In this document: positions 1 through 64,000 of the stretch, one piece after another
Numbering within the stretch: position 1 is the stretch's first letter
How the letters are laid out: the number at the start of each line of letters is the position of its first letter
Assembly: GCA_026026165.1 (NCBI GenBank)
Contig: JAPEUD010000002.1
Coordinates: forward strand, 62,001 to 126,000
From: Sarea resinae
Taxonomy: Eukaryota
Direction of reading: 5' to 3'
DNA length: 64,000 bases
Translations under genes and position numbers: made by a program
Notes under the pieces: generated by a model
The model's database searches: none
Seen by the model: only the letters and a program-made list of their open reading frames with translations
What the model was told of the DNA's origin: nothing

Positions 1-2621
1 AGGAAGACACAGATCCACGAACCCCACGACCAGAACACAAAGCCGTGGATCAGGTAGATGGTGAAGATGTGCGGGAAAAGGAGCAGGAAGAGCTTGAACG
101 AGAAGATCTTCTGCGCGAACGGGCTGATTTCAATGAGAGCCTGGAAGCCGACACAGAAGACTAGCCCGTTGATCTTTGGCACGTAGTACTGCGGGTAGCC
201 TGGCGAAAATGTCTGAGCGATCGGCAGCCCGGATTGGATGTCGGGGTGGATGCCGTATTGGACGGTGGAGTAGTTGACACCCGTCCATTGGGAGACGAGA
301 TCGTGGGTGAGACCGCCGATACCACAGGCCGCGCAGAATATCACAACAGGATAGTAGACCCAGAGGTGCGAGTAGAGCCATTTCTTGTACTTGAAGGTGA
401 TGTCGAGATCGGCAAGCATGAGACCGAGCCAGAAGTACGAGCCCCACGAGAGCGCATACCAATGATTTACGACGACGAAGGCATAGAACGCGAAACGCTT
501 CCAGGGCGTCTTGACCTCACGGATCATAATGACGCCCAGCAAAACAATCCAAGAGCCTTGCAGTTGCACGGGTACGGTCCAGAGAACACCAGTGCAGTAG
601 TTGAAGGTGATCTGCGGAACGCCATTCGGGATCAGGTAGACGAGCTCCAGAATCTCGCTGACGAAGTTGCCGAAGCTGGTAAATTCGACGGTGAAGGGCC
701 AGGTGGACCAGGTGACGGAGGGTAGATATTCGAGCCATTTCAGGGCACCCGCATCCGAGAAGAAATACTCGAGTAGGACGATGGCTGTGATGGGGATCAT
801 AAGACGGAAGACGCGGCTAACGACCTTTTCGGCGACGCCGCTAAGCTTTCCGTTCCGGAGATAGCCCATCACAAGGAAACGAGTCGAACTGGTCAGGAAG
901 GGACCGATCCAGTTCTGGTTGAGCAGGTAGGCATTGATGGTCTTGCGCGTCCACGTTTCGCTCTTGTAATGGGCATAGGAACCAGGACTGAAACTGGCAG
1001 GGACGAAGGTCAGGACGAAATGGGTCACCGTGACGATGATAGAGGACATGGCGACAAGACCAGCCAGATGGTCCACACGCTGCCTGACGCGCGGAAGAGT
1101 GGCTGCTTGCGCGGCAGTCGTAGGAGCTGTTCCCGGTGGTACGGCGGTGACCGTGACGTCGGCGTTTTTGCCCTTCTCGGAGGCAATCACGTTGGGAGCG
1201 TGAACGTGATGTTCTTGGACGATTTCATTCTCCGACGTCACGCCGACTGCGAGACCAGGTCGTGTCGCACCAGCGCCCTCGATCGAATATCTGATCTTTG
1301 TGACATTGCCCGTCTCGTCTGGCGGCCCATCGACTCTTTGGACGACCTGATCATTGACGGGCGTTGGAGGCCGCGTCTCGTACAGTGGCAGAGGAGTTTC
1401 GGCTCCTGAAGGGGCCATCTCTTCGGGGGTCAGATCTCCAGACGTCGGTCCTGACGCGCCGAGCTTCTTGACTCTTCTCTTTTCCTTCAACGCTATCACC
1501 TTCTGCCACGGCTTTCGCTGAATGATAGCGTTCACCACCAGGAAAGTGCTCATAGAGATAGACGCAACCGCTATCGCGATAGGCACCCATCGGGCGGACC
1601 AGTGGTAGGGCTTTTGCTTCCACTTCAGAGTGGCCGCCCCGGGGAATGCGGTCGACCCACGAAGCTTCAGATCTTCCATCGAACAAGCAGCATCTGCCTC
1701 GGCCACTTTCAGACACCGCTTGTCGAATTCCTTGTGGTCATCATGCGACATCAAAGACGAATTGAAGAACATTCGCACCCAACCGACGTTGGCAACCGAG
1801 GCATTTCTCGGCGGCCCTTGCATCGCATAGGTGTCACCTTGCGAGTGGTGCTTAAAGTACAATGGAAGCGGGACAGTAGGAAACCCGCTGTAGTGACTTT
1901 TTTTCACGGACCGAGTCAGGTTTCCGCCAATATAGAAGTTGATCTCTTTATTCGTCCAATCCATCCGATACTCGGTGTAGTTCCATAGTGACTCGGTTGC
2001 GTTGATAGAGGCATTGAGGGCTACCGTGCTGAAATTGAGGCCAAGGTCCCGAGACGGAAAGTCGTCGTTGATCAGAGTGCTGACCCAGGCCATATCCGGC
2101 TCATCCGTGTTCTGGATGTTCATCTGAATCTGTTCCGTGTCATTGAACCAGAGCATCATCGTCAGCGCACTCCCTCCGGCATATGCCGGAGGTCCACGCA
2201 TCAACGATCTGAATGAGCCGTATTGGATATCACGTCGTAGTGATCTCAAAGAACTTCCGGGCACGACATGAGAATGCGTATATGGTAGGATGCCCATCTC
2301 GAGCGACTGAAATGGGGACCGCGACGCGGACGCATTATTGAGGGCAATATTTGACGATAGTGCACCTTCGCGGAAGACGGAATTCCAGTCCTTCTCGTAC
2401 GCATGCGTGTAGGTTTCGGCCTCGAAGTCTTCGATCGGCATACCAGTGGACTCATTGAAATAGATGATAGTAGATTCAGTGAAGAGCTCTTGGGTGGAGG
2501 CATCGTAGTAACCACACGAGCAATCCGTGTTGTTTGTTCCCGTGTGATTTGAGGCAGCATTAGCGGTAGCAAACAGAGCGCAAAGCCCTACGAGGGACAC
2601 CAACGCCGTAGGAAACCCCAT
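1..2621 (-). CDS. Secreted GH16/ConA-like domain + TM + acyltransferase-3 (AT3) fusion membrane protein, >=873 aa, runs off the left edge of the window
   Basis: Absent from the ORF track because it has no stop inside the window. Hand translation from ATG 2621 shows a signal peptide (MGFPTALVSLVGLCALFATANA), then DCSCGYYD and a GH16-like region (RRDIQYGSFRSLMR...NDTEQIQMNIQN...YTEYRMDWT...FYIGG). A TM helix (WVPIAIAVASISMSTFLVVNAII) and a low-complexity linker follow. The multi-TM AT3-like region has RVDHLAGLVAMSSIIVTVTHF, SRVFRLMIP, GVLWTVPVQLQGSW and FTIYLIHG. The frame is the same from 2621 to 3. Confidence 0.85.
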   Translation of the reverse strand, partial: MGFPTALVSLVGLCALFATANAASNHTGTNNTDCSCGYYDASTQELFTESTIIYFNESTGMPIEDFEAETYTHAYEKDWNSVFREGALSSNIALNNASASRSPFQSLEMGILPYTHSHVVPGSSLRSLRRDIQYGSFRSLMRGPPAYAGGSALTMMLWFNDTEQIQMNIQNTDEPDMAWVSTLINDDFPSRDLGLNFSTVALNASINATESLWNYTEYRMDWTNKEINFYIGGNLTRSVKKSHYSGFPTVPLPLYFKHHSQGDTYAMQGPPRNASVANVGWVRMFFNSSLMSHDDHKEFDKRCLKVAEADAACSMEDLKLRGSTAFPGAATLKWKQKPYHWSARWVPIAIAVASISMSTFLVVNAIIQRKPWQKVIALKEKRRVKKLGASGPTSGDLTPEEMAPSGAETPLPLYETRPPTPVNDQVVQRVDGPPDETGNVTKIRYSIEGAGATRPGLAVGVTSENEIVQEHHVHAPNVIASEKGKNADVTVTAVPPGTAPTTAAQAATLPRVRQRVDHLAGLVAMSSIIVTVTHFVLTFVPASFSPGSYAHYKSETWTRKTINAYLLNQNWIGPFLTSSTRFLVMGYLRNGKLSGVAEKVVSRVFRLMIPITAIVLLEYFFSDAGALKWLEYLPSVTWSTWPFTVEFTSFGNFVSEILELVYLIPNGVPQITFNYCTGVLWTVPVQLQGSWIVLLGVIMIREVKTPWKRFAFYAFVVVNHWYALSWGSYFWLGLMLADLDITFKYKKWLYSHLWVYYPVVIFCAACGIGGLTHDLVSQWTGVNYSTVQYGIHPDIQSGLPIAQTFSPGYPQYYVPKINGLVFCVGFQALIEISPFAQKIFSFKLFLLLFPHIFTIYLIHGFVFWSWGSWICVF

Positions 2622-5104
2622 GGTGGTCGAGTTTGAAGTTCACGGAGAACGACAGAGATCGAATTCGACGACTACTCCTTACATAGGTGCGAGCAGCAAA
2701 GGTTGCGTCCTTATCGAAGCCCGATCAGGCAGAAAAGCAAAGAAGTATCCCGTAAACCAAGGCCAAGGTGGTATCACAACATGATGTAGTCAACTTCGCC
2801 CCGCCAAGCTGCACTGGATCGTGCAGTTCCGAGAGCTCCTTCTGAACCGTAAGTTTAAGTCTCCACAATAATAGATGACTGGACTTACCGGCTACCTTGT
2901 CTTGCCCCTAAGCAGGGGAGCTCCATCACCCATGTCCGGACTTCCCAACAAACAGGGGAAGGCTTATCCTGCATCTCTGAGATAAGCATCATGCCCTTGG
3001 ATAGTGTTCGTCACGGGCTGTGCATTACTTGCGCGCAGACAGAAAAGTTACGGTGGCGTCAGCCGTGGGCCGGCTAGCAGACAGACGCCTCGAACGTCGA
3101 TCCTGCAAGATCAGAGAAGGTCGAAATAGCCGGTGCATCTGCCTGTTGTGGTAGGTCTTCTTAGGCCCACCCAAAGCAGGAGGTAGTCGGGAACTTTTCT
3201 CGGAGTCTTGATTTGGAGCTTCGTCAGGGTCCTACGGTATCTGGCATGAAGGCATATGCCGACCGGATTAGTGGTTGCACTACTCCGAGTACACACGTCC
3301 TCTGTAAGTAGCATGTAACTTCGTAGAGCACACAAAGAGCACTATGGTAGTCTCTGGCCACGCTTGTGCCTGAGGCCGCGGGTGCTTGTGCACAGACAGA
3401 AGGAAAGTCTGTCTGGGCCCCAGGGGGCCATCTAATCAGACTGCCATGCAGATGATAACGGGGGGCGAAGACGACCGGGTGTCAACACGACTTGATCTGA
3501 CGTGGTTCGATATACATCGAGAGCCCCCTGCTTGCAGGATCAGGTACTGTATCAGGTTGCGGCTTGCTGGTTGCTGGTTGCTGGCCGTAGGAGGTCGTAG
3601 GCTGCAGCTGGCGGCTGGTTCGGGGGGAGTTACTCTGCTCCGGGCGACGCATGAGTCGGAGGCCTCGAGGAAGCCATCAATTCGAGGCGGGTGGACGTAG
3701 GTGGCTTCCACAATTGGGACAGTGCCAGATTGCTAGAGCCTACCTTAATCAATATTCCCTCGTGGATCCGCAAGATGATGTCTGGATGGGGAAGGAAAAG
3801 CGATTGAGAAATCTCTGCGGTGTGCGGTAGGGATGTGGAGTTGCAAAGATGGCGGCATGGAGGCATGTACGAAGTACATAGTAGGGAGCTGGAGGATAAA
3901 GTGGAGTCGGCGAGACGGGTTAGACTGCCACCACAGCGACGGCGATAATACTACAAAGTAGTTTATTGATCCTAGCCCTTAACGCAGTCCCCAGGCACCC
4001 CCGTCGGCCCCCCCCGTCGGCCCTGTTCACGCCATTCGAGCCCTTCGACGCCCCGCCCCTTTACGGCGTAAGCCACCCTTCTCCCTTCTAGGGCCGAATC
4101 CTCCTTTCCATTACCTACGAGGACGGCAGTAGCACGCCCTGACCCTCCTCCAGCTAACCCCCACTCGGCCACTGCTGCCCTGCAATCGTCGTCCGAAAGC
4201 GGCAATCCATGGGATCGATGTACTACTGAAGTACGAATATCGACGCCCTGCGCCAGCATGGACTCCCCGGCCACATCTCGAAGCTTTTAGCTTGTACCCT
4301 GCCGCTACACTCTATCTCGAGGAGAAGGCGCTTATCCCTCCCCGACATGCCCTTAATTGCCATTGCCTATTGCTCGATGCCCATAAGTACTTCGTACAGA
4401 GAGCAGTAACGACGTAGGTGCCGGATCAATGCCCTGAATCTCCGAGGTGGGACCGCCACCATTGGCCACTGCCGGGACCGCAGTTAGCGTCTTCCGTTGG
4501 CCTTGTTCGCCTTCCCGTTCGACATCACATGTACTCTACTCCGTAGGCATCTTCGTGACACAACTCTGGTGATAATCGTGAAGATACCACCATCTACATC
4601 CATCGCTAGACCTAACTCGTACTCGACCACTCGTCCCTCTGCTCCCTCTGCACGATATGGGTATGGGTCTTCCGGACAGGTCGGACAGGCCGGACAGACA
4701 GGGCAGACAGGGCAGACGGGGGGGCCCAAAGGGTCGTCGATCATGTCTCCATTGGGGAGCTTCGAAAGAAGCCGCTTGCATGCTGGTATTATTGTCCTCT
4801 GGGCCAGAGGGTGGCAGCGTCCCTCGACGCTCATATCCCGGAAGCTCGATATGCAGGCATATTATCTCCCCCCCACCAACCGGGTAGGCGTAGCTCCCGT
4901 CTCCATCAACATATTATTATGCGTTGGGAGAGCCAGATTCCGTCGACGTCGAGCTGAAGAGAGATCTTTAACGGTGATCGGCCCCTCGTTATTTGTTTGA
5001 GCTCCTCCATCGACCGAGCTCCCCTTTCTCATCTTATCGTGCCATCCGACGCTCGTTGCCTTACGACATTCGTTGCCGTTCGACACTTTCACATTCTTTC
5101 CAAG

Positions 5105-6852
5105 ATGGCCGATAGAGACATGGAGATCACCGCGGTGCAGAGCCCTCACTTCCCCCGCAGCTCTGCCTCCACCTCGGTGCAAGAGAAGCCTTCGACTGAC
5201 GGCAAGGACTTTGCCATCACCATCGAAGAGCCTCCTTTGCCCGCGTACTCCGATTCATCCATCAAGGAGCCCCGGACCGATGAGAAGGGCGGCAAGGATG
5301 CCAAGGACTTCGCCATCACCGTCGTCGAAGAGCCGTTGAGCTCTGGCCCTAGCAGTGTTGACCTACCTCGTACGGGGGCCAAGTTTGCCTTGCAGAATGC
5401 CACTGCAAAGTCGACCGCATTCATTCAGGAGTGGACTCCCTTCCTCCTGGTCGCATCATACTTCGTCTTCTCAACGTGCATCTACATGGTGTGCACCGCG
5501 AGGCTTATCTCGATCTTTTGGTTCATCTATCTCTCGACGAATTTCTACATCGCCGGAACCACGGTTACGGAGGCTTTCATAAGCATTGAGCCCTGCAGAG
5601 ATGCCCGAAAAGTGGTGGAAAGGCTTGCGGAGAAGAATTGGGTTTTCCCAACTCCCGATGACCAGTGCTTGATCCTCGATCTTGTGATCGTTGCCTATCT
5701 GCCCAACGAGAAGGACATTATCATGGATCGAATTCAATACCTCTGCGAGAAGATCATCTACCCAGCCGACAAGATTAGAATCAATGTCGTCTACAACACG
5801 CCGAAGCCAATCGAGCCGCTGGAGACGGAAATGCGATCTCTCGCAAGCAAATACTCGAACCTTCGCATCCACAAGGTTTTGGATTCTACGTCCAAGGCCG
5901 ACAACCTGAACTACTTCTTCACGCTCGATACTGGTGCGGATGTTATCGCTATCTACGACTGCGACCACTATCCCCATCCGTATGGCCCACGTCATGCAAT
6001 GGAGAGGTTCCATCAAGACAAGACGGTTGATATTGTTCAAGGCCGATGCATTGTCTTCAATGCTGCAGATACGCTCATCACCGGAATGATCTCGGTCGAG
6101 TTTGACAAGATCTACGCTGTCTCTCATCCCGGCCGTGCTACCATGTTTGGTTTCGGTCTATTCACTGGTTCAAACGGTTACTGGCGGGCGGATCTCATTC
6201 GAGAACTCCGAATGGACGACTCCATGTTGACCGAAGATATTGACTCCAGCTTGCGATCAATCGAGCATGGAGCGAAGACTGTCCACGATCTCAATGTGGT
6301 CTCCTACGAACTTGCACCAACGACTCTGAAAGCCTTGTGGTCACAACGACTCCGATGGGCACAAGGATGGGCACAAGCGAGTATCAAGCACATTCCCCTG
6401 ATTTTCAGCCGAGCATCGCACGGCAGCCGTGACGTTAAGACCCGATTCGGTATTTTATCTTTGCTGATCGTCCGAGAATGGAGTTACTACCTGGTCACTC
6501 AATATTTCTGTCTGGTCCTCAGCATCGTCATCACGGCTTTCCCCAAATCTGCCCACTCGTTCGCGAAATTCATCTACTTCCAGTACCCCGTGTCCGAATG
6601 GCTGTTCATTATTAGGTACGTCCATCGCTCCCATTTTGAGTACTCCGATACTGATCCTCGTGCAGTTTGACATGTTTGATTGCCACCCTCGTCATCACGT
6701 TCCGCGTCAAATCGGAATTCATCACGCCGGGGATGATCGTCATGTTTTCTGCCTTCTATCCGGTGTACTTGGTTCTCATGGCCGTGGTCGGTCTGTACGG
6801 CCACGCAAGACAAGTGAGCAAGTATTCGTCATGGAACCCGACTGCTCGGTGA
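5105..6852 (+). CDS. Processive family-2 glycosyltransferase (polysaccharide synthase-like), 2 exons
   Basis: Contains the D,D,D,QxxRW signature: YLPNE, KADNLN, YDCDH, TEDID, QRLRWAQGW. TM helices lie on both sides. Intron 6616-6665 (GTACGT...CTGAT...GCAG) joins ...FIIS-LTCLIATL... and the stop is TGA at 6850-6852. Confidence 0.9.
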
Positions 6853-9800
6853 AGCAGCAGCACGATGGGCACAATTAGACTTGGGGGTGGGCGGGGTTGG
6901 CGTTATTCACTCCTTCATGCTGGGGTTTGCTGGGTGGGTACTCGGTTTGGGGGGTCCACGCGTAACACTTTACGATTCTTGATGCAATACACGTCAAACC
7001 AATTAGAATTACCATTGCATATAGAGTTTTTCGGACAACGGTTCCTTGCAGACAATTAATGCCGAGGCCCGGTTGGGCATTGCACATTGCATCTTGAACA
7101 TCCATGGCGAATATTGCCTTTGCCTTGATCGTGTCATGACTGCAAGAATGGCATGGTGAAGAGGAAAAACATTTCGAATTGGGCGCCGGGAGATCGGCAA
7201 GGCAGCAAATGCCATTGTACTACGACGACGGCCAGCGATGAAGAAATGAAGTGATGAAGTGATTCTGGTGGCCGGAAGGAGGAATTGATAAGCCCGTCGA
7301 TATTGGAGATTGATTAAGGTAATGACTAGGTCCGGGTCAGTGAGCACATTATTGATGATGGTGGTGGATGGCGAATATCAGTATATCACGATGAAAAAGG
7401 CTTGGCATGGGCAGATACCCAAGGTAGTACCTGTACGCAGTGCCTACTACTATGAGTAGTGCGAATGCGAGGGAACCTGATAGCCTTCGTAGGTCTGTAC
7501 TACGTTGGTAGGTAGGTACCTTTGCATCCATTCCCTTTAGAAATGAGACCCTCCAGCTGTCTGGACGCCCAAAGGACCCCGAAAGAATCAGATACCTGAT
7601 GTAGGTACTCAAGTATCTTTTGGGGCGGGGATGGGGGGAGGCGACTTCGGCGATCTTGGAAGAGTTCAGCAGCTCCATTACCTGACGACCTTACCTACTA
7701 CCTAGGGTAAGGTAGGTACCTTACCTACCTCCCTAGTAGTACTGTACCTACATCAAATACCACTACTGTACTGGAGATGGAGGTTACTAATGTAGCCTAC
7801 CGGCCAGTTCCCGAGAAAGAACCTTATTATCCACCTCGGAGCAGCGATGGATACAGAGTAGCTCGCACTCTAGTCGGCTCGGTCATCATGGATGGCCCGC
7901 AGCACGACATGATATCTGCACATCCCGAAGCAATATGGAAGGCGAAGAAGGATGGGAGACGGCGCAGCAGGGGAGTCATAGAAACGAGTCTGTTATCTCC
8001 GTTATCTCTTCACGTGTTTATCTCCCATCAAGGCTGTTCCCTTCTCTTCGGCCGCGTGTGAGAGAATCGGGAGTTGGTCAGTCGTTAGGCTGCTGTTCCC
8101 CACGCGAGTTCTGTTCCGAACTGACCAAATGGAACGGGACCGTTCAGGGGATCATTTGCCATGTTCTTGCCTCGAGGTGGGCACGCAGGCACTGCTGGCG
8201 GTTGCCCAGTCACTAAGTTGGCGAGCGGATCATCCAGCCCAAGTCAGAACTGTAATTCTCAATGGAGATCCGGTCGTCACGGTAGTGACGGCAGTGGAGG
8301 GACAATTAATATCCGTAAAGTCTGTTCGATGGGTACCCTCCTGATTTTCCTTTCTCCATCAGGCCCAGACCCGGTCGAGCAGGCAGCGTCGAGTGCATGG
8401 CTGAAGACGACTCATTTGGATGGATGGCTTGGCATCAATCTCTGTTCTTGGCAAGTCATGAGCCATCGCCATAGGTCGGTCCCTCAGGTCGCAGCCATTG
8501 GCCATTAGCGACGTTTCTTATTTAGTAGGCACTCTAGCTTTCTTGGCACGCAGACGTGTCAGGAACGCGCATACCGGCAGAGGCAGGAGGGAGCTGAAGG
8601 GAGCTGGAGCGGAGTGAACGGCGGTACCTACGTGGTACCTGCCGGGGGGATCTATCCAGGTACCTCGTCCCTTCTTGTGCATCCTGTCTGGCCTATTTGC
8701 ACCCTTTGCACCCTTTGCAGCCTCTGCACCATCTGCTTTTTGCTTCTTCCCATTAACCTTTCGACCCGTCTCTTCCACCGGATCCTAGTGAGAGCGCTTG
8801 AGGCAAACGCCATCCTCGGCCATGCTCCGCCATCCACCGCCATCCACCGCCATCCACCCGTTAGGTGGCATGTGGAGACATGTTTCCCAGGTGGGACGAG
8901 GTCATGGATATGCATCCCAGAGAGGAAATAGCCAAACAACCAACTACGAGTCCGCTGCGCACCAGGTACTTCCTACCTGACCTACTTTACTTACCTTACA
9001 CGGAGCTACACTACCCTTGGTATCCGACGACGCCCTACCTTATCCTATCTGACCTGCCTACCTACTCTATTCGACATGCTAGAATTAGCCCGTCCAACAT
9101 TCCGAATCATGCGGTCGAGCAGAGTCCTCCAGCTGGCCCTTTAACCGGGTCCTAATCAATCGGCGCATCTATATCTAAGGTACACCTGAGCTACCTGAGA
9201 GATCCATGCTTAGCCGGCACCCTACGCGAGTAGAGCGTCCGTACTTGCCTGCGTTAATCGACCCGAATCGATCAGCAACTTATGCTAGAAGTCCTTGGCC
9301 CGTCGCCGTCGCAATCACCGTCGCCGTCTCCGTCTTCTCCGTCCGTCACCACCAGATTGCAATGCTGTAAACGAAACTTGTCTCTCAGCCTTTGCCTCAA
9401 ATGGAGGGAGCCATGACCCAGTCACAGCACTACTGCTAATATCACCGCTGCTATGGACTAGAGTACTGCCGATGTGACTTCTCTCCCGACGGCACCCGCG
9501 AGATCTCGTTGGCCTTGTTCGAGACCGAATCATTCCTGCCTCTGTTTCCCTTTCTTATCGATCCTTGATCCCGTCCCGAGGACAAGAGAAACAGAGGGAG
9601 AGATATGAAATCAGGATAGGAGAGATAGAGGGAGAGATAGAGATAGAGGGGAGTCACGATAGATATGCCATTGCCCATCTCGTTATCATCCTTTGCCATC
9701 CATGGTCTCCTATCATCACGACTATCTATCTACACATGATCGTATTCGTACTCGTCCCGTCCCAACGTCCCGTCCAGACGGGAGACGGCCGTCGTCAGTC

Positions 9801-10473
9801 GTCAGTCTGTCTCATCTTAGCGTCACGATCAGCTTTGACCAAGTCCTCACCTTCTTGTTGTCGTGCATCCCACACGTCGTACATTAGGCCATAGGGCAGC
9901 GCAGGGTTGAGGCAAGATGAAGCACCAGGATGGGTGAGCCGGGCATATGAAGCATCTGAAGTCACGGCTAGCCCGTAAAGGGAAGTCTGCTCTAAATTCT
10001 CGAGCCGCGGGAATAAAGTGGAACCCCCCCCCCCTTCCCCCTCCCCCTGCGGTGGGTTATTTCGTTGATTCGCATCTGGTCTCCTGCTTCGAATAGGAAA
10101 GATCGACGGCCCAGCTCTGGACTGAAAGGAGACTGGTGAGCTCAGAGGCGTCGGAGCATCCTGGAGCTCCATAGTTTAGCCTCTGCCGCATACTATGCAG
10201 TTCTCGACGCTCAACACTACGCACTCCCCTGCAACCCTTGCACTACTTGCACTACTCTTGCTCTCTTACTTGCCCCCCGGCACAAGGCTTGATGTCTGAT
10301 CGATCCGGCACATGGAGCCTTACTGACCGCATGGGAGCACGTTACCTGATGCAAGCCTGGGAGGTTAAAGAGTCTGACGCGCTGGCTGTCCGACGGGCTG
10401 CGGCAGTGTTAAGTTGTTGCAGAGAAGCAGCAGCAGCAGACCTTCCGCGCACGAGCAGGCAGGCACGATCAAG

Positions 10474-11847
10474 ATGGGGAGCCTTTCAGTTCCCAAGCTT
10501 CCAAAGCTCCCTCAGCTCTTGAAGGAGCAATATCCCAAGATCACCGAGCAGCAGTATCTTCTCGGTCTGCGCGGTGTCTTCGTCATTGAAGCCTTTCTCT
10601 GGGTGTTTTTGCAGGTCTTCGCCCCGGCTGCCGTCAAAGATGCCAACAATCACCGCGGACCGCATTATCAGGTCATGTTCCGGAAGACGCTCTCTGTTCT
10701 GTTCTGGAACGAAACCCTCATCTATTCCGCCATCATCTTGATCTCCGCCCGAACCATCTGCATTTCTTTTCTGCGAGACTCGAACAAGACCAATCTCGCC
10801 AGCGCCTTGTTTCGCCGAGGTCTCCGTCTCTGGTTCCCGGCGGCGGTGGCATTGGCCATCGTAATGCTCATCTTCTCTCAGACTGGAACGAGCTACATCG
10901 GCCATTTCCAGGACCACACGCACAACTCGTCCTTCAACTCGCCCTATCTCATCCCCAATGCTCTCGCCTACTTCAATTCCGTCTTCAACATCTTCTGGAC
11001 GGTGCATAAATATAACGAGCAGGCGGCCAGTACGGCGTTCCCTTCGCAGACGCTATGGATCTTGAGTGTCATCTACCAGCAGAGCTATACCATCTATATC
11101 TCCATGATCATCATCCCGTTTACGCGGAATTCATGGCGCGTCAAGGCCTGGATCCTCTACATCATCACGGCATGGTGGGTGCAGTCCTGGGCGTGGTACT
11201 CGATTACCGGTCTGGCACTGGCCGACATGGTCATGAATATGGGGTTCAAGGAGAAGGCTCGACGTGGCATCCCAATCTGGAGGTCGATCCGGTGTCCGGT
11301 GTGGATCCCCTACTCGATCATCATGGCTGCTGGCCTCATCATGCAGTACCTCTGGGTGGCCTGGAGACCGCAGTACGAGAACCGCGAGCTCCGCATTCAC
11401 ACGGGCGAGTATTACACTGGCGGATTGAACAATCAGTACGACATCAACCAGCCGCAGGCCCGAGATGACAACTATCTCGTCTTGGTGGGCTTGTTCCTCT
11501 TCCTTGAGACATATGATGTCCTGCAGTGGATCCTCTCCAATCGATTCTTCTTATACCTGGGAACGAGGTCGTTGAGTAAGTTTCGCGAACCCGTTCGCAT
11601 TATTGAGTCGATGCTAACGAAACTCTAAGGCTACTTCTTCATGCAAGGGATCATCATCTACACCGCTGGAATCAAGCTGTTCATGCATCTCAATGTCGAG
11701 AAGCATCTGAGCCACCCGGCCAGCAATGTTGTCACCTTGATTGTCTGCCTCATCACCACTGTCGTGGGAGCCGAAGTCTTTCACCGACTGATCGACTATC
11801 CGTCGCAGCTGCTGGCGCACAAGTTCTTCGATTGGATCCAGGAATAA
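10474..11847 (+). CDS. Stand-alone acyltransferase-3 (AT3)-like polytopic membrane protein, 2 exons
   Basis: AT3-type motifs QYLLGLRG, FRRGLRLWFP, TLWILSVIYQQS, YLGTRSLSYFFMQ and FHRLIDYPS. Intron 11576-11629 (GTAAGT...CTAAC...AAG) restores the frame into ORF 11641-11847. Confidence 0.85.
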
Positions 11848-12939
11848 GAGATCTCGCAGGTGTTCTGTTTTTAAATCTGGAGAGCGGAGTCGGTTGGGTA
11901 AGTGGCACATAGGAAGGCTTTGCTGTCGATTGTCGAATGATGTTTTTACGTTGTACGCGTGTGCGTTTTCCCCATCTGTGGGGTCGAGTAGGACATTGTG
12001 GCATGTGGTCTGCATTTGATGAATATCACGACATAGCTTTTTTTTCGAATGCGGATCGACCTTGCAGACGGCGGGCTGGCCAAGGCGATCCGATTTGACC
12101 TCTCAGGACGTCTGTATGTATGTACGCGCTGTCGTCGATGATACGAGGTAGAAGTCCTATCAATTACTGTTTCTGGCCTCGTCAAAACCGCTGCTGCCGT
12201 CGGCTGTAACGTGTCGCAAGTGAGCGCGTGCGCGTCCGTCTTCTCTTCTCTTCTCTTCGGTTTCATCTGCTGTCAGCTCCCAACCGTCTTGATCGGCCGT
12301 GCGGACCTGTCCCTCGCCCGATCAAGGACACGAGCAATTGAAGGAAGGGTAGGTGCGTGATGAAAACGAAATCCTGCTTTTCTTTTTCCCTTTTGGCACT
12401 CGAAGGAGTCGCGCGATGGATCATGGATGATGTCACACAGGCCAGTTGCAGATATCAATACGGATTCGCCTGCAGTCCCATTACGAGGTATCGGGAGTAC
12501 GAACGAACGAATGGCGAAGCAGGGGCGTTTGCTTCCGATGCAGTGGAAAACGCCAAACACCGCCATGACCGTTGCATGATGAATTTGATTCGGATCCAGA
12601 CACCAGCCACTAATGATCTGACAGCTCGTTCCCGGCTCGCCTGCCGTCATCCTGCCAGGGTTTCTCTCTTTTTTTTCTATTCTCGTCTTTCGCCTCGTTT
12701 TTCTCTGCTGGGGACGTCTCTGGTTTGGCCTGGGCTGACCTGGTCAGGCCTGGCTCTGGTTCGGGTGGGCGCTGTATTCGTCCGAGACCTACGCCGCCGG
12801 GGCGGGCTCCCCGCCGTTGCTGTTCTCGTCGTCGTCATCTTCGTCGCCGTCGCCTTGCACCGCTCACTCGCTCCACCTCGTTTCCGTAATGTGTGGGGTA
12901 AGACATGCATCGATGATGAACCCGACGGAACTTGTCTGA

Positions 12940-14670
12940 AACATCACATCGATTGATGGGGATAAAGAGGGATGCATGTGCTTGGCATTGCATGGCATCG
13001 CATGGCATGGCAGCGCATGGCAGTGCATGGCCTGGCGTTGTCTCGCTCGTCGCGCTCGTCGCGCTCTTCTCGCCCGTCTCGCCTGGTCCCGACATGTCTT
13101 GCGTCTGCATGGCATAGCATTGCGCACGAGCGGGCGAGGAATGAAGAGAGAGATGAGTACGACGCGACACGAACCGACACGACCGACACGAATCGACACG
13201 AGTCAATGCGGTTCGTCGATACTGCGCTTGCCTGCTGGCTTGCTGGCTTGCACCGAGGCCGCGCCCCCTTCTCTTTCCCTGCCCTTCTGACCGCCCGCAG
13301 CAGATGATTCATGATCGATCAGCCCTGGTCGAGGGTTATTTTAAGCTCTGTAGCCGCATCGACACAAGGACGTCGACGTACGAACTGGGCCGTACACGAT
13401 CGAGTTTGAAGCTCCCAGTCCAGTCCAGTCGAGTCGAATCAATTGAAAGAGAACAAGAGTCTCAGATCGGACTGGCATATGGACACAGCATTCATAAAAT
13501 AGCCGGGTCCGCCGCGTCGGGTCGGGTTGGGTGACACATCTAACACGGGCAGAGAATGCTTGTTCCAACTCGAATATAGACTCACTGACTTACTGCCTTA
13601 CTGACTCACTCATCCACCCACCCATCATCGCGTCTCCTTGTGGGCGGCGCATCTCCATCTCGTCTCCATCATATCGACGACCTTTCTTGTTTTCCCACGC
13701 TTCCAAGGCACACACACGGTCAACACGACCTAGGGTATCACTCAAGGCAAGAGAAAAACAGTGCACACACACACATTGACACACTGACGCACTAACACTC
13801 CAACCCGACGGGACGCCCACCCCGGCACCTATTCCTGACAGATATCAATATCAATATCGCTATCGCTATCGCTATCGCTATTGCTATAGAAGCCATCCCA
13901 TGTCTTCCATATCATCTCAGACCTACTGTATTCGTATTCGTATATTGAATGTTAAATATAGTATAATACAACATACTATCATACTATCATATCGAAGCCC
14001 GGACTCACCGAGACGAGGACGAGAATGAGAACCAGGACAAGGACAAGGAGTGCGGATCCTCGGAGCCGTCGTTCTGTCCTGTGCTTTCCTACGCCTGCCT
14101 AGGTTCCACTATCAAATCGAATCGATACTATACTATACTATACTATACCAGCCCATCCCATACCAGCCCATCGCATCCCAACCTTTCCTACGCCAGCCTA
14201 TACTACTATACTATACTATACCATAACATACCATCCCATCCCATCCCATCCCAGCCCGTACCGTCCCAGCACCACGGTCATTCTCGTCGTGGCTGGCGGA
14301 GATCCGAAACCCGTAACCCGTTACCGTAGCCTCAATTACCCCCAGCCTTCTAGCCTCTCATCCCATCCCATCCCATCATATCCCTATCCTATCCCTTGTG
14401 CTCCCCTGCCATCCCATCCCATCGTATCCTATCCCATCCCATCTCAGGCAGAGAACACAAACGCGAAACACAGCCAGCCAGCCAGCCAGCTAGCTAGTGC
14501 AATTGACGGACGGACTTGACTTTTTGAATCTGTTTGTTTGTTTGTTTGGCCTGGGTTTGTGTGGGCTACCTAGGGAAGGGGGAGGGTTGAGAGGACGATG
14601 GGCTGGAGGAGGGTGGGTGGTGGTGATAATAGTGGTAGTAGTGATAGTGATAGTGATAGTGATAGTGGTA

Positions 14671-14723
<53 letters not shown>

Positions 14724-15740
14724 CACAGACAACAGAGTGGGTTTTAGGTTCAGAGACAGAGGGTGTAGTAGGAGTGTGTAAGAAATATAAACCTACCTAC
14801 CTACCTACTTATCCCTCTCTCTCTCAGTAAAACAAGAGGCTTCTAAAACCCAGAATAAGAGGAATACAAGAGGTTTCGAGGGATAGAAGAAAACAAGAAG
14901 ATCTAAGAAATTCTTTTCTCTTCTAGAAGGAAGAAAGAAATAGTACATGTTTCAGAATAAGTCGACTCTTTATTTCCTCAACCTAGAGATAAAGTAGATC
15001 TTGGAACATATCTGTACTCTCTGCTCTATACATGTATGGGTAGATTTTATGTCTGGTATGGTATGATTATACTTGGGAGATAAATCGGTGTGTGCTTGAA
15101 ACGACGATGATGATGAAGACGAACAAGGGGAACAACGAGGACAACGAGGACGACAAGGATAATAGGGACAACGAGGATAATGAGGACAGGACAACAACGG
15201 CCATTGTGGGATTGATCAATTAGCTACGCTGCTAACGAACAGAACGAACAACGACGACGACGACGACAACGACGACACGGACACAAACGCTGATGGTAAC
15301 AAGACGGCTGCGCTAACAGACAGACAAACATGGAAGATAGAAAACGATTTAAGTAGGTAGGTGGGCCGGATTAACATTTAGTTCTCCACTGGAAAGAAGA
15401 TACATACAAGATACATCGAAGGAAGAGTAGAAGGAAGAGTGGAAGGACGAGTAGAAGGATGGGTAGAAGGATGAGTAGAAGGAAGCGTAAAGAGAGAAGG
15501 AAGAGTAAATGAAGGGCAGAAGAAAAGGTTAGGAAGACAAGAAAAAAGAGAAATGAAGTCTATTCCAAATTCCAGTCTCTACTTCCAATATCCAAATCTA
15601 GTTCCCAATCGCTGGGACGGACGGACGGACGGACGGACGGACGGACGGGTAGAGAGACAGCCAGACAACAAAAAAGGAAAATCGCTCCATCAAACAAAAA
15701 TACCCACCGTCCGTCCGTCGGTCCGTCCGTCCGTTTATTA
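12940..15740. repeat. Microsatellite/low-complexity-rich intergenic tract
   Basis: Contains (GCATG)n at ~12990, (CTATCG)n at ~13855, (TACTA)n and (CATCC)n at 14125-14440, (GTGATA)n/(GTA)n at 14620-14723, 9-mer GAGGACAAC-like and 12-mer AGTAGAAGGANG repeats at 15120-15500, and (GGAC)n/(CCGT)n at 15615-15734. No credible coding signal. Confidence 0.85.
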
Positions 15741-15800
15741 ACTTCCCCCTTCTCTTTCCATTCAGCGTCAGAACAGGAACCCCATCATGACACGTCTCCA

Positions 15801-18800
15801 TCACGACACCCCCCCAAGCTCCTCCTCGATACCCCTTTCTCTGGCCCCCACCAGTCCCCCCCCACCATGAGGACTTCCCCCACCACCAAGGCCAAGCCTG
15901 CTGAACCTTTTCCTAACATTGCCGACGATCTGACGACCATTACTCTTCGCGCTCAGCAGAGAGGTCGTGTTACTCTCCGCCGTCATGGGCCTGCCATCAT
16001 GACCGTCATGATCAGTGCGAACGCTGGGCGTACGACTGCCGCTTCTGCCGCTTCTGCCACCACTCCGCCGACTCAAATTGGATGGTCGCGGTCGTAGCGC
16101 CGTTGCCGTGCCAGTGGCCGTGGGTGGCGGCGATAGCGTCGTCTGGGAAGACGTTTCGCCCTGGCCTTGATAATGGCGGGACCGTGACCGCGACTGCGAT
16201 GTCGTGGCCGGCGAAGACGGGTCCGTCGTGGTGTCGCCATTAGTCGTGTGCGACTCCGTGCGCTGCAGCTCGGGCGTGCTGGGCCGGAGGCTGAAACCGT
16301 GGCCGTGGTGGCCGTGACCATAGCGGTGACCGTGGCCGTTGGATTTGCTGTTGGTGGTGGTGTTGCTTTTGCGGCTCTGGCTGCGGTCATGCTGCGAGTG
16401 GTTCTCGGCGTTGTTCGTATGCCGTTTGAGAAAGGAGAGGCTGAGACGCGACTTGTCGTGTCGTGTCTGTCGCTGCGAGGACGACGTATCTTGCGATGTG
16501 ATTGTCTCGCCTCGAAGGCGCTTGTTTGAGAGGCCTTCGACATTGACGGTCGGTGGTGGCGAAATTGCAGCGAGTGAGGCTTGCGGGGTGGGCGTCTCCC
16601 GCTGTTGAGAGGATGGGACGAGAGAGGACAACTCGGGGGCGAAGGTGTGCTCGAAATCTTACAAGTCCGTTAGTATATGTACTCCAAACAGAAAAAAGAA
16701 TACCCACTGCTTGTCAGCTCAATCTGCGTGGCCTGGTGCGCCGATCTCGAGTACAAGGTCAAGCATCGTTTCACCTGCAAGGCATGGTCGAGCAGCGCAA
16801 CTTGCAACGCCTTTTCCAGAGGATCCCATTCCTTCTCCTCCACCACCGCCTCCTCGTCCTCTTCTTCATCCACCTCTCTCACCGGAAGCATGTCGCGGTA
16901 TCTCGCGATGCTGGCGGCTGACGTCCCATCAACGGAAACATTCAACATCTCTGTCATCATACTAAATCCAGAATCGTCACCATTCGTAATGCGTCTCTCC
17001 AAGATAGCCAGCTCTTGCGTCTTCCTCACCGTCCGCTCAATTGCAGTTTGAAGCGGTGATAAGCGGACGTCCTCTATGGCGACTATTTCACTTCTGCGGA
17101 GAATTGTAGGAAACGTCTCGGCCGTGATATATACAGTCTTCTCGACCGAGTGATCCGTGATGCTCCTCCCCCCTGCTCTCCTCCGAGACGTCACTGAGAA
17201 GCGATCGAGCTTCTGCGACAGAGCCCACTCTCTGACCCGAGGCGATACCTTCCACCTCTGGTAGACGGGATGTGCCACATCTTTATGTGGGCTGACGGTG
17301 CTGATCTGCAAGAATTGGCCTTCCACATCCTCAATCTCGCCAGCAGGGACAATTTGAGCAGCAGGATGCTGTTGCTGCATTCGATCCGTGAAAGAGGCGA
17401 ATCGTTCCGAGGGGGATCCTTCGAAGATGAATTGCTTGTCCCTCAGAGCGACCGGGAAACCAAGCCCTCTGTAGATGACCCTGAAATATCTAGGGCTCTG
17501 AGGCTCGCCGTCGGATATCGTCTCGTAAACCTTCGCCATGGCTCTCTGGGTTCGCGCAAGCTTTGAGAAGTCAAACGTGTTCGTCTCGTACTGGAGTGCC
17601 AGCTCTTTATAGGTCTCCAAAGCGTTATCCCACGACTTTCCGTCCTCGAAATGCTTGATCATTTCAAAGTAGAGTTGCTCCTTTCGTTCAAAGGCGGTCT
17701 GTTCAGGGAAAAGGGGATCCTCTAGGCTACTGACGGTCTTATTTGGGTCCCAATTATACAGATCTGCATGCAATCGTAAAGCCAAGCCCGCTTCCTTGGC
17801 GTTCCCGGTCTCGGCTTGCAGATTTGCCAACTGGTGGACATACTGAATGTATATATCTTCCTTCTGCATATCTTTCAGAAACTCCATAAGCCGCAAGGTG
17901 TGCATAATATGGAATGCCTCTCCGGTGGTCTCGGGGCTGTGGACCGCAACCAAAAGATCCAGCAACTCATCAATCACCCCGATCAGGTCCTTGATAGCAG
18001 AATAGAGCGGATCGTCGGGCACCTGAGACAACGGCTCGAATAGATCTAGAAGCTCGCTGATGAACAGCTTTTGCAAAATGCTCTCCGTCAACGGCTTTGA
18101 CTTGAAAAGAATGTTCAAGCAGTCGATCATCTCCGCCTGTATCAAGGATAGATCATCACTCAGAGTCCACTCGCTAACAATCATTGTCTGCAGAACTTCA
18201 ATCGCCACGCTTCGAAGGCCTTCGTGAACACTGAGACATAGCTCGACAATGGGTGCCACTAAGCCAGGAACGTATTGTACTTGATAACCTCCCATTTTCT
18301 CCAATCCGTATCGTCTTCGATCTTCCATTGTCGTTTCCCATCCTATGGCTTCCCAACTGCGCCGTAGCAGATCTGCACCTGATTCACGGATGTCTCCAGC
18401 GATTTTCCAAACGGCTCTTCTTTTCTGTTCTGGAAATGTCTCGAGTGTTAAGACCTCACTTCCTACCAGTTTGAGAAGAGTGTCAAAGAACATGCGCCAG
18501 AGATCAGTATTGAATTCATCCGCTTCATCTGGATGCGGGAGAAAGGAGTCCACCAGCACGTTGGATAAGTATTCAAGTGTTCGTAGAATGGACCTATGAT
18601 GGTAGATGTGAACACTCAACCACGAAGATGGGAAAGCCTCGCCAACAAGAATTGACATCTTGACCTGGAGAGTATTAAAGAGGAGGTCGGATAGTTGCTC
18701 CCCTTCCAGGCCTAGGGCACAAAAAGAGGGCCCACACGACATGGCTGCAAGAAGCGCCGATATTTCGACTAGAGCTTCATCAAAGACAGGTCGGCCGGCA

Positions 18801-21800
18801 ATAGTTTTCGTCGGAAACGGATAGGTTCTTGAAAAGAGTAACGAGAGACTGGTTTTCTCTGCGCGCTCGGTTGTCTTGATCGCAAGATAGGATTCGACAG
18901 CCTTGGGAATATATTCTGACACTTCAGGACCGAGTTGGTCGACTTGCGAGGAAACGACGGAACAGCAAAGACGCACTTGATCCCGCCACTGGTCCGTGAC
19001 ATGTTCGGTGTAGCCCCAATAAGGAGCAAGCCAACGGACGGTATTGACTGCCAATATCCGTCGATTTTCTGGCTGCGAGAAGACAGCTAGAGTAGAGTAG
19101 TTGGCGATCAGGATAAGCTTGAAGAGTATGAGCTTGCCCGTAACATTTTCGCAGGCGTCCATAAAGTCCACTGCGGTTTGGACTACCTCTTCGGTGGGAA
19201 GTAGCCCGGAAAGCTCAGGAAGCCACGTATGAAAGTGTTGAACGACAAGAGTTTGACTACCAATCAGAATTGGTGTCGAACTTTTCATCAAATTTTCCAA
19301 AGCCTTGAAGATTCGCCGCAGGTCACGCGTGAATGTCGGCTGCGTGCTGGTGATCCCTATGCCTGCTTCTTTGATCTTTTGTTGTTCCCTAGCATTCAGG
19401 ATCAACTTCAAGATATGACGGCCGACCTTGAATGCGGCACGAAGTTTTCTTGAGCTGTCCAGCTCAGCTGGTTTCGACAATAGGCGGGCATAACTTCTGA
19501 GCAGGCAAGGCGTTGCAAAAGGGTAGTTGAACTTTTCCTCCGCGTAACGGTCCACCAGAGGGCCCACATTGAAGCGTCGATCGTGGACTATACCCAAAAC
19601 AATAACTAAAGCATTGAAGACTAGGTCTTCATAATCATCCTTGCCTGAATGCTCAACTAATATACCGAAGAGAGAATCGAACACGTCTCCAAGAAGTTTG
19701 ACGATTTCTATTTCGGGCACAAACACCACCCGCTTGAGCAGCTCCACGACTTCTTCGGACGTTCTCTCGCGCCATTTTAGTAGCCCCAGGACGACCTTGT
19801 CTTGAGAGAATCTAGTACTGCAGAGATAGCTCTCTAGCTTGATTGTCGCAACATGGCCTGTCACAGCTTCATCTTTAGAGATGTCGTCCTTTCCTTTAGC
19901 ATTCCATCGAGTTGATAGATAAGCGCCCTTTCCGTTCACAGTACCGGACGTATGCTCATCATATTTGTAAAGTAGAAGCGAATGAGTTCCGTCACGGATG
20001 AAGGCCTGTTGTTCCCAAAGTGGCATCCAGCAGAGAGCAAATGGGAAATTAGGAGCATCCGCAAGGCTCATGACTAGATGACAATCGGGAACATCATCGG
20101 GTGGGATTGCAAGCCTCACCGTCTGACGCCAGCCTTCACCGGCCTCCACACCTGTAGTCTGCCATGCCGTGTGGCCAATACTATTAGATGAAGGGTAGAT
20201 GCAATTTTCTATTCGGTCACCTGAGCTCTTGCGGACTTCCAGCGTAAGCTGGAGATTGGATAGTCCTGCCGTCGGAGGTATCGAAAGGCTTCCAAATTTA
20301 GGATGTGACAGCAATGCATTTCGAGAAAGCAAGGCCTCGGATATGGTTATGTAGATATCGGATCGCGGTTGCGTAGGCGCGCCAGAAAATCCAATCTTCT
20401 TAATCCGGTCAATGTTATGCAGAAGGGTTGGAGTTTTCTTAATCAACGTATCAGCATCGGGGCAAGACATTGCCTGGATATGCAGATGAACGCGATCTGC
20501 AGTGAGCTTGGAATAGCATCCTGATCGACTCTCAATAAAGTCTTGAATAACCTCGTCCCAGTTGTCCCCAATCTCCTCGGCCACTGCTGTCGTGGGAGCC
20601 CACATGTCGAGCACTTGTTCCGCGCACTGATCTGCTTTCATCATGTGGCCAATCGAAATAACGCCAACGCCTACTGTGCGCTTGATCATCGGCGCATCTT
20701 TTGATCCGGGTTTGAGTCCCGAGGTGGCAGGCCGAGTGTCACCTTGCGCACTAGTAGGATCTTGCGTCGGGGTATGAACGGCGTCGCGATTCCGATGTGA
20801 GTCTCTTGAGCTCTTGGAACCCCACATGAAGCTCCGTCTTCCACCTTTTGGGCTTGCAACAGTCGGCGAGTGGGATGAAGATTGGGGGCTGCCTTCCCTC
20901 GATACGACATTCCTTGATGGGCTAGCTGTGACAGGTCTAACTGCTCTAGGTCGTTGGATCTTCACGACGAAGTAGAGCGACGATTCTGTACCTGTCCCCT
21001 CTCCTATATCCTTGGTGCTCAGGTCGGTAAAGAGAGCCTTTAGATTGTTCGCCTGGGCTAGACCAGGGGGATTACCATGAGCAGGAATGTCCGCCGAATA
21101 GTTTTCGGAGATCTGGACCGGAGGAAGGCCAGTAGTTCTGGAGTAGAGAGCTAGAGTAAGCGTTGTCGACTCCCGGGGCGCACCTCCGAAAGCTTTCAGG
21201 TCGACGAGTAAGTGATGCAAGGTATGCAACGTCGGAGTACCCTCGACATGATGCGCTGGCTTCTCGTCGAGAAGATTCATCATAGCTTGCAATCGAGTGA
21301 TCTCGATTGCGGAATCATCACCGGTGAGGATTCGACCGCGCTGAGTAGGATCTCGAACAATGACTTCACCGCTCAGCATCTTATTCCCGCTCACAAGGTC
21401 CCATACCGTTTTCTCGCGTAGTATTTCCAGCTCTCGACCAGTCAATACGCCACACAAGAGCTTTTTTCGGGCCATGTCCAACTGTTGGACCAAATTCGAC
21501 ATCTTCTCGAGAGCACCATATCTTCGTGCCAGTAACAGTTCATGTAAATTTGTCGAGTGCCATTCCCTCAGACACGAAGCGATTTCGTCCACCAGAGGTT
21601 CTTGCGCCGATGTTGGGGTCTCGTCGCCAATCTTTAGCATGGGAACCGGCGCTGGAGGCTTGGGTGCGCTGGGATCTCGCGGGCCGGCCGAGAGAGGAGA
21701 GAGCGGAATTGCCAACTGGTTGAATGACTGTCGTGACCTGATGGAGCGAGGAGATGACTTGTTCATGAATGTCGTGCTTTCGCGTTTGTCCGACTTCCGC

Positions 21801-22270
21801 TTTGAATGAGATCGCGAGATTGCCGCGGCCTCGATTGTCGAAACCGACTTTCTCCTTGTCGAAGGCCTTGACCGAAGAGACATCCGCTTTGCACCGCTGA
21901 GCCTGGTAAATGTATCATCGCTCGGCAGGCCACCGTTTGTGTATCCATTGCTGAAGTTATCCTCGGTCAGATAACCTTCTTGTCCAAACGATCTCGTCTC
22001 TCCCAGAATCTCTCTTATCTGGACGCAATTTCTCGGGAAAATGCCCGAGAAGACGCGCGCCTCCAGTGTCTGTCCTTTGACGCTCGTCAAGCCTGCCAAT
22101 AAAGACGGTGGCGCAACGAGATAACCCCTGAACCAGGACCCATCCGAGCCACCTTGTTCAATAATATAGATCGAGTCTCCTATCTCGAGAGGGAGGTCTT
22201 GTGGCGAAGATGGTTGGAACGGGTATATGGCGACTGCAAAGGCAATTCGCGCAAGAGGCCGCCAGGGCAT
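15801..22270 (-). CDS. DOCK-family (dedicator of cytokinesis) Rac/Cdc42 guanine nucleotide exchange factor; SH3, C2/DHR-1 and DHR-2 domains, 2 exons
   Basis: Starts MPWRPLARIAFAVAIYPF (ATG 22270) with an SH3 domain (LPLEIGDSIYIIEQGG..WFRGY). Other motifs: PRSDIYITI, YFRVIYRGLGFP..LRDKQFIFEG, FPTILRRSEI, SPLQTAIE. Intron 16707-16658 (GTGGGT...CTAAC...AAG) joins in frame to a low-complexity C-terminal exon (ORF 15801-16631). Confidence 0.95.
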
Positions 22271-23545
22271 GATGCCGGTCGAGCTCGTGGTGGTCCGTGT
22301 GGTTATGAAGATGCAGCGCAAGCCGCCTGCTTGCCTTATCCTGCGTGTGCGCAACGCCAGCTGCGCATTGAGGACGGGCGAATCGAAGCCGCTAAAGCAA
22401 GTGTCCTCGAGCAAGTATTGCGCCGGCAATGGTGAAGTTGAAGCTGTCGCGACGTCTTTCTGCTCGGTGTTTTGGGAGCGAGCCCCTAAAGGTAAATCTT
22501 CCCAAGTCGTACGGTGGTAGTGTACGGAGTACGAATACCTAGCGATTACTCTACAGACAACGCCAAGGTCGACACGAGCTTCGAGTGAGCGCAAAGAAGC
22601 CTCCCTGGCTTATCCAGAGAAGAGCGGGCAGATGAGAGGTGACTGTTAGGCCGTCGTAATGGTCTGCATGAGAATTGCGTATGGTCCGTCGTATTATCCA
22701 GTGTTGAGCGATGGTGTCGCGGGCAGCGCGAGCAACAAAGTCCTCCAGGCTCTTGGCCGAATTGTTGTGGTCGGACTGACTGAGGGCTCGAGCGTCCTCG
22801 CCTAGCACGATCGATACTTTGCATCAGCCGTTGCATCCGCCCATCGGCCGCGTACCTCATCCGTACCTGCACCACCTCAGCCAGCCACTATGGACCGACC
22901 CCGGACTTCGAAGTGGAGCGGAGCCTGGATTCATTTCCACCGTCTGGGCACCCCGTCCACGGGCGGAATGCAGCATAGTACCCCGGCGTCGTCATTCCAA
23001 GCATCTTCATCTTCATCTTGAGCCTCATTTCCATCGTTTTGATCACACATATGTCCATGGATCCACACTCGACTTCCTCGAGCGCTACGGTACGGCAGAC
23101 GCCCGTCCTGACGTTGACGTCGTCTACTAGACCCGATACGGAAATGCATCAACAACAGATGGAGCAGGTGCTGTGACTCAGGGTGGCTATAACGGGTCGG
23201 AATCAAAATCAGACTCGGAGTCAGAGCAAGCACCCGATAAGCATCTCCTGCCTGAATATACGTTTACGTTCCAAGTCGTCTCTGATTTCGATTCTGACTG
23301 GATACCCTGTGAGTGTCATGAGCGTACTACTCCTTTTCGGTTGTTTTTGTAAAGTGAAAGAGAGAAAAGAGCACTGGAAGGAAAGACATCGAGTGTCCTC
23401 TTCCTCTCATGGCTATATAAGGCTGTCGCGGTCTGCTGCTGTGGGGAATTGATTCTTCCGAGGGACGCTACTAATTCAACGTTGCGTTTCAAGGGTACCA
23501 GAACAAAGACCTAACTCTGGATTATTGATTATTTCGCGACTTGAA

Positions 23546-24728
23546 ATGCCTGTGACTATCTAGACCGCGCCCCATGGCGCAAATATCATAACGAAGGTCG
23601 GCAATGAGGACGACTTCGGACCTGTGGCGCTCAAACCAATCCACGATGCGAAACGGCTTCTCGAGCTAGCTTGCCCTAAAGACCACGAGAAAAGTCTCGG
23701 GATCATTCAATCATCGTTCTTCTTTCCAGAAGAAGGATCTGAGTCGAAGTCCGCGATTTCGGCCTCAGACAACGGTTTCGTCCGCGCAGTCCTCGATTCC
23801 TATAATCATCACTACCATCTGCGCATCCGACCTGATGACGTCTGGCAGTCCATCTTGGTGCAGTTCAGTATCTACATCAACAACCATGCTGAGGAGCTGC
23901 GCGGCAAGTTCGTGGCGCATGATGGTCAGAAAAGAGCTCTCTGTCGGAATCTCGACGTATGAACAATTCGATCTGTTCGCCAAGATGATCAGCCATAAGA
24001 TACAGGAGAACGTTACGGATGCCAAGCTGCGCGACTGGATGATACCGAAGTTCTCGACCAGTACGGAAAAGGATGAAGTCGTCAACAGTATCTTGTTCAT
24101 GGGCGCGATGCAGAAATACTTCTCATACAAGGCCTATGCGTGGTGCGGTACGCCGTCCGTGACGCTCTTAAGCTCTCGCCAAGTCTGGGAAAGTATCTTG
24201 ACGCGGGTGGAGAAGCTGGCCGACTACGGTGACGAGCCGAAGCTATAGAGAACACTGCTGAAGCCCGTGCTGCAATATTTCGTCAAGAGTTTTGACGACC
24301 CTCAGGCCGACGACGTGGTATCTTTCTGGCAGCGCGTGATGCAACGCAACGCATTAAGCAGTGCAGGGCCTGGTCCGTTCTACTTTTCCGGATGGATATC
24401 TGCATTTGTGTTCTGGGATCAGCACGGCAGGTGCCTCTATCACGATAATGGAGAGTTTCAGAGGTATGCTCTAAAATTAGATGGCGTGATCTACCATTGC
24501 GTATACGCGGACGCGATACTGTCAGGATCGTCCTCTGTCCCGGTGATAGTTGTTGACCTGATACACGGCGTCAAATTCAATACCGTAATGACTGCGGGAT
24601 CTGTGGGAATCGAATTCTCGAGTAGTGAGAGCCCGTCCGCGAATGACGGAAAAATAGGGCTGGATACTATGACTCCCTTCTCTGGATGGTGGATCTGCAA
24701 GACTGGAGAAGAAAAACCGACCTCATAG
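23546..24728 (+). pseudogene. DUF4419-like protein pseudogene
   Basis: Family-like motifs (SDNGFVRAVLDSYNHHYHLRIRPDDVW, IPKFSTST, MGAMQKYFSY, CGTPSVTL, SGWISAFVFWD) are spread over two frames. Lesions: in-frame TAG at 23561, frameshift at ~23929-23933 (CAGAAAAGAG), in-frame TAG at 24246. Confidence 0.75.
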
Positions 24729-26838
24729 GAGAAATCTGAAGAGGCTTTCGCTTGTGCTCCTCTACCTCACAAATTGCTCGGGGGAGGGGGGGTGGCGAGG
24801 GGAGAGATTCAAGACAGGATCCCCAACGTCAGTAGAGAGGTTTTGCCGTTATCTAGATAGAATGGATGAATGAGAAGATGATGCTTGAACACAATAGTTT
24901 GACCGTACAATCTATTTCCCTTTCTCCATCGTTTGGCCATACCATTGTCTCAAAAGTAATCTGTCGTCGAGCTCTTCTATAGAACCTGATGGGCAGGAAG
25001 AGGGCTAGGAAGGATGAAGAACACTTCATTCTTAGACGGCCTCACCTGGAACTAGTTGATTGAGGATGATTATGACGCAGCATCGTAGCAATTTTTGCGA
25101 CCAATGCTCGGCGGAGTGGGTCAACTATCAGCCTGTCAAATTATGTGCACTCAAAGTCCGAGGATCGAAAGCCAGCGGAGCAGATGAGACATATAGCTGA
25201 CCAGGCCTAAGCCTCAAACGTGACCTTTTGAGAAACTGTCCGGATCAGCGTTGGTGAACAGAAAGGTTAAACAAAAAGGACAGAGGCTGACTAAGCCCAG
25301 GCAGGCCTTTGGGCTTGGAGAGGAGATGTCAAGGTATGCGAGTGTGGAACAGAGGAGAAATGAGATGCCGGATTCAAACATTGAGATGTCGTTTTTTTAT
25401 AGAAAGTTATAGTATTAGTTTTTCGTTAAATTATTGCTAAGCCAACCCTCACGCCACCATAGTCATTCACTATCGTCAGAAGGGTCTGGTTGGTCAAAAT
25501 TATTGAGTCGTACCTATCTACTGGCAATGGCTTCGGTATCATCATGACTGCAACGCTCCAGGTAGAACCCGGCCAACACAGATCGTTAGGTGTTCTTGAT
25601 ACAGACCGTGTCGTCAACGCTCGACTGACTAGCAAATCCATCGCTAAGCACGGCCTTTACCTGGCAGTGGATAAAGCGGTGAAATAGCCAGTCCCTTATT
25701 GCCTGCTTGGAAAGAGATATACGACATGATGGGCTTTGCCGGACTGATGAGGCCTTTCGAAAAAGCAACAATCATGCTAGATATTGAAAAGGTCCTTGTA
25801 GGAAGTGAAAGCCGCACATACAAGGTCCGTATCTGATTCACGCACCCCGTTGTCGGACTTGACGATCTGCATGATGACTCTGTGGGACAATGAACCTATA
25901 GGCCATGCATGTGCTCGTGGATAGAGCTCAATTGAACCACCCGGCGTCAGCAAGAGCAGATTCACACAGCACCAGGGCTAGAGCCCACAGACAATAGGAA
26001 GCAGACAATACAGACAGTGTAACCTCCTAAGTAGACACGCATTATGTTATAGTGTGTGCGGTCAGGGCACCTTTTGCGGGGTGCCAGATTCACTCTTCGT
26101 AGGTGAATGAGTTGAGACCTCTCACAGGGAGAAATATATTCTGCGCAGTTTCCTTAATTCAAATATCTGCTGACTTATCGCCCACCTCTGGAAGACTCGA
26201 TTCCCATCCAATACAAGCATTGTTTTGAAGATAGAATGGGGGAAGACCATTTGGAAAATTGTGGGAGATTCGCTACCTTATAAGAAGCCAGATACCGTAC
26301 GGAACAGCATTGCGAGTTGACAGAAGGACTGCATCTCATCATCAGTATTCTCTGGCGTCTCGAGAAGGCTCTGACACTGTTCTGGAAAAGGGCTTGGGCA
26401 AAGCAATAGCATTTGACTTTCCACGGACCAGACCGCCTCGGAGAAGAACTCGCCTGTTGACGTTCAACTGACCGTCTAGGACTTCTGGCCGGCGATCCGA
26501 AGAAGTCGGTCGAATATCTCGAAGTGCATTTGTGCCTTTCCTGCTTGGATCTCAACAGAGCGTTGGCGTTCTTCCGTTCCTCACAGCATAGGTTAGCCCC
26601 CCCCCCCCCCCCCCCGGCCCCCCTCCCCGTTTTCCGAGACAATTGGCTGACATGCTTTTCGCAGCCAGATCAATTTAAGTGACAGAAAATCCTACCAAGA
26701 ACAACGAAACCTCACTGCTGGCCCAAGAAAGTCCACCTTCTTATAGCTTCGAATCAAGCGGCAAAATCCAGATCAGGAATTCACGTTATACGTTCAGACG
26801 TCGTGTGAGTCAGAAGACCTCGCTGGACAAAAAGCAAC

Positions 26839-27417
26839 ATGTCATACACATTCTCGAAGACATGGTCCCCCAGCGGCAAAGAAATGGATAACTTCTTCGC
26901 GATCCAGTCAAAGCTGAGCGACATAGCTCCAAACTGTGAAGCCATGTCGTGGAAGTTCCAGGACTGGCTAGCGTTCCGGGTCGGCATTCTCGAGGAAGAG
27001 AAGATCGCCATGGAGCGGAAGGCACGTCTGATGAATGTATCGGCAGGTAAACCGGACATTCGCCCAGCATTCGGAGGTCTCATCTTTGATCACAGTCGAG
27101 GTGCAGTCCTGTGCTTCGAGACGATCTGGTGTAGGTGCTCCATTGAAGATGAGAGAACCTCAGCCCCGTGGCCTTCTTTTCTGGAGATGAAGTGGGAAGG
27201 AGATGATCGCGCGGAGACAGGCTTTGGTAGGTTCCTAGGAATCCCGAGAGAAGTTGCAAATGAGACTGTGGCGTGGCATCAGTTGAAGAGCGCAAAGATC
27301 TTGGAGTGGGATAGGGTCTGGCCTATTCCTCAGGTTGAAGGTATGCCGGCGGAAATCGACGAGTCGGAAGGAACGCATTGGCTTGGACGTGAGCTCTTGG
27401 ATGAATTGATAGGATAG
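26839..27417 (+). CDS. Hypothetical fungal protein; 5' end uncertain and possibly decayed
   Basis: 192-aa ORF with a protein-like C-terminal block (WPSFLEMKWEGDDRAETGFGRFLGIPREVANETVAW). An upstream intron-like segment at 26592-26664 (GTTAGC, poly-C, CTGAC, CAG) suggests further 5' exons, but the in-frame upstream sequence contains TGA codons. Confidence 0.5.
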   Translation: MSYTFSKTWSPSGKEMDNFFAIQSKLSDIAPNCEAMSWKFQDWLAFRVGILEEEKIAMERKARLMNVSAGKPDIRPAFGGLIFDHSRGAVLCFETIWCRCSIEDERTSAPWPSFLEMKWEGDDRAETGFGRFLGIPREVANETVAWHQLKSAKILEWDRVWPIPQVEGMPAEIDESEGTHWLGRELLDELIG

Positions 27418-27866
27418 GAAAGCGCGTCAAAGACAGGTAACAGTCGTGGGATACGATGCAAGGATACAAAGAGAGAAAGCTGCATTGGGTTACGAACGAG
27501 ACGAAAATGATCAAGAGCATGGGAAAGAGGAGCGCTGCTGCATTTGCTTTAGAATACTTTGTGTTGACTGAACTTCTTCTGATCAGTTTCCTGTGGGCGA
27601 AGTTGGCGATTATAGATTTTCTGCTATTTACCTTTGGCTGCCATCTACACGAATAGATATTTAGATTTTCAATACAGGCATTCCACTCCCTCGTCGCGGC
27701 AGCCTTCAACGTCAGATCCACATCAGGTGGGCCTTCGTGACCTTGGGGTGAGTGTTGACGGAAGTTGGATCGAGGTTGAAATACCTTAGCAAGCTACTAT
27801 GTAGCTGTCGGACATGTCTGAAGCGAATGCCGAGAGTCATTGCGCCTTCCAGCCGCGCAGGGAAGA

Positions 27867-28157
27867 AAATTGACGGTCCTACAGGGGTTGGGACCGTCAA
27901 TTTCTCTGAGACGTTCGACGAAATTGTACTGAATACAGGTAGCAGAAACCGACAAAGCCGCATTGACAGTTTTTGAAGGTTTTTCGTCGAACGTCTCACT
28001 CAGAGACCGACGGTCCTTCGGCCCATACCTACCTTATACTTTGACTCTTTTTCGTCGAACGTCTCGCTCAGAGACCGACGGTCCCAGCGTATGTTCGCAC
28101 CATAAAATTTGTATGAGACCGTTCAATCGATTACTGCTGAGACGTTCGACGAAAAAG
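27867..28157. repeat. Nested direct and inverted repeat cluster
   Basis: 37-nt direct repeats at 27980-28016 and 28048-28084 (one mismatch). Inverted partial copies at 27891-27923 and 28137-28157. A 13-bp hairpin at 27867-27879/27891-27903. Confidence 0.85.
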
Positions 28158-28322
28158 TTCGAAAACTCTCCTCGCGCACGTGACCATTCCACTCTGTTCT
28201 CGAGCCTTGTATCCCCCCACCAAGATTAAATCGCATCTCGGAAACGATAACCCCGCCACCTGAAAAGCAAACCACATATCGGACGGCGCTCAGCTTCGAA
28301 AGCCGAGAGAAAGTCCGCCATC

Positions 28323-28631
28323 ATGTCTTTTTACGATGAGATCGAGATCGAAGACATGACGTTCGACCCTAAGCTACAGATTTACCATTTCCCCTGCCCA
28401 TGTGGTGACAGATTCGAGATCGCCGTCGATGACCTGCGTGATGGGGAAGAGGTAGCCGTATGCCCGAGCTGCAGTCTCATGATCAAGGTCATATTTGAGG
28501 TGGTAAGTCTGAGCTTTCCTTGATGGCCATGCCGATGGCCTGATCACTGATTTATTCGCCGCGCGCAGGGCGACCTACCAAAACCCGAGGAGAAGGAAAA
28601 GAGTCAAGTGCCTGTCAAGGTGGCAGCATGA
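28323..28631 (+). CDS. DPH3: Diphthamide biosynthesis protein 3 (CSL zinc finger), 2 exons
   Basis: YDEIEIEDM...[11 protein letters not shown]...[10 protein letters not shown]; intron 28503-28568. Confidence 0.95.
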
Positions 28632-29194
28632 AGGAAAGAGGTGGGCGGGGTCTACGCCTTTGAAGATATTGAGGAGGACGATGACGGGATCTCGACGCAA
28701 GACGGCATCTAAAATCAACCGTTTCTTCGGCTCCTTCACTCCTCCGCCGGCTATATGCACATTATTGGCCGGCATACAAAGAGCCGGATGTTGAGACCAA
28801 TCATGGGGTGAAAGGTTCACACTGGAGACGTGAACAGAGATAGAGAACAGCAAGTACTGTTTTCACTGGCGAAGTAGCAGTCGCCGAGGTCAATAGCCGT
28901 GGAGGCGGAGAAAATCGACCGACACCTTTACCTCAAATGGATGATGCTAGATGAAAATCCAGCGGTACGGATCAGTCGATCTGGGCGACAATGTGGCGCA
29001 CCCGGTATGAACCACTATAGATACGGTTCATGTCGCTACACTCAGCATCTCTCAGGATGGAGACTAGGATCAGGATCCACACAAACGGCCAAGCCTCAAA
29101 TCATCATGGTTGCTTGAATCATTATCCATATGCAGCTATAGAACAGTCATGAATCATATCTCTCTCGTATACTCTGCCGCTTCAATTTCCCCTC

Positions 29195-29955
29195 TCACAT
29201 GTTGTCCGTATCAAGCGACAAATCAATTCCCAATTCCTTCCTCAACAGTTCAGACATCGTACTGCCATCCCTTAGATAGACCCAATCGCCTTGTCCACAA
29301 CCCTCCTTCTGATGCATCGATTCTCCAGTAACGACCCAATCGTAGCGCTTTGGGCCCGATAGTGGGGAGCTGAGCCATATCTGCTTGTTTGGAGGCTGCT
29401 TATTGATGACGTATGTTCCCGCGGGGGGGAAGACAACATTCAAGACGCCAGCCTAGGTGCCAAGGGTTAGCAATGGAAACAAGGCTCTAGCCAACTAAAT
29501 GTAACCCTCTGCGACGCTCTCCAATCCCTGGAAGCAAAGAATCACCACAAGCAGTTGGTTTGACGTACGCTATATTCGACATCCACCTCCTCCCTCTGCT
29601 CCTGCAACTCCTCCAACCTGCTCACGAGCTCATCCATAAACCCATCAGATATCTCATGGTATTCGTCAACACTGATGTTTGCCGGTTCGGCGATATGCTC
29701 AGACTCGAGCGGAGCTTTCGGCTTTGGATCAGCGGACTCGGGACTAATGCCTTTGTACGCGGAGCTGCTTGAGCTGAAGAATCGTGACGTGGAGCAGGTT
29801 GATGCAAATTGGCAGGGATGAATCTGGAGAAGAGATCGCGCACGAGAGACGGTAGAAGGTGTGACGCGCAGATGAGTGGCTCTGGAAGGGGCTGCTCGAT
29901 TGGCAGAGCGGCGGAGGGCTAGCTTCGCAGCGTGAGAGACGGGATGGGGAATCAT
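29195..29955 (-). CDS. YFH1: Mitochondrial frataxin, 2 exons
   Basis: Arg/Ser-rich presequence, then DVEYS-AGVLN...[28 protein letters not shown]; intron 29568-29453. Confidence 0.95.
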
Positions 29956-30306
29956 GGTGTGGACTGTTTCACGGGCAAAACAAGTGCTCGTACTGCTGAA
30001 GAGATGCAAGTGCTGGTGCTCCAGATAGCATAGAGACAGGAATAATGAAAGGAGTTGAATTGATCGGACACGGTCACGGCATTCGAGTTGTTTTCCGTCT
30101 CGCCTACGGAGCTGGAGAGCTACAGCTACAGCTACCCCACGGCTCTACCAGCCTGTAACTCCGCTTGCCGGGTAACCAACGTCTCAACATCCCGTCAAAT
30201 AGGGAAGAGTATCAACTGACGGTGCATGCGCCAGTGTCAAGCACAACGTTGAATCAACTCTCTGCTGGCAGCTCCAGTTCCTACCTGGAACCAATCGCGC
30301 GCAAAT

Positions 30307-30985
30307 ATGATCAACGCCGTCTTGGTATTCAATAATTCAGGCCAACCGCGCTTGACGAAGTTCTACACTCAGCTGGTATGCGCTCGGTGATTGCCATCGG
30401 ACAATACTTTGGACTGATAACCATGGCTGCTCCAGGATACCAGTGTTCAGCAACGACTAATATCGGAGATTTTCACCCTTGTCTCCCATCGTCCTAACTC
30501 TGCCTGCAATTTTCTTCCGTATGTATCTTCAAGGCCATAGGGACCGTCTTGCTAATCGAGACAGTCTCCCACCTCTCCTCGCCAACTCCTCGAAATCAAC
30601 GTCACCTTCCGAACCGCACAATGATCTTCCTTCTCTGGTCACCTACCGTCATTATGCAACGCTCTACTTCATTGTCATATCCACCTCTACCGAATCACCT
30701 CTGGCCCTGCTAGACTTCATCCAAGTCTTCGTCGAATCCCTCGATCGCTTGTTCGAAAATGTCTGCGAACTGGATCTGATCTTCAACTTCGAGACCTTGC
30801 ACGCAGCTCTGGGGGAAATGATCGTGGGTGGGGTAGTGATCGAGACCAATCTGGACAAGGTCGTCGAAGGAGTCAAGGGTCAGGGTCGGGTGGCCAAGAG
30901 ACCTGTAAATGAGAGCAGGTCGAGTGGTGGGATTGGGCTTGGTGGATTTGGGAGAGGCGCAGATCTGGTTTGGACTGGCCGATGA
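30307..30985 (+). CDS. APS3: AP-3 adaptor complex sigma subunit, 3 exons
   Basis: MINAVLVFNNSGQPRLTKFY...CNFL...YRHYATLYF...ESPLALLDFIQVFVESLDRLFENVCELDLIF; introns 30376-30435 and 30519-30564. Confidence 0.93.
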
Positions 30986-31905
30986 TGCAGACAGATATGC
31001 TAGCGCTTGTGGCATGGGATAGGACTTTGACGGACGGGAACGATCTAGGCACGACAGCAATTGTGATATAAGAGTCATCTTCTTGGCGGAAGAGCATGGC
31101 ATGGCGTTGGGATTCTAGCTGGAAATAATATTCATCTCCTTGGCATGATCACTTCATTGCTTTTGCGCTCCTTCTATCAGAATGTGAATGTGGATTCCTA
31201 GCAGCGCGCTCAGGAAAGCGCCCTCTATGATGTGTATTACGGCATGGGCGTACTCAGGCGGTGTAATAGCAAATGCAAGCGATAGACAGGGGTCGAGATT
31301 ACTCACTGCCTGCCGACCCGAGAGCTGTAGAGTACTCTAATCTTGAAGGTACATGTGCGCACGCTAAATTTGTGCTGCAAGTCATGTATTCCGTATCGAC
31401 GAGCCAGAGCTGCAATACGCAGTACTTGGAATTAGAGGGACAGGGGGGGGTGTCGACGGGTGCAAGCAATCATTGCCGTCTTCGTACCACCACGAATAGC
31501 TGGAGATGGACCATTGACGACCTCTGGAATACCGTGCCTGGCTGTGTTTGTCTTGACTGTCTCAATGCAGTCCGTCTGCTGCTCATACATGGCCTTTCCC
31601 TTCAGTCATCGAACTCAGATGTCGAGAGATATCAATAGCCTACGGAGGCGGCGGCTTTAAATACAGCACATTTCAAACTCGAACAGCTTCAGAAAAGGCT
31701 GGCTGGACCCGGCGGATGTCGAATTTACCACGCCATCTCGATGAACCTCTATCGTAAGACCATCGATTCAGCTTCAATCAATCATTCACGCGATACCGCA
31801 CGGATGTCTGCAGCCGAATTCCCTTCCAGCCCTCAAACATGAAGATATGCTGTAACAGCCAGCACCGCCAGTCCATCGTTTTGATATATTGACCAAGCAG
31901 ATACT

Positions 31906-34900
31906 ATGGCGCAACGAAATCCAAACGTCACCGTCCAGCTGGCCTCTCCAACGTCCTCTGCTGGCACCGCATCACCTTCAACATCCGGGAAATCAGGTGG
32001 TTCTCCTCGCCGACAAGCCGACCCTCTTCTCGACGACCTTTCACCATCCACGACTCTAGAGGCGCTTTCGGCTACGCCAGGCTTCCCTGCGGTCTCTGGC
32101 AAGCGCTATGAGGTCTTGAGGGCAAGCATCGAGAAAGCATCTCCTTTTGAGAAGAGTTTCGGTATCCGGGCCGCGACAGTGGGGAAGCAGCTGAGAGAGT
32201 GGTGCGAGGAGCTAGAAGGATGGGAATGGGATGGAGGATTCGAAGTGCCTAGCCCGGACGAGCGGGTAGCAAAGAGACGCAAATTACACAACCAAGACGT
32301 GGGCAACGACGAAGAGCTAGAGCAAGAAGAATACTGGGGTAGCCTTCCGACTCGATTGATAAAAGAGCGAGAGGATAGGATTGAGGACATCAGACAAGAT
32401 TTGGAAGACCTTGATGTCGATGAACTCAAGGAGCATGCCCTTGATTCACACATACCGTCGAGGTCTAGGCCCTCATCTTCATTTTCACAACAATCGGAAC
32501 CTCCTCCTTTCGGAAGCCCGCGATACATCCACCTTCATGATTTTACAGCCCTCGTCACCGCGACCATCTTACAAGCATTACCATATCTCTCCCGCCTCAA
32601 TAGGCTTCTCAGCACTTGGACAGTTCGTTTTGAGGTCCTTCAGGAAGTACCTGGCTTCCTAGCTAAGCTTGAAAAAGCTCAAATCGCAATGCAATCTGGT
32701 TGGAATGCTATCAAAGCCACTGATATCTCGAAAACTGAAGCGGTCTTTGAAGGGGCAAAGGATGTCGAAACTACATCCGACCTAACCAGAGAAGGTTTTC
32801 TGGCCATTCGAGGGTATCTAGAGAACGAGGTGATGATCCTAGGTCGGAAAATGGACGGCATGCTCGATGCTCTAGAAGGTAGAGAAGAGACGATTCCTGA
32901 CGCGTGGATTGATGCAATGGAAGATGTGGAAGCAAGTTATGGCAGTTGGGTTGTGCAAGCCGAAAGAAAGGTCTTAGAGAATGAGTGGAGAGATCAGCAG
33001 CGTCAGGAAGAAGAGCATCAACGTCAGCTGTTGCTTTCTGCTACACCAGTGGAAAACCCCCCAACTGATACTGGAGAACACCCATCACATTCAGAAATCA
33101 TCGAGACTCAAAAGGATGCCAAGCCCAACGACGATGCAATAATCGAGGAAAACGATACCGCCATTCAGCCAGAAACAGAAAACACAATTCCTGAACCCAA
33201 TATCATTGCTTCTACGAACATATTCAATACGAGCGAGGGAGATGATATACCGAACCAGGACATAGCAGCAGCCGCAGACGAAAATATTGCTCAGTCGAAT
33301 ACACACCAAGTCGATGAACAAGACGGCGCAAGTGACTTGAAGACTCCGACCGAAAGTCCGACTAAGCAAAACTTTCTCTGGCCCTTCATCGACGACACGT
33401 CACCTCAGAGGTTTGAAATACCTGATTATAAGCCTGTTCTGGGCAATGATGATGCCGATTTTTCCGAAGATTTACCTACTGTCCAAGACCAGTCTAATCA
33501 GCAAGCAGTTGGAGAAAAGGAGCTACTGGACGACCAGTCAACAGAAAACAGAGATTGCGAGGGCACACCTTCCTCAAAGATCGACGGGGTCACAGAGCCA
33601 TCTTACTTGTCCCAAGGTCTTACTGAATATCCTAGCAAAACATTAGATGAGCCGGTCGAAACCATCATTCAGGATACGGCGTCAAAGATGCCACGCGAAG
33701 AACATAGAGACGAGGATAGTAACAAAGCGCAAGATCCTGAACCAAGGCTTTTCAACCAGCGAGAAGTGCCTTTAGCACCACCTTTAGCGCTGGCTGCAGA
33801 AGTCGAAAAAGCTCCGGAGCATGAGGGAGATTTTAATAAGCTTCCTGACATCAGCGCAAAGTCACACTATTCCACGCCAAGTGATGTTTCTCAACCCCAG
33901 GGAGGTGTTACCTCTATCCCGGATAATGAAGCGGCCATAATCCCAAAAATGTCACCTGTTCAGGAAGCTATTGAGGAGGATAATTCCATCGACAATGCAA
34001 TTTCGGGGAGTGCATCGAGGGAGCCAGAGCATTCTCTAGCCGAGTCCGGCTGTAGCGATAAAGACCTGTCTTTAGCAGACAATGGTCAGAAAATCGTTGC
34101 GGACAGTCTCGACAGCGTTGATGTTGTTGAGGACATCCTCACATCGATCTCCCGACGGTCGAGGTCTCATTCTAAGGTTTCATCATGTCCTTCGGATCTA
34201 GAGAACATTGTGGATGCCGTCAAAACAGAAGAGTTTGTTGCGGTCTCGCCTTCCGAGAACATACCCGTCACATCAGGATCGCCGGTTCGTAGCCCTCTCA
34301 GTATGATTCCTGCAGGGCATATATATCAAAATAAACCCCAGTCCCGGGATGATCTCGTTTCGTCGGAGCATGTAAACAGAAGAGAGAATTCGTCGGTTCT
34401 CAAGTTCCCGGCAGTCAAAGAACAGACGGCAGACTCCCATTCGACTAGTCTTGCCGCGTCTTCGCGTGCACTCAACGCTGCAACACAAGCCATGTGGGAC
34501 GAACACACTGAAATCCCTCGTAAGATCAACGGTCTGGAAGATCCGCCATTCATTCGAAAGCCTAGTCTTGAATCGCCTTGGAGTTCTCCGTCCTTACATG
34601 GCTCAGATAAAGATGATGGGGATTTCGAATCCATTCAGGTACCCTCTGCGCATACGCCCAAATTAGCTTCCTCGGGGGTCCCGGAAGCGAGAGACCTTGG
34701 TATCACCACGAGCGAAATCACTAGCACCTTGGATGGGCCAGAGTCACCAAAAGTCCCTTCGAATGAGCCATCAAGCCCCTATTCATGGAGAAGAAGATCA
34801 CAATCAGATGACAACACCCCAGCTTCTCCAGCCTCCCCAGTGTCGAATCTTCGATATCGCTCTCAGTCGACAGGACCACTGTCGCCTTCTTTTGATCAAT

Positions 34901-36731
34901 TGGATACCATTAATGAGAGCAGGTCGGCGACGCCAGAGCGCCCGACCGGGGAGCAGACCATCTCAGATTCTTCAAGTCCATCTAGCGTAGTAATCGCAGA
35001 GGCCGTAGCGGTTCCACGCGCTAGACCAGTCCAAACGACACCTACACACGATGGAAAGAAGTCTGTGGATCATAACCCAGCTTCCGAGCTCTCGGTGAAT
35101 GAATTATTTCAGTCTACTGCCGGAGAAGAAGATGAATTTCCATTCTACTCGTCTTCGGACTTCCTCCTTGGCAATGGAGGTCAGGCTGAACCTAATCCAT
35201 TTGAATCAGACCTGCAGGAATCCAAGGAAAGTGGGGAAAGTGGAGAAAGTGACGGTACAGGTGGAGCTACTAGCTCTGAATTGAGAAGAGCGTCTGTGGC
35301 TTCTATCGGAAATGTTTCGCGAGGAGAGGTGAGTGACAATTGAGAAAACATCCTTTAATGACATTGACAATTGGCTAGGTGAAAAGCATCGATATTCGAA
35401 AGAGTCCTAGCACGTCCTCAATAATTTCGACACCTGCCTATGAACAACAAGAGAGCTATAATGTACAGACACCAGATGATCCCTCCTGGGAAGAGCAAAC
35501 GGGAACTTTCCAGTCTGCTGCGGGCTTGAACGATGGTGGCAGGTGGGAAATGCCGGATGAAGATTCTCCTATGGTCCGTCATTCGGAATGGCGAGCAGAG
35601 AAGGCCAGAGGTTCAACCTCCCCATCTGCACTGGAGAGGCCGAAAGGTCGACTTACAGAAATATTGGACCAAGAGAGTCCAGTAACCGTAGGAAAGCCCA
35701 GGCGAAGACTTTCCGAGCCAAATCGTTCAACTTTAGCGGTTGATACTCCAATAACATCGCCAACAAAAGGTAACACCGAAAATGCAGACGAACATCTGGA
35801 ACAACAAATCAGTGAGATTTTGACCACGCTTCCTGCTCGGATTCGATTGACCTCGGGACCGGAGGCCGATGCACCAGAAGTCCTCTCGCCAAAGGGTGCT
35901 TCGGCAGGCAGAAATCTGCGTCCGATACGTAAAGCCAGGGCTTCACTTGGGAGTCCAGCTTTGACACTCGCCCCAGCATATGCAAAGAACTCACGTCCTC
36001 GTCTTCGATCTAGTGATCCAGACATTAAACTTTACCATCTCCATCGTCCAGGGAAAGACGTTCCAACAAAACTATATGTGCGATTGGTAGGGGAGAACGG
36101 CGAGAGAGTCATGGTTCGTGTGGGCGGTGGCTGGGCAGACCTAGGAGAATACCTCAAAGAATATGCCAGTCACCACGGACAGAGATCTATCTCCGAAGGC
36201 CATTTCGACATCCAGGGTTTACCAAAGAGAACTTCCATTGCATCGCTTCGAGCAAAGGCAACCGGGAGATCCACACCTATTAGTAGGCCAGGCTCTGCGC
36301 TCGGGCGGCCTACGTCGGCGCTTGATCGACCAGCATCAGCACTGAGCGTCCGCAGGACTAGACTTTCCGAAGGAGCAGTCCTCGAACCCAGCGGTCCTCG
36401 GCCCAAGACACCGCAGCCACAACCGACGCAGCCTACAACGCCTAATCCCAACACATTCAGACTTTCCGAAGCCACTCCTCCATCGGCTACCTCAAGTGCC
36501 TCCCTGCGATCATCCTCACGTCTCTCATGGACCGACGAGGACCCTGCGCTTGGTCTTGCAGGTCCAAAGGGTAAGAATGTGGAGATATCGAGGGAGAAGC
36601 AGGCGTGGGTTGACACGGTGGTCGGAAAGGTGCGACGATCGAGCGCGGAAAAGAAGACTGATTGGGGTGATTTGGGTAAGGCGGGTGCAACAAGGAGGGT
36701 TTATATGCGGGGGAATACCAATGAGGAATAG
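31906..36731 (+). CDS. Large low-complexity protein with a C-terminal GAS2/GAR microtubule-binding domain, 2 exons
   Basis: GAS2 signature KLYVRLVGENGERVMVRVGGGWADLGEYLKEY. N-terminal helical region. Intron 35329-35378 joins the two ORFs in phase. Confidence 0.88.
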
Positions 36732-36999
36732 GCAAGGGTATCTATAGTCACGACTTTGAGCGAGCATTATGTTTCGCATTTTCATGAGGGAGCATAGCGT
36801 GGGATATTATTTTACTGTATGGGTCTTCATTGTGTGCTATAATACAAGGCAAAACAAACGTTCTGTCATATACCCGCTAGGAGTTGGACGTAAATAGCCA
36901 GACATAATGTACAATTACGGGAAGTGACGCTTTACTCTGAATTTGACCTGTGACATATACAAAAATGGACTGGACGCTGCATGAACTCCTAAATCGTTT

Positions 37000-37465
37000 T
37001 CAAGACGACTCATTGGTGCGAGGCGTCCAAAACGAGCTCACTTTCTGGTGGTACCAATTGCGAACCTAAAAAGGGTCAATTTGATTTTCCTTTGGGATAT
37101 CACATAGGATTACATACCCCTTGGAACGGGGTCGATTGCTGTCCCCAATCCATGAAGAGAACGCCGTACACAAGGACAACTGGATCTCATTAGTTGACTT
37201 ACAGAAATGGATGGGGAAGATACGTACAAAGCATACTGCCATACTGGGCTAATTTGACACCTTTGATCCACGTCTCCCTTGAGTATCGCAGCTTTGCCCG
37301 CCGGCGATATCGTCGTTCCAGCCGGAATTGATGCTTCGGGGAGAGTTTGGCAAAGTCTGGGGGCCAGAGGTGTTTGGCCTTGTACGGATTTCTATGGATG
37401 TTGAAAGGCGTGGGGGTATGCTTTGGTGAAGATGCCGCTGCCAGGCGGGCTATTGTGGGCCACAT
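37000..37465 (-). CDS. Small conserved fungal membrane protein, probably mitochondrial, 3 exons
   Basis: MWPTIARL...NPYKAKHLWPPDFAKLSPKHQFRLERRYRRRAKL...FVLVYGVLFMDW...VRNWY. Canonical introns at 37227-37180 and 37117-37066; TGA at 37002-37000. Confidence 0.75.
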
Positions 37466-37765
37466 ATCAAGGGAATGATCCAAGTCGATGAACAGCAATA
37501 TCGAGACCGTTTACATGTTGACTGAATCTGGACCGAACCTCGTGATGTCGATATGTGAAGACATGACGGTGAAGCTAAAGATTGGTGGTTGCTGACTAAG
37601 CCGACTTCGGATCCCATCCCCCACCATGCCCACCATGACTCAAAATGGGCGTCGAGAGATTCTTATGCGACGGAAGATAATGAACCTTTGAACGCTTCAC
37701 TCGGCCAGCGTCACATCACCCTCGATATCTTGGCCGCCTCTGGATTGACGGTGCCAACACTCAAA

Positions 37766-40700
37766 ATGGCGGCCGCACAAGTTACCATTGGGGCTATGGA
37801 CCCAAACAATTCCTCCAAGAATACCTTTAAGCTGGAGAATGTGAGTGTGCATGCTGGATTTCACAGCGCATACCAGCTAACGCCTCTCTTCCACAGACTG
37901 AGAAGAGAGATACTCTCATAGCGATAGAGAAAAAGTATCAGCAACAATGGGCGGAAGATGGCGTGTTCGAGCCCAATGCACCCTCGACATCCGAGATACC
38001 CCTCCACGAGATCTCGGCCGCTGAGCTGCGCGAGAAATACCCCAAATTCTTCGGCACCATGGCATATCCATACATGAACGGTACACTGCATGCAGGCCAT
38101 AGCTTTACCGTCAGCAAGATCGAGTTTACCGCCGGTTTTGCCAGGATGCAGGGGAAGCGCGCCCTGTTTCCGCTCGGCTTTCACTGCACCGGAATGCCGA
38201 TCAAGGCCTGCGCGGACAAGTTGGTGCGGGAGGTGGAGATGTTCGGCCAGGAATTTGAACGCTGCCCTGAGAGCAGTATCACCAATGGCGCGCCAGAGGA
38301 GGAAGCCCCCGCGCCGACTCAGGCGACGACAAAGGAAGACGTGACGAAGTTCTCGGCCAAGAAGGGCAAGGCCGCCGCCAAGGCCGTGAAGTTGAAGTAC
38401 CAATTTCAGATCATGTTGGCTTTGGGAATCCCTCTGCCGGAAATTCATAGGTTTGCGGACCCGCAGTACTGGCTGGAATTCTTTCCACCTCTGTGCAAGC
38501 GAGACCTGACGAATTTTGGCGCTCGGATCGATTGGCGGAGATCGATGGTAACCACAGATGCAAATCCTTACTATGATGCCTTTGTACGCTGGCAGATGAA
38601 TCGTCTCAAGGATCTGGAAAAGATTCGGTTTGGCAAGCGATACACCATCTACTCTCCAAAGGACGGACAACCCTGTATGGACCACGATCGAAGCGAAGGA
38701 GAAGGCGTTGGGCCGCAGGAATATACGGCATTGAAGCTAAAAGTCAAGGAGTGGGCACCAGAGGCTGAGAAGCTGATAGAAGGAAAGCTGCCAGCGAATG
38801 CCAACGTGTTTTTCGTACCCGCAACCTTGAGGCCCGAGACCATGTACGGTCAGACCTGTTGCTTCGTTGGACCAAAGATCTCTTACGGTGTTTTCAAGCA
38901 GTCGGAGACCGACTATCTGGTGATGACGGAACGAGCTGCTCGAAATATGGCATTCCAGGGCGTCTTCCCGGAATGGGGAGTCTTCCCACAAGTGGCAACA
39001 CTTACAGGCTCTTCAGTCATTGGAACTTTGGTGAACGCCCCCCTCTCGGTGCACACTGCAGGCGTCAGGATCCTACCGATGGACTCGGTCAAGCCGACCA
39101 AGGGTACGGGTGTGGTGACATCGGTGCCCTCAGACAGTCCGGACGATTTCGCCACGGTACATGATCTTGCAAAGAAAGCGGATTATTACGGTATCAAAAA
39201 GGAATGGGCTGAACTTGAGATTATTCCTATCATTGATACTCCTTCTTATGGCAATCTGACCGCCGCTTTCTTGGTTAAGAAGATGAAGATCAACTCACCA
39301 AAGGATGCAAGTCAGCTTGCTGAAGCAAAGACTTTGGCATATAAAGAAGGTTTCTACAAGGGGACTATGCTTATCGGCCCTTATAAGGGAGATAAAGTCG
39401 AGGAGGCCAAGGACAAGGTCAGAAAAATGTTGATTGATGCAGGTGAAGCTTTTGCGTATGCCGAGCCTGATGGCCACGTTCTCAGTCGTTCCAGTGACGA
39501 GTGCGTCGTTGCATATCTTGGACAATGGTTCCTGAACTACGGCAGCCAAGACCAAGAATGGAAACAGAAGACGCTCGATCATGTCGGGTCAGGGCTGAAC
39601 ACCTACACGAGCGAGACGAAAAACCAATTCGAAGCAGTCATCGAGTGGCTGAATCAATGGGCGTGTGCAAGAACGTATGGCCTAGGCTCAAAGCTTCCGT
39701 GGGACAAGGAATTCTTAGTCGAGTCTCTCAGTGACAGCACAATCTACATGGCTTACTACACCATTGCCCATCTCCTCCACAAGGATATTTTCGGTAAGGA
39801 GAGAGGGACTGCTGGCGTGAGCCCAGACCAAATGACCGATGAGGTCTGGGATTATATCTTTACCCGACGGGAACTCGGCGACGAAGTCACTTCCAGCGGC
39901 ATCAGCAAGGCGTCGCTGGAGTCGATGCGAAGAGAGTTTGAGTATTGGTATCCATTGGACATGCGGGTGTCGGGCAAGGACTTGATCCCCAACCATCTGA
40001 CCTTCTTCCTCTACATCCACATTGCACTTTTCCCCAAGGAGTACTGGCCACGTAGTGTGCGCGCCAACGGGCACTTGATGCTCAACGGCGAAAAGATGAG
40101 CAAGCATACAGGAAACTTCCTCACGCTGGACCAGACAGTCAAGAAATACGGCGCTGATGCTAGCAGAATTGCTCTTGCGGATGCTGGGGATGGTATCGAG
40201 GACGCCAATTTCGAAGAGAGCGTGGCCAATAGCAGTATTCTGCGACTTCATACGCTCAAGGATTGGTGCGAGAAGATGATGAAGATGATCAAGGGTGAGG
40301 TCGCCAAAGACGAGACACCTCTCCGGTCGGGACCTCTGGAGTTCTGGGACAAGCTGTTCGAGAATGAGATTAACACCTTGGTGCACGAGGCGCGGACATA
40401 TTACGAGGGGTAAGGCAACCCGATATCGTAATATCATCATGCTAACAGACCACAGAACAATGTACAAACTCGCTCTCAAGTCAGCCCTCTATGACTTTAT
40501 CTCGGCGCGCGACTTCTACCGCGAAGGCACCAACGCCGCAGGAATTGGCATGCACAAGGATTTGGTGCGCCAGTTCATCAAGCTGCAGGCCCTCATCATC
40601 ACCCCGATCGCCCCGCATTGGGCCGAATATATCTGGCGAGAAGTTCTCGATGAGGTCAGTAGCAAAGAGAATCTCCTTTCTGACACGCCGCTAATGCCGT

Positions 40701-41437
40701 TTCCGCAAACACAGCCCACCACAGTCCAAGTGGCCCTCTACCCCACCGACCTCCCCGCCCCGAACCCGACCCTCCAAGCAACACAGACCTACGTCCGCAC
40801 GACGACGTCCTCGATCACGTCGGCCGAAGGCCTGCAGCTCAAGAAACAAGCCAAGGGCAAAACGACGACGTACGACCCGCGCCGCCCGAAGAAGCTGTCC
40901 ATCTTCGCGGCCGACTCGTATCCGGCGTGGCAGGCCAAATACGTGGCGATCATGAAGCAGTGGTGGAGCGGGCCCGACAAGGGCGACGAGAAGAAGCTGA
41001 GCGCCGAGGTCGGCAAGGTAGCCAAGGCGGCCGGCGGCGGCGAGGTCAAGAAGGCCATGCCGTTTGTCCAGACGCTGAAACGCGCACTGCAGTCTTCCGA
41101 GGAGGAGGAGCAGCAAAAGCAGCAGTCCGTCGACGCCATCCTCTCGCGCGCCCTGCCCTTTGACGAGCTCGACACGCTGCGCGCCATGGCGCCCAACTTG
41201 CTGCGCACCACCGGCTGCAAGATCGTCGAGATCGTGCGCGTTTCCGAAGGCGGGGCCGGCGATACCAAGCAGGGCGAGGTCGTCGACGTCCAGGTCTCGG
41301 GCGAGGACGAGAAGAAGAGCGAGAAAGTCCGGCCGGTCGGGCACGTGCTCAAGGCTGGTGGGGATGCTGCTGAGTTGCCGTTTTCGGCCGAGGCGGCCGT
41401 GCCGGGCAATCCGGGCTTTTATTTCGAGAATGTCTGA
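37766..41437 (+). CDS. CDC60: Cytosolic leucyl-tRNA synthetase, 4 exons
   Basis: PYMNGTLHAGH (HIGH), ATLRPETMYGQT, GTGVVTSVPSDSPDD (editing domain), KMSKHTGNF (KMSKS); introns 37841-37896, 40410-40455 and 40655-40714. Confidence 0.97.
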
Positions 41438-41759
41438 TCGGGTCGGTCATGTTGGTGTGATGACATAGAGGGTGGGGAAGGGCGGGCGGATTGATGTGGG
41501 GTTAGAGAATTCAGTTTTATTTCAGAGAAGACTAGAGATCCCAAAGAAAAAAAAGCTATGGGGATTCAAGCAAGCATGCAAGCAAGCAAGGACGTGATGG
41601 GATAGTCTTGAAGGTGGAGTTTGACCGTCTTGTCACCAGAAGAAGAAATCAATGAAGAAAAATGAAAACAATACAACGTAAATGTAAATGCAAATGTAGA
41701 TGCCGATGAGAAATCGAGAAAATGCAATGCAAGCTGCTGCACTCCTTTGTCAGCTAATA

Positions 41760-42840
41760 GAGAAAGAAAGAAAAGAAAGCCTACCTACCTACCTACCTAC
41801 TTGCTTTACTTACTTTACCTACCTACTTACCTTGGCTATTTACCCGTTTACCCTCCTAAGGTAAGCTAGGCTAAGATACAAAGTAGATGGTAGATCGTAG
41901 ATAGTAGATAGCAGCTAGCATAGCAGCTAGCATGCCTCTTTGTATTAAGGCAAAGAGGCGAAGAATAAATAAATAAATAAATACATAAGTAGAATTCTAC
42001 TTTTAACTTTTATAGAGAGAGAGAGAGAGATTTAATAATAGTAGTAGTAGTAGTAAACAACTAGCACTTGCACTTATCCTAGTCCTAGTCCTAGGTTTTA
42101 AATCACCTGATAATAATAACAGTAATAGTAATAATTATAATCTATGCCTATTAACGCCTACTAGAGTTAGCGTATTAGTTATAAGAAGAGTTATCTAGGA
42201 AAGAGTTATAGTAGAGGAGTTAGTTAGTTAGGAGAAGAGGTTGTGTAGAGTCTGTATTTGCAAATAAATAGGAAGAGAAGATAGAGAAGGAGAAAGAGAA
42301 AGAGATAGAGGAAAAGAAAGAGAAGAAGGAGAAAGAGAAAGAGAAAGAAGGTAGAAGAAGAAAGAGAAAGAAAGTATAGATTAAGTAAGCGCTAGAATAA
42401 GTAAAAGAAGAGAGTTTAACAAATAGAAAACGAACAGAAAAGACCTAGACCTAGAGATAGGATTAGAACAGAGAGAATACAGAGAACTAGAGGAATAGAA
42501 CTCTCAACCAAACTAGAACTAAGACTAGAGCTAGGAAACACGACTCCTGCCACACTGTTTGATGTTTTAATTCCTGATTTCTCTTTCTTGATTTCTCAAT
42601 GTCTGATGTTAAGTCCCTATGCCTTCTTTTGCTAAGGGGGTTTGATTTTGATTTTGGGTGTAGGGCGATCTGAGTGCTAGAGGGTTTAGTGTCAAGGGAT
42701 CCTAATGCTAGGGGATTTGATGTTAAAAGACTTAGCGCCAAGGGTTTTGGTGCTAGGGGACTTGGGTGCTGGGTTAGGCTACCTTGGGATAGGACGAGAT
42801 AGTTTGGGATAGGTTGGGATGGGATAGCACTTGATGACAA
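41760..42840. repeat. AT-rich, TpA-rich eroded block with microsatellites (RIP-like relic)
   Basis: (TACC)n, (AAAT)n, (AG)n and (TAG)n runs, a purine tract at 42270-42500, and degenerate TGCTAGGGG-like units at 42630-42760. TA dinucleotides are visibly abundant. Confidence 0.6.
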
Positions 42841-43122
42841 TTATCATAGAGAAGTTCATAGAGCATGAGCATGGACGGGAGTTTTATTATGTAGATACTG
42901 TATATACAGATAGATAGATAGAGATGGATCGATGAATACTACCTAGGAAGGTGCTGCGGATCATACGCCCGGACATCCAGACATCCATCTGTCCATATAC
43001 GTCGTCCATACGCACAAAGTACGTGCATCTGCTTGGTGCTACCGTGTATCCGTTGCCGCAGTGCATTCATACCGCCCATTCATACCAGCCATACACGCCC
43101 TCGCTTGTTATTTACTCACTAT

Positions 43123-45170
43123 TTACTTGGCAGGCACCTCGACCTCCTCGGTGGTAACAGCCACATGGCCCCTCCGATGCATACCCAGATGCAAGGCGCG
43201 GCCCCTGCCGAGCCCGTGACCAGCGTGGTCGTGGCCGTCCTCGCCAGCGGCGGTGGCGCTACGGTCGACGTCGCCGGCGCCCTTGCTCTCGACAAAGTGC
43301 GAGATGCGCGAGCGCGGCAGCCATTGCTCTTCCGGCATCACCCACCATGAGATCAGGGCGAAGATGGTGACGATGGCCATGATGATGGGCGCGTCTGCGG
43401 GTGGGGAGGAAAAGTGTTAGAGACTTAAATGGTGGGTCAGGATTCGACGGCTGGACTTACAGTTCAGATTCTGCCCGTTGACGGGCCACTCGTACGGACT
43501 GAACAACACGGCCGTGACCCAGCCGTTCCAGAAGATGCCGCAGAATTGAAACGGCTTGCTCCAGCGGCCCAGACTCCAGCGCGGGGTGGGGAACTTCTTG
43601 GGCGTGAGGAAGAAGCGGCCGAAGCAGATCAGGCCGTACGCCGAAGCCGAGGGCACGCCGGCCGCCGAGATCAGCGAGGTAAAGGCCACGGCCGACGGCA
43701 GGATCGTGCAGCTGACGATCGCGGCGACGCCCCAGACGACGAGCACGGCATTGTAGGGCTGGCCTTCGGCGGAGACGCGCGACACCCAGGATGAAAAGGG
43801 CAGAACGCCGTCGCGGGCCACAGCAAAAACGAGGCGCGAGGCGGCCACGATGGCGATCGCCGTGTTCTGTGCGGTCAGACGGGGTCGGCCTCGGTGGGAA
43901 TGAAGAGACTTACCAGCCAGAGCGCGACAATGCAGATGACGTTCATGAAGATGTGGCCGCCTTTGCCGAGGACGACGGCGTACAGAGGCACGAATGGTTG
44001 GGGCGCGTCAAAGGAGAAGAGCGTATCGACGTCGGGCTGCACTTGTCAGCAGACTGATAGATAACAGCAAAAGAATATGCCTTACAGAGCAAAACAGAAA
44101 CAAAATGATCGTTGCCAAGCCCCCAATGCCACTGACGATGGTACTCCAGAAGATGCCCCTCGCAGCGGTGATAGAAGCGTTCTTGGTCTCCTCGGCCACA
44201 TGGCCCGAGGCGTCAAACCCGATGAGAATTCCCGCCGTAGCGAGGTAAGAGAGACACCAGTTCCAGCCTGGTGGCGCACCCGTGCCGTTATAGGTGGTCA
44301 TAAAGGCTTCATGCGCCGTTCGGAACCCCCAGGTGTTGGCCGTGCCAATGGGCAGCCAGATGACGTTGAGCAAAAAGTCCAGCATGACAATGCCAGAAGA
44401 GAACCAAAAGACGTATCGAAAGTAGCGTGCTGTCATTGTCGATTAGCCGTGGCGACGAGTTGCATCAGAGATGAAATACCTGGAACGAGGTTCATAAGAG
44501 CTGCCAATGCCAGGAGCACCTCGGTGCAGATCCATTGCACGGCGCGGAACTTGACATTGCTCGAGTCGGTCGGGAAGTCCAGACCAAAGACGGAGATTTC
44601 CTGTTTATGTTAGAACCGTCATCGCCAACTACCAAGATCCTCACCGAAAGCATGTAGTTCGTGGCCGCTTGTGTGTTGCCTGGAGGAGAATAAGCCTTGA
44701 TACGGGATGGCAGAGAAGCAAAGCATACTGGCACAAAAGGTTGTCCATGCCGTCGTACTCCACCAGGCCACGACAAATCCAAACAATCGCCCATACTTGG
44801 GCCCTCCCGACTCGGCCGCCCACAGGTAGATGGACCCCGCCGACGGCAGGGCCGAACACACCTCGGCGATGACAGCCGCCGTCATGAATGTAAAGACGCA
44901 GGTCACCAGATAGCTGGTCCAGTACGCCAACGGGCCCCCGCCTGCGATACCCGTGCTGAAGGTCACTCGGACACCGCCAACAAAGTAGAGTGCCGCGAAG
45001 GTGGTGGAGAAGTTCTCGACGAGGGTGTAGGTGCGGTGCAGGACGGGCTTGTAGCCCAGCGTCTTGAGGATGCCCACATCATCGCTGGCCTCGGTCTCCG
45101 CTCTCGTGCTCTCGGCGGCCGAGTCGAGAGAGGCTCGATCGTACTCGGGCGCGGTGTCGGCGTCGGTCAT
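43123..45170 (-). CDS. APC-superfamily amino acid/GABA/choline-type permease, 7 exons
   Basis: LGYKPVLHR, AEVCSALPSAGSIYLWA, GFDASGHVAEET, ASRLVFAVARDGVLPFS, WSLGRWS; six canonical GT-AG introns. Confidence 0.92.
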
Positions 45171-46858
45171 GGTTTTTTATGAGCCCAGATGGGTATGCGA
45201 TCTTTCTGCTTGGCCGTTAGATACATGGCTTTGCACTTTGCCACATGGGACGATGCGCATCCAGGATCCCAGTCGTACCTGACATCAACAGTTCGCCATG
45301 GGGATTGATTCTTGTGTCTAGAGACGAGAAGAGGAAAAGCACCAGGATGGCGATGAGATCTCTGTTGCAGGATCGAGAGAAGCATCTCAGATTTGTTTTT
45401 CGGGTCCTCGCACGAAGCACGACAGCCATCGCAGACCGGGCGGGCCCACCCCACCCTCAGCGCGCGCGCGCGCCAGCCCTCGGTCGCCCCTCGTGCGGCC
45501 TGGCCGAGTCATTTTCCATCCTTATCGGGCGCCGCTCGTCTCTCTTTTCCGACCGGACTCTCCGCTCTAACTCGATTGTTCGCTAGATGCCGTTCCGTGC
45601 ATCGCTTCGAGAAGCTCAATCATTCCAATCTCGTTCGAGAAAGATGGTCGAATGTTGGATCGGAGTGGGCTGCAATAATCATAATATCGCAATCGGCCCG
45701 CGAGCATGTTTTACTGCATGTTGCTTCCAGATCCAAGGGAGCAAGTCACATGACATGATCATTCGGTGCTACAATGGATATCATCTGTGGGCAATCGGCT
45801 CGGGAGGTAGACGTGGAAGAGGGAAAGAAAAGTCGAATGGCTGGTGGTCCCCCGAACTGCACGCCGTGTCCATGGACCGACAGGCAGACAGGCAGACAGG
45901 CAGACAGACAGTTGAGGTAACATGCATTGCACCACCAACGAGATCAATGTCCGTGTGCGACGAAGCGAAGCCGCAAGTACGAGGCACGCAATCCGAATAC
46001 CGGCGACTGGGTCTGAGGCCACCGCGAGAGGGTCCGGATCGAAATGGGCAATTCCCTTTCAGATATCCCCCTCTCAGGTGGCCGCCAATGGGACATGCAG
46101 ACCCGTCAGGCACCCGCGAACAGGAACGAGGACGAGGGACGCCATCCGTCATCTCCTCACTTTACTCGTGCTTGAGGTGCCCACCGCAGTACGACATAAG
46201 GTAGTATGAGTACAGCGTGCTACCTAGAGTACTGGTACGAAGTACCTCCTGGTCCTTGCAGCCATGCGGTACTGCAGTGGTACTCGCTGCTGTACTGCCG
46301 GAGTACTTCATACTCTCCTCTCTGCTGTACTCGCATCGTCACCACCACCGCCAGCCAGCCATCCTATTATTCTTCGGCCCAAACCAAGGAACAGGTTCCC
46401 TCCTGCGCCACCACGCGGCGCCATTCGACCATGGATCGCCATCGTGATCAGGGACGTGATGATGGCCCTTGGCTTTCCCTGTTTCTCGTCTCCTTGTTCC
46501 CTACTCGGGAGTAGGGTACCTCGTAGACCCTTTATTGATGCATGACCTGCATGACCTGCGTGGCCACGACCACAGCCAGGAGCATCCAAGAGCTTCCTCG
46601 CTGCTTGACCGTCTTTCCGCTTTCTTGTTTGCCAGCTAGCTCGTCCAGCCTGTGCCGGCCCAGCCTTTCCTTTAAAATCATGTGTGTCCCCAGCGGACCT
46701 TTTCCATCTCGTGTGCATCATTACAAGATCAGAATCCATCGCTGTCGTTGTCGCGGTCGTTGTTCTCTTGTCCCGCATCTCTGGACATTCGCTGAATTGA
46801 TTGATTGATTGATTGAATTCGACTTTATTATCACCATCGTCAATCGCTGACCGAAACC

Positions 46859-46893
<35 letters not shown>

Positions 46894-46895
<2 letters not shown>

Positions 46896-47698
46896 GCGTT
46901 CCACCACCGTTTCCCTCGCACTCGTTGCGGCTCTGCCCGCTCTCGCCAACGCTCTGGTCTCGTACACCCTCACCGTCAACGGCGCCACCACCACCGTCGC
47001 CCTGCCCAGTTTCCCCAATCCCACCGGCGAGACTGTCCCGATCACCGTCCACGGCGAAGTCACGTCCATCGTGCTGCCCTTCTGGGCCAGCCAATCCACT
47101 CCCACGGCTCCCGTCACCGTCCCCGCAGGTGGGTTTTTGTTTTTCTTTTTTTGGTGAGGAATAAGTGCATGTCGAGACTGACAGCGACGAAATAACAGAG
47201 TCCTCGACCTCCAAGACCTCGTCCTCGTCTTCCTCGACGAGCATCGACTCCGGCGTGGCGCCCATCACAGTCGTAAGCACTGCCACGTCGACCACCGCGC
47301 CGTCATCGACGTCCACTCCGGCCAAGACGACCGAGTCCACGACGACCGTGCCCTCGTCGTCGACCAGCAGCCCAAGCTCGACCAAGACGCCCGCGACCAT
47401 CGTCCCCATCCCCGTGCCCGTCGGCAGCACCAGCTCGTCCACTTCCTCGCCCAGCACCACCTCGACCTCGACGACCACACTCGTGAAGACCACCACGACC
47501 GGCGTGCCCTACAGCGCAGGGAACAGCACTCTGCCGGCCGGCTCGTCCATTGCAACCGTCGGCACGGGCGCCGGCACCACGGGCCTCCCATCACCATCGG
47601 CCTTTCTCGGCGCCGGCAGCAAGACGGGCGGCGCCGCGAACGTCTTGGGTGGCCTATTCATCGGCGTCTTGGTCGCGGTGGCGGGATTGGTGGTCTAA
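46894..47698 (+). CDS. Ser/Thr-rich secreted protein, probably a GPI-anchored cell wall protein, 2 exons
   Basis: Signal peptide MRSTTVSLALVAALPALANA, S/T-rich body, and a C-terminal SAFLGAGSK plus hydrophobic tail; intron 47129-47198. Confidence 0.85.
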
Positions 47699-48835
47699 AG
47701 TGACGGATTGGCTGATGGCAAGACATGAGATGTCGAGACCGCTGCGCTCGTTCGCTTCTGGTCGACGACTAAGATAATACCTGCATGATTTCAAGACAAT
47801 ACGGCGTTTCGTTTCGTTTCGTTTCTTTTTCTTTGTGGCGGTTACTACCATTTCCGCCTGTTCCCCCGAGTCTTGATCTCCCTCTATCATTTTCTCCCTA
47901 CATAATTTCTTCTCGAGACGGGTGGTTTTTGACTACCTTAGTTGCCGGCATTTTAATACCCCCCCCCTTCCCTGCCCAATTGGCGCGCGCGCGTGTGCGG
48001 AACGAGCGAACGAACGAACGATGGAACAAACGAACGAATGGACGAGCTTGAGCATTGATTGTTTTTTATTTCCCGATTCACCAAACGAAAGCATCGCTAT
48101 ACATATTATTGAGAATCACTTGCTAGAATACCCTACAATGACGCAACGTGACGTGACGTGACCGACTGAGTGGTGGTGGTGAAAAAGGGGAAAAGCCTGC
48201 CTACTCCGGAGCGTTCTGTGCTGCAGTAGATGCTGGAATCGAAAATGAACGCCTTTGGTTGACAGACCTAGTATAGAGATGATGATGGATTCATAGATAT
48301 ATATACGCAAATACGAAATAGGACAAGTGGAAAAAGAGGGGACTAAGATAGGTAGGTAGGAGGAGATGATGATGATGATGATGTCAGAGGGATATCTACC
48401 TAGGGTAGAGAGCATGTCAGGGCAGCGAATGTTAGGGGGATGTGAGGGGATGCGCTGTAGAAGGGGTTGGGGGATAGAGGGAGGTGGTGTCTTTGTTGGT
48501 TGAGAGTAGGCTAATGTTTTTCGGTATGCTATCCTTTTCTGTCTGCCTCTCTTTCTTCTCTCTTCCCCCTCTCTCTCTTAGCCTTCTTCACTTGGTCTAG
48601 ACCTTTGCGGTCTTAGCTTAGTTCCTAGCTGTGACACAGGCATCACGGGGCACGATAGCACATACATAGATGATGGACATAGATGAGGGATGTACTCCGT
48701 AGGGATCGTTTGACATCGAGATGAAGGTGGAGATGTAGATGGTTGGGGAATTAATCTAGCTAAAAGTCTCGAGAACGACTCAATGACTCCTGCGTCGTGC
48801 GCGCTCATGATCGATCGCAGATAGGCGCACATCAA

Positions 48836-49868
48836 TCAGATCAAGCCGGGCAGCATGACGAAGCGCTTGCGCGGGTACTTGAGCCCAAACTCCTTGCGGT
48901 ACTTGGCCTCCTTCTTCTTGGCCCAGACGGCCATCTGCGCGACCGCGATCAGCACGAAGAAGCCCGTGCTCAGGCTCCAGTTGACCAGCCAGATGCCCGT
49001 CCACGCCATAATCTCGAACATGTAGTTCGGACACGTGACGGTCGAGAACCCAAAGCCCGTCGGGATGCCGCGCTCGTTGCCGCCGGCGGACCGGAGCCCG
49101 CGCAGTGTGAGGTGTGTGGACAGGTTGCCGAGTTCGCCGAGCACGAAGAGCGCGATGCCGATGTAGGGGAGCGCGGGGCTGCGCGGGGCCTGCTGCGTCG
49201 GCGACGAGGGCCGGTACGTGAAGAAGGCGATGTTGAGCCCGGCCAGGATCCAGTAGTGGAAGCTGTTCTTGAAGATGTTGCGGGCGGGCATGGTGGCGGC
49301 CGAGAAGCGGTGGACGAAGAGCGTTTCGCATTCGCGCTTGACGAAGTGCAGCACGATCAGGCACAGGGACAGCGTCTGCAGGGTCGAGGGCGGCGGGAAA
49401 GCCGTGCCTGCTGGCGCGGAGTAGATGTAGGGTCGGAGGTCGTAGAGGAGAGGGTGGATGAGAATGGGGCCGAGGTATTCGACCACGAAGACGGTGCGCC
49501 ATGCGATTTGAGGGCCTGTCACTTCTGGTCAGGACTGCAATTGAAGGGAGCGTGTAGAAGTCTGCGAGACGGACCCAAATCTTTCACGTAGACGGTGCTC
49601 TGGTTGCGGAGACCGGTCGTCTCAAGGGAGAGATCCCGCGCGTTGGGGACGGCCGAGCCATCGCTGCCCTTGGTGATGCGGAGACGGTGAGCCGAAAACC
49701 GCGATTTGGCGGCGATGGCTTTGTACAGCTCTGTGGCGGTCGCGTCTGAAGGGACGGTGATCTCAGAGGGAAGCGATTTGATGGGTTTGCCTGGGACGTG
49801 TTAGATGTTGCTATAGGCCATTGAAAAACTTCATCACCTCGTGGCTTCACCGTGAGAGTGTAGGACAT
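48836..49868 (-). CDS. TSC13: Very-long-chain trans-2-enoyl-CoA reductase, 3 exons
   Basis: VKDLGPQIAWRTVFVVEYLGP, HFVKRECETLFVHRFS..TMP..NIFKNSFHYW, VTCPNYMFE; introns 49837-49791 and 49574-49516. Confidence 0.95.
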
Positions 49869-51078
49869 GATGCTCGAGAGTGGAGAAGACTTGGAGGGGA
49901 GAGCTGTGGCCGTGATGATGATGATGGCGGTGGTGGTGGTGGTCGTCGTCGTCGTCGTCGTTGTCGTGATCGAGACGTCGTGTTGGCGACGAAATGTTGT
50001 TGAGCTTGTGGCTCCTTGGAGAGACACAACAGAAGTCACTCAATCCAGCCCAATGGGTTTCGGTCTGACGTGTGAATCGATGGCACCGCGTCGACTCCGT
50101 CCTTGCCTACCTCTCTACCCAGTATCTTACGGACTTAACCCTTGATTCAACTTCAATGGAGACAAATGCTTCAGGTCGATTCTCTACGTCTCGTCTTACC
50201 ATGTCCATATTGCTTTTTTCTCTTTTCTCTTGATTCAATGCTGCCCAGTGCAAGTGCAAAGTCGTCGATCTCTGCTGAGCTCAGCTGCCGAGCCGCTGAC
50301 GCGCATCGTCTTTCCATTTCAGCGTCGCAGCGTCGCAAATCAGTCTACAATAGTCCAATCTCCCGCCGGGACCTATCACGGGCGCGGATCAGAGAGCTTC
50401 AGCGCAAGATGGCCATGCATCCATGAAGGCTTACGATGTAGGCTTCCTCTGCTAGTTCCGCTAAATGCTGCATGTTCCGGTTGGTGGCTGATCCGGTGTG
50501 TATCCGGTGTGTATCCTGCGTGTCTCTGCTCTCTTTTCCCTCTTTTCCCTCCTGTCTCTCTGCCTCGGGGGCGAGGGGCAAGGGGCGGAGGGGCTGACCA
50601 GTGGAGCCAACCGAGCGAGCATCTTCGTCCGAAAACAGGCGCCAATCCGACCACATGCATGCTCGACTGCCCGCTTCAGCTCGCCGGAGGCTCCCCCACA
50701 GATCCAGGTAGATGCGCTCTGTTGACTCTGCAGCCCCTCGCAGGCTCCAGCAGGCAGTGCAATCCATTCTTAGCACCGATTCATCGATCGCATGGATCGC
50801 ATGGACCGCATGGATGACTGCCTGGAACCGCTTATCCCCTCTTCCGCTCTACTCTACTGGCCAATGCCACACTGGACTGAGCCCGCTGTCATTGGCCGAT
50901 CCGTGCAACCTCGAGTCGACGTCGACTGTTGTTCTTTCTTCTGTTACATCGTACAGCTCGCAGCTCGCAGCTAACAGCTACCTGGCAACATGGATGGGGG
51001 CCGCATGAGTCGATTGCCTGTCAATTGCTGGCTCCGGGCTCAGCCGCAGCTTGTTGATCAGGGGTCATGACGGATTGT

Positions 51079-51086
51079 TATATAAA
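51079..51086 (+). promoter_or_regulatory. Candidate TATA box of the ppo gene
   Basis: TATATAAA about 90 nt upstream of ATG 51172. Confidence 0.5.
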
Positions 51087-51171
51087 TTGTCAATGGGCTC
51101 GAGACATTTCTTCTCCATAGACTTTTGTTCTCGCTGAATATATACAGTTCATATCTTATCGTTTCGTGAAT

Positions 51172-54100
51172 ATGCCGCAAGACTCGTAAGCATCATCTGC
51201 TTTTCTTCTTTCTCTGCCTTCTATTTGTTGCATCAAGTCTTTTTGGGTTTTATAATCGCATGCTTTAGCTTTGCTGTTATGACTTTATGACTTCATTTCG
51301 ATTCCCGAACCCGGCGAGGAGTCACTTGTTAAACTTTGACACTCTGCAAAGTCCTTTCTGGCCGTCCATCGTGTGGTGTTTCTTGTCTCATTCCGTCCTC
51401 TTTCCCTTCTGTCCTCCCACTTTGCATTTGCTCTGTAAGCCGTGTCAATTCAATTGGCTCATGGTTACCATCGCATGTTATATACCATCCTGTACAAAAT
51501 TGCAGCAAACACCAAGCGTTCTGTGAGATCTAGACACTTAAACCTAACTCATCACAGCGTAGCTCCAACGAATGGGACAAACGGGACTAATGGGACGAAT
51601 GGATCGTTGCACCCGGAACATCCTGGTGCTACCACCAAGATCGAGGAAGTCTTCCAGCAATTTTCTCAACTCCTTCATGCTTCCGACCGTCCCCTGCCTA
51701 CAGAAACTGGAGATGGTTCCTACATCGAGAAGGATGCCCCTACCGGCCTCTGGGATGATCTCACGCATATGGGTGTCCGCGACGTAGAGTCACTTGTTGA
51801 TTTATTGAAAAACGCAAAAAAGGATGTCATTGACGATAGGACGTATCTGATGGAGAAGACCATTCGAGTACGTTTCTGATCTTCGCACCTCGGCCTGTTG
51901 CTAAGCCTTGTTTGTTAGCTTGCCGCCGATCTGCCTGCAAAGTCGGAGAATGGCACCAAAGTCACCAACACATTCCTCACTCAGCTTTGGAATAACCTCC
52001 AGCATCCCCCCCAATCGTATGCATCTCCCTATCCAGGTATAAACAATACTGATAGGCCTCAGATATCTCGGAGATAAATATGGCTATCGACAAGCAGATG
52101 GCTCACACAACGTATGCTCTTCCTGACGATCTCTGCCGAGTACTAATTCTTTCAGAGTCTCACGGCTCCCATGCTGGGCGCCGCAAACACACCATATGCA
52201 CGAAGTGTCAAGCCGGAACTACCCCAGCCAGCCAATCTTCCCGATCCTGGAGTGATTTTCGATAGTCTGATGGCAAGGAAGCATCATGATGAGCATCCAA
52301 CGAAAATCTCCAGCATGCTCTTCTACCTTGCATCCATCATCATCCATGGTAAGGCTTCTTCGAAATCTCCTCTCTAATGCTTACCAGAACAGACCTATTC
52401 AAAACCGATCATGACGACTACAACAATTCACAGACATCTTCTTATCTTGACCTCGCCCCCCTCTATGGAAGCAGTCAAAAGGAGCAGGATACCATTCGTA
52501 CGTTCAAAGACGGAACGCTCAAGCCAGACTGTTTCACAGAGAAGCGTGTCCTTGGATTTCCGCCAGGGGTTGGCTGTCTGTTGATCATGTTCAATCGGTT
52601 TCACAATTATGTTGTCGAGCAACTAGCTTTAATTAACGAAGGTGGTCGATTCACGAAGCCAAGGGATTCGCTGACGGATGAGGCCAAGGAAAAGGCATGG
52701 AAGAAATACGACAATGACCTGTTCCAGACGGGGCGACTGTGAGTAGATCCTTTCTGCTGACTGATCGTACTGACCATTTTAGCATAACTGGTGGCCTCTA
52801 TGTACAGATGGTTCTGATGGACTACGTCAAGACCATCCTAAACCTGCAAAAGACGAACAGCAAGTGGCACTTGGTATGAATGCCTTGATCTAAAGAAGAT
52901 TCAAAGCTAATGGAGTCAGGATCCGAGGGTGGAAATCAAAGATGGCCCGACTATAGCAACAGGTAACCAAGTCTCAGCAGAGTTCAACCTGATTTACCGG
53001 TGGCATTCCGTAAGTATCTCACCCTCTTTAAGATCTCATCTTACACCGATAGGCCATCTCCGCAAAAGACGAAAAGTGGATCGAGGAGATGTACACCAAA
53101 CTAATCGGCAAGCCGCCCTCGGAAGTCGGAGTTCACGAACTCCTTGGAGTTCTTGGAAAGTTTGAAGCAGGACTGTCAGAAGACCCCACGAAACGAGAGT
53201 TTGCTGATCTGAAACGGGGCGAAGATGGGAAATATGATGACGATGACCTCGTGAAGATCATAACCGAAGGCATCGAGGACCCTGCTGCTGCATTTGGCGC
53301 GAACCGTGTGCCTACTTCTCTAAAGGCAGTGGAAATTCTCGGAATAATGCAAGGTATATTTATCTCTGATATAGCTTCATATATGCTAATTCTTCCCAGC
53401 TCGGAGCTGGAAGTTGGCTAGTCTAAATGAGTTCCGAAAATTCTTTGGACTCCAGCCGCATGCGACCTTTGAAGATATCAATCCTGATAAAGATGTAGCT
53501 GACCAACTTCGCCATCTCTACGATCACCCTGACTACGTCGAGCTGTATCCCGGTCTTGTCGTTGAAGATGCGAAGAAGCCAATGGTTCCCGGAAGCGGGC
53601 TATGCCCTCCGTACACTATATCCAGAGGAGTACTATCAGACGCCGTAAGTCTCACTGCCATCAGCCTCTATCAAGCTAATGATCGAAGGTCGCTTTGGTC
53701 CGCGGTGACCGTTTCTACACCACCGATTACCATCCGCGAAAGCTCACCAACTGGGGCTATAGCGAGATCCAATACGATGACAACGTCGACGGCGGCGCTG
53801 TCTTCTACAAGCTGATCCTCCGAGCCTTCCCCAACCATTTCAAGTACAACTCCGTCTACGCCCACTATCCTATGACCGTCCCGTCGGAAATGAAGGATGT
53901 CTTGACGGAACTCGGTCGTGTCAGCCAATACGACTTTGAGAGGCCCGCTCGTAAGCCTCAGGTTTTCGTGATCAAGTCATACGCTACGGCTACTTCGGTC
54001 CTCGAGAACAAAGAACTGTTCAACGTCACCTGGGGTGATGCTATTGAGTTCCTGATGGGGCCACCGGCCGAGCAATTCATGTTGACGGGAGACGGACCGG

Positions 54101-55349
54101 TCAATGAGAAGTCGCGGGACATGATGAAAAAGGCCATGTATCATGGTAAATGGGAACAGGAGATCAGGGACTTTTATGAAAAGATCACTCTGAACCTGCT
54201 CAAGCAAAAATCTTACAAGATCGCGGGCGTTAACACCGTTGATGTTGTTCGGGAGTAAGTCTTCTCGTAATCTGACAGACCCGAACTGACATTCCCAGTG
54301 TCGGAAACATTGCCCACGTCCACCTCTGCGCAGACATGTTTTCCTTCCCTCTTAAAGACGACGACCACCCGCACGGCATCTACACGGAACAGCAGCTCTA
54401 CCAACTCATGGCTCTGGTCTTCATCGTCATCTTCTTCGACCTCGACCCCACCAAGACCTTTGCCCTTCGTCAAGCCGGCTATGCTCTCACGCGCCAACTC
54501 GGCCAACTTGTCAACGCCAACGTCGAAGCCGTCCATCTCACCGGTGGCATCTCTGAGCTTGTCGATCCGCTCATGCAGCGCAACCCGAGCCTCAAGGAAT
54601 ACGGCGTTCACATGATCCGCCATCTCCTCCAAAGCGGCATGAGTCCATCCGACATCACTTGGTCTCAAATCCTGCCGACGGCCGGTGGCATGGTAGCCAA
54701 TCAAGGCGAACTCGTACGTCTCTTCCTCCATCTGTCCTTCACATCTAACCCGTCCCTCTAGTTCGCCGCCACGTTAGACTACTACCTTTCCGACGCGGGC
54801 AAGTCCCATCTCCCGGAAATCCGCCGTCTAGCCCAACTCAACACAGCCGAAGCCGACAACACCATCACGCACTACGCGCTCGAAGGCGCGCGTCTGGCCT
54901 CGTCAATCGGCGTCTTCCGGTCCGTCGCCCGCGCCACCACGGTCACAGACACGGATCCGACCTCGGCCACGCCCTCGACCCCGACCACCCACGAGCTCCC
55001 GCAAGGCAGCAGGCTGATGGTCGATCTGGTCGCGGCCTCGCTGGACCCGGCCGCGTTCCCGGACCCGCACGCCGTGCGTCTGGATCGCGACGTCGACAGC
55101 TACATCCACACGGGCTGGGGCCCGCATCAGTGTCTGGGTCTGGGCATCCAGCGCGTCGCCATGGGCGCCATGTTGAAGGTCGTGGTCGGCCGCCTCGACG
55201 GCATCAGGAGGGTCAAGGGCCCGCAGGGCCAGATCAAGAAGATCCCCCAGGTGGGCGGCTTCACGGGCTATTTGACCGGCGATGGGGGGAGCTATTTCCC
55301 CTTTCCGGTCGGGATGAAGGTCGAGTTTGATGGCGGCTTGGAGGATTGA
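51172..55349 (+). CDS. Fatty-acid dioxygenase-cytochrome P450 fusion (Ppo / linoleate diol synthase family), 13 exons
   Basis: Heme-peroxidase motifs YRQADGSHN, ASIIIHDLF, SSYLDLAPLYG, EFNLIYRWH and VRGDRFYT. P450 part has ANQGE, LEGARL and GWGPHQCLG. A 14-nt first coding exon (51172-51185) and a 372-nt intron are followed by 11 short GT-AG introns. Confidence 0.93.
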
Positions 55350-55598
55350 TTTTGCTGCTGCTTGGTTTGCTGCTTGGCGAGATTTGTCTATCTGTCCTAT
55401 CACGCTGCTCTGGATCTTTGATCTCATGATTATACACCAACGTAGAGAAAAGGAAGAGGATCTAAGCGAGGGAATGCAATGCTTTTCTATCACAAAGCAT
55501 CACCGTTAAGATATCTGCATCGTTTGCGCCAATAGAGTTTGCTTGAAGATGGCACTCATACATCTTCACAGCCAAAAGCATGACTTATCTAATCTCAT

Positions 55599-56899
55599 CT
55601 AATCTAATTTAAGAGCCATGTCATCCCACCGTCCCCTGCGTAGCGGGTCCAACTTATGCAATTCGCGGAGGTAGATCTTGAGGGGATCCCCTTCCTCCCT
55701 CTCTCTATCAGTATCATCATCGCGCTTGCCTCCCTCCTCGGATGTTGCGTCACGAGCGATATGGCGTCGCAACAGCGTATAGCCCAGCAGTGCCTGGTAG
55801 AGCCATTTGCAGTCGTCTGCGTCTTCGAGCAGTTCTTTGATATTGGCTAGTTCGCGGTCGAGAATAACGAGGATCTCTGAAGGGGAGAGGTCAGGAACGA
55901 TTGCGGCGGCGTTGGGCGTCTTGGTCAAGGTGGGCGTGAGAGCAGAGATGAGGAAGTGGTGGTAGAACCAGAGTGATTGATCGTACGGGTCTGTATAGAG
56001 CGCGCGGAGGATGAGTGCGAATTCTAATTGGTTATCGATTAGCTTGATAAAAGGTAGAAGCGCAAAAAGATATTCTTAGGTACCAGAATCTAGAAACTCC
56101 CTCCGGGCCGCCGGCGTCGCATCCCGCTCATCCAGCAGTCTCGGGATGAGTTTTCCCCTGCGATGCCACGCTGAGAAATTCGACAGATTCGTCTGGATCA
56201 TCTTCGTCGTGTATTCGAATTCCGGCTCGGCCATGCTCTGGCCCTCGAGCTTTGGGCTCTCGAGCGCGGCAACGATGTAGCGTCTATAGTCCCAGCCGTG
56301 AAAATTGCGGCTGTCGAGCGCCAACATTTTGCCTACGAGTTTCATCTCGCCGAGGTGCAACTGGCGCGCGATCGGTGTCGGGAGGAAAGTGATCGAGGCT
56401 TGTAGAAGCCAAAGCCGGTGGTTCCAGATCCAGTAGCATTTTGGGAATTTGCGGAGGAGCGGGACGAGGAAGTAGAGGTCGGATGTGAGGAGCTTGTAGG
56501 TTGGGGAATCCTCAGGATCGGAGCCAGCTTCGGAATCGGCCAAGATCCTGGGAGACTGCGAGAATTGGTGCTGGAGGATTAGACGCCGGTGGTTCCAGAT
56601 GGTGTAGTACTCTGGGTTCTGGGTCAGGAGCTTGGAGGTTTGCGCGAGCACTTCGGCGGTGTATTCGCGCGCGCGGATCTGCTTATGATTAGTGCGAGTA
56701 GAACAGATCGAGCGATGAGGTCTTACATTAGACTCGACAAGTTCTACGAGTTCCTTATACTCGGTGATCTGTCGCTGTTCTTTCAGGGGACATTGCTGGG
56801 CCCGCTCTTCGGTCGAGGTGACGCGGGGCACCCCATGCTGTGAGCTGGTTTAGTGCACATTTCCCGGTATACGGCGACCAGGGAACCTACACTGGCCAT
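55599..56899 (-). CDS. BET4: Rab geranylgeranyltransferase (type II) alpha subunit, 4 exons
   Basis: MASHGVPR start and PPTA repeats NPEYYTIWNHRR, FPKCYWIWNHR, DSRNFHGWDYRR, NLSNFSAWHRR, DPYDQSLWFYH; introns 56890-56838, 56726-56679 and 56083-56024. Confidence 0.93.
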
Positions 56900-57790
56900 A
56901 GTTTGATGTAATTCGAGCAGATGCAAAAGTTGATCAAGAGGCACGGTGCCCAAGTGTGTGTCGCATCGCACCTTCCTAATGCGGTGATGTGTGATGATGG
57001 ATGTGACGATGAATTTGGGTGATGGCAGATGACGCAGGGTAAGCGCGAGCGGCAATGTTTACTTTCTCTACCCCTCCATCTATCAACAACCCCACCACCA
57101 CCACTCCATGCCGCGATGGGGGGCATCTCCCATCTCATCCAGCTCTTCTCTCATCGCATCTTTTCCCCATCACATCTCTTTATCACCACAATCATCACCA
57201 ACTCGTTCAACACCCATTACAATTCACTTCGTTTTCATCATGCATAAGTACTACAAATTTGACCCCTTGGTCACTCACTTGGATCTCTTCATCTTCATTC
57301 TCTTCCTCGGTATCCCCAAAAGGATGGCGAAGTGGTTTCTTTAGATACTGCACCGGTATAGCTTCAAAACAACACGCGTAACGCCTTGTTTACGCCTCGC
57401 ACAGGCCGTGCACCATCAGGATTATCACCAACTCCAGCAGAGATACGGATTTCATCTCATTCTTCTCTCCGACAGCTGCTCATTTCCTTCTTTGTGTGTC
57501 TCTACGTGTTTGCTGTGGGCCTACCACCGGTCGAACATATCTCATTACTGTTGTTGCGCGTTTGTGATCAACAAACAAGTTTTCGATCTCCTCCTATACC
57601 ACTCTTTCTTTCCAGGATAGAACCATAATCCCGGATCCAGCAGAGGACTCCTTTCGAGCACGTTCCTTCATCTCAGACAAGGAAATTACCCCAGACCACG
57701 CGGGTGATTCCCTATTTTTCACTTTCCTCCAAATTTCAGTTCATTTCTCTCATTCAGACTTCATTCCCGAAGATCCAGAAAAGCTTCAAA

Positions 57791-60223
57791 ATGGCGCTTG
57801 TTTCATCTCGGGAACTAGGACCGTTCAATGCCGCGGAATTCTATGACCTTGGGCTTTACAGCCCACCACCCTCTGCGACAAAGAAGCGCAGCTGGGGTCA
57901 TAATGGCTTGTTCGATATGAGTTGGCCTGCTCCTTCTGGCCTGCTCACCCCGCCACCTGAAGTAAGGATTGATACTCCAACTCCTCCGACAACTCCGTCC
58001 CTAGTGGGATTCCCATTTCCGGCTCAGTCCAGTCCTAAGAAAGCCAGAAAGAATGCTCTTTCTCTGAACGTCAACTTACGGTCTAAACTTCCATCCAGGT
58101 CAATTCGCTGTGGACTCTACACCGGATCAAGAGCACCAAAGCCTGCTCTCGACAGATTCATACCTTTGAGGCGTTCTCCTACCTCGTCGCTGGATAGTTT
58201 TCATCTGAGTAAGCCAACTGACCTTCTGTCCCATGACGAAAGAGTTCTTCGCCACCGTAGCGCCAGCCCGGACCCATTTAGTCCCATGACTCAGGACTTG
58301 CTTCGAGAAGCCGAGAGATTCTTACCCGGTCGTATCCGTCGGTCTGAATACAATCCTGGCCTCTCCGCAATGACAACAACTGGCGTTCTTGGCCTTCGTC
58401 GCTTTTCATCTTCTATCGGCAGTCGACATGGCAGCTTTAATGCTGCTCATATGGACGGCATTCTGACAGGGCCTTTACCAGGCATTACTGACGGCCGTGG
58501 TGGCATGATTGGTAGTGGCACCAATGCTCCATTGTACATCTCTCGATTTCTGGAAGGGCTCACGCCCAATGAAGACCTCGAGAAACATGAAAGGCGACTA
58601 GCTGTAGCTTTAGAAATTGGCCAAGCAGAGAGAGTCCTTCAGTTCAGCAGCCCGGAGAACAGGTGTGCCCCTAAAGTCTCTGGGAATCCTTCTCCGCTCA
58701 AGGAGATCAAGTGCCCCATGGATTTTCGTACCACTTGGAGGGACAATGAATGGGTCCGAGAAGGTGGCAATAGAGGTAAGCATGACAATCTCATGGGGTT
58801 TCTGCCACTATAAGCTAATACTTCACAGCTCCAAAGAAGCCGAAGAAGGATATGCAAAGAGCAGTGCCTGGCACTCCGTTCAGATAAGTCTCCATCCCAA
58901 ATTGTCTCGTTGTGTCTAACATCGTGCACAGTCCTTGACGCACCCCAGCTCCGTGATGATTTCTATTGCTCTCTCATTGCATATTCCATCACTTCGAAGG
59001 CTCTAGCTGTTGGACTCAACACTCGTGTCTACTTGTGGTCTGAAGTACATGGTGTGCAATATCCACCACACCATCTCTTCTTGGGGAGAACTGCATACGT
59101 TACTTCGCTGTCGTTCTCCTCAGATGACGGTGCCAACAGCATCCTTGCAATGGGTCGGGCTGATGGCCAGATATCTCTGTGGAGTCTGTACGAGCTAGAA
59201 GCACGGTTTGATATCCAACAAGCACACTCAATATCATGCATGGCTTTCAATCCCCGGAACAGGGGGCGCCCGTCACTGCGGGACACATCCACAAAGGTGT
59301 GCAACGAAGACCTCCTGGTGGGTGACGAAGTAGGCGATATCTACTACTACGCAGTCGAATGGCCTACAGAGGATCAACGCACTATCCTTGAATGGGATGG
59401 CGCTCTGAGTATGCTCTTCAAGATTTCCGTTCACACCCAGCAAATATGTGGGCTTACTTGGTCGCCCGACGGAAACTTCTTCGCCTCTGGAGGAAACGAC
59501 AATGTTTGCTGTCACTTTGACACGAGCGACATTGCTCCACTCCGAAGCTCTATGAACAGTGTCATTTCTGAAGAATCGGCACTCAGTGGAGATGGAGCTA
59601 CCCGCCCTCGTTTCATCATTCGCCAGTGTCCAGAAGTCCGCGAGGCAGTGCAGGAAAGTCATCGATGGTATCTGAGTGCAGCTGTCAAGGCACTTGCCTT
59701 CTGCCCTTGGCAAAGCGGTCTCATTGCTGTCGGTGGCGGATCCAACGATCGCTGTATCCACTTCTACCATACGATCTCGGGTGCTTGTTTAGCCACCATC
59801 AGCGTCGCGGCTCAAGTCACCTCATTGATTTGGTCAACCAGCAGACGGGAAATCGCAGCTACCTTTGGGTACGCCCAGCCAGATCATCCCTACCGCATAG
59901 CGGTGTTTTCTTGGCCTAGCTGTCAGCAAATTGTTGCCATCCCTTGGGCTGGTGAGATGCGAGCTCTTTATGCCATTCCTTACCCCGGCGGACCCAATCT
60001 TCCTGTTCGCGCTCAGAGACAGACTGAGGGCGGACAGTGGCTGACTCGTACTGCCGAAGAAGGTTGTATTGTTGTTGCCTCGAGCGACGAAAGCGTCAAG
60101 TTTCACGAAATTTGGAGTGAAGCTAAACAGGCGACTTATGAAACCTCGGGGCTTCTGGGTGGGAGCGACATTTTGGAAAGTTTGCACGGGATTGACAAGG
60201 ATGGCCTTGAGACCATCCGGTAG
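57791..60223 (+). CDS. AMA1: APC/C activator of the Cdc20/Fizzy family, Ama1-like, 3 exons
   Basis: C-box DRFIP, PFRVLDAPQLRDDFY, HTQQICGL, SGGNDN, AAVKALAFCPW, GGGSNDRCIHF, C-terminal IR tail. Intron 58776-58828 is GT-AG and intron 58884-58929 is AT-AC. The Ama1 assignment over Cdc20/Cdh1 rests on divergent WD40 inserts and is tentative. Confidence 0.85.
58884..58929 (+). other. Predicted non-canonical U2-type AT-AC intron (46 nt)
   Basis: ATAAGT donor, CTAAC branch at 58916-58920, GCAC end. Removal gives TTC AG|A GTC CTT GAC GCA CCC = F R V L D A P. Confidence 0.8.
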
Positions 60224-61199
60224 CCTTGTTCACTTTTGTTTTCTCTTTGTCTTTTCTTTGGCTAAATTGGGAACCTTTTCGTTTCTGGGCAACGTTTTTG
60301 GCTTGTCTTGCGCTCAGTGGCGCCACGGGACCTAGGCTGTCTCTTACAGATTGCTGTTCCTATTGCCGCTGAATGTTTGTTTCAATTCGCTTTGCAATTG
60401 CCTTTCTTTCTCTTTGTTCCTGCTCGCACTTCACCGCTCTGCGGAAGTGCTTGAGCCATTCCAGCGTTGTGCGGTGGAGTTACTTTCTTATTCCCGTGAA
60501 TGATGGTGTTAGACTCTTGTGGCATTCACCCTGTTATTCTTATTCACCTACTCTTCATCCTTCCTCTTCATCTTTCTCTTCCCTCTTCTACCTAAATCCT
60601 CTTCCTATGTTCTCCTACGACCTATTTCTTCTCTCTCCTCCGCACCTCTTACCTATTTCTTGTATTATTACCTAGTCCTCCGCTCTCCTATAGACTCACT
60701 TCCTCTAATACCTATAGTAATATACTCTTCAAATCATTTGGACTTCGATGGCCTCACGGAAAGAGTAAGATTCAACTCTTCCCGTGCTTAATCAGTATGA
60801 TCTTCTCGCAGTGGTTTGACTTCGTCACAGTCTGCCTCCCGCCAGATCTTATAGCAAACGCTGTCTGGAATAGACATACCTCGGCCGAGAAGCCATTTCA
60901 TGGAATAGCAGTCGTCTTGCCGAAAGCATGTTTCGAGAATGTCGAGAGATGAAAACTTAACAACAAAAAATATCCAGCACCGTTGGGGGAGGAAGTCACG
61001 TGCTGTGCTGGTCAGGCAGAATAATTTCGATTCAAGTATCATTTCCTACCACCAGAGGACCCTGATTGATGAGTTCAACATGTAACAGCCTCTCCACCTC
61101 CACCTCTGCTGGGACTAAGATATAGATTTCGCTCTTATAGACAAAAGTCGATATGTACAAATGAGATTACAGACAACTGACTACTAGTAAAGACTGAGA

Positions 61200-63300
61200 G
61201 CGTGATGAGCTTGTTTGAAAACTTGGAAAGAGCACTGACTATATTTTCCTAGCAACGAAGCTGATTCTTCCAACTTCACTCTCTACTCTAAAGACTGACT
61301 GACAAATATAAGGAGCGCTCTTCGGCGAATTGACAACAAGCGCCCGGGCGAAGACTGGAGAAGCATTGCAGAACTGAACGAACAAACACGAAGGACGATG
61401 CTAAAAAGACAAGAACAACTGCAACAGAGACGGAATGAGGGCATCATGGACCCAGAACAACAGGATGAGCAGCAAACGACTGACGAAGACTGGTGGACAG
61501 AAATGGCCAATTATCCAGGAGACTGGGCTGACGAACTCGACCACGATTACTGGGCAACAAGAGCGCGGACCCGCCTGCAAAAATTCAGAAACCGGACGGC
61601 TCCTGGGTCTACCTTAGTTTTCAGAACGTTATCATTTTGTGCGGCCAGGAAGGTATTGCAGGAGGTATCTCGTCCAGGGGAATTTCTATCAATGCTGCGG
61701 ATCTTCCGGCAAACCTATTCGGACAACATCTGCTACATGATTGTCGCTGAGACAAATCAGGCGCTAGACGTCGTCCTCCTCCAGCATGGCGCCCAGACGT
61801 GCAGCCAGAAGGGTCTTAGCAGAACGTTCTAGGCGTGCAGAGTCTGCTCATCGTTGCAGATCTCGCGTCGGCGTATGATGTCCAAGGGCATCGTCGGGAA
61901 TCCGACCGCGACCCCGTACGATCTGGACTCGTTGCGTTTGGCGAAAGCCAACGCCACTACTACCGAGCTGACTCTCAATAGTTTATTGCTATATACTGAA
62001 GATAATACAAACAATACGCTCAGCTATAATCTAGAAGAAGATAATGCTAATAAAGGCAATGCTAACAGTGACATTGCAGAAGAAGAAGATAAAACTGCTC
62101 GAAGACAATACTCTAGGTGACAATTCAGAAATACAACCCCCTTAAAGAGAATATTCTAAAGGACAATCCCCTAGATGACAAGCCCCTAGAGAACGAAGAT
62201 CTGGACAATACGCAGGAATGCACAATCGCCTTCAGACGACAAACCTCCAGACGACGAAACTCTAGGCGACGAACCTCTAGACGACGAACCTCTAGATGAT
62301 GATCCTCCACATGATGATCTTCTAAATGATGCCGATGACACCCAAGAGAGAACCAATTAATCATGTGCGAAATATGCACATAGAGAAGACAGTCCCAGGA
62401 CAAAGCGCGGATTTGGCCACTAGGGCCACTAGTGAAGTGGCCCAAGTCGACCACGATACTGGAGTGGTGGCGAAGCGGCATGGAGGGACGATCATTCTCA
62501 TTTCAACAGATAAGGTAGAAGGGCGTTATCACTATCGCAGCATCCCAAATTTCGGCGAAACTTCACCGTGATAGGCTGGCTCCTTTTAATGATCATCAAA
62601 ATAGCCATGAAGCTACTGTCATTAACAAACAAGGAAGCCGAACGAGTCAATTATCATCGAAAAAACCAAAAGAGCACGACACGTTGTCTAATACAGCTAA
62701 CTTGGAGCGAGATACTAAAATTGATGCAGATTCTAAGGCAGAGGTAGTGCTGATATCTAACAAATCAGATTCTAATAGAGTAGATACTAAGTAGGGCTTT
62801 GTGTAGGAAGTAGATCGTACTACTAGCTTAGCTTCTCTAACTAGTATTGCTAACGCGCAGGAAGTAATGCTAGCCTGGACTAATTTCAAAAGTAAAGCGA
62901 AGTCCCAGAAGCCTTCCTTCAAGACCATCTACTGCCAAGTTCGGAATGTGGCCCTAACGCTTCAGACGAAGAGTGAGCGCCTTGCTGTTATAAATTGACA
63001 GAAGTCTGCATATTGTTTGCAAAGTACGCGCCTACCACGAAGCTCCCAGAGTCTACGGAAAAGAGATGCGAGGAGACGAAGACAGACCATGTGCGGGATA
63101 TTGAAGCCCTTGAAGTCGCCCGAGCTAAGGAGCTTCAGGGAATGCGGGCGAGCCATGCGTGAGGAAATGCAAGCTTTCGAAGCAACCAGGTCAAGGAATG
63201 CGAGACGACTCACATAAAGCATCTACAAGGGCATAGGGAAGAGCATGCAGAGACCGTGAAAAGCATGTTGACTAAGGCAAGACAAAAGGAAGAAGCTCCC
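61200..63300 (+). pseudogene. Eroded ORF of unknown origin (RIP-like decay) with 15-nt DDEPL-type tandem repeats
   Basis: ORFs 61398-61832 and 61854-62120 are in the same frame and are separated by a single TAG. Acidic coding-like repeats occur at 62140-62330. TpA-rich patches occur at 61975-62180 and 62720-62900. Confidence 0.45.
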
Positions 63301-64000
63301 ATTGCTGCCGGTACAAAGGCTGGTCAATCGGAAGCTCAGTCATATGACGGGGTTCAGCGAAGCAGTATTTGAGTGGTAAGGGACCACAATCGTTTCTAGA
63401 CATCCATGCAATTACCAGCATCAGTGATCAATCGAGTTTAGTTCAATTTTCTTGTGTGACCGAACCTCTTAACAGACAAAGCTCAGGGATCTTTCTGCAC
63501 TAAAACTATATGTAAACACTGTAGATAAGCAGAGAATGCTTTGTCATTCTATTTCTTGTGTGAGGGTCAAGACTACCTTTCTGAAATCATGGATCATCAA
63601 AAGAATCAATATAAAATTGACATATTTGACAACTGATTTCAAAAGGCAGATATATTGCAGAGCTAAAATTCATTTCAGGGTAAAAGATATGTGCTTCTTA
63701 TTCTGGAAATGCTTGACCTTGGAATCATAGATCTGATCAATGCAGCGACGGATCCTAGTGAGCCTGAGGATTGGTGTCGTTGGCTAGAGGACTTGTGTTG
63801 CTGCGATCATGGGTGATAGGCAGGGTAAGGCGTTTGGTCTGCAATTCCGCGACGATGTATTGATCCGAAGGAAGATGGTGCTTTCGATATGGAGTGAGTC
63901 TGTGCGGCTATCCTTTCTGTGAAATCCTGAATAGCTATCCTAGTCGCGGAACGAAGTGTAACTAGGTAAGGTAGATAAAGATCGATTATCGTTAGTCTGT

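Follow-up and report, generated by a model that had tools for sequence, protein, structure and literature searches.

A conserved gene trio of filamentous ascomycetes links a putative Cps-family GT2 synthase to two AT3-fold membrane proteins, one with a GH16-like ectodomain

Bacterial AT3 O-acyltransferases occur either as fusions of the AT3 domain with an SGNH domain (OafA, OafB, OatA) or as AT3-only proteins (Oac, NolL, ExoZ). Among fungi, the Cps family (Cps1/ZtGT2/CpsA/CPS-1) comprises GT2 proteins that are described, in excerpts of the published work, as determinants of hyphal growth and virulence (PMC5653360, PMC9500679). Deletions of GT2 genes of the Cps1 type in pathogens of plants and humans, according to similar excerpts, lead to strong defects in hyphal growth, cell wall and virulence (PMC5653360, PMC9500679, PMC6485754). 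The cell-wall analyses of cps1 mutants, as far as given in the accessible part of one report, revealed no clearly missing sugar (PMC5653360), and two paralogue subfamilies, Cps1 and Cps2, are distinguished in sections of two papers (PMC5653360, PMC9500679).

The window analyzed here, a stretch of 64,000 nucleotides from Sarea resinae, contains three consecutive genes at its left end. The initial annotation had placed there a GH16-like/AT3 fusion gene on the minus strand, divergent from a GT2 gene, followed by a stand-alone AT3 gene, and this arrangement was borne out by the coordinates, by the corresponding database proteins and by two introns confirmed by RNA. The reading preferred here, to which a probability of roughly 0.5 is assigned, is that the trio is a representative of an old module of three genes found in filamentous ascomycetes (Leotiomyceta), whose proteins probably synthesize and modify a glycan of the cell wall or the extracellular space.

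The GT2 gene lies on the plus strand and consists of exon 1 (5105..6615), defined by an open frame, Pfam matches and an RNA contig over 5885-6191, an intron of 50 nt (6616..6665, GTACGT..CAG) and exon 2 (6666..6852), which is covered by the RNA contig and ends with the stop codon TGA at 6850-6852. A spliced RNA contig from run X2 joins positions 6613|6664, with a cut movable by 2, which corresponds to the predicted intron, and the transcript extends to at least 7077. The product is identical to the 565-aa protein P0002 (locus tag M1819_002081). PF13632 (Glyco_trans_2_3) was matched with an E value of 3e-18 (66.7 bits, cut-off 27) and PF13641 (Glyco_tranf_2_3) with 46.7 bits. The full D,D,D,QxxRW motif that had been read from the sequence was recovered as columns D285/D287 (DCDH), E377-D378-D380 (TEDID) and Q414-R-L-R-W418, all invariant in 26 sequences. 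Homologues across Leotiomyceta share 55-69% identity with it.

The closest bacterial models to this protein were PNAG and cellulose synthases, the best family model being the PNAG synthase PgaC/IcaA (E 5.8e-20). That match, together with several database homologues named 'N-acetylglucosaminyltransferase-like protein', could indicate that the product of the GT2 is not a long polymer but a short oligosaccharide or a glycolipid, for example a NodC-like chito-oligosaccharide, which the AT3 proteins decorate to give secreted signals. In rhizobia, NolL and NodX are AT3 enzymes that decorate Nod factors, and NodC is a GT2. Such a role is considered highly improbable for the trio. The PgaC score of 71.6 bits is far under the model cut-off of 422, the C-terminal TM bundle and the QxxRW motif are typical of processive, exporting synthases, and NodA- or NodB-like genes were not conserved nearby in 14 related loci and the window. 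Published Cps1 work, in the parts available, points instead to wall or surface defects (PMC5653360, PMC9500679).

The window GT2 appears to be a member of the fungal Cps family, a placement drawn from homologues in Botrytis, Monilinia, Paecilomyces and others, from a gene tree and from the position of Bccps1. The initial annotation had not made this connection, and in light of the partly consulted Cps literature (PMC5653360, PMC9500679) the GT2 is probably no orphan. A tree of GT2 sequences resolved two subfamilies, X (8 rows, support 99) and Y (60 rows, support 95), which matches the published Cps1/Cps2 split; the window sequence falls in Y. The branches of Y are the longer ones, and the Botrytis gene in it is found outside the Bcin05g069xx region, where the numbers of Bccps1 (Bcin05g06910) and of the GH16-AT3 gene BCIN_05g06940 are three genes apart. 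The window GT2 is thus probably a Cps2 and not a Cps1 protein, the equation of Y with Cps2 being drawn from branch lengths and gene position.

Conservation of the trio was assessed in a metagenome scan that yielded 69 fungal-type loci, in which the best GT2 segment was at least 45% identical. Both partners, a GH16-AT3 gene and a stand-alone AT3-like gene, were present in all 20 fungal loci with at least 6 kb on each side of the GT2 gene, in contrast to none of 11 loci with distant GT2s (36% identity or less). Where one flank measured 3 kb or more, at least one partner was observed (43/43 loci), and in each of the 20 loci that had none the flanks were shorter than 2.3 kb. After near-identical loci were merged, the 20 full loci represented about 14 lineages. 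The earlier proposal of a dedicated module around a processive GT2 is upheld by this comparison.

Consecutive or near locus tags, or adjacent accessions, also supported linkage in seven named fungi: Monilinia laxa (EYC80_000890/891/892), Coniosporium tulheliwenetii (H2199_003213/3214), Neocucurbitaria cava (N0V83_004904/4905), Cryomyces antarcticus (LTR16_000989/991), Claussenomyces (M1818_005624/5625), Lecanora helva (ACLMJK_006368/6370) and Paecilomyces variotii (adjacent accessions in several strains, e.g., KAJ9353831/2 and GAE00152/1). The trio is a conserved module across many filamentous ascomycetes, and its grouping is beyond chance. A published description of the linkage was not found; the searchable Cps-family papers do not name the two flanking genes, and the word 'acyltransferase' was absent from five of them.

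Linkage by itself is no proof of shared function, and the three genes might be neighbors only through conserved synteny or a shared promoter architecture while serving unrelated processes. Consistent with this, the cluster is broken in some Sclerotiniaceae: the Sclerotinia borealis matches to GT2 and GH16-AT3 were on separate contigs, and in three Botrytis assemblies the Y-type GT2 and the GH16-AT3 gene did not share a contig. In Lecanora helva, ACLMJK_005593 is not adjacent to the 6368/6370 pair, so that the linkage does not hold everywhere. However, the trio persists across three gene orders, both paralogue subfamilies and several classes, while all other flanking ORFs differ, and mere neighborhood is therefore the least probable of the readings weighed here. 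Outside the trio, no ORF family was common to more than two of 15 loci (14 related loci and the window), so that a fourth conserved gene was not found. Nucleotide-sugar genes, which the initial annotation had suggested might lie left of the window, were likewise not conserved with the trio in these loci, and the window genes to the right of the trio are unrelated housekeeping genes.

The same trio layout was found at loci of both subfamilies X and Y; the linkage therefore survived or predates the duplication. The partner trees mirror the GT2 tree only in part. AT3-like genes linked to X form one clade (support 100) nested, with weak support, among those linked to Y, and the Botrytis GH16-AT3 type has no resolved position.

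Gene 1 is present as a partial coding sequence on the minus strand (3..2621), a single open frame that begins with Met at 2621 and leaves the window at its left edge. It corresponds to residues 1-873 of the 973-aa database protein P0242, with 100% identity. Its domain layout, taken from the structure model m918a387d0e16, comprises an ectodomain, one TM helix, a linker and the AT3 domain, all given here in minus-strand coordinates. A hydrophobic, signal-like N-terminal segment (2556-2621) was read from the translation and is followed by a GH16-like beta-jelly-roll ectodomain at about residues 23-335 (1617..2555; PF00722, Foldseek). The single TM helix at about residues 345-369 (1515..1589) is indicated by the model and by a hydrophobic stretch. 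The probable disordered linker, at about residues 370-514 (1080..1514), is modeled with low confidence (pLDDT <50 over residues 368-514) and would be located in the cytosol. Residues 515-873 (3..1079) form the part of the AT3 membrane domain inside the window; the domain extends to about residue 930 past the left edge. As a separate observation, N-x-S/T sequons are abundant in the translated ectodomain. Between the divergent gene 1 and GT2 gene, the coordinates leave an intergenic region of 2.48 kb (2622..5104), which is presumed to serve both as a shared promoter region.

The GH16-like domain had been suggested to be either a hydrolase or a glycan-binding module. The fold itself was supported: PF00722 (GH16) was matched on residues 128-270 of P0001 (E 5e-7, 29.8 bits against a cut-off of 22) and by 24/25 aligned family members, and Foldseek returned the lichenases 1u0a and 3o5s (E ~1e-9, TMt 0.72-0.74). 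The catalytic part was not. The ExDx(x)E motif of GH16 was not found in gene 1, and no candidate acid was conserved among 120 homologues in either of two candidate alignments, both of which are weak and make the residue equivalences uncertain. In the window, the site reads D-E-P-D-M-A when aligned by phmmer and E-Q-I-Q-M-N on the structurally matching strand. One alignment gave candidate acids E163 and E166 in 65/120 and 66/120 homologues, respectively; in the other, E174 and D176 were present in only 4/120 and 11/120, and the acid/base position was Ala178 in 111/120. Because no catalytic triad is conserved, the module likely binds a beta-glycan and does not cut it, and a glycan-binding role is, from these alignments, more likely than that of a hydrolase.

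The Foldseek matches also included the Crh5 transglycosylase 6ibu, which is relevant to an alternative without any acylation. The GH16-like domain could connect the Cps polymer with glucan or chitin of the wall, either as a Crh-like transglycosylase or as a lectin, with the AT3 folds acting as pseudo-enzyme scaffolds, channels or synthase regulators, so that a wall glycan is built and anchored only. In all three gene orders the AT3-like gene directly adjoins the GT2 gene, which is in keeping with this alternative. The lack of a conserved catalytic acid, however, makes canonical transglycosylation unlikely.

In the fused protein, the residues kept in the AT3 domain suggest that the chemistry is retained. 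PF01757 (AT3) was matched by the C-terminal part of gene 1 with an E value of 0.0022 and 17.5 bits, below the cut-off of 31, and by the full-length window protein with 13.1 bits; 14/25 aligned homologues matched it at E<=0.01, the best at 7e-9. The TM1 histidine and the RxxR motif, features familiar from OafA work, were used as the AT3 criterion. The window domain contains an R-V-D-x-L-A-G-L motif, His534 in TM1 and R603-x-x-R606. Among 120 homologues, His534 was found in 98, R603 in 119 and R606 in 98, and H792 was kept in 119/119 aligned sequences. The His534 position is occupied by Asn in 21/120 fused homologues, which is compatible with the scaffold alternative.

The stand-alone gene 3 lies on the plus strand and encodes an AT3-fold membrane protein without the TM1 histidine. 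It consists of exon 1 (10474..11575), an intron of 54 nt (11576..11629, GTAAGT..AAG) and exon 2 (11630..11847, supported by sequence and an RNA contig) with the stop codon TAA at 11845-11847. A spliced RNA contig from run X2 joins 11575|11630, exactly the predicted intron, and the transcript extends to at least 12175; the spliced contigs of the GT2 gene and gene 3 originate from one metatranscriptome run. The product is identical to the 439-aa protein P0122, whose locus tag M1819_002082 is consecutive to that of the GT2 protein.

Pfam gave zero matches for the gene 3 protein even at E 10, and only 4/25 homologues matched PF01757 at E<=1 (best 1.4e-4). The initial description of gene 3 as an AT3 protein holds for the fold, which was supported by profile-profile comparison with the gene 1 AT3 domain family (hhalign, 403 columns, probability 98.9%, E 1.6e-17) and by its structure model, nearest to HGSNAT (Z 16.7 and 15.5) and GWT1 (Z 11.1), the next row having Z 6.2. 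It does not hold for the TM1 histidine. In a column anchored by the neighboring T-F-V-P motif, His was present in 0/120 homologues, the residues being Val in 87, Thr in 13, Ile in 8 and others in 12. Because of this absence, gene 3 may not be an acyltransferase, and judging from the aligned residues acyl transfer may be lacking in one or both of the 'acyltransferases'. The same absence favors the alternative without acylation, which is nevertheless considered unlikely as a whole.

Under the preferred reading of a module that makes and modifies a glycan, the GT2 would build a chain from a UDP-sugar and export it across the plasma membrane; its cytosolic catalytic domain, carrying D, DxD, TED and QxxRW, is flanked by two TM helices on the N-terminal side and about three on the C-terminal side. 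The GH16-fold module of gene 1 would be located outside the cell, probably binding a beta-glycan, and tethered to the AT3 domain of about 10 TM helices. By analogy with bacterial AT3 O-acyltransferases and HGSNAT, this domain would take acyl groups (probably acetyl) from acyl-CoA in the cytosol, pass them through the membrane and attach them to the glycan that the module holds. Gene 3, a paralogue of the gene 1 AT3 domain without the TM1 histidine, would probably be a partner of either the synthase or gene 1, without catalysis of its own or with catalysis of a different kind. Glycan O-acylation by the trio is suggested by family membership, and the three proteins are presumed to act on one polymer, the nature of which is likewise presumed.

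A bolder version is put forward tentatively and is regarded as doubtful. Here, Cps synthases, including the Cps1/ZtGT2 type required for virulence and for hyphal growth on surfaces, would form the core of a three-protein plasma-membrane machine in which a GH16-lectin-tethered AT3 O-acylates the nascent glycan, the His-less AT3 pseudo-enzyme is an obligatory synthase subunit, and the product is a beta-glycan that bears O-acyl groups and belongs to the outer layer of the wall. If this were true, acyl groups stripped off when walls are extracted with alkali or acid might account for compositional analyses of cps1 mutants having revealed nothing missing. The conserved partners provide concrete genes to test for a synthase family with an undefined product, and O-acylation of a beta-glycan is supplied as a chemical hypothesis. 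Two protein designs are uncharacterized: an AT3 domain whose fusion partner is GH16-like and not SGNH, and a conserved paralogue of AT3 from which the TM1 histidine is absent.

Compared with bacterial AT3 O-acyltransferases, the locus shares a multi-TM AT3 domain, the TM1 histidine with RxxR, an extracytoplasmic domain and a position beside a glycan synthase gene. In contrast to bacterial AT3-SGNH proteins, the partner domain of gene 1 is an N-terminal GH16-like jelly roll and not a C-terminal SGNH domain; at E<=1, neither P0242 nor P0122 matched an SGNH-type Pfam domain. The G-L-R-G motif also differs, its Arg being replaced by Val, Ile or Leu in the fused gene 1 protein, whereas gene 3 has the Arg without the histidine. 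HGSNAT (8jkv, 8tu9) and GWT1 (8xik) are the closest solved folds to gene 3 over 282-293 aligned residues, but identity is only 11%, a sequence-level PDB search gave no match, and gene 3 is without the histidine. Their acceptors, heparan sulphate and GPI inositol, also set them apart.

The gene 1 ectodomain has the same fold as GH16 lichenases, laminarinases, EG16 and Crh transglycosylases (TMt up to 0.74, PF00722 above the cut-off). It differs from these enzymes in being membrane-tethered and fused to AT3, and in its lack of a conserved ExDx(x)E triad.

The Aspergillus GAG cluster, cited as an analogy in the initial annotation, resembles the trio as a co-located fungal gene set for one exopolysaccharide. 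That cluster comprises a GT4 synthase, an epimerase, a deacetylase, GH135 and GH114. Genes of these types were not found among the trio, in the right flank of the window or in related loci, and the Pfam content of the trio is GT2, GH16 and sub-threshold AT3. The earlier statement that the trio is not chitin, beta-1,3-glucan, alpha-glucan or GAG machinery remains valid. Members of the Cps family (C. neoformans Cps1, Z. tritici ZtGT2, N. crassa CPS-1, Aspergillus CpsA, M. oryzae MoGt2, B. cinerea BcCps1/BcCps2) have the same Pfam families and motifs as the window GT2, which as a point of difference falls in subfamily Y, probably the less-studied paralogue Cps2.

The initial annotation had described three consecutive genes, namely a GH16-like/AT3 fusion on the minus strand, a divergent GT2 synthase and a stand-alone AT3 gene, and this description was borne out by the gene models, the domains and the RNA splice junctions of genes 2 and 3. 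Gene 1, encoding the fused protein, runs on the minus strand as a single open frame from the methionine at 2621 to the left window edge, and in the database comparison its product matched residues 1–873 of the 973-aa protein P0242 at 100%. The GT2 gene (gene 2, plus strand) starts at 5105 and has its stop at 6852; with its sole intron (plus strand, 6616–6665, 50 nt, GTACGT..CAG) spliced out, the product is exactly the 565-aa protein P0002. Gene 3 (plus strand, start 10474, stop at 11847) also carries a sole intron, read from the sequence (plus strand, 11576–11629, 54 nt), and yields the 439-aa P0122. The source names of P0002 and P0122 are Sarea resinae, and their tags, M1819_002081 and M1819_002082, are consecutive.

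Junctions joining 6613 to 6664 and 11575 to 11630 were present in contigs at least 99% alike from the metatranscriptome run X2. Since these contigs span both junctions, the RNA is spliced at both introns, and the X2 sample contained transcripts of genes 2 and 3. For gene 1, X2 provided one 48-base piece (30–77, 4 mismatches) of a contig that mostly did not fit, which is uninformative on expression.

The spacer between the GT2 gene and gene 3 (6853–10473) measures 3.6 kb in the window, compared with approximately 1–2 kb in most related loci. Its ORFs were without a Pfam match, no Rfam family was found in it, and short tandem repeats lie at 8696–8736 and 8808–8858. An X2 RNA contig of 151 bases mapped to 9481–9631 with 3 mismatches, which may point to a transcript missing from the annotation or to an extended 5′ leader.

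The genes of the right flank are housekeeping genes unrelated to the trio. Pfam identified a DOCK-family exchange factor (1979-aa frame, 16673–22609, minus strand), pieces of a leucyl-tRNA ligase (37831–41434, plus), a prenyltransferase alpha-subunit repeat protein (56079–56849, minus) and a CDC20/Fizzy WD40 protein (58814–60220, plus); a DUF4419 protein (23670–24245) and a GAS2-domain protein (35379–36728) are also located there. No nucleotide-sugar enzyme was found among the Pfam-identified right-flank genes of the window.

For the conservation analysis, metagenome contigs were scanned with the GT2 alignment, yielding 80 loci, and were then searched by tblastn with the proteins of the window. 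A GT2 of at least 45% identity was taken as fungal-type, and 69 loci qualified. Both partners (genes 1 and 3) were present in all 20 fungal-type loci whose GT2 is flanked by 6 kb or more on each side, which correspond to about 14 lineages after merging of near-identical ones, and at least one partner in all 43 with 3 kb or more on one side. The 20 loci without a partner all had flanks shorter than 2.3 kb, and beside distant GT2s partners were found in 0 of 11 loci.

The gene order of the window (fused gene minus, GT2 plus, AT3-like plus) was observed in 15 of the 20 complete loci; the AT3-like gene lay between the fused gene and the GT2 in four, and the fused gene downstream of the GT2 in one. 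In all three orders the AT3-like gene adjoins the GT2. Outside the trio, no family of ORFs of at least 90 aa was common to more than 2 of 15 loci, a comparison that genes with many short exons could escape. Loci with rearranged orders, designated B (L022, L024, L031, L047, L048, L057, L076) and C (L028, L051, L052), form one metagenome clade, nested by the GT2 tree among Dothideomycete sequences; its branches are long in all three proteins, and the trio stays together despite the rearrangements.

Among named genomes, all three genes carry consecutive tags or accessions in Monilinia laxa, as do trio members in Coniosporium tulheliwenetii, Neocucurbitaria cava, Cryomyces antarcticus, Claussenomyces, Lecanora helva and several Paecilomyces variotii strains, consecutive tags reflecting annotation order and not distance. 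Exceptions were noted: the matches of Sclerotinia borealis lie on different contigs, in three Botrytis assemblies the GT2 of the window's subfamily and the fused gene are on separate contigs, and ACLMJK_005593 of Lecanora helva is apart from the 6368/6370 pair. Mere synteny of the three genes was considered highly improbable. Two entries from the GT2 clusters, P0381 (Curvularia clavata) with 1408 aa and P0580 (Neophaeotheca triangularis) with 1544 aa, have two- to threefold the usual length; they may stem from gene models that run the GT2 into an adjacent gene, or may be genuine fusions. In a co-duplication test the partner-family trees matched the GT2 tree in part only, and duplication of the whole cluster is not claimed as shown.

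As read from the translation, the N-terminus of gene 1 is a hydrophobic signal-like segment followed by a sequon-rich region, which matches Pfam GH16 above threshold. In the predicted model this GH16-like region forms a jelly roll whose nearest structural matches are lichenases, laminarinases, EG16 and Crh5. A single TM helix comes next, then roughly 145 linker residues modelled at low confidence, and finally a membrane domain built of several helices. The membrane domain of the window's protein scored under the Pfam AT3 threshold, PF01757 being matched at E ≤ 0.01 by 14 of 25 gene 1 homologues, and NCBIfam held no family for gene 1 or gene 3.

Catalytic sites of the GH16-like domain were judged by two alignments, a weak phmmer alignment to EG16 and the strand order in the model, and under neither was the acidic triad conserved in the 120 homologues. 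With residue equivalences from such weak alignments, the candidate acids E163 and E166 were present in 65 and 66 of 120 homologues, respectively, while the alternative alignment gave E174 in 4, D176 in 11 and Ala178 in 111. The domain is accordingly read as glycan-binding rather than hydrolytic.

Motif states were determined for each partner from an alignment of its 120 best homologues. Among fused homologues, the TM1 histidine His534 was kept in 98 of 120 (Asn in 21, Ser in 1), R603 in 119 of 120, R606, the second Arg of RxxR, in 98 of 120, and H792 in all 119 aligned. In the Botrytis/Sclerotinia/Monilinia type (22 sequences; P0331–P0359 group) R606 is replaced by Gln. The Asn-for-His and Gln-for-R606 types may represent subgroups in which activity is changed or absent. 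The Asn-type homologues (P0247, P0262, P0275 and 18 more) are mostly metagenome proteins, the named one coming from the lichen fungus Candelaria pacifica.

Gene 3 had no Pfam match, its profile gave 0 matches in a PDB sequence search, and with Foldseek its model (pLDDT 80.5) matched nothing in the PDB at E ≤ 0.001. Only a wide structural search identified the fold, the nearest being HGSNAT (Z 16.7 and 15.5) and GWT1 (Z 11.1), with the next chain at Z 6.2. Profile comparison aligned 403 columns of the gene 3 family with the membrane domain of gene 1 (probability 98.9%); this alignment and the HGSNAT/GWT1-like fold identify gene 3 as a paralogue of the gene 1 AT3 domain. In the column aligned to His534, anchored by a shared T-F-V-P motif, His occurred in 0 of 120 gene 3 homologues. 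The Arg of G-L-R-G was kept in 114 of 116 aligned homologues, H309 (the H792 equivalent) in 115 of 120, and S91, R93 and R115 were invariant.

The trio is best read, with a probability of about one half, as a synthase-plus-modifier module. The GT2 would extrude a glycan, the fused protein would hold it by the external GH16-like module and acylate it through the AT3 domain, and the histidine-less gene 3 paralogue would be an accessory subunit. The main rival is a module without acylation whose AT3 folds are scaffolds. The TM1 histidine missing from gene 3 speaks for it, and the largely kept His534 and H792 of the fused protein speak against it; it was judged unlikely, and both mere synteny and an oligosaccharide signal less likely still. 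The earlier proposal of a dedicated cluster for an O-acylated glycan was partly supported: the synthase-centred conserved module and its distinctness from GAG machinery were upheld, and neither a conserved GH16 catalytic triad nor a TM1 histidine in gene 3 was found.

When compared with known systems, the GT2 matched Pfam Glyco_trans_2_3 (3e-18) and Glyco_tranf_2_3, and DxD (D285, D287), TED (E377, D378, D380) and Q414-R-L-R-W418 were invariant in a 26-sequence alignment. Its closest bacterial models, PNAG synthase and cellulose synthase, both fell far under the cut-offs, and membership of the trio in GAG, chitin and glucan synthase systems was rejected. The GT2 probably belongs to the fungal Cps family. 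According to King et al. (2017, PMC5653360), Cps orthologues are common among filamentous ascomycetes, whereas yeasts have none; the family is missing from Saccharomycotina, Taphrinomycotina and Pezizomycetes, a second paralogue occurs in Leotiomyceta, and a mutant of a Cps-type GT2 had no detectable missing sugar. An oligosaccharide-signal reading of the trio was given a very low probability.

A Botrytis paper (PMC9500679) names the paralogues Cps1 and Cps2 (Bccps1, Bcin05g06910; Bccps2, Bcin03g03750) and describes Cps2 as the less conserved of the two, with losses in 14 of 39 species and no expression ever observed in Botrytis. Our GT2 tree, rooted on a chytrid homologue, contained two subfamilies, X and Y, with the window's GT2 in Y and with Paecilomyces and Claussenomyces holding one GT2 in each. 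Because the branches of Y are longer than those of X, its member in Botrytis is located at a distance from Bcin05g069xx, and Aspergillus, Fusarium and Neurospora were not among the 120 best GT2 matches, Y likely corresponds to Cps2.

In the open-access PMC/bioRxiv literature, no mention of Bcin05g06930, 06940 or 06950 was found, which is not proof of absence, and no report of a Cps-type synthase linked with acyltransferase or GH16 genes in fungi, or of the fungal AT3-GH16 combination (Acyl_transf_3 + Glyco_hydro_16); the word 'acyltransferase' was not found in the Cps-family papers word-searched. The finding offers testable partner genes for the Cps synthase family. Subfamily X loci (L023, L030, L055, L065) have the same layout, and the Botrytis fused gene, BCIN_05g06940, is numbered three genes away from Bccps1; therefore, the trio association probably extends to the studied Cps1 type.

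Follow-up and report, generated by a model that had tools for sequence, protein, structure and literature searches.

A probable U2-type AT-AC intron, apparently old within Pezizomycotina, in an AMA1-like APC/C co-activator gene of Sarea resinae

The 'window' considered here is the whole of the analysed stretch of DNA, 64,000 nucleotides from Sarea resinae, and it carries a three-exon gene for an AMA1-like APC/C co-activator (Table 1). APC/C co-activators are marked by a C-box, i.e., DR[FY]IPxR, along with a C-terminal IR tail. Joined by script on the window, the three exons are in frame, 2334 nt in total, and encode 777 aa with a single terminal stop. This product displays the C-box as well as a C-terminus reading ...TIR, that is, the IR tail. 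Its WD40 region is a propeller of the CDC20/Fizzy type (Pfam PF24807, E 6e-62, 210 bits versus a cut-off of 200), and PDB sequence matches, obtained using the Botrytis orthologue as query, are to Slp1, Cdc20, and Cdh1. Exon 1 translates to exactly the N-terminal part of P0001, the deposited protein. The label 'AMA1', by contrast with these domain features, is taken solely from the names given by sources to relatives, i.e., Bcama1 and 'meiosis-specific APC/C activator protein AMA1'. An AMA1-like APC/C activator is what a preliminary description of this DNA had proposed, and the WD40 match, C-box, IR tail, and relatives' names all agree with that proposal.

Table 1. Features of the AMA1-like gene (positions are those of the window)
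Feature	Position	Strand	Description
Exon 1	57791..58775	+	ATG start to phase 1; C-box DRFIP at residue 121
Intron 1	58776..58828	+	53 nt, canonical, GTAAGC...CTAAT...CACAG
Exon 2 (micro-exon)	58829..58883	+	55 nt; codes (A)PKKPKKDMQRAVPGTPF plus AG, the first two bases of an R codon
Intron 2	58884..58929	+	46 nt, AT...AC, phase 2; interrupts the R codon which lies between those for PF and VLDAP
5' splice site of intron 2, ATAAGT	58884..58889	+	U2-type consensus save for position +1
Putative branch site of intron 2, CTAAC	58916..58920	+	predicted branch A at 58919, 10 nt then intron 3' end
3' splice site of intron 2, CAC	58927..58929	+	YAC where YAG is usual; intron end reads ...GTGCAC
AG lying 2 nt past the AC end of intron 2	58930..58931	+	acceptor in the deposited, exon-skipping model
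Exon 3	58930..60223	+	last base of the split R codon, followed by VLDAPQLRDDFY..., CDC20/Fizzy WD40 propeller, IR tail
TAG stop	60221-60223	+	end of exon 3

It is the second intron which is unusual in its ends. Exon 2 terminates with ...CCG TTC AG while exon 3 opens with A GTC CTT GAC GCA CCC. Retention of the intron gives ...PFR followed by a stop, and use of the AT donor together with the AG at 58930-58931 gives instead the frame AGT CCT TGA. Once AT through AC is taken out, exon 2 runs on into the WD40 exon, and the family motif, VP..PF[RK]VLDAP, is re-formed. With an A at 58884 as well as at 58930, the same cut can be written also as TA...CA, one base rightward, but AT...AC is the sole register which fits known splice rules. 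The AT...AC intron that had been described earlier at 58884-58929 thus stands, as judged from the letters themselves and from the in-frame 777-aa join.

It had been suggested as well that these ends do not stem from a single sequencing error, and both read support and recurrence among relatives, i.e., in 35 further loci, speak for this. Run X1 has a Logan contig, at a word depth of 358, which shows 0 differences from the window over 58500-59300, though X1 may be the window's own source sample and so supplies read support rather than an independent strain. Contigs of run X2 cover only 58685-58835 and those of X3 and X4 none of the region. All of these, X1 through X4, are contigs of DNA type, displaying no joints, and have no bearing on expression.

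The intron-2 position was assessed in 79 sequences, these being 78 assessable metagenome loci orthologous to the gene plus the window itself (L060 and L078 are without an exon-3 start). An AT-AC intron is found at this position in 36 of the 79, i.e., in 35 of the 78 loci along with the window; the remainder consist of GT-AG introns (22), no intron (15), AT-AG (2), AT-AA (2), one sequence which is cut upstream and therefore reads only as ending in AC (L018), and one which is uninformative (L064). The combination GT-AC was seen in 0 of these 79 assessed sequences. To inspect the termini of AMA1 orthologues had been an earlier proposal, and the outcome is that AT-AC recurs at the equal codon position. 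Because the same arrangement is repeated at the same codon position in 35 of 78 loci, its occurrence is more than chance.

Twenty-six of the AT-AC introns are distinct, ranging from 46 to 53 nt in length. Their 5' hexamers are ATATGT (12), ATAAGT (5), ATACGT (4), ATGAGT (3), and ATAGGT (2), with G at +5 and T at +6 in all 26, and their 3' trimers are CAC (18), TAC (7), and AAC (1). A YTRAY motif is present in 25 of the 26, its A being 10-11 nt from the intron end in 23 of those 25. In the GT-AG class, G at +5 is seen in 17 of 19 and T at +6 in 16 of 19. Positions +5 and +6 do not vary so long as +1 is A, and two converted lineages (L017 and L022) display relaxed +5 and +6 positions, i.e., GTAAAA and GTAAAC. 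Intron 1 may be viewed as a control. For 22 of the 24 AT-AC loci that could be assessed (L024 and L069 failed; L023 and L043 were too short), it has at least one GT or GC...AG solution with a branch motif, though the enumeration is very permissive and shows only that intron 1 can be canonical. Several loci have clear GTGAGT or GTAAGT intron-1 donors, resulting in a 55-nt exon 2.

The AT-AG (L014, L021) and AT-AA (L015, L016) hybrids are found in genes which are apparently intact, with exon-3 ORFs of 427 aa, and are not predicted by a strict A-C pairing rule. That the intron of L014 and L021 has its first base edited A-to-I, converting AT-AG to IT-AG, is no more than a speculation. The preceding base in these is A rather than the U that editing prefers (PMC11156358), and for Botrytis apothecia editing is reported not to have been found.

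What the intron's removal supplies is the joining of a conserved micro-exon to the propeller. The exon-2 motif, [RK]x[VL]PxxPF[RK], is kept in orthologues and aligns, by way of the Botrytis orthologue, with RYIPSLPDR of human Cdc20; in intronless orthologues it is encoded contiguously. AT-AC splicing yields [VL]P..PF[RK]VL[DE]AP for all 26 distinct introns. A local, in-frame GT or GC...AG alternative is absent from 10 of these 26, and in the remaining 16 such in-frame canonical alternatives delete or alter the conserved motif. AT-AC splicing, that is, appears to be the only route to the conserved peptide. Among the AT-AC genes, the exon-2 residues P (26/26, using four codons) and F (26/26) are invariant, with V found in 23/26 and the second P in 24/26. 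Over the codons of the motif, 694 synonymous versus 117 non-synonymous codon-pair differences were counted, the pairs being non-independent, and the exon-2 codons which precede AT-AC introns are under purifying selection.

Deposited proteins of other fungi bear on the same junction. Botrytis cinerea read-through models (P0062, P0064, P0140) imply an intron which starts ATH and ends AC, and in strain B05.10 the Bcama1 protein (P0065), which is recorded as well from Logan contigs, reads PFK joined directly to VLDAP. Similarly, Logan ORF P0123 (819 aa) equals Oidiodendron maius P0121 except for two gaps, one of them over the equivalent of exon 2, and the locus nearest to P0123 in the gene tree (support 100) is L024, which is AT-AC. 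Logan ORFs identical to the Oidiodendron maius Ama1 cross exons 1-2-3 and so are putative spliced contigs. This transcript reading, for Botrytis as for Oidiodendron, takes the proteins in Logan to be simple calls of ORFs and was made from proteins rather than from the DNA of these genomes. Lastly, T (ACN) immediately before VLDAP, the mark left when an AC terminus is read through, is found in 53 of 247 fetched homologues.

Within the gene tree, AT-AC spans clades which hold named Lecanoromycetes, Dothideomycetes, and Leotiomycetes, and GT-AG is found in 14 of 14 Sordariomycete-like rows; Eurotiomycetes, Pezizomycetes, and Orbiliomycetes are absent from the locus sample. Intron-bearing rows display only 4 changes of terminal state, with approximately 6 intron losses and 3 conversions over the tree, and phylogenetically independent pairs differing at the 5' base number only 2-3 (sign test, p = 1). 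Since independent state changes are so few, the split of 36 versus 22 reflects inheritance rather than repeated independent co-variation. The AT-AC state is, it would appear, both old and deeply persistent in many Pezizomycotina, with GT-AG having replaced AT-AC in the Sordariomycete-like clade along with a few Helotiales-like lineages, and with the intron having been lost several times. A bolder reading is that of a fossil U12-type AT-AC intron which gained major-type signals upon loss of the minor spliceosome in Dikarya, though this is less likely still than the regulatory gate considered below.

Taken as a whole, positions 58884-58929 very probably represent a genuine spliceosomal AT...AC intron, one removed most likely by the major (U2-dependent) spliceosome. 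U1 and then U6 would recognise the 5' site, (A)TAAGT, which is otherwise perfect. U2 would pair with CTAAC, 10 nt short of the intron 3' end. With exon ligation, the non-Watson-Crick contact between first and last bases would then be made by A plus C, replacing G plus G. These steps are drawn from established splicing biochemistry, and the earlier statement that A...C can stand in for G...G in U2 splicing is in keeping with what PMC5029451 and PMC11585973 describe, in their available portions.

The closest known parallels are animal U2-type ('type II') AT-AC introns, e.g., those of SCN4A and SCN5A, which likewise are AT...AC, lack U12 boxes, and have termini which are conserved over long evolutionary distances (PMC1557818, in part). 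Their 5' sites too are of the major type save for +1, with the metazoan consensus, ATAAGT, being exactly the hexamer of the Sarea intron (PMC5029451, in part). The putative Sarea intron differs in being fungal, very short at 46 nt, and located in an APC/C co-activator gene, and differs also in that its orthologues form a series, i.e., AT-AC, AT-AG, AT-AA, GT-AG, and loss. Saccharomyces cerevisiae, an ascomycete without a minor spliceosome, supplies two further likenesses, both involving A...C use by the major spliceosome and both with the first/last-base contact as rationale: an engineered AT-AC actin intron (Parker & Siliciano 1993, as cited in PMC5029451) and a nested RPL30 AT-AC intron (Gould et al. 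2016, i.e., PMC5029451; see also PMC11585973). As these sources present it, however, the RPL30 AT-AC event is a side product, at 1-2%, and uses an atypical 5' site, whereas the Sarea intron has a consensus 5' site and is the seemingly sole route to a conserved protein.

One reading would add to this explanation rather than replace it, which is that selection keeps the AT-AC ends for the sake of inefficient or stage-dependent splicing, with Ama1 then being made only in sexual development. This regulatory gate is possible though unlikely. AYACCCUY, the Mer1 enhancer of S. cerevisiae, is absent from the + strand of 57700-60300 (0 matches). The AMA1 (SPO70) of that yeast, as the preliminary description states, is under Mer1-dependent splicing (PMC11585973, in part), such that in the same gene family a suboptimal intron controls the activator; that intron, however, is GU...AG, with a non-consensus 5' site and a need for the Mer1 enhancer, while the Sarea intron is AT...AC. 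Borne out too is its statement that Fusarium AMA1 needs sexual-stage RNA editing: the F. graminearum gene (FgAMA1), of the same orthologue group, has a premature stop which is corrected by A-to-I editing (PMC10776026 and PMC11156358, in part). There as well a genomic 'defect' is resolved by RNA processing, but by base editing of a stop, stage-specific by experiment, rather than by splicing.

Also pointing towards such a gate, in-frame TAG, matching the FgAMA1 case, is found at conserved W codons in three distinct Sordariomycete-like genes (L032, L041/L072, L051), AT-AC is confined to classes other than that GT-AG clade, and PMC11156358, in its available text, reports that no genome-wide editing was found for Botrytis apothecia. 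This complementary distribution of AT-AC and editing, however, amounts to about one phylogenetic contrast, and AT-AC may persist merely since conversion to GT-AG takes two changes. The losses and conversions counted above argue against a strong need for the intron, and the putative spliced contigs of Oidiodendron maius lean weakly against a strict lock. Oidiodendron maius is not known to have a sexual stage. If the gate nevertheless were true, its distribution would complement that of editing, AT-AC lying where no genome-wide editing has been found and GT-AG plus TAG(W) stops lying where editing exists, and the AT-AG and AT-AA variants, which are Helotiales-like, would be further-weakened or relaxed gates. 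The AT-AC gate would then join Mer1-dependent splicing in budding yeast and the editing-dependent TAG(W) stops of Sordariomycetes as the third post-transcriptional lock to have evolved independently on AMA1, which is doubtful to the same degree. What is not quite accurate is the earlier notion of a lock independent to this organism, as the AT-AC state is inherited and common to many Pezizomycotina.

Of readings which would replace the AT-AC intron, the least improbable, though still quite improbable, is that the deposited Sarea resinae model is right. That model, P0001, is of 758 aa and skips exon 2, using a single canonical intron of 156 nt (GT 58776...AG 58931) to give ...GGNR joined to VLDAP.... 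The skip is in frame with canonical ends and could represent a co-existing isoform, and of the 15 cluster members listed, 10 are Sclerotiniaceae proteins with models of the same type, which other species have too. That the skip keeps the frame, however, is a necessary consequence of the phases of introns 1 and 2, and the AG that the skip requires is missing at three loci, L018, L024, and L059, where AC is followed by GG. Exon 2, moreover, codes a family-wide motif, with synonymous-only drift in AT-AC genes, and is encoded contiguously where the intron is lacking. Gene predictors presumably accept only canonical splice sites, and these models come presumably from predictors so limited. The correct product is probably that of 777 aa, including the 55-nt exon 2, with the 758-aa model seemingly an annotation error of a GT-AG-only predictor.

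Very unlikely is another local junction, such as one linking the AG at 58931 to GC (58871) or GA (58883) as donor. The window does have three in-frame canonical alternatives, with donors at -23, -20, and -13 as counted from the AT, but all three delete PFR or PFRVLDAPQ, and none is conserved across loci, the 10 of 26 AT-AC introns noted above having no such alternative at all.

A U12-type intron, that is, one removed by the minor spliceosome, can be given next to no probability, despite the AT-AC termini, a branch site roughly 10 nt from the 3' end, and the presence in relatives of AT-AG and AT-AA, which are 3' variants seen among U12-type introns. Neither the U12 5' site, ATATCCTT (or GTATCCTT), nor the branch box, TCCTTAAC, occurs in intron 2; ATATCC is found in 0 of the 26 distinct orthologous AT-AC introns, from which a TCCTTAAC-like box is likewise absent. 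The 10-nt branch spacing, furthermore, is seen equally in the GT-AG class and in intron 1 of the same gene. With an ATAAGT donor, a removal which rebuilds PF[RK]VLDAP, and no U12 signals, the original assignment to the U2 rather than U12 type is supported. Just as hard to credit is a sequencing or assembly error or instead a decaying pseudogene. In favour of these there is only that the record represents a metagenome-assembled genome; against them, it would take two coordinated 'errors', the depth-358 contig is identical over the region, the AT-AC state exists in 35 other loci, and all three exons are open and conserved.

The preferred reading, an AT-AC intron of the U2 type, is of a known kind, with this ancient AMA1 case newly described: literature searches, subscription papers excepted, found no earlier description of it. 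One consequence is for annotation. Since predictors presumably do not accept AT-AC, many deposited gene models of fungi omit or corrupt the 55-nt exon, conserved though it is, of this sporulation regulator. Affected are models from Sarea, most Botrytis, Sclerotinia, and Monilinia, as well as Oidiodendron, Rhynchosporium, and Xylographa. A rule for repair is to seek ATRNGT...YAC between PF and [RK]VLDAP.

A second consequence is for AMA1 itself, which already has two unrelated post-transcriptional locks, such that a third is a directly testable question. A third consequence is that there exists, at one orthologous intron, a natural series running from AT-AC via AT-AG and AT-AA to GT-AG, hosted by organisms which are reported to be without minor introns and without most or all minor snRNAs. 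That series is a test bed both for the first-base/last-base rule and for how AT-AC introns are converted.

The gene in question (Table below) encodes a protein whose relatives are called AMA1 by their sources. The preliminary description had held that removal of its second intron rebuilds the family motif, and translation of the window bears this out. That is, excision of exactly 58884-58929 gives ...RAVPGTPFR/VLDAPQLRDDFY... (the slash marking the junction), retention of the intron runs into a stop right after PFR, and joining the AT donor instead to the AG at 58930-58931 gives AGT CCT TGA, each as claimed. The resulting protein is 777 aa long with a single terminal stop, possesses a C-box, DRFIP, at residue 121, ends in IR, and is matched by the Pfam CDC20/Fizzy WD40 family from the second residue of the exon-3 translation (E 6e-62). 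A Logan contig (i.e., an assembly of a public sequencing run, here X1) has a depth of 358 and is identical to the window over 58500-59300. An assembly slip is thereby ruled out, with strain-specific variation still allowed because X1 may be the source sample.

Features of the AMA1-like gene in the window, and in-frame TAG codons in related metagenome loci
Feature	Location	Strand	Description
AMA1-like gene, three exons	57791-60223	+	window sequence
Exon 1	57791-58775	+	ends in phase 1
Intron 1	58776-58828	+	53 nt, canonical GTAAGC...CTAAT...CACAG
Exon 2	58829-58883	+	55 nt, last bases ...CCG TTC AG
Intron 2	58884-58929	+	46 nt, ATAAGT...CTAAC-ATCGTGCAC
Exon 3	begins 58930	+	A GTC CTT GAC GCA CCC, open to TAG 60221-60223
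TAG for W	L032:1651+, aa 149 of exon-3 frame	+	relatives' conserved W
TAG for W	L041/L072, aa 149		relatives' conserved W
TAG for W	L051, aa 117		relatives' conserved W

The gene is flanked (57060-57790 and 60230-60720) by long pyrimidine-rich, low-complexity stretches, i.e., CT-rich runs. Upstream, on the minus strand, an ORF at 56076-56849 carries ...PEYYTIWNHRRL... and ...KCYWIWNHRLW... repeats, which we take to resemble those of a protein prenyltransferase alpha subunit or Rab geranylgeranyltransferase. One of the AMA1 matches, P0019 from Chaenotheca, itself bears the name 'Rab geranylgeranyltransferase' and so points to a model of this same gene pair that has been fused or mislabelled.

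Scanning the WD40-exon alignment against metagenome contigs yielded 80 loci, and with two of these (L060, L078) lacking the exon-3 start, 78 loci plus the window were assessed, the intron being read between the upstream PF[RK] codons and the V codon of VLDAP. The intron is AT-AC in the window and in 35 loci (36 in all), GT-AG in 22, and absent from 15. Two loci are AT-AG (L014, L021), two, of one sequence, are AT-AA (L015, L016), one ends in AC with its upstream part cut off (L018), and one is uninformative (L064); GT-AC was found in none of the 78 loci or the window. As many loci are near-duplicates, distinct introns number 26 AT-AC, 19 GT-AG, two AT-AG, and one AT-AA.

The 26 distinct AT-AC introns are 46-53 nt long and begin with ATATGT (12), ATAAGT (5), ATACGT (4), ATGAGT (3), or ATAGGT (2), that is, with the usual fungal GT hexamers except for A at +1. 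All 26 carry G+5 and T+6, as against 17 and 16, respectively, of the 19 GT-AG introns. A YTRAY is found in 25; in 23 of these its A lies 10-11 nt before the end of the intron, a spacing which is common to the GT-AG class and to window intron 1 and therefore does not mark a U12 intron. At the 3' end, 18 terminate in CAC, seven in TAC, and one in AAC. Window intron 2 contains no ATATCC and no TCCTTAAC-like box, and ATATCC is found in none of the 26; the earlier assignment of this ATAAGT donor to U2-type rather than U12-type signals thus stands. These signals place the window intron among the U2-type AT-AC introns, which are known but very rare.

From the signals, their conservation, and their coding consequence, all of which are observed, established biochemistry would suggest the following steps. 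U1 and U6 would read a 5' site that is perfect but for +1, which on this proposal is why G+5 and T+6 are invariant; U2 would pair at CTAAC; and, at exon ligation, an A(+1)-C(-1) contact would stand in for G-G, as described by Parker & Siliciano 1993 and by later structures (as cited in PMC5029451, PMC11585973). This contact rule gives no account of the AT-AG and AT-AA loci, nor of the AT-AG second step.

Is exon 2 used? AT-AC splicing generates [VL]P..PF[RK]VL[DE]AP in 26 of 26 distinct cases, intronless loci encode that same peptide contiguously, and the exon-2/3 peptide of the Botrytis orthologue aligns with RYIPSLPDRILDAP of human Cdc20. Canonical in-frame alternatives (GT/GC...AG, donor -36 to +12, acceptor -12 to +36) are absent from 10 of the 26; in the other 16, the window among them, they delete or alter the motif, and none is common between loci. 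L018, L024, and L059 read AC/GG and therefore lack the AG two bases downstream that is used by exon-skipping models. At the end of exon 2, one P of the motif is retained in all 26 with all four of its codons in use, F in 26, V in 23, and the other P in 24, while codon-pair differences over the four exon-2 codons, with pairs not independent, are synonymous vs. non-synonymous at 694 vs. 117. A never-translated exon would not drift synonymously with its amino acids fixed.

Deposited models nevertheless often omit it. The identical deposited protein P0001 (758 aa, Sarea resinae MAG) joins 58775 to 58932, skipping exon 2. Since intron 1 has phase 1 and intron 2 has phase 2, with an AG located 2 nt beyond the AC terminus (58776-58931), such skipping is automatically in frame, and predictors therefore produce tidy but probably wrong models, both here and in Sclerotiniaceae, of which 10 models read GGPEQ/ILDAP. 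The exon is skipped or garbled in predicted proteins of Sarea, Xylographa, Rhynchosporium, Diplocarpon, Hymenoscyphus, and others. Among 247 fetched homologues, 53 have T (ACN) directly before VLDAP, which is the read-through signature expected of an AC terminus, and another 68 have contiguous PF[RK]. Botrytis cinerea read-through models (P0062, P0064, P0140) imply a 47-nt intron starting ATH and ending AC, and Bcama1 of strain B05.10 (P0065) reads PFK/VLDAP, its exact 792-aa sequence arising also from Logan contigs. In Oidiodendron maius, the 819-aa Logan ORF P0123, whose longest contig has 4757 nt, equals annotated P0121 except at two gaps, one of which, of 19 aa, spans the exon-2 equivalent and VLD; the nearest locus, L024 (tree support 100), is AT-AC. 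P0121 lacks as well a family-conserved 23-aa VSGTNAPLYT... (P0123 residues 291-313; GSGTNAPLYISRF in the window), likely a second mis-predicted intron in that model. As other Logan proteins, P0002 and P0005 among them, read through introns, Logan calls are taken as plain ORFs, and from their protein sequences we take the P0065-identical and P0123 ORFs to represent spliced transcripts.

A quick, unrooted maximum-likelihood tree was built from 76 rows: 20 named proteins, and each distinct locus once, provided that its exon-3 ORF reached 300 aa. This criterion excluded L032, L041, L043, L051, and L072, whose ORFs are shorter. AT-AC loci occur in clades holding Xylographa, Seirophora, and Pycnora; Zopfia, Saccharata, and Venturia; and Botrytis, Oidiodendron, and Pseudogymnoascus, which we take to be Lecanoromycetes, Dothideomycetes, and Leotiomycetes, respectively. 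The window forms a long branch close to Xylona. The Staphylotrichum/Remersonia/Coniochaeta clade, presumably Sordariomycete-like given its genera, is GT-AG in all 14 of its rows, with Xylaria and Paramyrothecium adjoining and match names confirming Sordariales as relatives. Within the Leotiomycete-like clade several states occur together, namely AT-AC (L024, L028, L018), GT-AG (L017, L022, L026), no intron (L027, L029, L074), AT-AG, and AT-AA. Parsimony gives four terminal-state changes among intron-bearing rows and six presence/absence changes. Independent pairs with differing 5' bases number only 2-3 (sign test p = 1), and no repeated independent co-variation is therefore shown.

These comparisons show what would be one old AT-AC state, kept as the intron interior was wholly rewritten, with a small number of conversions and GT-AC absent. 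Read most simply, on a polarity that we infer for the unrooted tree and in a sample without Eurotiomycetes and early-diverging Pezizomycotina, AT-AC would be older than the split of these classes. That split dates to hundreds of millions of years ago. The AT-AG (L014/L021) and AT-AA (L015/L016) loci, whose exon-3 ORFs are intact at 427 aa, share one Helotiales-like subclade with Stipitochalara and with sister GT-AG loci L017 (GTAAAA) and L022 (GTAAAC), which adjoin them on the tree, are among the GT-AG exceptions, and have lost G+5 and T+6. These hybrid-ended introns may be intermediates in AT-AC to GT-AG conversion.

Could the AT-AC intron serve as a putative splicing gate, limiting Ama1 to the sexual stage, as the preliminary description proposed? 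The precedents that it invoked are indeed reported: yeast AMA1 contains one of four Mer1-dependent introns (PMC11585973), and FgAMA1 (PSC33) of Fusarium requires sexual-stage UAG-to-UGG editing (PMC10776026, PMC11156358). The authors of PMC10776026 have already set the two against each other as independent ways of resolving a trade-off between survival and reproduction. In addition, an in-frame TAG takes the place of a conserved W in three distinct Sordariomycete-like AMA1 loci, at two different sites (contexts EWPxxW and ACLSW[KR]P), with same-frame homology continuing past the TAG to the normal IR end; one of these loci, L032, shares 78% identity with a protein of Xylaria digitata. These resemble FgAMA1's reported editing-dependent premature stop and, along with the yeast and Fusarium controls, make the AMA1 family seem prone to such locks. 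AT-AC and TAG stops occur, too, in different classes, but that contrast is effectively one event. AT-AC retention would be expected without any gate because conversion requires two changes, and the intron has been repeatedly lost or converted. A sexual-stage gate consequently strikes us as improbable.

A five-species survey lists 24 U2-type AT-AC introns, none fungal, with such introns only hypothesised for fungal xylanase genes (PMC1557818), and AT-AC is described as rare in fungal annotations (PMC7072748). The literature searched yielded no description of the AMA1 AT-AC intron. What is unusual here is its deep conservation, its natural series of terminal variants, its systematic mis-annotation, and its location in a gene known from other fungi for post-transcriptional control.
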